A stretch of DNA of 32,000 bases from Staphylothermus hellenicus DSM 12710 (lineage in GTDB: Archaea; Thermoproteota; Thermoprotei_A; Sulfolobales; Desulfurococcaceae): assembly GCF_000092465.1 (NCBI RefSeq), contig NC_014205.1, forward strand, positions 930,001 to 962,000. The letters are read 5' to 3'. The notes under the pieces were generated by a model. The model had not been told where the DNA came from. It saw nothing but the letters and a program-made list of their open reading frames with translations, and made no database searches. This document shows, in pieces, positions 1 through 32,000 of this stretch (positions are counted from its first letter, which is position 1; every line of letters starts with the position of its first letter). The position numbers and the translations under genes are program-made.

Positions 1-1
1 A

Positions 2-175
2 GCAGGTTTAACAATAAATCCTGGGGAACAGAAAACATTATACTTTTATCTAAGTACTGTGGAAAATGACTCGAATAGTCCTGTAAGCGATAAATTCTCT
101 AGTGGTGAGACTGTTAGTATTGTTATTCATACTGCTAGCGGTGGACAGTATCCAGCAACAGTAACACTACCATAA
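2..175 (+). CDS. pilin paralogue, C-terminal fragment (5' end outside window)
   Basis: Frame from nt 2 reads AGLTINPGEQKTLYFYLSTVENDSNSPVSDKFSSGETVSIVIHTASGGQYPATVTLP, with stop TAA at 173-175. The last ~24 aa are nearly identical to the C-terminus of the 2144..2602 pilin. Confidence 0.6.
   Translation, partial: AGLTINPGEQKTLYFYLSTVENDSNSPVSDKFSSGETVSIVIHTASGGQYPATVTLP
101..175. repeat. inverted repeat arm; partner is 2144..2218 (pilin 3' coding ends)
   Basis: Hand alignment of 101-175 against the reverse complement of 2144-2218 gives 65/75 identical, including a 31-nt perfect run (agactgttagtattgttattcatactgctag). Confidence 0.8.
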
Positions 176-593
176 GAAAGATAGAAGCTATTAAATAATT
201 TTTTCTCCAATATTTTTTCAGAGGGCTTTTCTTGAAAATATATTTGAGAGAAGCGTCTACGCATCGTTGTTTATGGTTGTATTGTTAATATGGTTTCTTG
301 TTAAGGGGACGTGGGGGATTGCGATTTTTGTTGATCTATGGAAACTCCCTGTTCTCATTGATCAATGATTAATTCTTAACCGTACATGCGCCCTCAATGA
401 ACTGTTTTTGCTGATGTCCTAGAGTCTTAATTGATGAGAGAATTAGGAGTTCATTTACATTTGTTATGGTTTGTTAGAAATCACTGATTTCCCGAATAGG
501 TACAATGATCAAGTATGTTGCAACCCCCATATCTATGGAGTGCTGGGATTTTATTGTGTTTTGAAGTGCTTTGTATTTTTCCTGTATATTTGA

Positions 594-2093
594 TTAAGCG
601 GTCTTTTGTTTTATGTGTTTTTGTATTTTTATGGTTAAGTATGCTGTGATGGTTGTTAATATGATTGTTGGGAGGGCTGAGAAGTGTATGATGTAGAAGC
701 TCCATAGGCTGTGGTTTCCTATTATGTATAGGGTTAGGTACATGGTCCATATGGAGTAATATGATAGTAGGAGTTTTCTAAGCTTATCTATTCTTATAGT
801 CCATGGCATAGTTATTATTCCTAGAATGAATCCACATAGGTAAACTATTGGTAAACCCATGCATTTCACTGGTTGATGATTTACTGGGTTTATCCATAAG
901 GTGAAAGATTGCCTGCCTAGAAGCCAGTCTATCGGTGAAGATGAAATTGATCCTATGCTTTTTGTCGATAAGTGCCAATGTATAGCATCTACTATGGATG
1001 CTTGGAACCATTTCTGGAACCCATAATAGTTTATGAAAGGAACCGAGAACAGTATTAATAGTAATGGGAACACTACATAGTATCTGAGCAACGTTCCGAA
1101 AGCGTGTCTTAACTTGTAAAGAATATCTCCTCTTTGAAAGAATCCCTCAATGAATTCAGCTGGTGCAATGAATAATCCAGAAAATTTTATAAGACCTGCT
1201 AAGCTGAACAGAACTGTTCTAGCCACACTGGTTTTGAGTGAAGTGTATGGATATTTTATGAATACATAAACACCAACAACTGTAAATACTGCTAGGAAGG
1301 GATCTAGCATCGCTAATACTCCAACAGTGTGGTATGTATTATCAAAATACATGATAATAGGTGTTATGAGAGACAATAAGACAGCATGTTTTCCTCTAAG
1401 GAAAACTCTGAGTATCTCATATGTTATGAGATATGAGAATGAATATATGAGAGCTGTTGAAACAATACTTGGAATCCTCCAAGAAGCCGGGTTATCGCCT
1501 AATAAAACAATAGATAGCATAATAAAATACTTACCTAGAGGAGGATGTTCAAGGTTAAAGTATTCATTAATACCCCCCTTATCAGGCAAAGCCCATCCAG
1601 GAATAACATCTAAAACACTATAATTTAACCTATTAAAATCCCTAACAACATCGTTGATGGAGCAATTCTTCTTTAGAGAAACATATACAGCATTCAAACC
1701 ACCAACATATAAGCTCCTAGTAAAACTACGATTATCCTTCACAACAGTAACCCTAGCAACAAGTGAACCCCTATATTCATCTTCAACAAGACTAAAACAT
1801 AGCTGACCAGAAACACCATTTAAAATAGATGTATTAAAAGGCTTATCCAATACAACAGTATATAATGAACCAGCAGAACTATTCACCCTAATAGAGTCGT
1901 AACCAAAAATCTTATACAAAATATTCCTAGCAGAAGAAACATACCAAACCTCATCAGAGACATAACAACTCTTAAAACCAAAACCACGAAACAACTCATA
2001 AAGATGTAAGGCATTATTAAAACCTATAAACATCACAAACATGAAAATAATCATAGAAACAACTATAGCCCAACAACCACTACTACAAGACAC
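594..2093 (-). CDS. GT-C fold polytopic membrane glycosyltransferase, PMT/GT39-like
   Basis: 499 aa with many hydrophobic segments. It has a DE motif in the first loop (VSDEVWYV) and an EHPPLGKY motif characteristic of protein O-mannosyltransferase-type GT-C enzymes. No WWDYG motif, so it is not AglB. Confidence 0.6.
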   Translation of the reverse strand: MSCSSGCWAIVVSMIIFMFVMFIGFNNALHLYELFRGFGFKSCYVSDEVWYVSSARNILYKIFGYDSIRVNSSAGSLYTVVLDKPFNTSILNGVSGQLCFSLVEDEYRGSLVARVTVVKDNRSFTRSLYVGGLNAVYVSLKKNCSINDVVRDFNRLNYSVLDVIPGWALPDKGGINEYFNLEHPPLGKYFIMLSIVLLGDNPASWRIPSIVSTALIYSFSYLITYEILRVFLRGKHAVLLSLITPIIMYFDNTYHTVGVLAMLDPFLAVFTVVGVYVFIKYPYTSLKTSVARTVLFSLAGLIKFSGLFIAPAEFIEGFFQRGDILYKLRHAFGTLLRYYVVFPLLLILFSVPFINYYGFQKWFQASIVDAIHWHLSTKSIGSISSSPIDWLLGRQSFTLWINPVNHQPVKCMGLPIVYLCGFILGIITMPWTIRIDKLRKLLLSYYSIWTMYLTLYIIGNHSLWSFYIIHFSALPTIILTTITAYLTIKIQKHIKQKTA

Positions 2094-2143
2094 AGCAACA
2101 ACACCAGGAAAGAATTGAATAAAAAAGAATTTATAATTAAACT

Positions 2144-2602
2144 CTAAGGCAACGTTATTGTAGCTGGATACTGCCCACCACTAGCAGTATGAATAACAAT
2201 ACTAACAGTCTGACCACTACTATATGTTCCAGAAGGTATATCAAACTGTATATCAGCACTGCCTCCTGCATTAATAGTAAATGAAAAACCAGTTGCCGGA
2301 GTTGTTATAGGTGCCTGATTATTAATGTTTACCGTCAAACTACTAGGACCTGCTTGACCGATCGGCTTATTATTTATGAATATATCATCTATTGTTGCTG
2401 GTTTTGTCCCTGTATTCTTAGCTGTTATATAAACAGTCCATGCACTACCTGATTTCGTTGCGTATGCGTTTACTATTTCTAGTTTTTCTACTCCTGTAAA
2501 ACTCGATGTTAATCCCGTTATCCACAGTGCTACAGCTATGCTGATGGCTATAGCTACTGCTACAATGATCACGGTTGCAATAACGGGAGATATAGCTTTC
2601 AT
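2144..2602 (-). CDS. archaeal type IV pilin (class III signal peptide), probable major subunit
   Basis: N-terminus MKA/ISPVIATVIIVAVAIAISIAVALWITG is the textbook archaeal pilin/flagellin-like N-terminal domain. The protein is small (152 aa) with a Ser/Thr/Gly-rich body. It has its own 111-bp AT-rich upstream region, with GGGTG 9 nt before the ATG. Confidence 0.85.
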   Translation of the reverse strand: MKAISPVIATVIIVAVAIAISIAVALWITGLTSSFTGVEKLEIVNAYATKSGSAWTVYITAKNTGTKPATIDDIFINNKPIGQAGPSSLTVNINNQAPITTPATGFSFTINAGGSADIQFDIPSGTYSSGQTVSIVIHTASGGQYPATITLP

Positions 2603-2713
2603 ATCGTTTACACCCTATTTATTCTTTTATCTATGCTATTATTATGGTGGTTTGGATTATAAATTGTTTTTTATGGTATATTGTTTTGTATATGAAGCTT
2701 ATATATAAATTAT

Positions 2714-4579
2714 TTATGTTAGCGGCGTTATTGGGCGGTTTTCGTCTCCATATATTCTTACCTGCATTACTCTGTAATAGTAGTTGTAGATGAATACTAG
2801 TTTGGTTGCTGAAGGTACTTTTACTCCATCAATGTTTGCAACTGATATTGTTGCCCATAGGAAATACATGTGGTTGCCATATACTGGTACAAGATTATCT
2901 ACTATGTCATAGTAGAGATCAATTGTTGCTATTCCCGATGTATAGCCGTATGGGAGTTTATAGTATGCATCCATTGTTCCATTTGCAAGATATAGTGTTT
3001 TTTCAGGTGTTAAATCCACATAGTCTAAACCACCACTTATAGTTCGGAGAGAGGGTAGTATTTGGAAAAGTATAGAGTATATTCTTATACCTAGCAACGT
3101 GTTCGGCTGCATATAGGAGTATTTCCTACCATTTATTATTAGGAAGGTGCCTAGCTTAAATGGTATCGTCATGTTTCTGAAACCATATGGATAAGCTGAA
3201 TCAAAAGACATAACATATGTTGCATTTATGCTTTTAACAAACTCCCTATACTCTCCATCCGGTGCTATTATAAAATATTTTATTTCAAACCCTATTGATC
3301 CCCTGCCATTAGATATATAGCCATTATTCCATAATGTAATATTGTAGAATGGCTTGAAATAAGTAATATTAATAGAGTATCCTTCACGTGTCTTACAAGA
3401 TATCCAGTTATAAATTACTTCTAAAACACTCCTCTTAAGAACAGATAATGCCGCCAAACTAGCATTATTCAGAGACTGCTTGAAATTATCGAGGGCTTGA
3501 TAATAATCGTAATCCGCTAAGTTACCAGCTCTAAAAACATATCTGTCCCCTCCAACAATGACATCGAATGTCTTAGAGATCAATAATTCACCGGTCTCAT
3601 CATATACGCTGATAACCCCGTTTCTAAAGATTAGATCAGGGAAAAAGACCTTTGCCTCACCAGAAGAGCCGGCAACCCCCTCATAACTATTTGTTCCATC
3701 AGAAACAACTACTCTCCACCCAGGATGTAAGCCTTCAACATAGATATATTTAGGATCCCTGTTAACAGATAATACAAGTTTATCTATTTCAACATGAGAA
3801 TAGCCTCCAACACCATAGTATAGTCTCTGAGTAGTTGACCCCCTATCATAAGTTATATTAGCCCAAACATTATTGATTTTATCAAACACGTCTAAGCTAA
3901 GTATTCCTGAAGTATAATCATAACCCCCATAATAAACATATGGAGCAGGTACCGATTCCGATAGTTGCCTCCACCATCTATAAGCTCCATTCCGATAATA
4001 TATTACCTCTAGCGTTTGAGAAGGAATATTATTGCCCAGGATATACATGTATCGTATGTAACTAAACAACAGGAAACGGCGGATGCGTATTTGAAACCAG
4101 TCAATATGCTGATCAGCCGTCCCCTTGTAAGCAACATATGCCTGATCATAAAACCTACCGCTTATAGGTATATCAATAATCGCTATGGCGAAATCATTAC
4201 TGCTTTCAAGCACTAAGACTTGTCTATTTGTATCAACATAATGATTATCCGCTATAAATACTAAATTAGATGTATCATCTGTTGAAAAATCCGAATAGTA
4301 TATTGCGCTTCTATCCTCGAGAGATAATGTATAGCTTATCTCATTATATATGGTGTCGAAAGATGAAATAAACTCTTTATAGGCTTTCGTACTAGCGTAT
4401 TTTAGTGCTACAAGATCTAATGTATCAAGTTCTTGATCTATAATGTCCCAGTCATTCTTAACCGTTCCTTTGCTGAGGGATCTGGTATATAGTGTAATCG
4501 ATGTAACATAGAATAAGCTAGCTATTATTAGACCTCCTAAAATAACTATAGCTATAACTATGGGTAGTTGAGCCTTCAC
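2714..4579 (-). CDS. giant pilin-like / N-terminally anchored surface protein (621 aa)
   Basis: GTG start overlaps the upstream stop (GTGA). N-terminus MKAQLPIVIAIVILGGLIIASLFYV fits a K-A/Q-L-P class III-like site plus a hydrophobic helix. The rest is Tyr/Asn/Ile/Thr-rich and poor in charge, with at least 7 N-x-S/T sequons. Confidence 0.6.
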   Translation of the reverse strand: MKAQLPIVIAIVILGGLIIASLFYVTSITLYTRSLSKGTVKNDWDIIDQELDTLDLVALKYASTKAYKEFISSFDTIYNEISYTLSLEDRSAIYYSDFSTDDTSNLVFIADNHYVDTNRQVLVLESSNDFAIAIIDIPISGRFYDQAYVAYKGTADQHIDWFQIRIRRFLLFSYIRYMYILGNNIPSQTLEVIYYRNGAYRWWRQLSESVPAPYVYYGGYDYTSGILSLDVFDKINNVWANITYDRGSTTQRLYYGVGGYSHVEIDKLVLSVNRDPKYIYVEGLHPGWRVVVSDGTNSYEGVAGSSGEAKVFFPDLIFRNGVISVYDETGELLISKTFDVIVGGDRYVFRAGNLADYDYYQALDNFKQSLNNASLAALSVLKRSVLEVIYNWISCKTREGYSINITYFKPFYNITLWNNGYISNGRGSIGFEIKYFIIAPDGEYREFVKSINATYVMSFDSAYPYGFRNMTIPFKLGTFLIINGRKYSYMQPNTLLGIRIYSILFQILPSLRTISGGLDYVDLTPEKTLYLANGTMDAYYKLPYGYTSGIATIDLYYDIVDNLVPVYGNHMYFLWATISVANIDGVKVPSATKLVFIYNYYYRVMQVRIYGDENRPITPLT

Positions 4580-4962
4580 CTAAACCCCACCCTTACATAG
4601 TATTTATAGAATAAACCATTATCATCAAGCCTAGAAATATTGAATTCATAGATTAAAGTAACATTTTGGTTCCGCGGAATAATTGAATAGTAATCAGTAC
4701 TTATAACTTGGCAATTAGTAATGTTGATAATAGTTATATTTACAACAACGTAGCTAGCCTCCAATTCATCTATGATTGTATATGCTAGTTCCCTAGCTGT
4801 CCAAGAAACTTTCGAGTATATGATCGAGTATACATCGTAGTTGCGTGTACGAATATTTATTGTTGTAGAATATGGAAATATGTTGATATAGTAGATAATA
4901 ACCAATAAGATCATAAGTATTGATGCTAGATATGCTGATATAACAATAGCTTGGGACTTCAT
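4576..4962 (-). CDS. small pilin-like protein (128 aa from the ATG; track ORF extends to GTG at 4980)
   Basis: ATG at 4962-4960 overlaps the upstream TGA (ATGA). N-terminus MKSQAIVISAYLASILMILLVIIYYI. Four N-x-S/T sequons. Confidence 0.6.
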   Translation of the reverse strand: MKSQAIVISAYLASILMILLVIIYYINIFPYSTTINIRTRNYDVYSIIYSKVSWTARELAYTIIDELEASYVVVNITIINITNCQVISTDYYSIIPRNQNVTLIYEFNISRLDDNGLFYKYYVRVGFR

Positions 4963-6107
4963 CCCTGAAACCTCCTCCACACAGTTATTATTATATCGTA
5001 ATTAACCATTCCTATTCTCGCAGTATATGTTGTCTCATATGTGACCCAGTTAGAAGGAGTTGGTTCACCAATTAATAGTTCGTGCGGATAAATTATAGCA
5101 TAGTATATTTTGCCATCAGCGTCTCTAAGAAATATAAATACTAAATTGTATATTGGGTATTGAATATCGAATGAATGGGAGCTTGTTTCTACTATAATAT
5201 CATAGAGTGTTGCAAGGCTCCCAGCATAATATTCGTATTCTATATAGTGAGTATCTTTTTCTACATAGTTCTGTAATCTATGTAAACGATAGGTTATTCC
5301 ATTAATTGTGGCTTGATCATAATAAGTAGCAACATATCTGGAAAGGTACTGTTTGTAATAACCATAACCTATATAATAATTAGAGCCTGATTGAAACCAT
5401 GTTAGATTAACTATAAAGTTACCAGTGACAATTGAGTAATTATAGAATTGTCCTTGTGTATAGTAAATTAAAACAGCATTTATAGCTTCTGAGCCGGATA
5501 CTGTATAATAGTTTGGTTGCGGAACTGTGTCGGGTACTGCTATGGTGATCTTGTTATTAACATTATAAGCGTATACTTCATATATGTTTTCCGAGACCCA
5601 GTATCCTATATATCTAGCAACTCCTGTTTCTAGAATGGCGGATACGGCAATTATATTTGTCCTAGAAGTGGTGATTGTGTAGAGAAATGTTCCGTTTGGT
5701 AAAGTGGTAGTTGGGTTATCTAATGTGTAATTACTATATGATAGATCATCGTAGACCACGCATACAGTTAGTTTTCCAGGACTTGTCGTGTATACTTGTA
5801 CATTGTTATCTTGAACATTTACTTTACTAATTCCCGAAGAAACTATTCTAACATTATATCCTATTTCTCTAGACAGGTTTAGTCTGGAAGAAATAGCTTT
5901 CGCGATATCAGTTATTTGGGGCGTGAAGTTTCCTTGGGAAGATATATTGTTTAATACATCTCTTATACCGCTTGACATGTATAGTAGGGTGCTACTCTCT
6001 ATTATGGGCGGGTTTGTTGTTGAAAAATCTGTAACAATAACGTCAAATATGGGTATGAAGGAAACTATTATTAAAGCTGCTAAAACATATTCTATGAGTT
6101 CTTTCAT
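4959..6107 (-). CDS. large pilin-like / N-terminally anchored surface protein (382 aa)
   Basis: ATGA overlap with the upstream gene. N-terminus MKELIEYVLAALIIVSFIPIFDVIV. Very Tyr-rich (e.g. YYIGYGYYKQYLSRYVATYY), with 7 sequons. Confidence 0.6.
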   Translation of the reverse strand: MKELIEYVLAALIIVSFIPIFDVIVTDFSTTNPPIIESSTLLYMSSGIRDVLNNISSQGNFTPQITDIAKAISSRLNLSREIGYNVRIVSSGISKVNVQDNNVQVYTTSPGKLTVCVVYDDLSYSNYTLDNPTTTLPNGTFLYTITTSRTNIIAVSAILETGVARYIGYWVSENIYEVYAYNVNNKITIAVPDTVPQPNYYTVSGSEAINAVLIYYTQGQFYNYSIVTGNFIVNLTWFQSGSNYYIGYGYYKQYLSRYVATYYDQATINGITYRLHRLQNYVEKDTHYIEYEYYAGSLATLYDIIVETSSHSFDIQYPIYNLVFIFLRDADGKIYYAIIYPHELLIGEPTPSNWVTYETTYTARIGMVNYDIIITVWRRFQG

Positions 6108-6613
6108 CTATATATTGCCCCCTTAACAACTATGTTCATAAATATATTATTGTCTAATACCTTAATGTCTAAGTAGGTAATTGTTGAACTACCAAATAAT
6201 ACGGGATCGTTTATCATATTTATAGTTATATAGCCACTTATTGTTTCTACTATTTTCTTCTCCACATGAATAGTATTATCCGGTGTAGTTATGACTACGT
6301 ATATTGAATTATCACTTGGTACATTGAATATTTTATATTGGGATCTTATAGCTGCTCCCGTACCTATTATTATATTGTATTGTTGCCCATACCCGGCTTG
6401 CGGTGGATACATTAGTCTTATTGATAAATTATTATGCCACATTAACGCATATAGTATCTGTGTGGAAATGGAATCAGCAACTCTCTTAAAGTTGTTGACT
6501 AGGTTATCGTTTTTCATTATGGTAACTGTGCTTGATACATGTAGTATTACGAATGCTAACACGATCACTAGTGTTAGGGTACCGATCATATGGATTATAG
6601 CGGGTGAAGCCAC
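6104..6613 (-). CDS. pilin-like / N-terminally anchored protein (169 aa)
   Basis: GTG start shares one nt with the upstream TAG. N-terminus MASPAIIHMIGTLTLVIVLAFVILHVSS (alternative ATG at codon 9). Confidence 0.55.
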   Translation of the reverse strand: MASPAIIHMIGTLTLVIVLAFVILHVSSTVTIMKNDNLVNNFKRVADSISTQILYALMWHNNLSIRLMYPPQAGYGQQYNIIIGTGAAIRSQYKIFNVPSDNSIYVVITTPDNTIHVEKKIVETISGYITINMINDPVLFGSSTITYLDIKVLDNNIFMNIVVKGAIYR

Positions 6614-7374
6614 TAGGTGATCACCACATATAATTGTTCAACGCTTAATAATAAGTTCACAGTATAGCCTTGAGTGAATATATGGGATGGCTCGTATGAT
6701 CGGATGGTTTCGCCCGTAGCACTGTTTATTTCTCTAATAACGAGCCCTTCAATATTGTTTATTTGCTTCTCCAGTGCTTTTCCTCCCGGTACAAACATTA
6801 TTGTTCTCGGGCCGGATACATATCTTGGTCTTAGCTGTAAATAATATATCCTAATATATATCTCCGTATGTGTTCCGTCGGTGACATTGTATATGTGGAT
6901 GTAGAATCTGGATGTGTTAAAGTTTATAGTTGATGCCCCCTCTTGATAGTATTCCCATATTGTTGGTATGAAGGCTATATCGTTTACTGTTAGGTTGTTG
7001 ACGCCATAGATGATCTTGTTGCTTGTGACCACTACATTGGATGATCTAATCTCGATAGCTGATGGCGAATCATCAACAATTATATTTTTCCACCCGGAAC
7101 TTGTGAGGACATCGACTTCATAAACTATATTTTCACGGACATTATATCCTACTCCTACAGTTCCCTTTGGAACAGATATTGAAATACTTGTTCCCTTAAT
7201 TATTTCTGGGACTGACGCGGCTATATTGATCATTGATGATTTCATATATCCATACTCTGATACCTGCATGGATGTTGTTAATGAATTGATCGCTATATAG
7301 AATATCATTATACTTACCATTATGATTACAGAGGATATTATAACTGTAGATATTGCTTCGCTAATCCCCTTCAA
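6613..7374 (-). CDS. pilin-like protein with class III-type signal (253 aa)
   Basis: TTG start is preceded by GGGTG, 10 nt after the platform-gene stop. N-terminus MKG/ISEAISTVIISSVIIMVSIMIFYIAI. Confidence 0.65.
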   Translation of the reverse strand: MKGISEAISTVIISSVIIMVSIMIFYIAINSLTTSMQVSEYGYMKSSMINIAASVPEIIKGTSISISVPKGTVGVGYNVRENIVYEVDVLTSSGWKNIIVDDSPSAIEIRSSNVVVTSNKIIYGVNNLTVNDIAFIPTIWEYYQEGASTINFNTSRFYIHIYNVTDGTHTEIYIRIYYLQLRPRYVSGPRTIMFVPGGKALEKQINNIEGLVIREINSATGETIRSYEPSHIFTQGYTVNLLLSVEQLYVVIT

Positions 7375-7384
7375 TTCTACACCC

Positions 7385-9160
7385 TCACGTAACCGGCTGG
7401 GTTACTCCTCCAAGCATTGTGGTGAGCAGCGGTGATGCTAGGAAGAATATGAGTGTGAAGAATGTTAGTAGGATGGCGTGTTTGAATCCCGCAGCCACCG
7501 ATCCTGATGATACTTTACCGGCTACAAGACCCATTAAATAGGTGTTGATAACTATTGCTGGCAATGTTGTTGAGGCTGCTTGAATATATGATCCGCCAGC
7601 ACCGAATTGTAGTGATCCCATGAATACTGCTAGCATTATTACTGTTGCCGCCGTAAGTATTCCACCCATGTATGGAACTATTAGGAGGGTTCTAAGATTC
7701 TTCTTTTTCTCATCCTCAATAGCATCTACGCTTTCAGCAAACCATGCTAGGTGCTCCATTATCTCAACACTTCCACCGCCAACCTCGATCGTGTCTGTTA
7801 ATACGAATAATAATACTTTTGCTCTCCAAACAATTATTTTCTTGAATAGTTCCTGGATTATCCTAGATAATGGTATTCCAAGGCTTAGTTGGAGAGCTAT
7901 CTTTCTTAAATACTTTGTGAATACGCCATAGTTTCTACGTGAAAGCTCAATAATGCTTCTCTCCGGAGACAATCCTGTCTTACGTATCTCTACTAGGTCT
8001 CTGAGAAACCTTGTTATACCTGTTATTACTTTGTATTCTCTACTAATTATTTCCGTATAGATCGTTGTTGGCAGGGTGGCTATGATTAATATCATTGATA
8101 AAGCTACTGAGGAATAAGTATATGCTGGAAGATTAAATATCTTAGCCGGGTATACTAGGAAATCATATGTTTCACTAACCAGTATATTGCTTCTAAAAGG
8201 ATGGCCAGGCGGTAGAATTGCTGGGAACAACATGCCGAAGAATACGAGGAAGAATGATAGGGGAAGAGTTAATCCTCCAAACATTATATATGGGCGATAA
8301 TCAATCCATGGCTCCTTATACTGGGTTACATCTGTTAAATAAATAATCATGCCCGAAATCATAGGGATCAATATGTAGAGGACAAGGAATAAGCTAGCAG
8401 GCGATAATCCGAATGGAACTGCTGATACAAAAGATACAGTTACAAAATACATAACCGCCAAACTAATCAAGGATAATAGGACTAGCGCCAAATATGCTTC
8501 TAGGAGACCCGCTAATCTATCAGCTATAATCTTCATTCTAACAATTAGTTCAGAAAACAATAACCTAGCTTTCTTATTCAAATAATCAGCTACATCCCCA
8601 CCTGCCCTAACAGTTGTTACATAACCCATTAATAGATCCCTTGCTGTTGGACTAGGTGTTCTCTGAGCTAACATGCTGAAAGCTGTTAACGGATCCCTCC
8701 CTAGAACCCTTACCAATAATATGAATCTCTGGCTAAGCTCTGCTGTCTTAGTAAATACTTTGCTTGCATGAGTAATTCTCTCAAAAGCAACGTAGGGCGA
8801 TAAACCACTCATAACCATCATGCTTAGATAAGCAGTTGTATATGGGAACTCGCCCTCTATCCCGCCGGCTCTACTACTCCCTATGAGAGCTGGTAGATAA
8901 GCTAGAAAAATATATGCGAGAAAAGGTATGGGGACCAGGAAAGGTATGATAATATACATTTTCATTGCTGCGAATAATATTGTTAAAACAACTGTTACAC
9001 CACTAATCAATATAGACATAAACGCCATAAAAGAAGCATATACTTCGGGATACAGATGCATCCCGCTCCTACGTATATCGCTTGATAAGTTCGGATACAT
9101 TCTAAGAATATACTTGCCTAAACCCTCAAAATACCTATAAACCCAATCCCAAAAGGACAT
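7385..9160 (-). CDS. type IV pilus platform membrane protein (TadC/FlaJ/T2SS-F family)
   Basis: 591 aa polytopic protein with a duplicated architecture. It has two cytoplasmic helical segments (..ELSQRFILLVRVLGRDPLTAF.. and ..FLRDLVEIRKTGLSPERSIIEL..) between blocks of TM helices. It is adjacent and divergent to the secretion ATPase. Confidence 0.85.
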   Translation of the reverse strand: MSFWDWVYRYFEGLGKYILRMYPNLSSDIRRSGMHLYPEVYASFMAFMSILISGVTVVLTILFAAMKMYIIIPFLVPIPFLAYIFLAYLPALIGSSRAGGIEGEFPYTTAYLSMMVMSGLSPYVAFERITHASKVFTKTAELSQRFILLVRVLGRDPLTAFSMLAQRTPSPTARDLLMGYVTTVRAGGDVADYLNKKARLLFSELIVRMKIIADRLAGLLEAYLALVLLSLISLAVMYFVTVSFVSAVPFGLSPASLFLVLYILIPMISGMIIYLTDVTQYKEPWIDYRPYIMFGGLTLPLSFFLVFFGMLFPAILPPGHPFRSNILVSETYDFLVYPAKIFNLPAYTYSSVALSMILIIATLPTTIYTEIISREYKVITGITRFLRDLVEIRKTGLSPERSIIELSRRNYGVFTKYLRKIALQLSLGIPLSRIIQELFKKIIVWRAKVLLFVLTDTIEVGGGSVEIMEHLAWFAESVDAIEDEKKKNLRTLLIVPYMGGILTAATVIMLAVFMGSLQFGAGGSYIQAASTTLPAIVINTYLMGLVAGKVSSGSVAAGFKHAILLTFFTLIFFLASPLLTTMLGGVTQPVT

Positions 9161-9388
9161 ATGTAACCCCTAGTATTCATAGTTAGTATTCCTTAATATA
9201 TAGTTTCCTTTAGACTCAAATATATTTATCAATCCATACATATAATGGGTTCTTACATAACTATGTGAACACTGCAATATTAAAAATATTAGAATCTTAA
9301 GAAATAATTATTTAACAGAGAGTATATAATATGTTTACCAGTTATATAGGTATATGCCGAGCTTTGATTTGGAGAGTGTATTTGAACA
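9161..9388. promoter_or_regulatory. divergent promoter region between the platform operon and the ATPase gene
   Basis: 228-bp very AT-rich spacer between divergently oriented start codons. Individual TATA/BRE elements were not assigned. Confidence 0.4.
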
Positions 9389-11158
9389 ATGCAATCTCTT
9401 AGAAAGATTTTATCAAGGTTTTCACGCGGGGAAGAGAAGAGAAGATTAAAAAAGATTCCTGGAGAGGAAGAGGTTTCTGAAGCTGTTAAATCAATTATTG
9501 TCCCAGTAGAGCCTATTCAGGTTGCAAAACGTGATCCTAGCTGGAGAATTATTGAGAGCTACTATGTATATAAACCATTCGTAAAAGTTATAATTACTGA
9601 AACACCTCAGGGACCAATGTATTTTGTTGAAGAATACGGTCTTACACCGAGTGATAAAGAAGTATTGGAGAAGCTCACGAATATTTTGATGGATGAAATA
9701 CGTCCCCCGACAAGGCCCGAAGATATCAAGGACTTGAAAGGATATGTTTTCAAAGAAACAGAGAGAATTGCTGATAAGTATAGGGAGAAACTTGGACTTG
9801 TTGGTGCCCGTAGGATCAAGTTGCTCTACTATATTGAGAGAAACCTATTAGGATACGGACCCATCGATCCATTAATGAGGGATCCAAACATAGAGGATAT
9901 ATCTTGTAATGGAGTAAACATACCAATATATGTTTGGCACAAGAAATACGAGAGCATCCCGACAAACATCACCTTCATAGATGAAGACTACTTGAACGAG
10001 TTCGTTATGAAAATGGCTCATATGGCTGGTAAACATATCAGTATAGCTTTCCCGATCCTAGACGCTATGTTGCCTGAAAAACACCGTTTAGCAGCTACTT
10101 TTGGTAGAGAAGTATCTGTTAAAGGCCCAACATTCACCATACGTAAGTTCCGCGAGAAACCATTTAGTGTTACAGAAATTATTCAATCAGGAGTCATTAA
10201 TAGTCTTGTAGCAGCTTATCTATGGACTCTCATAGAGCACGGCAAAACAGCGATGATCGCTGGCGGTACAGGTGTTGGTAAAACAACCATGTTAAACGTT
10301 GTCAGCATGTTTATCCGTCCCGGAATGAAGATTGTCACCATTGAGGACACACCAGAGATCAACCTACCACATCCAAACTGGGTACAATTAACAAGTAGGG
10401 AAACATACCTAGTAGGAACAAGCTCGCTGGGAACAAATATACGTTTATTCGACCTAGTAAAACTAAGCCTAAGATATAGGCCAGACTATATAATAGTTGG
10501 AGAGGTAAGAGGAGAAGAAGCATTCGTACTATTCCAAGCAATGGCTACAGGCCATGGTGGCTTATCAACCATTCACGCTGAAACACTTGATTACGCTATT
10601 AAGAGGTTGACAAGTCCGCCAATGAATATTCCGCCAACATATATGAAGCTCATGAATACGTTTATTCATCTACAACGTGTGATTGCACGTATTGAGAAGG
10701 GTGTTGTTAAGGTCCGGAGGAGAGCAACTATTGTACAGGAAGTCGAGGATTTCGGTAAGTATAGAACTATAGCTGTATGGGATCCTAGAACAGACCAGTT
10801 CAAAGTCAATCTCGAGGAAAGCATACATTTAAGAGATATTGCTGCAAAACGTGGATTAGAGCTTGAAGACATAATTGATGAAATATATCGTAAAGCAACC
10901 GTACTAAACTGGATGATCTATAAGAACATATTGAATGTATGGGATGTTTCACGGATAATATTCAACTACTACTATGATCCAGCTTCAGTATATAAGAGAG
11001 CTGTTAGAGAGCTTGAAGAAGCGGGTCGTGAAAAAGGCGTTTCCACAATGGTTGCTCCAGAAGAAGTAGCTTCCACAGAGGAATTAGTGGGTGGAACTAA
11101 AGAGATGGGAGAAGCAACTAAGGAATTATTTGAGAGAACAAGAGAGCTTGGAAAATAA
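9389..11158 (+). CDS. type IV pilus/secretion ATPase (FlaI/TadA/VirB11-GspE superfamily)
   Basis: Walker A AGGTGVGKTT, Walker B region PDYIIVGEVRGEEA, His box ATGHGGLSTIHA. 589 aa with an acidic ~49-aa C-terminal tail. Confidence 0.95.
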   Translation: MQSLRKILSRFSRGEEKRRLKKIPGEEEVSEAVKSIIVPVEPIQVAKRDPSWRIIESYYVYKPFVKVIITETPQGPMYFVEEYGLTPSDKEVLEKLTNILMDEIRPPTRPEDIKDLKGYVFKETERIADKYREKLGLVGARRIKLLYYIERNLLGYGPIDPLMRDPNIEDISCNGVNIPIYVWHKKYESIPTNITFIDEDYLNEFVMKMAHMAGKHISIAFPILDAMLPEKHRLAATFGREVSVKGPTFTIRKFREKPFSVTEIIQSGVINSLVAAYLWTLIEHGKTAMIAGGTGVGKTTMLNVVSMFIRPGMKIVTIEDTPEINLPHPNWVQLTSRETYLVGTSSLGTNIRLFDLVKLSLRYRPDYIIVGEVRGEEAFVLFQAMATGHGGLSTIHAETLDYAIKRLTSPPMNIPPTYMKLMNTFIHLQRVIARIEKGVVKVRRRATIVQEVEDFGKYRTIAVWDPRTDQFKVNLEESIHLRDIAAKRGLELEDIIDEIYRKATVLNWMIYKNILNVWDVSRIIFNYYYDPASVYKRAVRELEEAGREKGVSTMVAPEEVASTEELVGGTKEMGEATKELFERTRELGK

Positions 11159-11185
11159 AGCAGTTTAAACCTGATTTCTATTTAT

Positions 11186-12094
11186 TTATAATTCAGAAGC
11201 GTATTCTCTAAGATCGACAGTAAATACGTCTGCTTGTTTTCCTTCAAGAACGCATTCAATTTCCTTTACACCAACTTCTCTATTAAACAATTTCTTAAAG
11301 AACCCCTCTATAATGCCTTTAGTCATATTTCCAGCTTTCCCGACAAAACCATGTTCCGAACCATATTTTGCAAGAGCTGTGCACTCATAATTATTTCTAA
11401 TAATGATCCTATAACTGTTTCCAAGTTCTTCTAAACCTTCTATCTCCATATCTCCTAATCCTAGAGCTTTACATACGTAAATAAACATTTTGAGAGAATC
11501 TCTCAGTCTTTCTTCATAATTCCTCTCAACATCCTTCATTAGCCCAGATATAAATATATCATAGATCGATTCTCCTATTCCTCTACCAAAATCCGTTAAG
11601 AAAGCGGCAGCGTTAAGCATTCCTTTTTTATACACGTAGTAAATAGCTCTTTCAATCATTCTTTTCGTAATAATAACTGATTCATCGTCAAGGAGTAATA
11701 GTCTATTGTATTTTAGGAAAACATAGCTATTAGTAGAAGTGATCACATCTATTTTTACAATATCATTCCCCAATTTATTCAGTATCCCATTTTTCAATTC
11801 TTCACCACAAGATTTATCACAATCATCAACAAGGATCAATATGAAACCATAATCACCATAAGCTATATTGGTCACATTAAGTTTGATTATATTTTTGCCT
11901 TTACCAGTTATTACTTCTGTGATCCTATGCATTATTCCCGGCTTATTTTTAGCTTTTAACAATAATAGTGATAATGGTTTATCCTCAGAGAAATATACAG
12001 TATCCAGGTAGAGGTCAGGAATATCCTCTTCTCTTTTCCTAACTATAGGCCCTTTCTTCTTTAATACTATTTTCCAAAAAGTCAATAATATCAC
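11186..12094 (-). CDS. ACT-like + V4R domain small-molecule-binding regulatory protein
   Basis: N-terminal half resembles an ACT fold (LSLLLLKAKNKPGIMHRITEVITGKGKNIIKLNV). C-terminus NNYECTALAKYGSE..GKAGNMTKGIIEGFFKKLF..VKEIECVLEGKQADVFTV matches the V4R (4-vinyl reductase) pattern. Confidence 0.55.
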   Translation of the reverse strand: MILLTFWKIVLKKKGPIVRKREEDIPDLYLDTVYFSEDKPLSLLLLKAKNKPGIMHRITEVITGKGKNIIKLNVTNIAYGDYGFILILVDDCDKSCGEELKNGILNKLGNDIVKIDVITSTNSYVFLKYNRLLLLDDESVIITKRMIERAIYYVYKKGMLNAAAFLTDFGRGIGESIYDIFISGLMKDVERNYEERLRDSLKMFIYVCKALGLGDMEIEGLEELGNSYRIIIRNNYECTALAKYGSEHGFVGKAGNMTKGIIEGFFKKLFNREVGVKEIECVLEGKQADVFTVDLREYASEL

Positions 12095-12218
12095 CTAGAG
12101 TCATACGCTATAAATTCATACAATATGCATTATATATTATTTTAATGAATAATATATAAAAGTCCTAATCGATGATTCAAAATATTCTTGGAGGAAAATC
12201 TTTATAATATATAGTTCT

Positions 12219-12992
12219 TTATTTTGTTTGGATCACTTCTACTTTATAGGGTAGATTTAGATCTATCATCGAAGTTATTACTTCTAAATCATTCTTAATG
12301 TTTTCCTTTAATTTTTCGATATCGCATTTGCCTAGGAACCCTTTCTTTTTAACATATACTCTAATATATATTATTCCACGGCTAATTGCTAGTTTTACAT
12401 CTACGAGTTTACAACCATATAGTGGAGCAAGATCTTCAACGTCTTGCTTGGTTTTATCGATTAATTCCTTGAGCATCTTGGAGAACTCCATTATTTTTGG
12501 TTCTTTTTTCTCAGCAGCATGAATAGTTGTGGGTACTATTTTCTTCTTAGTAATGAATTCCCTGTATACAGTCTTAGGTGCTTCCCGTGTTTTCTCCTCC
12601 TCATATGGTTGTATCTCGAATAACTTGAAGGTTAAGGGTTTAATTTTAGATGCGAGTATAAGTGTTGCTAAAGGTCTTAAACCAACTATTCTCGTACCCT
12701 TATCGGGATCTGTTTCGGCAGAAGAAACTATTACTCCGTGATCAATATATATAATGTATCTTTTATTGTTAAGCTCCGTAGTTAATAATACTTCTTTATC
12801 TTTACCAAGCTCATTAATCTTAAGCATATCTTCATATCCCAGTGTTATCTTCTTTAAAAACTTGCTCCGCATAAGTAGTTGGGCTTCGAAAGTAATATCA
12901 CTTAAAACATTCATTCTACCTGTATCAATTGGAAGAGACGCTATGATCTCATATACTTCTTTCTCCTCCTCGCCCAAATCTCCGCTCCTCAC
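12219..12992 (-). CDS. hypothetical protein (257 aa): two domains joined by a charged linker
   Basis: Long ORF with normal archaeal composition. I recognised no diagnostic motif. Confidence 0.65.
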   Translation of the reverse strand: MRSGDLGEEEKEVYEIIASLPIDTGRMNVLSDITFEAQLLMRSKFLKKITLGYEDMLKINELGKDKEVLLTTELNNKRYIIYIDHGVIVSSAETDPDKGTRIVGLRPLATLILASKIKPLTFKLFEIQPYEEEKTREAPKTVYREFITKKKIVPTTIHAAEKKEPKIMEFSKMLKELIDKTKQDVEDLAPLYGCKLVDVKLAISRGIIYIRVYVKKKGFLGKCDIEKLKENIKNDLEVITSMIDLNLPYKVEVIQTK

Positions 12993-13130
12993 ATACTAGA
13001 GTTAAAAAATAATGCTCCATATAATTCAAGTCTATTAATAGTTCTTGTTAAATAGATATTTAGAACACTAGATATAAGCTTAGCCCGCCGATATTGTTAA
13101 ATATTTTATGAACAAGCATGTATATGTGTA

Positions 13131-13402
13131 GTCCTGCCCAGGATGCGGTGGTTGGCTGAAGCACCTAGTAGGGCGGGTCTTAGCAACTCTAAGGATGAGG
13201 GGTTTTCCTCCCCCTCCAAGCATCTTCCCGGAGTGGTGAAGAAGATGATCCGCTCTAGGAAGGTGTGGATAGGGAGGGGGAGTGGGGTTACCCTGAATGG
13301 GGGCGAGACCAATGAAATGCCCCCAATGAACCCAGAGGGGGATGAGGCCAATGTGCCCCAAGGCCCATATCCGCGTTTATGAGCGGATATGAGCTGAACC
13401 CC
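13131..13402 (+). ncRNA. G+C-rich structured RNA, identity unresolved (SRP RNA and RNase P RNA considered)
   Basis: ~57% G+C by hand count against ~33% in the flanks, with several long helices readable by eye. G-U pairs work only on the + strand. A TATA-like stretch (13097-13108) lies upstream. Ends are approximate. Confidence 0.55.
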
Positions 13403-13425
13403 ATTACTTATAACCGCTACTATGA

Positions 13426-14772
13426 TTAAACCAATATCTGTGATATAGGTATTAGGGATGAGTATAGCAGTTTTAAATCCGACCTATAAGGTTCCGGAAC
13501 ATTAGTATTAATATTCATTATAATAACTATTTTTTGAGTACCACCAGTATTTAGGCTTACCATAAAGTTTACCAATCTATAAACTTCTTTCCATCCGCCA
13601 AGACTTATCATGAAATCTAGTAGGTCCTCGACCAATATGATCGGGGTAGAACCTTGTGAAAACAATTCTCTAACACCTCTTATAAGGACAGAATTGTCCG
13701 CAAATAATTCATATTGTTTAAAACATATAGACGACATACATTCTGTGCTTGCCTCTATTCTATATAGTGATTCTAATCCATGACCAATACTAACCTTATG
13801 TATCTCGGCGATTCCCAGTTTCCTTAATGCTTCTATATCACTAATTATTTTTGAATAAAGTTCATCCCAAGTCTTGGAGTGAGGCCTGCTAATAAACATT
13901 ATAACTTTCTTGTTACCATTAATATTGCTTAGTATTTCTTTCATAATCTCCATGATCTTTGCAGGCTTAGGTTTTTTGCTTCTAACTAATACCATGATTG
14001 AACCAGATTTTTTCAAAGATACCTTTTTGATGGAGAAATATAGTGGAGCAGATAAATCAGTGAAGTGGATATTGTAGAATAATATAATGTATCCTATCAA
14101 GAGCAGTATGCTAATAACATCAGCCCATAAATTTACCGAGTACATGAGTAAGGAGAATATTAATAAGGTGTCAATCAGTATTAAATGTGATTGCATTATG
14201 TATAGAGTATTTTTACCATTATAATATAATAGGAATACTGCTTTAGAAATATAGAGTATAAAGAACAATAGTATTATGAATAATTTGAATGCTAGGTATG
14301 AATTATCATATAATGAATAAATACTGACTAATACACTTGTAATAGTTACAATGATTATATGCATACTTACTAAAGTATTAAGTTCGTGTCCTAGATGTTT
14401 TTCCTTACTAAATCGAAGAATATTTATAATTCCGGCATAAACATCGAACTCGTTGCCCAGCATCCAAAAAGAAGAGATCTTATATATTAGCAATAAAATT
14501 ATTAGTAGAATTGCTAATACATTTATTATCCCAAACATGATCATATAGGATCCTAAAATAATAGTGTATATCAGTAAACCCGCTGATACTAAATATGTGA
14601 TAATATGTATGTTGAGAAATCTTGTAATTCCTCGAAAAGGCCGTGCATAATGAATATGCTTGTTATAGCTGTATAAACATATAAGTAGTAGGTATAAAGA
14701 TATAAATATTATAAGCCAAGATTTCTCAAGAGACGATATGGTAATGCTAATCATACCAATATAGTCTCCCAA
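13426..14772 (-). CDS. polytopic membrane protein with C-terminal degenerate KaiC/RecA-like (DUF835-type) domain
   Basis: About 8 hydrophobic segments in the first ~240 aa. The C-terminal ~190 aa (..STPIILVEDLLDFMISLGGWKEVYRLVNFMVSLNTGGTQKIVIIMNINT..) lacks a Walker A. TTG start at 14772 abuts the KaiC-like stop; alternative ATG at 14754. Confidence 0.65.
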   Translation of the reverse strand: MGDYIGMISITISSLEKSWLIIFISLYLLLICLYSYNKHIHYARPFRGITRFLNIHIITYLVSAGLLIYTIILGSYMIMFGIINVLAILLIILLLIYKISSFWMLGNEFDVYAGIINILRFSKEKHLGHELNTLVSMHIIIVTITSVLVSIYSLYDNSYLAFKLFIILLFFILYISKAVFLLYYNGKNTLYIMQSHLILIDTLLIFSLLMYSVNLWADVISILLLIGYIILFYNIHFTDLSAPLYFSIKKVSLKKSGSIMVLVRSKKPKPAKIMEIMKEILSNINGNKKVIMFISRPHSKTWDELYSKIISDIEALRKLGIAEIHKVSIGHGLESLYRIEASTECMSSICFKQYELFADNSVLIRGVRELFSQGSTPIILVEDLLDFMISLGGWKEVYRLVNFMVSLNTGGTQKIVIIMNINTNVPEPYRSDLKLLYSSLIPISQILV

Positions 14773-15549
14773 TTAATGTTCCTCCATATAACCAGCGCCA
14801 CGACTAACTTCTTTAGTGAAGGGAACATATGGCTCGATTAGTTCATGTATAAGTTTTAACCCAACAGTATAATCTACTTGGACTTCATATGGTGTTTTAA
14901 CTATATTAAACATTCTCGACTTTACTGGTACAAGTCTCACAGCTAATCTGGGAACTCCAGATGTTATCCATACATAATCCATTAACAATACTATATCTGC
15001 TATAAACTCTTCAGATGAGGAAAGAGCTGTTGTTGAGAACAATGGTAATTCTCCAATTAGTATGGTTGTTAAATCATTATCTATTGTTAAATGATATAGT
15101 CGAGTAATAAGTGTTCTTATTTGTTGCATTTTGAGATATAATGTTAAAGCATTAACACTATCTATAACTAAGTTCTTAGCATTTAGGCTACTTATCAAAT
15201 TCTCTATGTTTTCAAATAAGTCTAGTATTCTTTTAGAATCATAGCCATATATAGGGGGAGCGCCTGCGAAGTATATTGTATTATTTTCAATAAACTTTAC
15301 TAAATCATCGTAAAAGGAGAAGCCTCTAAAATGCTCTATGAACAATTCCTTGTTCTCAATGAGAGACACATATACTCCCTTCTCGTTTTCCTTAGCCCTA
15401 TTAATCAAGTATGTGGTGGCGAAGGTTGTTTTACCAACTCCTGGATGCCCTAAAACATATATCGTCCCCGGCCTTGGAAGCCCCTTATTCGCTAATATTC
15501 TCGTGTCTATATCGAGCATACCTGTTTTTATGAATTTAAGGCGAGGCAA
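14773..15549 (-). CDS. KaiC-like / RecA-superfamily ATPase (ArlH/FlaH-like size class)
   Basis: Walker A GHPGVGKTT, Walker B NLVIDSVNAL. Single-domain, 258 aa, TTG start. Confidence 0.85.
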   Translation of the reverse strand: MPRLKFIKTGMLDIDTRILANKGLPRPGTIYVLGHPGVGKTTFATTYLINRAKENEKGVYVSLIENKELFIEHFRGFSFYDDLVKFIENNTIYFAGAPPIYGYDSKRILDLFENIENLISSLNAKNLVIDSVNALTLYLKMQQIRTLITRLYHLTIDNDLTTILIGELPLFSTTALSSSEEFIADIVLLMDYVWITSGVPRLAVRLVPVKSRMFNIVKTPYEVQVDYTVGLKLIHELIEPYVPFTKEVSRGAGYMEEH

Positions 15550-15659
15550 AACTATCCCCCAATTAAATTATACTTGATACCATAAATTAATATTTACTAG
15601 CTAACGGCATATATAAACGTGTTAAATAAATCAATACGTGCAAGGGTAATTGTTTCAGA

Positions 15660-16121
15660 TTACTCTGTATTGAAATAATTAATTAAATCTTTAACGTCTT
15701 TTCTTTGAGTGATAAATACTGCTTTCTTAATGTGGGGATTTTCATCTAGTGCTTCAGCAATTGTTCGTACTACGAGGTATTTCTGAGTATTATCTTTGGC
15801 TTCTAAATCATCTATGTCAACAAATATAGTTAGATCCTTGCCGTCTTTTTCAGTGTTTTTCGCTGCTTTATTAAGGCTTTCTGCTAGTATTATCGGTGTT
15901 TTTTCATTAAACTTTTTTATTTCAACGACCTGAGGCTTATTACCGGTAATTTTATTATAATTTTTAATATTATCTTTTTTCTCCTCATCTATTTTGCTTG
16001 TCAATACGTATAAGACAGGGCTTCCTTTATTGGTTAAATCATCTAATAACTTCTCTGCTTCCACCCTATTCCTTACCGATACTATATCTTTGCTGTATTT
16101 TCTTTTTCTCCTTCCAAACAA
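15660..16121 (-). CDS. small cytoplasmic protein, possible stand-alone DUF835-like (P-loop-less KaiC-like) domain
   Basis: 153 aa. ..DLTIFVDIDDLEAKDNTQKYLVVRTIAEALDENPHIKKAVFITQ.. resembles the C-terminal domain of the 13426..14772 protein. No Walker A. Confidence 0.45.
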   Translation of the reverse strand: MFGRRKRKYSKDIVSVRNRVEAEKLLDDLTNKGSPVLYVLTSKIDEEKKDNIKNYNKITGNKPQVVEIKKFNEKTPIILAESLNKAAKNTEKDGKDLTIFVDIDDLEAKDNTQKYLVVRTIAEALDENPHIKKAVFITQRKDVKDLINYFNTE

Positions 16122-16201
16122 TAATATGTCGCCTCAAATTTCCTTTTCTTTATCTATTTTATTAATTATCGCCATGTTACCTCTCATTAATATTTATTCC
16201 T

Positions 16202-16227
16202 TATTTTATCTTTATAAAGATAAAATA
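16202..16227. repeat. 26-bp perfect palindrome in a divergent intergenic region
   Basis: TATTTTATCTTTA|TAAAGATAAAATA, checked base by base. The centre CTTTATAAAG is TATA-like. Confidence 0.7.
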
Positions 16228-16366
16228 TCATAAAATATTTTTAACAAATTTCTAAGCAGGGTTTTTCAATACATTGTTTTAACATCGATAAGTATAAAAA
16301 TTTCTAGCAATGAAAAAACTAAATTACCCCCCAATGGAATAGATTCAAGGATTTAAGAAAAACACG

Positions 16367-17365
16367 GTGATTGCGGAGATGAGTGAAAATAACAGCTATA
16401 TTATAGTAACGCATACAGATATGGATGGTGTTGGTTCAGCTGCTCTCTATATTTATTTACACGGTAAACAACCAGAGAAAATCTATTTCACCGAGCCATA
16501 CCTTCTATATAAAACATTACAGAAAATAGCTGGGTCGGATTATGAAGTAAGAAAGATTGCATTAATGGATCTTGGTATGAATAAGGAGACCATGGATAAG
16601 ATCATGGAGTATATTAGGATTATTCGAGGCAAGAACATCGATATAGAATGGTTTGATCACCATGTATGGGATGAGGATTGGATCAATAAGTTAAGGGGGC
16701 TGGGTGTTAAAATATATATTGATAGATCAACTTGTGCAGTAGGAGTAGTTGCAAAATATGCTGAAAAATACAGGAACAATATAGATGAAGAGTTTGTATC
16801 CGAACTTGTGAAAGGAGTATGCGCAGGGGATCTGTGGAGATTTGATCATTGGAGGGGGCCCTGGTATCTCCGCCTCGTAAGGAGACATGATGATCCAGAA
16901 TGGCGTCTCAAGGTGTTAGAGAAGATTAGCAGTGGTGTTTTATGGGATGATGAATTCACGGACAAGGTTGTAGAGAGATTTGAGAAAGAACTAATAGGCT
17001 ATAAAATGGTGGATAAAACAATTCTAACTAGGGAAATAAACAATATAAGAATAGCTGTAGTTTTACAGAACAAATATATTGAAAACAGTTTTACAGCATC
17101 CTATACCATGGGGAGAACAAACGCAGATATTGTAGCTGTTATTTCTAAAGATGGAAAAGTCAGTCTTAGAAGTAGAAATATAAACATTAGAAACCTAGCA
17201 CTAGCATTTGGCGGAGGAGGACACCCTAGAGCAGCAGGTTTCAAGATCAAAATACCACTAATTATTAGGTTAAAATCACTCCTAAAAAATAAAGCTCTCC
17301 AAGAATACATAATATCCAAACTCACCGAGAAAATACGTAATATCGGTATAGAACACATAGAATAA
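16367..17365 (+). CDS. DHH/DHHA1 family phosphoesterase (NrnA/RecJ-like)
   Basis: Motifs HTDMDGVGSA (DxD), WFDHHVW (DHH) and GGGHPRAAGF (DHHA1). GTG start; alternative ATG at 16379. Confidence 0.9.
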   Translation: MIAEMSENNSYIIVTHTDMDGVGSAALYIYLHGKQPEKIYFTEPYLLYKTLQKIAGSDYEVRKIALMDLGMNKETMDKIMEYIRIIRGKNIDIEWFDHHVWDEDWINKLRGLGVKIYIDRSTCAVGVVAKYAEKYRNNIDEEFVSELVKGVCAGDLWRFDHWRGPWYLRLVRRHDDPEWRLKVLEKISSGVLWDDEFTDKVVERFEKELIGYKMVDKTILTREINNIRIAVVLQNKYIENSFTASYTMGRTNADIVAVISKDGKVSLRSRNINIRNLALAFGGGGHPRAAGFKIKIPLIIRLKSLLKNKALQEYIISKLTEKIRNIGIEHIE

Positions 17366-17378
17366 TTATAATTAATAT

Positions 17379-17397
17379 CACCTATCAATTCTTTCTA
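17379..17397. repeat. 19-bp perfect inverted copy of the terminal CRISPR repeat end (partner 17794..17812)
   Basis: CACCTATCAATTCTTTCTA is the exact reverse complement of TAGAAAGAATTGATAGGTG at 17794-17812. Confidence 0.85.
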
Positions 17398-17647
17398 TGT
17401 TTCCACTTCGGCTCCAATACATAGAACATTTCTATTGTAATTCAAGCAGTTTCCACACCAGAACAATACTCTAAACTCTATAGAAAACCAGTCGAACATT
17501 TTACATTATACAAACCCGACAAGGGGTCAGCGATACTATTAAGCCTATAGAAAACTAATCGAACAAGATCAACCAGAGGATCAAATAGAGAAAATAATAT
17601 ATAGTTCTTCGAAGAAAAAAATAAAATGTAACAATGTATTCGAACCA

Positions 17648-17811
17648 AAGTAGCAACTTAGAAAGAATTGAAGGTTGATCGACCATTCCTCATCTACTTT
17701 TATAACTTTGCTGAAGTAGCAACTTAGAAAGAATTGAAGGTCTAATATACCTATACGTGGGGTTATAGGCTTATACATGTGTATGTAACAACTTAGAAAG
17801 AATTGATAGGT
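17648..17811 (+). CRISPR. orphan mini-CRISPR array: 3 repeats, 2 spacers
   Basis: AAGTAGCAACTTAGAAAGAATTGAAGGT is identical at 17648-17675 and 17714-17741. A degenerate third copy (ATGTAACAACTTAGAAAGAATTGATAGGT) lies at 17783-17811. Spacers are 38 and 41 nt. The repeat ends in ATTGAAGG, like the crenarchaeal ATTGAAAG 5'-handle, which suggests + orientation. No cas genes in the window. Confidence 0.6.
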
Positions 17812-17817
17812 GTAGGA

Positions 17818-18357
17818 TTAACTACATATTTTTGGTAGTAAATGAATTATGCCGTCTTTAGCTTTAACCATGTATGATTTGTTGTTATAGTAGAATTTTG
17901 CTACTAGACTGGCTATTGCTGCGTCTTTTTCATCTTTGCTTAGATTCTTGGTTTCTAGTTTTATGTTTAGCTTATCTAGGAGTTCATCTAGAGTTTTGCA
18001 TTTACTTGATTTTAAAGCGCTCGAGGGATGTGTTTCTATTACTCTAATATCGTGTTTTTCAAGTATGGACTTGATGTGGAGGCTTCTATGAATTAGTATC
18101 TGCATACTTCTCCATCCCGGAGGTAATACTTTGTATCCAAGTTTCTTCATTAATAAGTCTACTTCTCGGTAACCTTTAGAATAGGATAGTGGGGAGTCTA
18201 TTGCTAAAACAACTGGTTTATATAATAGGATCTTATTTATTATTTCATTGTCTCGATATAGTTTACCGATGAAAATGAAAATATTATTTTTAATTATTGC
18301 TAAACCGCTTGGTTTTTTCTCTGTTCCAGCAGGGTCTAGTCCTGCATAGATTACCAT
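17818..18357 (-). CDS. RNase H-fold-like protein (DUF429/COG2410-type predicted nuclease), tentative
   Basis: 179 aa. The N-terminus MVIYAGLDPAGTEKKPSGLAII resembles the first strand and acidic residue of RuvC/RNase H-like folds. Its start overlaps the upstream GGR gene by 7 nt. Confidence 0.4.
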   Translation of the reverse strand: MVIYAGLDPAGTEKKPSGLAIIKNNIFIFIGKLYRDNEIINKILLYKPVVLAIDSPLSYSKGYREVDLLMKKLGYKVLPPGWRSMQILIHRSLHIKSILEKHDIRVIETHPSSALKSSKCKTLDELLDKLNIKLETKNLSKDEKDAAIASLVAKFYYNNKSYMVKAKDGIIHLLPKICS

Positions 18358-19727
18358 TTTACTTTCTGTCCGGGATCAAATTTTATTTGTGCTCTATATT
18401 CATTATAGGTTTTTTCAACAATATTTATCCATTCATATAGTTTTTCCGGTGTATCAGGGTATTTGTCGAGGTATAGTTCTTTTACTTTATTCATGTAGTT
18501 TCTAACAATTCTTAACTGGTTAAGCAATGTTGGTTTAGATAGTAATTTTAGCATGCTCGATATACCATGTACTACTTGATCTAATAATTTTGCATGTGTT
18601 CCTAGATCATATATTGCTTTACCATCTACTATTTTATTCTTCATTATCCATTCGAAGTCTTCATTACTTAGTTTTTGAAGATACATCCTCAATATGTCTA
18701 GGGCTGCTTGTTTAGCACCATATACTTGTATGTATTCCTTATTGGCTTGCCACGTAGCTGTTTCGTCAACCATTCCCTTCTCCAACGCGTTTCCAATATG
18801 TTTTGCAACAATAGCTGATGCTTGAAGAGACGAGCCTATTCCTCCACCATGAACTGGGTTAACAGTATATGCTGCATCACCTGCAACTCCAACATTTCTC
18901 CATACAAGTGTTGGTAATGGTCTACGTGTCGGCACCATTCCCCCGCCTGCATGTATTAGTCGTCCTTTAAACCTTGGCTTCAAATACTTATTGTAGTTGT
19001 GTCTCGGATTATAGTCGTTGACACCCCATATCACTCCTAATCCAATATTAATTATTCTACCGCTGGGATCCTTTGGGAAAAGCCACCAATAACCTCCCGG
19101 GGCAATAATTGTGTTTAGATAGATCACTGCATAATCTACATCCTCCTCGTTAACAGGTTTATCAGTTTCTAGCACTTCTCGGTAAGCAATATTATAATCC
19201 GTCATATAGGGTCTCTCAGAAATAGGCCATTCTAGTGGAAGCTTAGATCTTAGAGCTGGCTTGGCCCCGCTTGCATCTATAAATGCATCAGCTACTAGTT
19301 CTTTAAGCCCTGGTTTACCAAGCTCTTTTACCTTAATAGATTGCACACCGTTATCGTCGAATTTAACACCTAGTAATACATGTTTATCTAGTAGAACAGC
19401 TCCATTATCCTCCGCTCTTCTCAGTAGCCATTGCCCAAACTTTAACCTATTAACACTAATTCCCTCGCCTGAAACAATAATACTGTATTTTTCGCTGGGA
19501 CTATAGATTTTTACTCCTTTATACCTATGATCTATTGTTTCCTCGGGAGGATGCCAGCCTAGCTCTTCAAAGTGATGAACACCTATGGCATCACCACATG
19601 TTTTATCTCCTATCCTACTCCTAGGCTTGCTCTCAACAATTGCAACCTTGAATCCCCTGGATGCCAGAACAAATGCTGCGTTCAAACCAGCTACTCCTGC
19701 ACCAACAACTATAACATCATATTTCAA
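18351..19727 (-). CDS. geranylgeranyl reductase family flavoprotein (digeranylgeranylglycerophospholipid reductase-like)
   Basis: N-terminal FAD fold DVIVVGAGVAGLNAAFVLASRG and VGVAGDAAYTVNPVHGGGIGSSL motif. 458 aa, as in the long crenarchaeal GGRs. Confidence 0.85.
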   Translation of the reverse strand: MKYDVIVVGAGVAGLNAAFVLASRGFKVAIVESKPRSRIGDKTCGDAIGVHHFEELGWHPPEETIDHRYKGVKIYSPSEKYSIIVSGEGISVNRLKFGQWLLRRAEDNGAVLLDKHVLLGVKFDDNGVQSIKVKELGKPGLKELVADAFIDASGAKPALRSKLPLEWPISERPYMTDYNIAYREVLETDKPVNEEDVDYAVIYLNTIIAPGGYWWLFPKDPSGRIINIGLGVIWGVNDYNPRHNYNKYLKPRFKGRLIHAGGGMVPTRRPLPTLVWRNVGVAGDAAYTVNPVHGGGIGSSLQASAIVAKHIGNALEKGMVDETATWQANKEYIQVYGAKQAALDILRMYLQKLSNEDFEWIMKNKIVDGKAIYDLGTHAKLLDQVVHGISSMLKLLSKPTLLNQLRIVRNYMNKVKELYLDKYPDTPEKLYEWINIVEKTYNEYRAQIKFDPGQKVKW

Positions 19728-19802
19728 ATCTTTATACCTCCAATACTCGGGTTTTTCCCAGCATTGAATAGGATAATTGCTGTTTTATCCTTTTAAACTT
19801 CT

Positions 19803-20642
19803 ATGTATATATTATTTTTGAGAAAAATAATACCTTGTATGGTGTATGCTTTGCCTACGATTGAGGAAATAGTTGGTTTAACCCCTGTTTATAGAATTGT
19901 AGCGTTAGCTTCAGGTGTTGGAAAAACAAGTCTTGGAACAGAACTTGTATCTGAACTATCACGTAAAGGTGTTAGATTAGCTGTTGTTAAGCAGACACAT
20001 GAGAAATTGCTTAATGAACTAAGTGATCCTGGAAGATACAAGCTTGCCGGTGCACATACAGTATTTGTTTCCAGTCCTGAAAACACATTAATATATAGAG
20101 AACCCTTTACGGGATTGAAGGAAATCATCTATGCTATGAAGTATCATCCACTAGTATTAGCTGAGGGATTTCTGGGTTCGAGTGTTGGCAAAGCAATAGC
20201 GATAGTAACTGATCCATCAGAGATTAATGCTTTGATAAAAGTGGAGAAGGGCCTATGGTATATTGTAAGTAATGATTATGAATTAGTCGAGAAATCTAAA
20301 AGTATAGGGTTCAATGCCCTTCTACTAGATGAAACAAAGCATTTAGCAGGTGAGATATACAAGGATGCTTTAAGACTAATAGCATCAAGATTTAAGGGTT
20401 CACCTGAGAATTGTGGTGCTGGTTCGTGGATGGAGGTTGCTGAGAAAATACTTCACGGCATCATTATGCCTCATGAGTGCCCATTCGCGTTCCCGCTTAG
20501 AATACATGTTGATGATAAAGTTGTAGAGCTGGATCCCAGGATTGCTAGGATAGCTGCTAGCTTATTAGAGGGATTTATTAGCAGTATTATTGAAACAACA
20601 GAGAAACCTAGAAAGATAAAAATAGAATTTATAATGGAGTAA
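19803..20642 (+). CDS. MobB-like P-loop protein with C-terminal extension
   Basis: VALASGVGKTSLGTELVSELSRKGVRLAVVKQTHE resembles the MobB P-loop plus the VIKH-type segment. The true start may be an internal Met. Confidence 0.5.
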   Translation: MYILFLRKIIPCMVYALPTIEEIVGLTPVYRIVALASGVGKTSLGTELVSELSRKGVRLAVVKQTHEKLLNELSDPGRYKLAGAHTVFVSSPENTLIYREPFTGLKEIIYAMKYHPLVLAEGFLGSSVGKAIAIVTDPSEINALIKVEKGLWYIVSNDYELVEKSKSIGFNALLLDETKHLAGEIYKDALRLIASRFKGSPENCGAGSWMEVAEKILHGIIMPHECPFAFPLRIHVDDKVVELDPRIARIAASLLEGFISSIIETTEKPRKIKIEFIME

Positions 20643-20650
20643 AAACTGGT

Positions 20651-22180
20651 TTAAGGCAATATTTTTAAAAGCATCCCTTCAACTATTAGTGGAGAATGCC
20701 TGGATGCCAAGTTTATTGCTTCTCTCAGCCTAGCCGAGCTACTACTATAAATAGTTAATAATGGATCGCCCTTGTTAACTCTATAACCAATCTTTGCATG
20801 CAAATATACTCCCGCACCCTTATCGAACGGTGCACCTGCTGCTCTCGCAATAGTCGTTATTGCGGCATTATCAATATATGTTACTGCCCCCTCCATTGGA
20901 GATTCTATTGTATATGTATGTTTACCTAAGGGAATATCTTCTGGTTTAATATTCGGATCACCTTCTTGAGCCTCAATGATCTCCTTGAATTTCTCATGTG
21001 TTTTGCCGCTTAGAAATATGTCTCGAGCAACCTCTACTCCCCTACCAGGAGGTACTTTTCCGCTGAGCTCGAATACTAGTCCAGCAATGGATAATGCTTT
21101 ATCGACAAGGCTCTTCTTCCCCTTCCTATTAATCATTGTCTCCAATGCCTCCTTAGCTTCAAGAGCCGGCCCCGCTGTTGCACCTATTGGTTGCCCACCA
21201 AATGTTAAGGCTACTCTTATCCTCATACCCAGTCTTGCTGCTTGCCTGATGAATATTCCAGCTAATTGGTCGGCTTCATCAGCTTTTTTAACCTTAGCTT
21301 TTCTCCCAACAGGTATGTCTATAACTAGGTTATCTACACCCATAGCTGCTTTCTTCGCTAATATGCTTGCCACCATTTGATGCCATGGATCAATGCTGAG
21401 TTTTCTCTCAATATTAACGAATATATCATCTGCAGGTGCGAGGTTTAATTTGCCGCCCCAAGCCAGTGTTGCTCGTACTTTCCTAGCTATCTCCTTGATC
21501 TCGTCGGCAGAGAAATCAACTCGTGCTAGAACCTCCATTGTATCAGCTGTTCCCGCCGGGCTTGTTATAGCTCTACTACTTGTTTTGGGAATAAGTAGTC
21601 CTCCAGCAGCCACTGTGGGTACAGCTATTAATGCTACTTTACTATTACCTGGAACCCCGCCTATACTGTGCTCATCATATACTGTGTCTTCAAACTCTAT
21701 TTTACTGCCGGTTTCAACCATAGCTCTGATAAGTGAGTGTAGTTCGTCTTCGCTTAATTCATAGTATAGCTGGCTTGTGAGAAAAGCCGCGATCTCCGCT
21801 TCACCATATGCTCCATCAACAATGTCTCTTATTAACCGGTACATTTCATCTTGGCTAATACGTTCGCCGTGAAGCCTTTTCTGTAGAGCCGTAAAGCTTG
21901 GTGGAACAGGGTAGGGTCTTAAACCTATTAATTCTCCATTGGATAGTTTAAGTGCCCACGCAATATCTTTAGATACAAGTATTTTTCCTCTTGGAACCAT
22001 AGTTTTAGTTATGGCTACTGCTCCGCTTCTGCTTCGATCACCTTTTGTTAATTTAACCTTGGATGAAGGACCTAAACCAAGCTCTTGTGCATCCTGAATA
22101 TTTACTATAACAATTGATCTACCAATATCTACATCAATTGATTCCGCAGTAAAATGCCTAGACGCAATATGTTCTTCCAT
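20651..22180 (-). CDS. deoA: AMP phosphorylase (archaeal thymidine phosphorylase family with N-terminal extension)
   Basis: 509 aa. It has the N-terminal extra domain followed by a glycosyl-transferase family 3 core (..EHSIGGVPGNSKVALIAVPTVAAGGLLIPKTSSRAITSPAGTADTMEVL..). Confidence 0.8.
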   Translation of the reverse strand: MEEHIASRHFTAESIDVDIGRSIVIVNIQDAQELGLGPSSKVKLTKGDRSRSGAVAITKTMVPRGKILVSKDIAWALKLSNGELIGLRPYPVPPSFTALQKRLHGERISQDEMYRLIRDIVDGAYGEAEIAAFLTSQLYYELSEDELHSLIRAMVETGSKIEFEDTVYDEHSIGGVPGNSKVALIAVPTVAAGGLLIPKTSSRAITSPAGTADTMEVLARVDFSADEIKEIARKVRATLAWGGKLNLAPADDIFVNIERKLSIDPWHQMVASILAKKAAMGVDNLVIDIPVGRKAKVKKADEADQLAGIFIRQAARLGMRIRVALTFGGQPIGATAGPALEAKEALETMINRKGKKSLVDKALSIAGLVFELSGKVPPGRGVEVARDIFLSGKTHEKFKEIIEAQEGDPNIKPEDIPLGKHTYTIESPMEGAVTYIDNAAITTIARAAGAPFDKGAGVYLHAKIGYRVNKGDPLLTIYSSSSARLREAINLASRHSPLIVEGMLLKILP

Positions 22181-22356
22181 ATCAATAACCTCGAACAGTT
22201 TTACCCCACATTCGCGGGAAGCAACATAATTTTAAACAACATCTTTTATTTATTTTTTACTTTTTTCTTGGACAAATATGGAAAAAGAATTTCTCGGCCC
22301 TGAATATTTTTATAGTTTCCCGAATACTTTGTAATTGTTTAAAATAATTTATTTGA

Positions 22357-22935
22357 CTAGAACATTGTAGGTTCTCCTAACAAGTTATTCAAGATGGTTT
22401 TAACAAGGAATTTCCTATCAATTACTCCTCTAATAACATTGTTTTTATCAACAATTATTACAGCGGGAACACCTAGGCTCCGAATAGCTCTTATTAGATC
22501 TTTTACTTTATTGTCTAAACTAAGAATTGGTGGTCTTTTATCCATTAAATCTTCTATGGGTATATCAAGTGATTTCTCTATCGGTATACTGATCTGGGAA
22601 ATAGAGAATGATGCTAAGATGCTTCTAGGACGGGATCTACGGGCGAAACTAGATATGATATGGTAATCTGTTAAATAACCTATAGGCTTCCTGTTTTCAT
22701 CTACGACAATAACCATTACAGGATGCCCTGTTGCAATAGCTTTTAATACGTTATAGAGTTTTGTACCCTTCCTAACAGTGATATATGTAGTTGGAGGGGG
22801 ACGGTATTTTTTTATAAAATCATTTATCTTCATATCTAAAATATTAGAAAATAGTTCGGTATCAATAATATCTTTTCTTCTTGTTTTTCTTGTTTCCCCT
22901 GGCTTCTCCAATATAAACCAACTCATACACTTCAT
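22357..22935 (-). CDS. CBS domain pair protein
   Basis: Two CBS-like units (..HPVMVIVVDENRKPIGYLTDYHIISSF.. and ..VPAVIIVDKNNVIRGVIDRKFLVKTIL..). Confidence 0.7.
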   Translation of the reverse strand: MKCMSWFILEKPGETRKTRRKDIIDTELFSNILDMKINDFIKKYRPPPTTYITVRKGTKLYNVLKAIATGHPVMVIVVDENRKPIGYLTDYHIISSFARRSRPRSILASFSISQISIPIEKSLDIPIEDLMDKRPPILSLDNKVKDLIRAIRSLGVPAVIIVDKNNVIRGVIDRKFLVKTILNNLLGEPTMF

Positions 22936-23016
22936 ATATTAGCCAGAACCTATTCCCCAAGTATTTTATGTATCATACTGGAAAAAATAAATTACTAACA
23001 GATTCGTATATACCTA

Positions 23017-23577
23017 TTATTCCTCTTTAATGTATTTGACCATTTCCAGAACTAGTTTTTCCTTGCTAGGATACTCGCTTGGAGGCATATAGTAGGATTT
23101 GACTCCGGGAATAGTCGAGGTATGCATGTATAGTTTCTTGTCTCCAGTGAAAAAGTATACCTCATAGCCTTTCTCTATGAGTGATTGTATGAGCTTAACT
23201 ATGTCTAAATCGTTCTCAGTCGGCTCTCTAATTATGTTACCGCTCCTTATAGGCTTGTCAACTCCTTTACCAACTATTTCATGTATTTCGTAATCTTTAA
23301 ATTCTCTTGCAAGAACCTCGGTATAAAAGCCTTTAAACATTTGGTCAAGAACTACTGCAACTTTTCTCTTACTAGCAACAGGTGCTTCAACAGGCTCCAC
23401 AGGTATCCATGTAATGAAGTCTTTCAACTCAGTGATCTCGGTTGGCGAAAGCTTCATTATAAGTTCTCCTCGATAAATTTCTCCCCCACCAATCTCGATA
23501 ACTGCTTTGAAAGCATCAATGAACCGATTATATTGTCCAATCACCTTATTATTATGAGAGACAATGTATTTCTCCAA
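23017..23577 (-). CDS. hypothetical protein, possible PIN-like nuclease domain in the C-terminal half
   Basis: Pattern of acidic residues on alternating strand/helix segments (VAVVLDQ.., ..TEVLARE.., ..ENDLDIV.., ..FFTGDKKL). Weak, by eye only. Confidence 0.35.
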   Translation of the reverse strand: MEKYIVSHNNKVIGQYNRFIDAFKAVIEIGGGEIYRGELIMKLSPTEITELKDFITWIPVEPVEAPVASKRKVAVVLDQMFKGFYTEVLAREFKDYEIHEIVGKGVDKPIRSGNIIREPTENDLDIVKLIQSLIEKGYEVYFFTGDKKLYMHTSTIPGVKSYYMPPSEYPSKEKLVLEMVKYIKEE

Positions 23578-23652
23578 GAATCATCGCCCAAGATTATTAT
23601 CTACTAATAACACTAAATAATATTTGACATATATGTATCTGGTGCATATACA

Positions 23653-25200
23653 TTGCGTAACACATATAATTATAGGGCTATTATACCTGAGAAAAGCGTT
23701 ATAGCTTCATATAAGCCTTTCAGAAAATGCGAAGCAGTCTTTATAGCAGATGATCAAATAGTACTATGCAGAGATAAAGAAGCAATAATGAAAATAGCTA
23801 AAGAAATCGGTGTTGAACCAGAGCATTATAGTGGAGTTGTCGGTCCCGGATTCATTGATGCACACATGCATGTAGATAGTTTGGGAATACTATTATCAAC
23901 AAATAATCTCGAAAACATATCTTCACGAAAAGAATTACTGGAAAAAATAGCGGCTGGGAAAAAACTTGGAGAATGGATTATTGGTAGAGGATTTGACCAT
24001 AACTTATTCATAGACGGAAAGAAACCACCTACACTTAAGGATTTAGATTCTATTTTCAAAGACAAACCAGTATTTATAATTCATAAATCAGGGCATATGG
24101 GCATCGTTAATAGTGTTGCCCTAGACATATTATTGGAGATCTCTAATGATACTGTAAGGAATAAGATTGATATGAATAATGGCTGGATATTTGAGGAAGC
24201 AGTTACTATTCTCTACAACTATATAATTAATAGTTTACCTTTTCAAACATATATGCATGTACTAGAGAAGAGCATTAATTATGTTAGAGAAAAAGGTGTT
24301 GTAGGAATAGGAGTTGCTGGATGTAACTGGAAATGCTTAGAAGCATTAAAAAAGCTGGATGAACACGGCAAAATACCTATACATGTACATGTATATATGT
24401 TTATCCATAAACTAGAAGAGATAGATAGAGTTGCTCGAGAAGCATTAATTTCTAAGAAATATTATCGGAGACTAAGAATTAATGGTGTAAAAATTATATT
24501 AGACGGTGCCTTGGGGACTCGGACTGCTTATCTTTCTCAGCCATATAGTGATGACCAATCTAATAAGGGGGCTTTACTATACGATCCCGAGCATTTAGAG
24601 AAAATAATGATTAGAGCAAATAGTCTCGGATTACAATTAGCTGTTCACTGTATAGGTGATGCTTGTCTAGACCATGTATTAAATGTTCTCTCCGAAATCG
24701 GTATGGATACTCGTATTTTGAGGCATAGAATAGAGCATGCATCACTCGTTAGAGACGATCAATTGAGAATAATAAATGATATAAAACCAGTAATTGTTGT
24801 CCAACCAAGATTTATATTATCAGATAAATGGCTAATTGATAGAATTGGGTATGAACGTGTAAGGTGGGCTTATAGATTCAAGTCCCTCAGTGAAAAAACA
24901 ATTATGGCGTTATCAACAGACTCCCCTGTCGAACCAGTTGATCCTAGAGAAACAATTTATGCAGCAATTACGAGGGGAATAAATGAGGATTTATCATATG
25001 GGATAATCACTTCTAATGAAAAAATGGATTTAATAGATGCACTATATGCTTATACACATGGATCAGCTTATGCTTTAAACGATGAAAAACTTGGATGCCT
25101 ATATGAAGGATGCTATGCTAACCCTATATTAATGAATAAAAACCCGCTAACAATAAGTGATCCAAGGGAAATATTAAGCTTAGAAATAAAACCCCTTTAA
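23653..25200 (+). CDS. metal-dependent amidohydrolase (TIM-barrel, Amidohydro_3/COG1574-like)
   Basis: GFIDAHMHVD metal-binding motif, internal HCIGD and EHAS motifs. 515 aa. Confidence 0.8.
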   Translation: MRNTYNYRAIIPEKSVIASYKPFRKCEAVFIADDQIVLCRDKEAIMKIAKEIGVEPEHYSGVVGPGFIDAHMHVDSLGILLSTNNLENISSRKELLEKIAAGKKLGEWIIGRGFDHNLFIDGKKPPTLKDLDSIFKDKPVFIIHKSGHMGIVNSVALDILLEISNDTVRNKIDMNNGWIFEEAVTILYNYIINSLPFQTYMHVLEKSINYVREKGVVGIGVAGCNWKCLEALKKLDEHGKIPIHVHVYMFIHKLEEIDRVAREALISKKYYRRLRINGVKIILDGALGTRTAYLSQPYSDDQSNKGALLYDPEHLEKIMIRANSLGLQLAVHCIGDACLDHVLNVLSEIGMDTRILRHRIEHASLVRDDQLRIINDIKPVIVVQPRFILSDKWLIDRIGYERVRWAYRFKSLSEKTIMALSTDSPVEPVDPRETIYAAITRGINEDLSYGIITSNEKMDLIDALYAYTHGSAYALNDEKLGCLYEGCYANPILMNKNPLTISDPREILSLEIKPL

Positions 25201-25216
25201 TACAAAATATACCTAG

Positions 25217-25411
25217 GTGATGATTATATTGTCCCTTTTTAAACCAGGAAAAAATATTGATCGCAGGAAGATTATTGAACAAATACTTAGAGATTTAGAT
25301 CCTGGTATAAGGGATGAGGCTAGGAGGTTTCTTAGCACACTTAGAGATGAGGACTTGGTTGATCGAGTAAAAGTTAACTCGTTATTAAAGAAAAAAGGTT
25401 TGCTAAAATAG
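25217..25411 (+). CDS. small hypothetical protein (64 aa)
   Basis: Non-overlapping ORF with a charged helical composition. No motif recognised. Confidence 0.3.
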   Translation: MMIILSLFKPGKNIDRRKIIEQILRDLDPGIRDEARRFLSTLRDEDLVDRVKVNSLLKKKGLLK

Positions 25412-26812
25412 TTATCCTATTGTTTTCTCAACTATTCTAGCATCATGTTTTTTAACTATTTCTAACAACTTATCTTCGAACTTGTTAATCATTTCTTCTA
25501 GTCTACTCCTAGTTAAGGCTTCCATATAAACTCTTATCTTAGGCTCTGTCCCACTTTTACGTATGAGTATCCATGAGTAATCCTTGTATTCGTATCTGTA
25601 CCCATCTATACTTAGTACATTTAATGGTTCTCCGAGAAGTGTCTTAAGTTCCTCCACTAGTTCTTCATAGATAATCTCTCTTTTCTCTACTGGTTCTACT
25701 TTGTAGCTTCTCCTATCCCATGGGTAATCAGGTATTTTTTCTTCATCAAGTATTTTCAGTAATGGTTTACCCCTTTCTATTACTTCTTTGGTGAGCAATG
25801 CAACTTGCCATATACCATCAACCCATGGACCCCACTTGGGATCAATTAGTTTCCATGGCTCAGCTGCTAGAACAACATTGTTTTTTCCAAGTTGTTTTAC
25901 TCTTTCATGTGTCTTTCCTAAAACATATCGTTCTAGTTGTCCATTCATTCTCTCAACTATTTCATCAACTATTCTGCCTGTATCGATTGAAACAATTACT
26001 TTTCCTTTTCTATCCCGTAATAATAGGTATGCGTAGAACGCGATTATTCTATCTTGTCTAATAAATCCTTTATATGGGTCTAGAACAGCTAACCGGTCAG
26101 CATCGCCGTCATGAGCTAGTATTAATGGTGGATTAACTGATTTATATAGGTCAAGATATTTTTCTAATGCATCCTTGCGTGGTTCAGGCGGTCTTACCGG
26201 GAAGAACCCATCGGGGCTAGCATTAATTGTTAATGGTTTACCTCCGAGTATCCGTATTATTCTGGGAGTTACATTATATGCTGCTCCATTGGCTAGATCA
26301 ACAACTATATATGGGTTCCAACTTTTTCTCTCTATACTAATTTGCTGTATCATATCATGAATATACTCCTCCACTATATCTGGTCTATAATTTATTTGCC
26401 CAACATTGTTCCAGCCAACAGGTTCTATTCTCTCATCCACTCTCTTCTCAACAATTGCTTCCAGCTCCCTTGTAAACTCGTATCCTTCATCATCATAGAA
26501 TTTAAACCCATTATATTCCGGGGGATTATGGCTTGCCGTAACAGAGATTCCCAGCGAACCATACTTCATAGCTGCATATCCAGCAATGGGTGTTGGAGCC
26601 AAGCCTATAATAAATGTATCAACTCCTCCAGCCAATAGGCCGGAAGCTATACTATATGTGAATAAATGATTTGTAGTACGGGAATCATAGACTATATATG
26701 ATCTTTTCCAACCACGAACTCCCGCCACTGCTAATCCAATCTTATAGGCCAATATAGGGTCGAGAACATCTGGATACTTCTTCCTTATGCCTGCGGTTCC
26801 AAACAACTTCAT
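25412..26812 (-). CDS. phosphohexomutase (phosphoglucomutase/phosphomannomutase/phosphoglucosamine mutase family)
   Basis: Active-site GISVTASHNPPEYNGFKF and metal loop AHDGDADR. The likely start is MKLFGTAGIRKKY at 26812; the track ORF extends to 26881. Confidence 0.9.
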   Translation of the reverse strand: MKLFGTAGIRKKYPDVLDPILAYKIGLAVAGVRGWKRSYIVYDSRTTNHLFTYSIASGLLAGGVDTFIIGLAPTPIAGYAAMKYGSLGISVTASHNPPEYNGFKFYDDEGYEFTRELEAIVEKRVDERIEPVGWNNVGQINYRPDIVEEYIHDMIQQISIERKSWNPYIVVDLANGAAYNVTPRIIRILGGKPLTINASPDGFFPVRPPEPRKDALEKYLDLYKSVNPPLILAHDGDADRLAVLDPYKGFIRQDRIIAFYAYLLLRDRKGKVIVSIDTGRIVDEIVERMNGQLERYVLGKTHERVKQLGKNNVVLAAEPWKLIDPKWGPWVDGIWQVALLTKEVIERGKPLLKILDEEKIPDYPWDRRSYKVEPVEKREIIYEELVEELKTLLGEPLNVLSIDGYRYEYKDYSWILIRKSGTEPKIRVYMEALTRSRLEEMINKFEDKLLEIVKKHDARIVEKTIG

Positions 26813-27020
26813 GTATGACACCTTATATTGTTTAGCAAAAATCCAGCACCAGTTAGAGTCTCGCATAATAATATAGTGCAAAATATATTTTATTTAATTA
26901 GTTCAATATATTAGTAGAGTCTATAGAATATAAGCGAATTAATACTATAGTTGAACTCGGTATTTCATATGAAACTATTTTTCAAAGCGGTATTATTTAC
27001 GAATGTTATCTCTGTATCCG

Positions 27021-27098
27021 TTATCCCCCGGGGAGAATTTCTCTGAGAAAATATTCTTTGGGAGAGGGGGGAATATTTTTATTATCCCCCCGGGGAAT
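27021..27098 (+). promoter_or_regulatory. twin G+C palindromic boxes around the speH promoter
   Basis: TTATCCCCCGGGGA (27021-27034) and TTATCCCCCCGGGGA (27082-27096), with CCCCGGGG cores 62 bp apart. A GGGGGGAAT half-site lies at 27066-27074. An A/T stretch (27072-27085) is TATA-like, and GGAGGTG at 27107-27113 sits 6 nt before the ATG at 27120. Confidence 0.45.
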
Positions 27099-27119
27099 CT
27101 ATATGTGGAGGTGATAAAT

Positions 27120-27509
27120 ATGCTTACAGAAAGAGAAGTATTAAGAGAGAACGATAAGAAGCTGGTCATAGGCAAACATGTATATGGAGAACTATATGGT
27201 TGTGACCCAGAAATTCTGAGTAATGCTGAGAAACTTGTAGAGATAGTGAGGAAAGCCGCTGAAATAGGAGGATTTACATTATTAGATGTTAAAGCATGGC
27301 ATATATATCCAGGCGTGAGTGTTGTAGGCATAGTTTTGGAAAGCCATATATCAATACATACATGGCCAGAATATGGTTTTGCCACCGTAGATGTATATAC
27401 TTGTGGAGAAACAGGTGATCCTGTGTCTGCTTATCTTTATATAGTGAAAAGCTTAAGAGCTAAGAAGTATACGCTTAAAACAAGTGATAGAAGCTATGAA
27501 TGGGTATAG
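27120..27509 (+). CDS. speH: S-adenosylmethionine decarboxylase proenzyme (pyruvoyl-dependent, SpeH type)
   Basis: GKHVYGELYGCD and self-cleavage/active region VLESHISIHTWPEYGFATVDVYTCG. The start was chosen at the SD-preceded ATG at 27120. Confidence 0.9.
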   Translation: MLTEREVLRENDKKLVIGKHVYGELYGCDPEILSNAEKLVEIVRKAAEIGGFTLLDVKAWHIYPGVSVVGIVLESHISIHTWPEYGFATVDVYTCGETGDPVSAYLYIVKSLRAKKYTLKTSDRSYEWV

Positions 27510-27512
27510 TAG

Positions 27513-28634
27513 ATGGTTCAATATGGCAGAATAGCAGTAATAGGTGCTGGACCAGCAGGGCTCTTAACAAGCTTATTTATCCGCAACCACGATGTATATG
27601 TTTTTGAAGAACATAAACGTGTAGGCATACCAGAGCATTGCACAGGATTAATTGGTGTTGAGACAGCGGATTTTTTCACAAAGATCCTTGGATGGAAAAT
27701 TATAGATAATGTTTTTCACAGCATATTTTTTCACACCCCAAAAAGCGTGTTCAGACTATATTTCAAGAAACCTATAGCTTACCATATCGTTCGCCCCCTT
27801 CTAGAAGAGGAGTTATTGGATAAAGTATATGGTTTGGGCCATGTTGTTTATTTTGGTGTCCGTGTAAAACCTGATGTGAAACCGGGGAGTTTTAGGGCTG
27901 GGGATAGATCATTTCATGTGGACAAAATAATAGCTAGTGATGGTGCGAGCAGTGTATTTAGATTGAAATATTTTGGAAAAATAAAGAGTTACATATATGG
28001 TGTGCAGAGACTTATTAGAACAAGTAATGTTGATCCATATGTTTTCCATGTATTATACAATAATTATACACCGAGATTTTTCCAATGGTTTGTTCCTCTA
28101 GACTATGATATAGCATTGATAGGTTATGGAACAACTAAACACATATTTGATCCTGAGAAGATATTCTATAAAATAATTAGTAAGATAGGGGTTAGTGCTG
28201 GATCAACTATTAAGACATTTGGTGGATTGATTCCATTCGATAAACCTCTTAGCAAGCCAGGATTCAGAAATAAGATATTCTTTGTCGGAGATTCTATACC
28301 ATTAACTAAAACATACACAGGCGGAGGATTATATGGTATATCCATTTATGCTCCCGTTCTTGGGAGATCAATTGATAAAGACAACATTAAAGAGCTCAAC
28401 AACTATTATAGCAGTATAAGAAGAGATTTCGTTCTAGAATACTACTTGTCTAAATTATCACGAACAATAGGGTATTGGATACCTTCCTTTATAGTTTCAA
28501 AAATTCATGAAGCAGGCTTACTCAGCGAGATCGATTATGATAAGCATATAAGACTATTATTTAAGACTTTAATTGTTGCTCCACTATTGTTTATAAATAT
28601 TATTGCTTTTCACAGGAAGCAATTACTTCACTAA
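27513..28634 (+). CDS. FAD-dependent oxidoreductase, geranylgeranyl reductase-like, with hydrophobic C-terminal tail
   Basis: RIAVIGAGPAGLLTSLFI dinucleotide fold, ASDGASS and FFVGDSIPLTKTYTGGGLY motifs. C-terminal LFKTLIVAPLLFINIIAF. Starts 3 nt after the speH stop. Confidence 0.7.
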   Translation: MVQYGRIAVIGAGPAGLLTSLFIRNHDVYVFEEHKRVGIPEHCTGLIGVETADFFTKILGWKIIDNVFHSIFFHTPKSVFRLYFKKPIAYHIVRPLLEEELLDKVYGLGHVVYFGVRVKPDVKPGSFRAGDRSFHVDKIIASDGASSVFRLKYFGKIKSYIYGVQRLIRTSNVDPYVFHVLYNNYTPRFFQWFVPLDYDIALIGYGTTKHIFDPEKIFYKIISKIGVSAGSTIKTFGGLIPFDKPLSKPGFRNKIFFVGDSIPLTKTYTGGGLYGISIYAPVLGRSIDKDNIKELNNYYSSIRRDFVLEYYLSKLSRTIGYWIPSFIVSKIHEAGLLSEIDYDKHIRLLFKTLIVAPLLFINIIAFHRKQLLH

Positions 28635-29057
28635 GTATTTTAACTAGATCCTCAGCCAATTTTTTAATTTCTGGAGAAACCTCCACACCAATATCAAGGT
28701 TTTTAGCTCTTATACCTAGTAAGTATTCTTTATATTGGTTCTCCTCATGATTAGTTCTGATTCTAATATTAATTTAAATGGTATTGTGTGTGGTTGCTAA
28801 AGATATTTTCTCTCATATATTCTCTACACTTGTCAAGATTAATGTTCTAGGATTTAATTATTCATTATAGACAACATCTACATCTTTTATTTTCTCATAG
28901 ATCAATGAACTAGGCGTTCATCTAATCTCAACGGGCTACCAATACATGCAATAACAGTTTTATCCCTACGTAGGGTTTTTTCGAGGAAAACTCTTATTTG
29001 ATCAGGAGTTTATATGATCATTTTTGGAACCATAAAATAAAAATTTGGATAGAGAGA

Positions 29058-29381
29058 CTAGTCTGTTGGATTATTTATTGGAACAGGTATTTCTACTTGG
29101 ACGGGTCCTCTCCTTTTTATAAATGATTCGCCTACTGGTAGAAAAACTATATCAGTGATCCCTTCTATACCGTGTAGCTTCTCCGATATTATTCTGTGTG
29201 CTTTAATAATCGTTGCTTGTGGAAGTAAATCTTCCTCAATATCTATCTTGAAATGTGCTATAATATCGTATTCTCCGAAAACTATACATGCTTCTTTTAC
29301 CTCGTTAAGACTTGATAGTTTTTCTAATATTTCATTTTCTTTGCCGGCTTCTACCCGTAGAAATGCTATTATTTCTTTCAT
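29058..29381 (-). CDS. stand-alone Lrp/AsnC-type ligand-binding (RAM) domain protein
   Basis: 107 aa. MKEIIAFLRVEAGKENEILEKLSSLNEVKEACIVFGEYDIIAHFKI fits the beta-alpha-beta-beta-alpha-beta RAM pattern. No HTH. Confidence 0.55.
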   Translation of the reverse strand: MKEIIAFLRVEAGKENEILEKLSSLNEVKEACIVFGEYDIIAHFKIDIEEDLLPQATIIKAHRIISEKLHGIEGITDIVFLPVGESFIKRRGPVQVEIPVPINNPTD

Positions 29382-29517
29382 ATTCCTTACACCAGAATTT
29401 CTTCTAGCTCCTAGCTTGTCTCCTATAATTATACTTTTTATAATATCTATTGTCTCATTATAAATGTTGATTTTCCAGAGAAAAGAGTGTTTATAAATTA
29501 TTGATTAAAAAATATTT

Positions 29518-30585
29518 TTAGCGTGGAGCATTTGCTGCACGGTTTAATAGGTCTTCCCATACACTGTCCACGTATTCTTGGAGTTCTCTGAGCAGGTGTC
29601 TGTTCTCTGGTTTTAACAAGTGTCTGAATCTACCTTGTATTTCTAGGAATTTCTCTATTGGTTGTTTGAGCTTGGGGTTTCTAGCTATGGCTAAGCTGCG
29701 GTCTGTTAATAGGTATCCTGTTTTAGGTGTCCATTCCCAGAGTGGGAAGTAGCATGTGTCTACTGCTCTACGTGATACTTCTATTGTTAATGATGTATCG
29801 TGTCTCCATCCACGATCACAGCTGCTTAATGAATGTATGAAGGCTGGACCATTTACTTCTATGCCTTTCCTTACTTTTTTGATTAAGTCTAGCCAGTGTG
29901 CTGGAGTAGCTGTTGCTACATATGGTATTCTATGAGCTACCATTATGTCTGCTATTGGCTTCTTATTCTGTGTCTTACCTGGTAAGACTGTTCCTACAGG
30001 ACTTGTAGTTGTCCATGCATATTTTGGTGTTCCACTACTTCTCTGTATACCGGTGTTCATGTATGCTTCATTATCGTATAGGATGTATAGGAAGTCATGT
30101 CCACGTTCAGCTGCACCGCTTAGACTCTGTAATCCTATATCAAATGTTCCTCCATCACCGGCGAATACTACTACGTCAACGTGATCCCATGGTAGTCTAC
30201 CTGTTTTCTTTAATGCTTTAATAGCTGATTCAACACCGCTAGCTGTAGCCGCTGCGTTTTCGAAAGCGTTATGTATCCATGGAACAGCCCAGCTTGTATA
30301 TGGGAATATTGTTGTTGCTACTTCTAAGCATCCAGTAGCGTTTACAACTATTGTTGGTCCGCGGAACGCGAAGCTTGCTAGTTTAACTATTATTGGGGCG
30401 GCGCATCCAGCACATAATCTATGTCCCGGTAATAATGCTGATCTTTTTTGCTCAGCCAATTGTCTAGGATTTAGTATTAATGGTAATTCACCTTTCCATC
30501 CAGGCTCAAATATCCATAGCTTATATGCTGGTTCACCTTTCTTTATGGGGATTTGGGGTAGGGTTTGTGCAGGCATATGATCCAC
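29518..30585 (-). CDS. 2-oxoacid:ferredoxin oxidoreductase, beta (TPP-binding) subunit (POR/VOR type)
   Basis: GHRLCAGCAAPI and TPP motif FAGDGGTFDIGLQSLSGAAERGHDFLYILYDNEAYMNTG. Confidence 0.9.
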   Translation of the reverse strand: MDHMPAQTLPQIPIKKGEPAYKLWIFEPGWKGELPLILNPRQLAEQKRSALLPGHRLCAGCAAPIIVKLASFAFRGPTIVVNATGCLEVATTIFPYTSWAVPWIHNAFENAAATASGVESAIKALKKTGRLPWDHVDVVVFAGDGGTFDIGLQSLSGAAERGHDFLYILYDNEAYMNTGIQRSSGTPKYAWTTTSPVGTVLPGKTQNKKPIADIMVAHRIPYVATATPAHWLDLIKKVRKGIEVNGPAFIHSLSSCDRGWRHDTSLTIEVSRRAVDTCYFPLWEWTPKTGYLLTDRSLAIARNPKLKQPIEKFLEIQGRFRHLLKPENRHLLRELQEYVDSVWEDLLNRAANAPR

Positions 30586-30592
30586 CTCCTAA

Positions 30593-31870
30593 TTACTCCC
30601 TTACACCTAGGAATCTAAGCTTGTTCTCAACAACTCCTTTCTCTGCATCTCTTAATAGTTCCTCAAACATTTTCTCGATGAGTTCTGGTGGTGCATCTCT
30701 TCCGCCAAGCCCGTATATGTAGTTTACTAGTAGTGGTTTCTTCCTGTAATCATATAGTGATGTGTTGATCTCGAGGAAGCTTTGACCATAGCTTCCAAAG
30801 CTTATGCCTCTATCCATTACTCCTACAACCTTAGCGTTTTTCAGCAGCTCAGCTATTTCTCTGTGTGGGAATGGCCTAAACATTTTTATCCTAATCATTC
30901 CCACCTTCTTTCCTTCCCTCCTCAACTTCTTAACTATATGCCTAACTGTTCCAGCAGTGCTTCCAAGCACAGTAACTATTACGTCTGCATCTTCCACCTC
31001 GTATGGAACAAGTATTCCATCACCATATTTTCTACCGGTTAGCTCATACCATTTCTCATTGACTTCTTGTACTACTTCTGGAACTCTCTTCATTGCTTCT
31101 ACTTGGTGCATTTTATGCTCAAAATAGTAATCGTATAGGTCTAGTGGTCCGAATGTTAATGGCCTTGCAGGATTAAGCATTAACGGCACTTCTTCATCGA
31201 AGTAATCAACTTTCACCTTTGGAACTTTACGGTATCCTCCTAGGAATTCATGTACTTTCTCATCAGGCAATATCCTGATGTTTTCTAGTGTGTGGCTTAG
31301 GAAGAATCCATCCAGGTTTACCGCTACAGGTAATAATACTCTTTCATCCTCAGCGATCTTGAATGCCTGAATAACTGTATCATATGCTTCCTGAACATTT
31401 TCAACGAATAACTGGATCCATCCAGAATCCCTCATTCCATAAGCATCGCTGTGATCACAGTGGATATTGATTGGAGCTGATAATGCACGGTTAGCAACAG
31501 CTAATACTATAGGTAATCTAAGACTTGCAGCAATATATAGGATCTCCCACATCAAAGCCAAACCATTAGCTGCAGTCGCTGTAAAAGCCCTAGCACCTGC
31601 AGCTGCGGCTCCAACAACTGCACTCATAGCTGAATGCTCTGATTCTACCGGTACAAACTCTGTGTGTACCTCGCCATTTGCTACAAACTCCGAGAACTTC
31701 TCAACAATAATTGTTTGCGGCGTAATCGGGTAGGCTGCGACAACATCTACTAAGCTCTGCTTAGCAGCATATGCTACTGCTTCATCTCCATTAACAGTTA
31801 ATAGTTCTTGTTCTTCAAGGGGTATTATAGGGGTTTTAACTGCTTCAGTCATGTGATCCCACCTCTTCAC
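30593..31870 (-). CDS. 2-oxoacid:ferredoxin oxidoreductase, alpha subunit
   Basis: [55 protein letters not shown] is typical of PorA/VorA. The GTG start overlaps the delta stop (GTGA); alternative ATG at 31852. Confidence 0.9.
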
Positions 31871-32000
31871 TCAGTCGGTTCAGGGACCATGGTGATCGCG
31901 TTAACTGGGCATTCATGTGCACATATACCGCATCCTTTACAGTAATCATAGTTGATCACGATTTTTTCTCCATCCCATACAATCGCCATGTCGGGGCAGA
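31867..32000 (-). CDS. 2-oxoacid:ferredoxin oxidoreductase, delta (2x[4Fe-4S] ferredoxin-like) subunit; N-terminus outside window
   Basis: My translation of the minus strand gives [43 protein letters not shown], with a CxxCxxCxxxCP cluster motif. The ORF track does not list it because it is truncated. Confidence 0.85.

Follow-up and report, generated by a model that had tools for sequence, protein, structure and literature searches.

Subclade 4A pili and related systems

The closest described systems to the locus analyzed here are the type IV pilus (T4P) loci of ATPase subclade 4A. This subclade contains the Sulfolobus Aap adhesive pilus and a group of Desulfurococcales loci noted for a "more complex organization", with 3 to 4 extra components proposed to be a set of minor pilins (Makarova et al. 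2016, PMC4858521). The ATPase of the hyperthermophile Staphylothermus hellenicus (gi 297526959, clade 4) is listed in Table S2 of that survey, and the tree places it with those of Thermogladius, Thermosphaera, Desulfurococcus, and Thermofilum, beside the Aap clade. Table S1 provides subclade_4A arCOGs for all of the accessory proteins (08836, 12459, 08837, 10426, and 10615) with S. hellenicus counts, and Table S4 shows that the divergent layout is also present in Desulfurococcus. A 2026 preprint by Sivabalasarma and Albers models the system as "subsystem 4A" (bioRxiv 10.64898/2026.04.22.720090). No experimental work on this system was found in a literature search. An earlier note on this DNA proposed a distinct, uncharacterised T4P-related machine, with the caveat that it might match a family catalogued computationally. 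The locus is distinct from the characterised systems, as all NCBIfam equivalog models scored far under their cut-offs, but the caveat applies because the ATPase of this genome was included in the 2016 survey. The locus is a real pilus-assembly gene cluster that is already catalogued, and it is not a new catalogue entry.

The Desulfurococcales subclade 4A loci (arCOG08836 / 03508 or 12459 / 08837 / 10426 / 10615) represent the same system as that of S. hellenicus, and those of Desulfurococcus and Thermosphaera have the same divergent ATPase/TadC genes and order of accessory families. They carry two copies of the gene for the pilin-like protein p253, compared to one in S. hellenicus. The S. hellenicus protein p169 (169 aa) is a minimal counterpart of the DUF2341 surface protein, which is 819-878 aa long, the arCOG10615 member is 621 aa instead of 316-453 aa, and the locus is extended by a GT-C glycosyltransferase gene and by one or two genes for AapB-like pilins. 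The Aap pilus of S. acidocaldarius (aapA-aapX-aapE-aapF-aapB; 8Q30) has ATPase subclade 4A in common with S. hellenicus (Makarova et al. 2016, PMC4858521). Aap and the predicted S. hellenicus system are both non-archaellar and of the adhesion type, and the Aap subunit is the closest solved relative of the S. hellenicus small pilin, pil152, with weak sequence similarity (E 4.4e-5). In contrast, the ATPase and platform genes are co-oriented in Aap and divergent in S. hellenicus, the AapX-type Fe-S protein of Aap has no counterpart in the S. hellenicus locus, and the five extra surface proteins of that locus are not part of Aap.

Several minor pilin-like proteins are likewise encoded in the Epd locus (system/clade 1) of the archaeon Methanococcus maripaludis, where piliation depends on every one of them and the gene for the major pilin lies outside the locus (bioRxiv 10.64898/2026.04.22.720090). 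Unlike the S. hellenicus locus, Epd has an ATPase of the CpaF-like clade (arCOG01819), a split platform, a dedicated peptidase in the locus, and unrelated accessory families. The bacterial T4aP and T2SS priming complexes (FimU-PilVWX-PilY1 and GspHIJK) offer a functional analogy only. These are also co-encoded, conserved sets of 4-5 pilin-like proteins of differing sizes, with one large adhesin-like member and some members lacking canonical major-pilin features. However, there is no detectable sequence or fold relationship between the two sets, and the S. hellenicus set, for which such a role is proposed, follows the platform gene.

Gene order and assembly machinery

The window (the whole 32,000-nucleotide stretch analyzed, from S. 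hellenicus DSM 12710) contains the genes at the positions given by the earlier note. The FlaI/VirB11-type ATPase reported on the plus strand (9389..11158, 589 aa, arCOG01817) was recovered as a secretion/assembly ATPase of the PilB/FlaI/GspE superfamily (T2SSE, E 4.7e-34) belonging to Makarova clade 4 / subclade 4A group, and diverges from a minus-strand run. Walker A (GGTGVGKT), Walker B with its Glu (IIVGEVRGEE), and the His box were all readable, and the sequence is that of a catalytically intact, hexameric-type secretion ATPase. Its best PDB relatives were Archaeoglobus fulgidus GspE 2oap (332 bits), followed by S. acidocaldarius FlaI (253 bits). It was 100% identical to the known S. hellenicus protein, and identity to orthologues was 70-85% within Desulfurococcaceae and 55% for Thermofilum. 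The minus-strand run begins with the TadC/FlaJ-like platform protein (7385..9160, 591 aa; TadC/FlaJ/PilC family), in which T2SSF matched in two stretches (E 1.1e-17) with approximately 8 hydrophobic segments. Platform identity across syntenic loci was 55-74%. Scores against NCBIfam equivalog models, with cut-offs in parentheses, were 371 (550) for FlaI, 41 (550) for ArlJ, 242 (1000) for BasE, 54 (1300) for BasF, 78 (400) for UpsF, and, with the small pilin pil152, 33 (130) for UpsA. The platform was thus far under the cut-offs of UpsF, BasF, and ArlJ alike.

Junctions from the platform gene through p621 ranged from -22 to +10 nt. As read from the DNA, the platform gene is the first of six tightly coupled genes, in a unit that diverges from the ATPase gene. 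The order ATPase <-> platform-p253-p169-p382-p134-p621(-pilin) was retained in S. marinus, in Thermosphaera aggregans, and in MAG loci from nine Desulfurococcales assemblies or bins; the layout is therefore not due to chance. The divergent, AT-rich intergenic region (9161..9388) may hold the promoters of the two transcription units. In an alignment of 9 orthologous spacers, a conserved AATATATA element was located approximately 35-43 nt from the platform start, and a GGAGAGTG Shine-Dalgarno-like motif preceded the ATPase start. The 111-bp gap upstream of the pilin gene was also found (2603..2713, minus strand), with TATA-like boxes and a GGGTG Shine-Dalgarno motif 5' of the pilin gene, and this spacer is a candidate separate pilin promoter. 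As had been noted, there was no prepilin peptidase in the window (no Peptidase_A24 match in any ORF of at least 100 aa) and there were no archaellum accessory genes (ArlF/G/H/X) in the operon. No AapX-type gene was present within the window.

Two minus-strand genes lie beyond the ATPase gene. The nearer one, n302 (11186..12094), encodes a small-molecule-binding protein with ACT and V4R domains (ACT_AHAS_ss 34.3 bits and V4R 32.7 bits, both over cut-off) and a weak match to the MsvR sensor region. It is next to the ATPase gene in Staphylothermus-like loci and at the far end of the operon in T. aggregans, and is a conserved neighbour and possible regulator. The product of the other gene, n257 (12219..12992), is an uncharacterised cytoplasmic protein resembling arCOG08835, a family encoded beside the ATPase gene in Desulfurococcus, in three genomes of the survey by Makarova et al. 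(2016, PMC4858521). It had no Pfam, NCBIfam, or PDB relative. The gene is syntenic in T. aggregans and in loci L001, L003-L006, L010, L012, and L013, and convergent with the ATPase gene in most complex 4A loci; it may encode an unrecognised accessory factor of the system.

Pilins and accessory surface proteins

The 152-aa pilin pil152 (2144..2602, minus strand) has the class III signal described previously, starting with MKA/ISPVIATVIIV (TIGR02537 20.2 against a cut-off of 20; Pilin_N 22.1 bits). Its best PDB match was the S. acidocaldarius Aap pilus subunit 8q30, followed by the Pyrobaculum calidifontis AT4P pilin 8fk7 and Iho670. Residues 1-35 were 69-97% identical (83-97% in 8 of 9) and the remainder 36-62%. 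One to three copies were present in MAG loci, up to 3 of them in tandem. A conserved pilin core helix, a variable globular part, and tandem copies are what would be expected of a major subunit, for which pil152 is the candidate. No small pilin was found in the S. marinus, T. aggregans, or Desulfurococcus loci, so the major subunit there would be supplied in trans or would be p253 (arCOG08836, labelled "Major pilin" by Makarova et al.).

A second pil152-like pilin gene, missed by the earlier note, is cut by the left edge of the window, its 3' end lying at 2..175 on the plus strand, convergent with the GT-C gene. Its translation ends in FSSGETVSIVIHTASGGQYPATVTLP, agreeing with the C-terminal 26 residues of pil152 at 23 of 26 positions, and an inverted repeat (100-174 / 2145-2219) is 88% complementary. 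The GT-C gene thus lies between two inverted pilin genes. Both inverted-repeat pilin copies are break points in short-read assemblies.

Each of the five lineage-specific products downstream of the platform is predicted to be a single-pass protein, its hydrophobic helix lying at the N-terminus and its beta-rich body outside the cell. One N-terminal hydrophobic segment was present in each, as reported, but the short basic N-terminus ascribed to all five was seen only in p253, p134, and p621. The same three have a conserved class III cleavage motif readable in the sequence, as does the separately spaced pil152, and p169 and p382 do not. The first, p253 (6613..7374, minus strand, like the four that follow; arCOG08836), has the signal MKG/ISEAISTVII, and the motifs [KR][GA]/[VIL]SE and EYGY.KS were kept in 12 orthologues. 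Its N-terminal 40 residues matched the pil152 family (hhalign, 89.5%, E 2e-6). Orthologues span 250 to 635 aa, the long ones with an inserted DUF2341 and lectin-like domain. The small pilin-like protein p134 (4576..4980, arCOG10426) has a class III-like signal, MKS/QAIVISAY, and M[KR][SA]/Q plus a hydrophobic helix was kept in 8 orthologues; identity across syntenic loci was 33-43%. Its true start is probably Met7 at 4962, which would produce an ATGA overlap with the p382 stop. The largest, p621 (2714..4579, arCOG10615), begins with MKA/QLPIVIAIVI, and [KR][GAS]/[QH][LI]P was kept in 8 orthologues, which are 316-453 aa long. A search of 5.8 billion clustered proteins yielded only 5 homologues, and this large surface protein is a candidate adhesin or tip subunit.

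The N-terminus of p169 (6104..6613, probably arCOG12459), MASPAIIHMIG, has no basic residue, and this pattern (MxxPxIxHxIG) was kept across orthologues. It was 25% identical over 128 aa to the N-terminus of a T. aggregans 871-aa DUF2341 protein in the same operon position; by this comparison, p169 has an N-terminal module homologous to the DUF2341 surface protein (arCOG03508, 819-871 aa) found in Thermosphaera and Desulfurococcus. The single-pass, beta-rich protein p382 (4959..6107, arCOG08837 family) has Glu instead of Gly/Ala at the -1 position, again kept across orthologues, in an N-terminus (MKE[IL][IV]EY) of which K2, E6, and Y7, together with P19, are invariant or nearly so. Its family is small, with only 37 representative clusters in a set of 1.84 billion proteins; nearly all were 360-445 aa long and matched over their full length, and profile and PDB sequence searches found no Pfam or PDB relative. 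Since neither p169 nor p382 has a recognisable cleavage site, "minor pilin" may be the wrong term for them. The AF2 model of p382 (mean pLDDT 63) had a beta core at 92-340 (pLDDT 65-93), and that of p621 (mean pLDDT 53.7) had two confident modules, 275-350 and 359-460. The models were of low confidence (means of 54 and 63), neither had a PDB fold match, and no fold or pilin-like domain was assignable to any of the accessory proteins.

The gene at 594..2093 (minus strand) was confirmed as encoding a PMT/GT39-like GT-C glycosyltransferase, passing the PMT gathering score (32.6 vs 22.7 bits). Its inclusion in a seven-gene operon did not hold. Neither an ORF-by-ORF comparison of 10 loci nor a tblastn screen revealed a homologue in any locus, the gene is missing from the S. 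marinus locus, and a T-run (approximately 2121-2128) separates the pilin stop from the GT start. For these reasons, the GT-C is not a core component, and its gene is, on comparative grounds, a neighbour of the T4P locus and not a conserved member. The sole relative found in metagenomes was 32% identical and had no pilin nearby.

Alternative explanations and proposed role

These results allow more than one explanation. The major filament subunit could be p253, with the 152-aa pilins being alternative or accessory subunits added in some lineages. The arCOG08836 annotation "Major pilin, PilA family" in Table S1 points this way (Makarova et al. 2016, PMC4858521), as do the position of the gene first after the platform in every complex locus, its occasional duplication, the cleanest class III motif of the set, the N-terminal similarity to pil152, and the loci without a small pilin. 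We regard this as unlikely, however: orthologues of such different lengths (250 to 635 aa), some with 400-aa DUF2341/lectin-like insertions, are difficult to fit into a conserved helical lattice; the gene is translationally coupled within the operon and lacks a separate promoter; p253 matched no solved pilin, whereas pil152 matches AapB; and stand-alone arCOG03871 pilins elsewhere in Desulfurococcus could act in trans. Alternatively, the machine could build a short pseudopilus or bindosome-like scaffold instead of a long pilus, positioning large surface proteins such as p621, p382, and the DUF2341 proteins within the wide gap beneath the S-layer canopy of Staphylothermus. Most of the coding capacity of the operon is devoted to large class III or N-anchored surface proteins and not to the small pilin, which is dispensable in several genomes, and Sulfolobus Bas is an earlier example of surface proteins being anchored by a T4P-like machine (see also Makarova et al. 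2016, PMC4858521). This seems very doubtful given that the BasE and BasF models were far under cut-off, that a profile search found no solute-binding protein domains, that the ATPase is in the Aap subclade, and that most Staphylothermus-like loci have at least one AapB-like pilin copy.

The GT-C could also belong functionally to the S. hellenicus system as a glycosyltransferase dedicated to the pilin, as in the seven-gene operon of the earlier note. The arrangement would then be analogous to pilA-tfpW in Pseudomonas, where TfpW is a precedent. The S. hellenicus protein is a GT-C of the PMT family, its gene flanked by two inverted pil152-type genes. With 0 N-glycosylation sequons and 24% Ser+Thr, pil152 could only be O-glycosylated, if it is glycosylated at all. 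Against this, the GT-C has no homologue in syntenic loci, three with pilin clusters among them, and is absent from the S. marinus locus, its metagenome relative has no pilin neighbour, and the terminator-like T-run parts it from the pilin gene, all of which make such a role improbable. A degenerate or divergent archaellum, that is, a rotary motility system, is hardly credible. FlaI was the best NCBIfam model for the ATPase, whose orthologues carry the JGI label "flagellar protein FlaI", and a KaiC-like ATPase is encoded 3.6 kb from the secretion ATPase. However, FlaI and ArlJ fell short of their cut-offs as given above, the KaiC-like protein scored 25 vs 215 on the ArlH model, there was no ArlF, ArlG, ArlX, or archaellin, and S. 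hellenicus has no clade-3 (archaellum) ATPase in Table S3 (Makarova et al. 2016, PMC4858521). With these models under cut-off and archaellum genes absent, we rejected the archaellum for practical purposes.

Taken together, the locus is probably a "complex" Desulfurococcaceae variant of the subclade-4A T4P-like system, encoding an adhesive pilus related to Aap, with minor pilins as its priming or tip complex. Trimming of p253, p134, p621, and pil152 would fall to a prepilin peptidase of the PibD/FlaK type whose gene lies elsewhere. The trimmed proteins would be pulled out of the membrane by the ATPase and platform, which would build a non-rotating adhesive filament by polymerising the AapB-like subunits (pil152 and its paralogue). 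The accessory proteins, five in number, could act like bacterial minor pilins plus PilY1, as a priming complex that comes to lie at the tip or base of the filament, with p169 and p382, lacking a cleavage site, remaining membrane-anchored or capping the complex. The GT-C gene would stay outside the core machine. Strong length variation and swapping of DUF2341/lectin-like inserts in the accessory proteins fit tip or adhesin subunits and not a helical-lattice subunit; the large adhesin/lectin module may sit on a different subunit in each lineage, as DUF2341 in p253- or p169-like proteins elsewhere and as the extended p621 here. The published account is computational only and is silent on the two motif-less families and on the lectin-like domain moving between subunits. 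The system would likely serve to attach cells to surfaces or to each other; S. hellenicus lacks an archaellum and forms aggregates as it grows.

Gene content and conservation of the locus

The motor ATPase gene (9389-11158, + strand) encodes a protein of the T2SSE family (E = 4.7e-34, profile search) in which Walker A, Walker B/Glu and the His box are legible, with Walker A and B intact, and whose relatives in the PDB are GspE, FlaI and CpaF. Adjoining it in divergent orientation is the gene for a 591-aa platform protein (7385-9160, - strand) of the TadC/FlaJ/PilC type, with two T2SSF domains and approximately 8 hydrophobic segments. The - strand also carries five accessory ORFs named by length (p253, p169, p382, p134 and p621), the gene for a 152-aa pilin (pil152; 2144-2602) and a GT-C gene (594-2093). 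All nine ORFs had been proposed in the earlier note and were found where it had placed them, and its description of the locus was mostly correct. The junctions from the platform gene through p621 measured +10, -1, -4, -22 and -4 nt, the -22 nt junction becoming -4 nt if p134 starts at Met7. A 111-nt spacer lies 5' of the pilin gene, and 50 nt with a T-run separate the pilin and GT-C genes. As the note had also observed, no A24 prepilin peptidase was detected in any ORF of at least 100 aa in the 32-kb window; in Desulfurococcus the peptidase gene is unlinked to the pilus locus (Makarova et al. 2016, Table S4).

A scan of the genome collection with the ATPase returned 39 loci, and loci of S. marinus, T. 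aggregans, Thermofilum and one Methanomethylicia MAG were added by exact-protein look-up. Every related locus that spans both genes, 39 in all, kept the ATPase-platform pairing. The full order, with the ATPase gene divergent from platform-p253-p169-p382-p134-p621, was kept in nine MAG loci of Desulfurococcales as well as in S. marinus and T. aggregans. Identity of the accessory proteins across the syntenic loci is no more than 25-45%, so the genes are real and under selection. The T. aggregans locus has the same order and sizes (260, 250, 871, 373, 130 and 422 aa), and blastp links each protein to its S. hellenicus counterpart. More distant relatives have the ATPase-platform pair only, mostly co-oriented (L009, L014, L015 and L020 among the compared loci, and those of Thermofilum, Methanomethylicia, Thaumarchaeota and Heimdall/Hodarchaeota). 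Heimdall-, Hod- and Hermodarchaeota MAGs (L021-L035) encode an ATPase approximately 40% identical to that of S. hellenicus, followed by a platform gene; these Asgard loci agree with a 2026 preprint (10.64898/2026.04.22.720090) which remarks that simple T4P-like systems occur in a few Asgard archaea.

Several ATPase orthologues contained at least one intein, in ORFs of 1055-1995 aa (S. marinus, L043 1773-4982; L010 10001-14524; L011 10001-15988; L012 10001-14410; L013 7857-11024), and the S. hellenicus gene was intein-free. Alignment to the S. hellenicus ATPase breaks after approximately residue 299 in S. marinus, L010, L012 and L013, and after approximately residue 356 in L011. The S. marinus ORF had Intein_splicing and LAGLIDADG matches.

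Relation to known archaeal pilus systems

Judged from sequence, the locus holds the ATPase, the platform and the class III substrates of a T4P-like system, and it is a genuine, conserved system of this kind. Curated equivalog models of the characterized archaeal systems were all missed by a wide margin. Regarding the archaellum, the FlaI model scored 371 against a cut-off of 550 and the ArlJ model 41 against 550, the accessory genes were absent, and the KaiC-like neighbor scored 25 against 215 on ArlH; no match to the other archaellum families sought (ArlF, ArlG, ArlX and archaellin) was found in the window. The archaellum was therefore rejected. The Ups pilus is defined by UpsE, UpsF, UpsA and UpsB, a set that the locus does not hold, with UpsF at 78 (cut-off 400) and UpsA at 33 (cut-off 130). 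The Aap pilus has an AapX-type Fe-S protein (arCOG07320) that the S. hellenicus locus lacks, and no Fe-S or radical-SAM family was matched by window ORFs of at least 100 aa.

The S. hellenicus ATPase (gi 297526959) is among the clade-4 ATPases of Makarova et al. 2016 (PMC4858521), whose tree groups it with those of S. marinus, Thermogladius, Thermosphaera, Desulfurococcus and Thermofilum, on a branch adjoining the Sulfolobales (Aap) and thaumarchaeal branch. Our homologue ranking gave 70-85% identity to Thermogladius, Thermosphaera and Desulfurococcus and 55% to Thermofilum. The placement in subclade 4A, the ATPase class that includes Sulfolobus Aap, combines the published tree with this ranking, in which the same relatives appear. 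The D. kamchatkensis locus is recorded as ATPase, divergent TadC, two copies of arCOG08836, arCOG03508, arCOG08837, arCOG10426 and arCOG10615 (Makarova et al. 2016, Table S4), and, for S. hellenicus, Table S1 of that study records the subclade-4A families together with arCOG12459, which is restricted to Staphylothermus. In the window, arCOG08836, 08837, 10426 and 10615 follow TadC in order, these labels being assigned to individual proteins by correspondence to the named loci and not by an arCOG search. The system is retained as subsystem 4A in the 2026 MacSyFinder preprint (10.64898/2026.04.22.720090).

The locus already has a catalogue entry, as the complex variant of subclade 4A in Desulfurococcales, and it has been described computationally only; no complex 4A system is known to have been examined by experiment, and our literature search turned up no experimental work on the pili of Staphylothermus or Desulfurococcus. 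The suggestion of a distinct, uncharacterized machine held in that the locus differs from every experimentally characterized archaeal pilus, but not in respect of its novelty, since it had been catalogued for this genome. S. hellenicus has no archaellum-clade ATPase and two clade-4 ATPases (Makarova et al. 2016, Table S3).

Pilins, accessory proteins and the glycosyltransferase

Four proteins of the locus carry class III signals, namely pil152, p253, p134 and p621. The pilin begins MKA|ISPVIATVIIV and reached the cut-off of TIGR02537. Its best PDB match was the S. acidocaldarius Aap pilus subunit 8Q30, a weak match (E = 4.4e-5, 26.7 bits), followed by the P. calidifontis AT4P pilin and then Iho670. 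Residues 1-35 were 69-97% identical among orthologues (83-97% in eight of nine), and the globular part 36-62%. A separate spacer, in which TATA-like and Shine-Dalgarno motifs occur, precedes the gene, and genes of this type are present in 1-3 copies in MAG loci, inverted in L003. By its sequence, the small pilin appears to behave like a major subunit.

Each of the five accessory proteins has exactly one N-terminal hydrophobic segment, and none matched Pfam or NCBIfam. A short basic N-terminus followed by a helix had been attributed to all five, a description that held for p253, p134 and p621 but not for p382 and p169, which have no class III motif. Orthologue alignments showed that the motifs are kept in p253 ([KR][GA]|[VIL]SE), p134 (M[KR][SA]|Q) and p621 ([KR][GAS]|[QH][LI]P). 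The p382 family starts with an invariant MKE[IL][IV]EY, with Glu where Gly or Ala is needed, and p169 with MxxPxIxHxIG, without a basic residue. That these two families have invariant N-terminal signatures of their own and no cleavage motif is an addition of the present analysis.

The accessory set is narrow and fast-evolving. Among 1.84 billion proteins the p382 family was limited to 37 representative clusters, and p621 had five homologues in a search of 5.8 billion clusters. AF2 models of p621 and p382 were poor (mean pLDDT 53.7 and 63.1, respectively, from shallow alignments), and Foldseek of the AF2 models against the PDB returned noise only. Profile HMMs of the p382 (27 sequences), p253 and n257 families (n257 being a cytoplasmic neighbor of the ATPase) found no relative among PDB sequences, and nothing in Pfam matched the p382 family. 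In hhalign comparisons across six families, the sole relation was the N-terminal signal and helix common to p253 and pil152; no paralogy among the accessory proteins was detectable.

In T. aggregans and L012, p169 corresponds to the N-terminal module of an 819-871 aa DUF2341 surface protein at the same operon position (DUF2341-bearing genes, L041 3961-6576 and L012 3750-6209). The p253 orthologues of L001, L006 and L010 have an insertion of approximately 400 aa between conserved N- and C-terminal parts, which in L006 (6068-7924) and L010 (6090-7997) contains DUF2341 and then a legume-lectin-like domain; those of L013 (463 aa) and L037 (487 aa) are longer as well, without a Pfam match. No S. 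hellenicus protein has DUF2341. DUF2341 is in p253-like proteins in some lineages and p169-like proteins in others, and a lectin-like module thus shifts between subunits. Such mobility is easier to reconcile with tip or adhesin proteins than with a subunit that builds a lattice, which bears on a first alternative reading, that p253, with its pil152-like signal and helix, is the major pilin. A second alternative is a bindosome-like pseudopilus; the Bas proteins were not recovered here, with BasE at 242 (cut-off 1000), BasF at 54 (cut-off 1300) and no solute-binding protein domains in the locus.

The third alternative concerns the GT-C ORF (594-2093), which matched PF02366 (PMT, GT39-like) at 32.6 bits (gathering threshold 22.7), has at least 6 hydrophobic segments, and might be a dedicated glycosyltransferase for the pilin, a putative acceptor. 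The start of the window (2-175, + strand) encodes the C-terminus of a second pil152-like pilin, its gene cut by the window edge, which matches the C-terminal 26 residues of pil152 at 23 positions. The 3' ends of the two pilin genes form a 75-nt inverted repeat (100-174 and 2145-2219, 88% complementary), so that the GT-C gene is flanked by two pilin paralogues that converge on it. For the second pilin, only contigs from short-read assemblies of S. hellenicus were returned, and these assemblies break at both repeat copies; inversion or recombination between the two pilin genes is conceivable. However, no syntenic locus had a GT-C homologue, in S. marinus a K+ channel gene comes after the operon, which has neither pilin nor glycosyltransferase, and the metagenome scan returned a single distant relative with no pilin nearby. 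The seven-gene operon that had been proposed to include the glycosyltransferase was not upheld, and by these comparisons GT-C is evidently not a core component of the pilus system.

Chromosomal neighbors and proposed function

The n257 gene (12219-12992, - strand), arCOG08835-like and without a known domain, was convergent with the ATPase gene in nearly all complex 4A loci. A frequent neighbor was the gene for an ACT+V4R protein, which in T. aggregans is at the opposite operon end (both neighbors: window 11186-12992, - strand; L041 265-1125 and 11681-12424). In the published tables arCOG08835 has 7 members, as many as arCOG08837 and arCOG10426 (Makarova et al. 2016). It is not listed as a T4P component in published censuses, and n257 might belong to the complex.

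Further along (13426-15549, - strand), the gene for a 258-aa KaiC-domain ATPase, not ArlH, abuts that for a protein of 448 aa that has 7 TM segments and, at its C-terminus, a soluble domain. Beside the T4P locus, a KaiC-like gene and, after it, a gene for a polytopic membrane protein are also in synteny in L001, L006, L010 and L013, with homology of the membrane protein recognizable only in L001 and L006, and the pair is absent at the T. aggregans locus. This pair could form a signaling module with a link to the pilus locus. The interval from n257 to the 7-TM gene includes a GC-rich stretch of approximately 300 nt (13085-13400) in a region of 33-36% GC. No credible ORF, tRNA or Rfam match, even at E<=1, was found in it; it folds better than shuffled sequences (z = -4.5 on the + strand and -3.4 on the - strand), is absent at that position in L001 and L006, and might encode a structured RNA that has escaped annotation. 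Past the pilus locus, S. hellenicus and T. aggregans have their genes in the same order (window 16367-28634 and L041 12492-21680; DHH phosphoesterase, 179-aa protein, geranylgeranyl reductase, AMP/thymidine phosphorylase, amidohydrolase, phosphoglucomutase and AdoMet decarboxylase), so the chromosomal context of the T4P locus is old and stable, not that of a mobile island.

S. hellenicus is a non-motile hyperthermophile of the Desulfurococcaceae. A Sulfolobus source for the window, which its low GC content might suggest, is excluded by the ATPase ORF, which is 100% identical to an S. hellenicus protein. The best-supported reading of the locus is an Aap-related adhesive type IV pilus. An unlinked PibD-type peptidase would process the AapB-like pilin, which the ATPase-platform motor would assemble into a filament, and the five accessory proteins would form a priming, tip or anchor complex bearing the adhesin. 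Archaeal pilus initiation and adhesin display are poorly understood. A more specific version, which we consider rather unlikely, is that the accessory proteins are an archaeal pilus-priming/tip complex that evolved independently of the bacterial minor-pilin/PilY1 complex, in which the conserved N-termini of two members (MKEIIEY and HxIG) are apparently not cleavable, the lectin-like DUF2341 adhesin module is swappable, and n257 is possibly included.

The locus does not represent a newly discovered type of machine. The value of the analysis is a refined catalogue entry, with the true class III substrates, the likely major pilin, a mobile lectin-like domain and a GT-C gene outside the core. Staphylothermus and related organisms lack an archaellum and have just two ATPases of the T4P type, which makes this locus the leading candidate for the machinery by which they adhere or aggregate.

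Follow-up and report, generated by a model that had tools for sequence, protein, structure and literature searches.

A five-gene accessory module in a Staphylothermus hellenicus type IV pilus locus: a candidate minor-pilin set with a predicted lectin-fold component

Minor pilin sets and the loci of clade 4A

Several bacterial systems combine co-expressed, low-abundance pilin-like proteins, one of them bulky, with a large adhesin. The GspH/I/J/K and FimU-PilVWXE plus PilY1 sets are proposed to prime and cap the filament (summarised in PMC9934059). In Streptococcus sanguinis the minor pilins are modular, with Ig-like and concanavalin A (ConA)-like lectin modules, and belong to a PilA-PilB-PilC tip complex. 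The Ig/lectin protein is encoded together with other minor pilins, and a tip location and a role in adhesion have been proposed for it (PMC9934059). Among archaea, the type IV pilus of the Methanococcus Epd system has several minor pilins that are needed for piliation (PMC4858521; PMC3875500), and the large DUF2341 proteins of that system have been proposed as tip adhesins (PMC4858521). Our literature search turned up no archaeal type IV pilus whose tip or priming complex has been defined by experiment.

The locus type considered here has itself been described. Makarova et al. (2016; PMC4858521) assigned arCOG08836, 08837, 10426, 10615 and 03511 to Aap-related clade 4A loci of Desulfurococcales and proposed a "minor pilin set" for exactly this locus type. 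These arCOGs include members from both S. hellenicus and S. marinus, the former in arCOG08836, 08837, 10426 and 10615. The paper presents no structures and states that where the components came from "could not be traced". More recently, a 2026 preprint has portrayed subsystem 4A in a like manner, with accessory genes, an adhesin gene among them, following that of the platform. We found no paper mentioning the S. marinus orthologs. The gene set and its minor-pilin interpretation are therefore already published for this genome, and what we gain is refinement rather than discovery, namely the module architecture, the distribution of prepilin sites among the members and the shuffling of an adhesive cartridge. 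What we add is the three-module organization of the largest protein, a predicted ConA-like lectin fold within it, and the observation that lectin and DUF2341 domains move among three of the five subunits; we found no statement of these in the available portions of Makarova et al. (2016).

The five-gene block and its neighbours

The window is a stretch of 32,000 nt from S. hellenicus DSM 12710, and all coordinates refer to it. The block lies on the minus strand, straight behind the gene of a pilus platform protein. Its products are protein A (p253; 6613..7374; 253 aa, TTG start), which is pilin-like; protein B (p169; 6104..6613; 169 aa, GTG start), bitopic; protein C (p382; 4959..6107; 382 aa, ATG start), bitopic and Tyr-rich; protein D (p128; 4576..4962; 128 aa from ATG), small and pilin-like; and protein E (p621; 2714..4579; 621 aa, GTG start), a modular pilin-like protein. 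The longest reading frame of p128 opens at GTG 4980 and specifies 134 aa; use of this start would only lengthen the leader.

The junction offsets read from the sequence, from the platform gene through A, B, C and D to E, are +10, -1, -4, -4 and -4 nt. The TGA of the platform gene is separated from the TTG of p253 by 10 nt (GGGTGTAGAA), the TAG of p253 and the GTG of p169 have one nucleotide in common, and the remaining junctions are ATGA (p169/p382 and p382/p128) and GTGA (p128/p621). Every internal start is preceded, at 5-10 nt, by a Shine-Dalgarno-like motif of the GGTG/GGAGG type. On re-reading, the five frames, their lengths, start codons (three of five non-ATG) and overlaps were all as the initial annotation gave them. 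Close gene packing is also frequent elsewhere in the window. The overlap pattern goes beyond chance in one respect: the -1, -4, -4, -4 series is retained in five orthologous loci (L007, L013, L014, L015 and L016) whose proteins are merely 30-50% identical.

The platform protein (7385..9160, minus strand; 591 aa) is TadC/PilC/FlaJ-like (Pfam T2SSF, E=1.1e-17), and its gene is the first of the operon. Its NCBIfam matches to UpsF, BasF and ArlJ are weak and sub-threshold, and its orthologs in related loci are 67-90% identical. Divergent from this operon is the gene of a FlaI/VirB11-type assembly ATPase (9389..11158, plus strand; 589 aa; Pfam T2SSE, E=4.7e-34), which scores 371 bits with the FlaI and 242 bits with the BasE model of NCBIfam, both under the cut-off. 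Inteins are present in the ATPase orthologs of relatives. The adjacent platform and ATPase genes place the block in a type IV pilus locus.

A similar layout is found in Desulfurococcus fermentans: a divergent ATPase, the platform, a 250-aa pilin-like protein, proteins of ~370 and ~129 aa, and further secreted proteins. The product sizes (253-169-382-128-621 aa here, 254/254-870-367-129-140/272 aa in D. fermentans) follow the order of the 4A type. By size and position, p253 agrees with arCOG08836 ("Pilin, FlaG/FlaF/PilA family") and p128 with arCOG10426 (129 aa, FlaFind-positive). In the published tree (PMC4858521), GI 297526959, an S. hellenicus ATPase, clusters with the ATPase that D. fermentans encodes in its arCOG08836-bearing locus; from gene context only, we infer GI 297526959 to be the ATPase of the window.

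Downstream of E, a 111-nt AT-rich spacer (2603..2713, minus strand) with TTTATA-type boxes, and with GGGTG 7 nt ahead of the ATG, leads to the gene of the major pilin (2144..2602, minus strand; 152 aa). This protein begins MKA/ISPVIATVIIVAVAIAI (here and below the slash marks the predicted cleavage site) and matches Pfam Pilin_N (E=2.8e-4) and NCBIfam arch_flag_Nterm (20.2 bits; cut-off 20), and weakly UpsA. In relatives the spacer before the major pilin gene measures 89-203 nt, whereas the genes of A to E overlap. Judged by its sequence, the spacer probably carries a promoter dedicated to the major pilin gene, whose stop codon is followed by an oligo-T run. The pilin gene adjoins that of a PMT/GT-C-like membrane glycosyltransferase (594..2093, minus strand; 499 aa; Pfam PMT, E=7.7e-8). 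The pairing recurs in three other loci (L002-L004) and in D. fermentans, and the enzyme may glycosylate the pilin.

The order platform-A-B-C-D-E-pilin, mostly with overlaps, occurs in about 14 related Desulfurococcales loci (S. marinus, three metagenome contigs of one lineage, GCA_054039355.1 and 10 Desulfurococcales MAG loci), so that the block first picked out in a single sequence proves conserved in every related locus recovered. One to five copies of the major pilin follow E in nine of the related loci. The gene order also holds in L020, a more distant locus whose last position is taken by a 1171-aa protein. S. marinus F1 encodes a truncated E ortholog with no pilin gene beside it, so that cultured cells may not need the system.

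N-termini, composition and modular architecture

Canonical class III signal peptides are present in three of the five proteins: p253 (MKG/ISEAISTVII), p128 (MKS/QAIVISAYL) and p621 (MKA/QLPIVIAIV). The [KR][GAS] site is conserved in their orthologs, and the length of the leader varies in those of A and E; in A orthologs, 2-12 leader residues precede the site, which is conserved there as [KR][GA]. M[KR][SA]Q is kept in the D orthologs of nine loci. The first 33 residues of p253 match the major-pilin family (hhalign probability 93%, E=3.8e-7); this apart, hhalign detected no mutual similarity among the five families. No Pfam or NCBIfam model of the FlaF/FlaG (ArlF/ArlG) family matches the five proteins or 11 members of the A family.

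The N-termini of the other two proteins are of another kind. In p169 (MASPAIIHMIG) there is no K/R-G/A site and no K/R ahead of the hydrophobic stretch; in p382 (MKELIEYVLAALII, starting MKELIEY) position -1 is not G, A or S. Their orthologs are nevertheless constrained. B orthologs are 168-170 aa long in 10 loci, with H8, I10 and G11 invariant. C orthologs, 382-444 aa in all loci, share IEY.LA...S.IP and a C-terminal RIGM..Y.....WRR motif, and begin MRVIEY in L010 and L011. The N-termini of p169 and p382 are non-canonical yet conserved, and processing may be absent. Class III processing is thus predicted for p253, p128 and p621 and not for p169 and p382. No A24 prepilin peptidase gene (PibD/FlaK/EppA) lies within the window.

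Each product has a single strongly hydrophobic segment, between residues 1 and ~35. K+R+E+D make up 12-18% of the five products and Y+N+I+T+V 39-53%, where the window's cytosolic proteins have 21-33% and 25-36%, respectively; Tyr reaches 10-12% in p382, p128 and p621. The N-x-S/T sequons number exactly 3, 1, 7, 4 and 7 in p253, p169, p382, p128 and p621, where N and S/T content by itself would give 3.2, 2.2, 5.0, 1.5 and 4.8, and hence mirror composition rather than specific enrichment. The N-terminal hydrophobicity, the charge-poor, Y/N/I/T/V-rich make-up and the sequon counts all agree, on recomputation, with the earlier description.

Profile searches divide p621 into three separable modules, and its AF2 model has a mean pLDDT of 90.7. 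Two N-terminal helices (residues 5-35 and 43-77) precede beta domains in the model. The first of these is a ConA-like (legume-lectin/glucanase) beta-sandwich (residues 83-272; 3764..4333, minus strand), predicted by AF2 and Foldseek. The best 50 Foldseek matches in the PDB are all of ConA-like fold (E=1e-7 to 3e-6; target-normalised TM 0.45-0.6), mostly legume lectins but also lectin-like inhibitors, arcelins and one glucanase, and the BFVD matches are LamG/ConA-like domains from phage tail and receptor-binding proteins. The lectin domain dominates the Foldseek matches of p621, and no pilin is among them. Next comes a small Ig/prealbumin-like beta-sandwich (residues 278-351; 3527..3748, minus strand), modelled as strands by AF2 and carrying the motif PGWRVVV...GGDRY. 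This motif is found at the C-termini of ~60 other archaeal surface proteins, with which profile searches show the middle module of p621 to be shared; the motif recurs in the B protein encoded by L011 (blastp E=2e-5). The remainder (residues 359-621; 2717..3505, minus strand) is a long helix (359-398) followed by strands (402-610), modelled with pLDDT >90, and appears specific to the family: profile positions 360-635 of E match E-position proteins only. E orthologs are 316-665 aa long, and those of 304-460 aa are without the middle module. On the model, p621 seems to owe its size to an inserted lectin plus Ig-like module rather than to a giant pilin fold. Large class III proteins have in any case been described in archaeal type IV pilus loci by Makarova et al. 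(2016; PMC4858521), whereas the initial annotation had taken such sizes to be unusual for archaeal pili.

Homology of the large proteins to S-layer or solute-binding proteins, which the initial annotation had named as contrary evidence, was looked for in Pfam, NCBIfam and the PDB, and none was found; by structure, p621 falls next to lectins and to receptor-binding domains of phages. Loss of synteny in relatives, named there as well, was not observed in the loci recovered. The AF2 model of p382 is weak (pLDDT 63, below 50 at the N-terminus) and beta-rich over residues 92-340, and Foldseek returned no meaningful match for it. No Pfam, NCBIfam or PDB match was obtained for p169.

Adhesive domains change position between lineages. 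A orthologs in L013 and L016 contain a DUF2341 plus lectin insert, and B orthologs in L010 and L011 have gained a DUF2341 domain and reach 819-886 aa. The DUF2341 and L-type lectin matches of relatives fall in A or B, not E, and Pfam finds no DUF2341 in the window proteins themselves. That sister lineages carry the adhesive cartridge in A or B is consistent with subunits grouped side by side where they are exposed.

A candidate priming and tip complex, and other readings

We favour, at a probability of roughly 0.55, the view that the five genes are an accessory module of a clade 4A (subsystem 4A) Desulfurococcales type IV pilus locus and specify a minor-pilin priming and tip complex displaying a lectin adhesin. 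Translated from the platform transcript at ratios that are low and constant, A to E would enter the membrane, where a prepilin peptidase would trim A, D and E. Assembled on the platform, the five would together act as an initiation complex that primes the 152-aa pilin, abundant and transcribed separately, to polymerise. Because a type IV filament is extended at its base, the initiation complex would finish at the distal tip. There the lectin module of E could bind glycans, whether those of surfaces, of polymers or of other cells. B and C, having no cleavage motif, may join the complex unprocessed or remain as membrane anchors. We infer the priming and tip function of A to E from this arrangement and from likeness to described systems.

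The nearest architectural parallel is the PilC type of S. sanguinis (PMC9934059). Like it, p621 joins a class III signal to a grafted ConA-like lectin/glucanase-fold domain and an Ig-like module. However, no sequence homology was detected, and in p621 the modules separate two helices, with a further 260-aa domain behind them, whereas PilC-type modules are C-terminal. The system here is archaeal, with a TadC-like platform, and the p621 lectin is a predicted fold. Searches for GspH/I/J/K, FimU/PilVWX, the PilY1 beta-propeller or any solved pilin gave no match (Pfam/NCBIfam at E<=0.1; PDB profiles at E<=5, noise aside). Unlike the bacterial HIJK sets, the block comprises five families rather than four, two of them without a prepilin site, and no beta-propeller PilY1 domain. 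The Epd pilus of Methanococcus differs as well: its ATPase belongs to clade 2 instead of 4A, its accessory families are unrelated, and its DUF2341 domain is missing from the window proteins.

These differences leave room for a more specific version, which we hold only tentatively. The initiation and tip complex would be particular to the clade and non-homologous to HIJK/PilY1. It would consist of three processed pilin-like and two unprocessed proteins, with a lectin/DUF2341 cartridge exchangeable among at least three subunits (A, B and E) between lineages. Binding specificity could then be re-tooled while the assembly core is unchanged.

The five proteins might instead act at the base. By analogy with FlaF/FlaG (ArlF/G), some or all would stay membrane-held through their N-terminal helices, as a collar or stator that leads the filament across the pseudo-periplasm, which is wide in Staphylothermus, and through the S-layer, whose glycans the lectin would bind. 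Every one of them has an N-terminal membrane helix, B and C combine the lack of a class III motif with strictly conserved N-termini, and the archaellum analogy was drawn by Makarova et al. (2016), in whose arCOG assignments the A family is filed as "FlaG/FlaF/PilA" (PMC4858521). But neither the five proteins nor the 11 A-family members match FlaF/FlaG in Pfam or NCBIfam, and A, D and E bear leaders of the cleavable type, variable in length among orthologs. An exchangeable lectin/DUF2341 cartridge would be more usual in exposed adhesins, and the structural neighbours include phage receptor-binding proteins. A basal role appears unlikely on this comparison.

Still less probable is a short envelope structure. 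The Bas system of Sulfolobus has been proposed to be such a structure, for substrate capture. A bindosome-like or pseudopilus assembly built by the ATPase and platform, capturing carbohydrates or other substrates rather than forming a long adhesive pilus, would suit the lectin/glucanase-fold module of E, the glycoprotein-like composition of the proteins and the weak BasE and BasF similarities. These similarities are, however, far below threshold (BasE 242 bits against a cut-off of 1000, BasF 54 against 1300), and Pfam and NCBIfam find no solute-binding-protein domain. In related loci the block is followed by a typical major pilin gene, present in as many as five copies, and published ATPase trees put this locus type in clade 4A and Bas in 4I. 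That the five have no connection with the pilus locus beside which they lie, being S-layer, solute-binding or other secreted or surface proteins, is very hard to sustain: none has a Pfam or NCBIfam family assignment, but they are strictly co-linear with the platform gene, keep their overlaps at 30-50% protein identity, include class III motifs and lack S-layer or solute-binding-protein similarity in Pfam, NCBIfam and PDB profiles.

In closing, how archaeal pilus assembly starts and how the filament recognises its target are the questions on which this locus bears. A compact and well conserved locus, together with a high-confidence model of E, makes the five-protein set a testable candidate for a tip or priming complex.

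The five-gene block and its pilus setting

Five consecutive minus-strand genes, described in the initial annotation as translationally coupled, were confirmed at their positions by ORF calling and by direct reading of the junctions. In gene order they are A (p253; 6613-7374, 253 aa, TTG start), B (p169; 6104-6613, 169 aa, GTG start), C (p382; 4959-6107, 382 aa, ATG start), D (p128; 4576-4962, 128 aa, ATG start) and E (p621; 2714-4579, 621 aa, GTG start). The junctions read, in the same order, TGA-10 nt-TTG, TAG/GTG with one common base, ATGA, ATGA and GTGA, and at every one a GGTG/GGAGG-type motif lies 5-10 nt ahead of the start. If p128 began at the GTG at 4980, its leader would be six residues longer. 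An in-frame 'MEEVSG' precedes the p128 ATG at 4962-4980, and 'MEE..' recurs in several orthologs. This stretch shares its nucleotides, in a different frame, with the conserved C-terminal ...VWRR of p382, which probably explains why it looks conserved.

All five products have a single strongly hydrophobic segment, from residue 1 to about 35, and no other. Charged residues make up 12-18% of A-E, against 21-33% of the cytosolic proteins of the window, and three of the proteins contain as much as 10-12% Tyr. The earlier hand counts of N-x-S/T sequons (3, 1, 7, 4 and 7 for A-E) proved exact; composition predicts 3.2, 2.2, 5.0, 1.5 and 4.8, and a specific enrichment is rejected because the counts fit this expectation.

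The surroundings are those of a type IV pilus operon, to which the block belongs. The platform gene (591 aa, T2SSF, TadC/PilC-like) is directly upstream of A, and a divergently transcribed gene encodes a 589-aa T2SSE ATPase that is FlaI-like and does not reach the curated thresholds of FlaI, BasE or the other named systems. Downstream, a 111-nt AT-rich spacer separates the block from the gene of the 152-aa major pilin. The N-terminus of this protein (MKA followed by ISPVIATVIIVAVAIAI) is that of a textbook archaeal pilin, with matches to Pilin_N and arch_flag_Nterm. An oligo-T run follows the pilin gene, and then a gene for a PMT-like membrane glycosyltransferase. No prepilin peptidase gene is found within the window, and tRNA and Rfam scans of it gave no matches.

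A PMT/GT-C-like membrane glycosyltransferase beside a PilA-type major pilin gene is seen in several Desulfurococcales (window 594-2093 and 2144-2602; related locus L002, 12117-14126; Desulfurococcus fermentans, rows 1205-1209 of Table S4, PMC4858521). This recurrence suggests an enzyme dedicated to pilin glycosylation. On the other side of the locus, at 11186-12992, the ATPase adjoins a 302-aa ACT + V4R protein and one of 257 aa that has no Pfam match. The pair is also present in S. marinus and in locus L005; in D. fermentans the equivalent position is taken by an uncharacterised protein of arCOG08835. The two proteins may be regulatory partners of the pilus locus.

The pilus ATPase is free of inteins in the window (9389-11158, 589 aa) and in L016/L017. 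In other relatives it carries one or two, with Intein_splicing and LAGLIDADG matches and total lengths of 1055-1531 aa (L002 647-5242; L005 2016-5183; L007 1773-4982; also L010, L013, L014 and L015). Breaks in the tblastn alignments near query residues 299 and 387 suggest two insertion sites.

Some 2 kb away, a KaiC-like ATPase (14773-15549, 258 aa) abuts, with zero gap between stop and start, a 448-aa protein (13426-14772) that has no family match. Since archaella are accompanied by KaiC-like ATPases (FlaH/ArlH), a link to the pilus locus is possible by analogy.

Conservation of the block

The conserved synteny on which the initial annotation had staked its reading is present in every related lineage listed here. 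The order platform-A-B-C-D-E is kept in S. marinus, in one metagenome lineage (41-53% protein identity), in GCA_054039355.1 (33-43%) and in ten Desulfurococcales MAG loci. The overlaps of -1, -4, -4 and -4 (A/B, B/C, C/D, D/E) are retained in most lineages. In nine related loci, one to five copies of the major-pilin gene follow E, always after a spacer of 89-203 nt. In related loci three of the proteins keep a stable size: 168-170 aa for B, 382-444 aa for C and 127-138 aa for D. Insertions make A range from 249 to 635 aa and E from 316 to 665 aa, and in one lineage they bring B to 819-886 aa. Even a distant type IV pilus locus (L020; GCA_038862705.1, 2191-11516) has a platform gene and then proteins of 257, 272, 184, 432, 161 and 1171 aa, in the order of the window.

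When the genome collection was scanned with the platform alignment, the peptide patterns were very specific and only close relatives (67-74% identity) came up. The scan did not retrieve the Desulfurococcus, Thermogladius and Thermosphaera loci; the D. fermentans comparison comes from the published table, where sizes and order match the block (Makarova et al., Table S4, PMC4858521).

The nearest named homolog of p621 is Smar_1477 of Staphylothermus marinus F1 (85% identity). This protein (L007 10001-11473, 490 aa) diverges from p621 after residue ~463 and so lacks most of the C-terminal domain. In the same genome the E ortholog is followed not by the genes for the major pilin and PMT but by an opposite-strand TrkA-type gene, and the locus looks rearranged or decaying. 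We found no mention of the S. marinus orthologs of A-E in the literature.

N-termini and the modules of E

The class III signature (a prepilin-type [KR]-[G/A/S] site ahead of a hydrophobic stretch) is present in A, D and E but not in B and C. Among orthologs of A, D and E the charged leader can be anywhere between 2 and 12 residues long, whereas the site and the residues after it do not change, as would be expected of class III signal peptides. The N-termini of B (M[AV][ST]..I.H.IG) and C (MKE[IL][IV]EY, or MRVIEY in one lineage) are equally conserved, without the site. Residues 1-33 of A align with the profile of the major-pilin family (hhalign probability 93%, E=3.8e-7). Pairwise hhalign detects no other similarity, either between the five families or with the major pilin, and on this ground we reject recent paralogy of the five. 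Pfam and NCBIfam scans gave no family for A-E, 11 A-family members or 37 E-related proteins; none of the five families found a match among PDB sequences in profile searches, and a search with the concatenated alignment of all five proteins returned no homologs.

Among 1.84 billion representative proteins, a profile search for p621 found 112 matches, which divide it into three modules. Positions 1 to ~80 and ~360-635 co-occur in E-position proteins of 304-460 aa; positions ~75-360 occur separately in ~60 other archaeal surface proteins (420-1170 aa), often C-terminally. The AF2 model (37-sequence alignment, mean pLDDT 90.7) has helices at 5-35 and 43-77, a low-confidence stretch at 31-40, a large beta-sandwich (83-272), a small one (278-351), a further helix (359-398) and a beta-rich domain (402-610). 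By Foldseek, the top 50 PDB matches are all of the ConA-like fold (E=1e-7 to 3e-6; target TM 0.45-0.6), most of them legume lectins and the rest lectin-like inhibitors, arcelins and a single glucanase. Among viral models, the matches are LamG/ConA-like domains of phage tail and receptor-binding proteins. Together, the module split, the model and these matches argue that the giant is a pilin-like protein into which a predicted lectin + Ig-like cartridge has been inserted. For p382, the AF2 model (six close sequences in the alignment, pLDDT 63) has a beta-rich middle and drew only noise from Foldseek.

Adhesive modules move between A, B and E across lineages. In the L013/L016 lineage, A carries DUF2341 (E about 1e-17) and a weak L-type-lectin match; in L010/L011, DUF2341 is in B, and the B protein of L011 also has the Ig-like motif of p621. 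In L020 the last protein (1171 aa) has the lectin + Ig-like module of p621 at its C-terminal end. The module is also found in P0035 (L018 7098-9518), a 505-aa protein whose N-terminus is pilin-like (MKGVSSVVAAALALVIVLAV) and whose gene belongs to a small cluster of three. As no ATPase or platform gene lies within 8 kb, the module appears to travel on stand-alone class III proteins as well.

A candidate initiation and tip complex

We favor the view, at a probability of about 0.55, that A-E form a low-copy initiation complex, which would prime assembly of the separately transcribed major pilin and end at the filament tip with the lectin module displayed. The priming or tip complex proposed initially is a reasonable reading and stands in part: operon membership, conserved coupling, single N-terminal helices and class III motifs in three of five proteins speak for it, and the missing site in B and C against. 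This same feature points to the main rival, a role in an archaellum-like base or anchor, at least for B and C if these are unprocessed; in A, D and E the site is present, and we consider such a role rather unlikely. A bindosome-like envelope structure could also display a lectin fold such as that predicted for E, but this alternative is more doubtful still. That the five are unrelated surface proteins is effectively excluded.

Among systems already worked out, the nearest parallel is the tip complex PilA-PilB-PilC of Streptococcus sanguinis, whose PilC subunit, a modular minor pilin, combines an Ig-like module with a ConA-like lectin module (PMC9934059). Accessory genes downstream of the platform, often including a PilY-like adhesin, have been described for the archaeal type IV pilus clade subsystem 4A (preprint 10.64898/2026.04.22.720090, 2026). 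A minor-pilin reading had already been proposed for the S. hellenicus genome (Makarova et al. 2016, PMC4858521). The present analysis adds to it the modules that make up p621, a division of the N-termini into canonical and non-canonical ones, and the shuffling of adhesive cartridges among the accessory proteins.

Follow-up and report, generated by a model that had tools for sequence, protein, structure and literature searches.

The segment at 13084-13400 of the window (the whole 32-kb stretch of DNA analysed in this work, G000:C1:930001-962000, part of the single 1,580,347-bp contig of genome G000) is, with a probability of about 85%, a 317-bp MITE-like, non-autonomous IS607 derivative carrying the scaffold of a TnpB omega RNA. 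This copy has no transposase genes: it keeps just the left end (LE) with its promoter, a scrap of the tnpB zinc-finger region and the 3' RNA scaffold, and what remains of tnpB corresponds to aa 354-438 only and has no Pfam matches. The parts of the element, with the evidence that defines each of them, are:

13084..13085, + strand: CC overlap (crossover) dinucleotide of the left junction, GG on the other strand (empty-site comparison)
13084..13130, + strand: left end with promoter (shared LE), including CGAWAYTGTTAAATATT at 13087-13106 and a TATA-like box at 13097-13108
13131..13181, + strand: coding remnant of the tnpB zinc finger (CxxC), which forms the 5' hairpin 13131-13139/13171-13179 (alignment)
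13143..13397, + strand: residual tnpB C-terminal frame, a non-functional fragment (tblastn with the 441-aa TnpB described below: aa 354-438, 46% identity)
13182..13400, + strand: omega-RNA (reRNA) scaffold (covariance model match at 13182-13403, and covariation)
13401..13402, + strand: CC overlap dinucleotide of the right junction (empty-site comparison)
13403..13422, + strand: predicted guide segment in the flanking host DNA, its length assumed to be ~16-20 nt (by analogy with TnpB architecture)

The residual frame stops at a TGA (13395-13397) lying within the conserved CTGAACC terminus. No T-rich terminator was evident after the presumed guide.

Composition of the island and searches against known RNAs

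The element stands out as an island of high G+C, 54-61% across 13150-13399 against 27-39% on either side (100-nt windows), with a positive GC skew (G above C on the + strand), as the preliminary description of this DNA had reported. It folds strongly on both strands (-132 kcal/mol, z = -4.8 for the + strand; -113 kcal/mol, z = -4.3 for the - strand), and the earlier view of a structured RNA-type element on the + strand is borne out. The motifs quoted in that description were all found where it had placed them on the + strand: AGCCCGCC at 13082, the TATA-like TTAAATATTTTA at 13097-13108, GGAUGAGG at 13193 and 13340, and CUGAA at 13156, 13293 and 13394. The TATA-like stretch is a promoter-like box in the left end of the element. 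Three overlapping ORFs, formerly taken for artefacts, do exist in the island (13080-13361 and 13106-13351 on the - strand, and 13143-13382, 79 aa, on the + strand), but that dismissal does not hold for the + strand ORF, which is the tnpB C-terminal remnant identified by tblastn. A Pfam search with the 79-aa ORF alone gave no match.

Rfam 15 gave no match anywhere in the 32-kb window at the gathering score; a permissive search of 12950-13550 (E<=10) added chance-level matches of miRNA/lncRNA type only (E >= 0.17), and a scan for tRNA and tmRNA gave nothing. There is no existing Rfam family for the island. Like archaeal SRP and RNase P RNAs, the island is G+C-rich, structured and of similar size in an AT-rich hyperthermophile; unlike them, it matches no model, since neither RF01857 (Archaea_SRP) nor RF00373 (RNaseP_arch) matched it at the gathering score or at E<=10, in agreement with the previously noted absence of the hallmarks of both RNAs. 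The canonical genes for both were found elsewhere in the genome by Rfam model matches:

G000 1510496-1510790: canonical Archaea_SRP gene, 126 bits
G000 1443580-1443921: canonical RNaseP_arch gene, 162 bits

These two genes and the lack of an Rfam match rule out one of the two interpretations offered before, an SRP or RNase P RNA that is divergent or permuted. The other, an unassigned structured RNA, survives insofar as Rfam has no family for the island, but its sequence can be assigned to the right-end/tnpB-3' scaffold of an IS607 element. A C/D box or K-turn sRNA was also considered and rejected, the sole match being a chance-level one to sR2 (11 bits, E=7.8). The covariation-supported fold does not bring the 5' GAUGA of the island close to its 3' CUGA, which contains the tnpB stop codon. 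The idea that GGAUGAGG and CUGAA might be halves of K-turns found no support; the last CUGAA (13394) includes this stop codon and belongs to the conserved right-end terminus.

Copies, full-length relative and empty sites

The island is one of four copies detected by blastn in genome G000:

G000 943100-943420: window copy (self)
G000 1364514-1364818 (L011): 79% identical to the window copy over its full length
G000 208254-208432 (L014): 178-nt core, 82-83% identical to the window copy; 3' part of a full-length element
G000 1059726-1059901 (L017): 178-nt core, 82-83% identical to the window copy

Further copies were detected by blastn in the sister genome G001 and in G014. The motif CGAAAYTGTTAAATATT was seen upstream of several copies, and a genome scan for it gave a match at G000 206522; this match lies 1.7 kb upstream of the copy at 208 kb and leads into a frame encoding a MerR-type HTH. 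An apparent extra copy at G000 ~724.1 kb, from an exact-motif search, was coding sequence on inspection. The copy at 208 kb belongs to an element of the autonomous type:

G000 ~206508-208470: full-length IS607-family element with tnpA, tnpB and both ends
G000 207139-208464: intact tnpB of this element, 441 aa, with a Cas12f1-like TNB domain (PF07282, 4.3e-15)

The tnpA of this element is split over three frames by two frameshifts, and its domains were recognised in pieces (locus L024: MerR HTH frames 260-481, 2.5e-11; Resolvase frames 408-770, 3.4e-22). The PDB matches of the 441-aa TnpB were TnpB and Cas12f structures; its RuvC catalytic D/E/D residues were looked at by eye and in partial PDB alignments only. 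Window positions 13188-13365 are 83% identical to the last ~180 nt of this tnpB and its right end (RE), and positions 13083-13106 align to its LE, both ends, and on the right the 3' 220 nt, being common to the window copy and the autonomous-type element. The same LE lies directly upstream of tnpA in the full-length element (G000 206508-206540) and at the head of the protein-less copies L011, L017 and L012. In the full-length tnpB and its G001 and G014 homologues, the "KTCPLCG...GQVFE" region is the part to which the zinc-finger remnant (13131..13181) aligns; the remnant is absent from the shorter MITE L012.

Eight TNB-domain matches and three Resolvase matches were found in the genome. One of the former belongs to the family of the island; the family's own resolvase is broken, making present-day mobility doubtful. 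Two IS607-type tnpA-tnpB pairs of other subfamilies were also observed: one at G000:C1:1163094-1164567 (-), a possible mobiliser in trans as its 214-aa resolvase and 402-aa tnpB frames are uninterrupted, and one at G000:C1:1317988-1319455 (+), with a TAA inside tnpB.

The boundaries of the element were defined from two independent empty sites in G001, orthologous to those of the window copy and of L011. The left flank of the window copy (to 13083) corresponds to G001 1439738-1440522 and its right flank (from 13402) to G001 1438838-1439736; the two matches abut at 1439736/1439738, so that the flanks are directly adjacent in G001. The site reads GCTTAG-TC-ATTCC in G001 and GCTTAG-CC-CGCC...GAACC-CC-ATTAC in the window, with TC in the empty site where CC would be expected. 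At the site of L011, which reads TTGTTCTTG-CC-TCTTCTTCC in G001 and ...CTCG-CC-[317 bp]-CC-TCTTCTTCC in G000, the flanks overlap by exactly CC (G-CC-T when empty, G-CC-[element]-CC-T when occupied). The 2-bp overlap delimits the element as 13084-13400 (317 bp) plus the shared CC at 13401-13402. IS607 serine transposases, whose overlap dinucleotide is GG, characteristically leave such a 2-bp overlap and neither a target duplication nor inverted repeats (PMC4058570; bioRxiv 10.1101/2023.11.20.567912).

Conservation among the copies ends right after ...AACCCC, and the terminus RAACCCC was found in ~30 loci with unrelated flanks beyond it; the stretch at 13403-13422, different in every copy, also occurs in the G001 empty site. 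Since conservation of the LE motif is limited to Staphylothermus, only seven left junctions could be used for deriving a TAM, and these gave no clear motif beyond the invariant G-CC.

The element lies antisense in the spacer (12992-13426) between two co-directional minus-strand genes (13426-14772 and 12219-12992), a spacer of ~114 bp in G001 and of 433 bp with the element in the window. Transcription from the element's promoter would proceed antisense into the 3' end of the gene at 13426-14772, which encodes a 448-aa membrane protein. The possibility that this 448-aa ORF is itself a TnpB with a minus-strand omega RNA was discarded: it has no Pfam match, and the tnpB homology and the G-U pairs place the RNA on the + strand.

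Structure of the RNA and its overlap with tnpB

A covariance model (R1; 226 positions, 60 pairs) was built from seven close copies, the supported fold being taken from an RNAalifold consensus. A class-wide search with the 441-aa TnpB gave homologues in 79 of 301 genomes, and the loci fetched contained 38 matches to the model at the threshold of >= 45 bits (45-244 bits, each over the whole model), or 36 after the removal of two duplicate loci. The window matched at 13182-13403 over the full length of the model (239 bits), as highly as the full-length element's own RNA. For 27 of the 36 matches a tblastn check placed the RNA in the same orientation as a full-length tnpB homologue and at its 3' end, this being the position of the RNA in every full-length locus having a match (27 of 27), and a serine-recombinase tnpA preceded tnpB in at least 17 of these 27 loci. 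The other nine were protein-less, with no tnpB or a scrap of it, and included the window copy.

The structure was strongly supported by covariation. Over 40 distinct sequences, 90.7% of the cells were paired, against 72.2% with shuffled partners and 38-52% with slid partners, percentages that are somewhat inflated by an alignment (A3) fitted to the model's structure, though the margins are large; compensatory changes were found in 43 of the 60 pairs, against 26.8 with shuffled partners. The scaffold overlaps the open tnpB frame in full-length copies, and part of its conservation could therefore be at the protein level. The components of the fold are:

13199-13217/13273-13294, + strand: helix 1 (comparative support)
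13220-13227/13259-13266 and 13230-13236/13250-13256, + strand: subfamily-specific arm, absent from most distant homologues
13300-04/13355-59, 13307-10/13346-49 and 13320-24/13337-41, + strand: nested domain (comparative support)
13362-13374/13383-13395, + strand: 3' hairpin, in which every pair covaries
Scaffold tail, + strand: conserved terminal motif CUGAACC

Helix 1 contains a run of three U-G pairs, each of them conserved in 29-36 of the 40 sequences. The RNA was assigned to the + strand, as had been proposed earlier from a G-U pair, because the conserved U-G pairs would be A-C clashes on the complement and because tnpB runs in the + direction.

Several of the helices previously read by eye found comparative support: the 10-bp helix 13208-13217/13273-13282 as part of the longer helix 1, the terminal hairpin 13366-13374/13383-13391 with compensatory change in every pair, and the 5' hairpin 13131-13139/13171-13179 in the MFE fold. 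Two others gave way to alternatives. The three-way junction (hairpins 13221-27/13241-47 and 13248-53/13265-70) is better drawn as the one continuous arm, and the helix 13298-13304/13319-13325 is better replaced by the nested set. Both may form in the window sequence and are less well supported than the alternatives: the earlier versions had 78-87% of cells paired with little covariation (seven close copies), compared with 84-94% and many compensatory changes for the nested versions (40 sequences).

The zinc-finger hairpin (CCUGCCC/GGGCAGG; window 13131-13179 and its equivalents in L004, L005 and L014) is also kept in full-length tnpB genes, and a G001 copy has the compensatory variant CCUGUCCC/GGGACAGG, so that this hairpin may be a feature of the RNA lying within coding sequence.

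In every one of the 27 full-length loci (L027-L056 set), the open tnpB frame covered essentially the whole scaffold. Its stop lay within +-25 nt of the RNA 3' end in 21 of the 27, and in none of them more than 30 nt before that end; in Staphylothermus the stop is the TGA within the terminal CTGAACCCC. The protein similarity of TnpB mostly ends at about aa 381 of 441. The chance of such an open frame was estimated at ~5% per locus, from which the scaffold DNA looks to be of dual use.

A shorter, diverged scaffold was found at G000:C1:1190906-1191038 (+; 77.7 bits), at the 3' end of a 34%-identical tnpB (1189872-1190936), which shows that the scaffold core is common to tnpB subfamilies in the genome. 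Three further stretches of G001 (G001:C1:1065547-1065663 on the - strand, 1516049-1516164 and 440534-440658 on the + strand) are 74% identical to the 3' half of the scaffold, and are possibly members of the 14-copy, ~260-nt MITE described in S. marinus (PMC2678158).

Relation to known systems and proposed mechanism

The island resembles the omega RNAs (reRNAs) of TnpB systems of the IS200/IS605 and IS607 families (ISDra2, SisTnpB1 of Sulfolobus islandicus, CboIStron TnpB) in that the RNA lies on the tnpB strand, starts within the tnpB 3' end, ends exactly at the right-end boundary, combines a conserved structure with a variable downstream "guide" (predicted here) and is associated with a TNB-domain TnpB. 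It differs in having no detectable similarity to a curated family (Rfam contains none), in the extra ~50-nt arm (13220-13266) of its subfamily, in a tnpB frame that in its family is open through the whole scaffold, and in that the window RNA stands without its protein gene.

Protein-less relatives of IS605 (PATEs) "often encode omega RNAs" for use in trans (Meers et al., PMC10055086), so this kind of element, a protein-less IS derivative with an omega RNA, is already known. As in the PATEs of IS200/IS605, LE, RE and the omega-RNA scaffold are kept, the coding genes are deleted, and dependence on TnpA and TnpB in trans is presumed; in contrast to them, the window element is of the IS607 type (serine recombinase, dsDNA) rather than the Y1/ssDNA type of IS605, and its LE promoter is fused almost directly to the scaffold.

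In the same genus, transposable elements of S. marinus were assigned to IS607, among them an element of two ORFs, the first of them truncated (Anderson et al. 2009, PMC2678158); it corresponds to the homologue at 834-835 kb in G001 and belongs to the same IS family. The 14-copy S. marinus MITE mentioned above is separate from it; inverted repeats on either side and a relationship to the region upstream of four single-ORF elements were described for it (PMC2678158), which makes it a different subfamily. That study predates the omega-RNA concept and describes no RNA. Against this background three results are mildly new: an archaeal IS607 omega-RNA family without an Rfam entry now has a structure backed by covariation, promoter and scaffold were both retained in each of three independent deletion lineages, and the tnpB frame is open across the entire scaffold in 27 of 27 full-length loci.

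The mechanism proposed for the window copy is modelled on TnpB systems that have been studied (PMC10055086; 10.1101/2023.03.06.531077; 10.1101/2023.11.20.567912), where the sequence directly following RE on its 3' side serves as the guide (PMC10055086; bioRxiv 10.1101/2023.03.06.531077). The LE promoter, which would normally drive tnpA-tnpB, appears here to be fused ~50 nt upstream of the tnpB 3' remnant, and may transcribe the scaffold together with ~16-20 nt of the right flank. This would yield an omega RNA with a guide (~13403-13422) matching the element's own insertion site. TnpB supplied in trans, most obviously from the 441-aa gene at G000 207139-208464, would associate with this RNA; the complex would cut the scarless empty (excised) allele beside a TAM, and repair by homologous recombination would then restore the element. 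The invariant G-CC of the left junction may be part of the TAM, by analogy with CboIStron, whose TAM (TGGG) includes the core GG. Movement would require an IS607 serine TnpA in trans, and the window copy may now be immobile, the tnpA of its own family having two frameshifts.

At least three independent deletion lineages (the window copy with L011; L017; L012 in G001) retain the LE promoter, the scaffold and RE. Mini-elements made up of promoter and scaffold could be selected "guide-RNA-only satellites" that borrow TnpA to move and TnpB to home, with a scaffold DNA that is fully dual-use, a tentative proposal which we regard as possible but rather doubtful. If true, such satellites would represent an archaeal IS607-type hyperparasite of RNA-guided homing and a natural stand-alone omega-RNA gene.

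Three other explanations were weighed. The element might be an inert relic, a decayed IS607 fragment with a fossil RNA structure, neither RNA nor element being active today; this is suggested by the broken tnpA of the sole full-length family member in the genome and by the modest identity (79-83%) between the window copy and the others. Nevertheless, the window copy reaches 239 bits over the full model, equal to the RNA of the full-length element, the copies differ largely by compensatory changes, the promoter motif of LE is undamaged, the genome holds an intact tnpB of the same family, and the independent deletion lineages have all kept promoter and scaffold, so that an inert relic seems improbable. 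That the hairpins act as DNA, as transposase-binding or recombination structures of the transposon end, would fit their location in a right end, whose terminal sequences TnpA must recognise. However, IS607 serine transposases act on dsDNA and need no hairpins (10.1101/2023.11.20.567912), conserved G-U/U-G pairs in several helices would be A-C mismatches on the complement, and the structure reaches ~220 nt inward, far past a typical end-binding site; we consider a DNA-level role very unlikely.

A stand-alone cellular RNA gene, be it an SRP or RNase P RNA in divergent or permuted form or some new housekeeping RNA, could be argued from the stable folding of a G+C-rich island that has a TATA box in front of it and no Rfam match, in the genome of an AT-rich hyperthermophile. 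This explanation is scarcely tenable, given the canonical SRP and RNase P genes elsewhere, the lack of the block at the orthologous site of the sister species, its multiple copies and homology to a transposon end, and the scrap of tnpB coding sequence that it holds; nor was conservation at a syntenic locus across genera, as a housekeeping role would imply, seen. The reading as a non-autonomous IS607 derivative with an omega-RNA scaffold removes a false lead, since neither a new housekeeping RNA nor a permuted SRP or RNase P RNA is present here, and it accounts for a class of G+C islands in Staphylothermus genomes, which it interprets as guide-RNA scaffolds borne by transposons. It also provides a covariance model, exact element boundaries and two natural empty sites. 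The TnpB/omega-RNA pair at G000 207139-208470 is a hyperthermophilic candidate for a possible heat-stable RNA-guided nuclease, and the promoter-fused protein-less copies are predicted to be naturally occurring minimal units for guide-RNA expression.

Two more small cassettes rich in G+C begin with the same LE promoter (GCC..GAAACTGTTAAATATT), at G000:C1:4364-4540 (+) and ~438600-438926 (-), and carry a different internal RNA. The first of them also ends in the same RE hairpin and CTGAACCC, with a match to the covariance model at 4441-4539 (59.8 bits). Both cassettes are probably mobilised by the same transposase as the family of the island.
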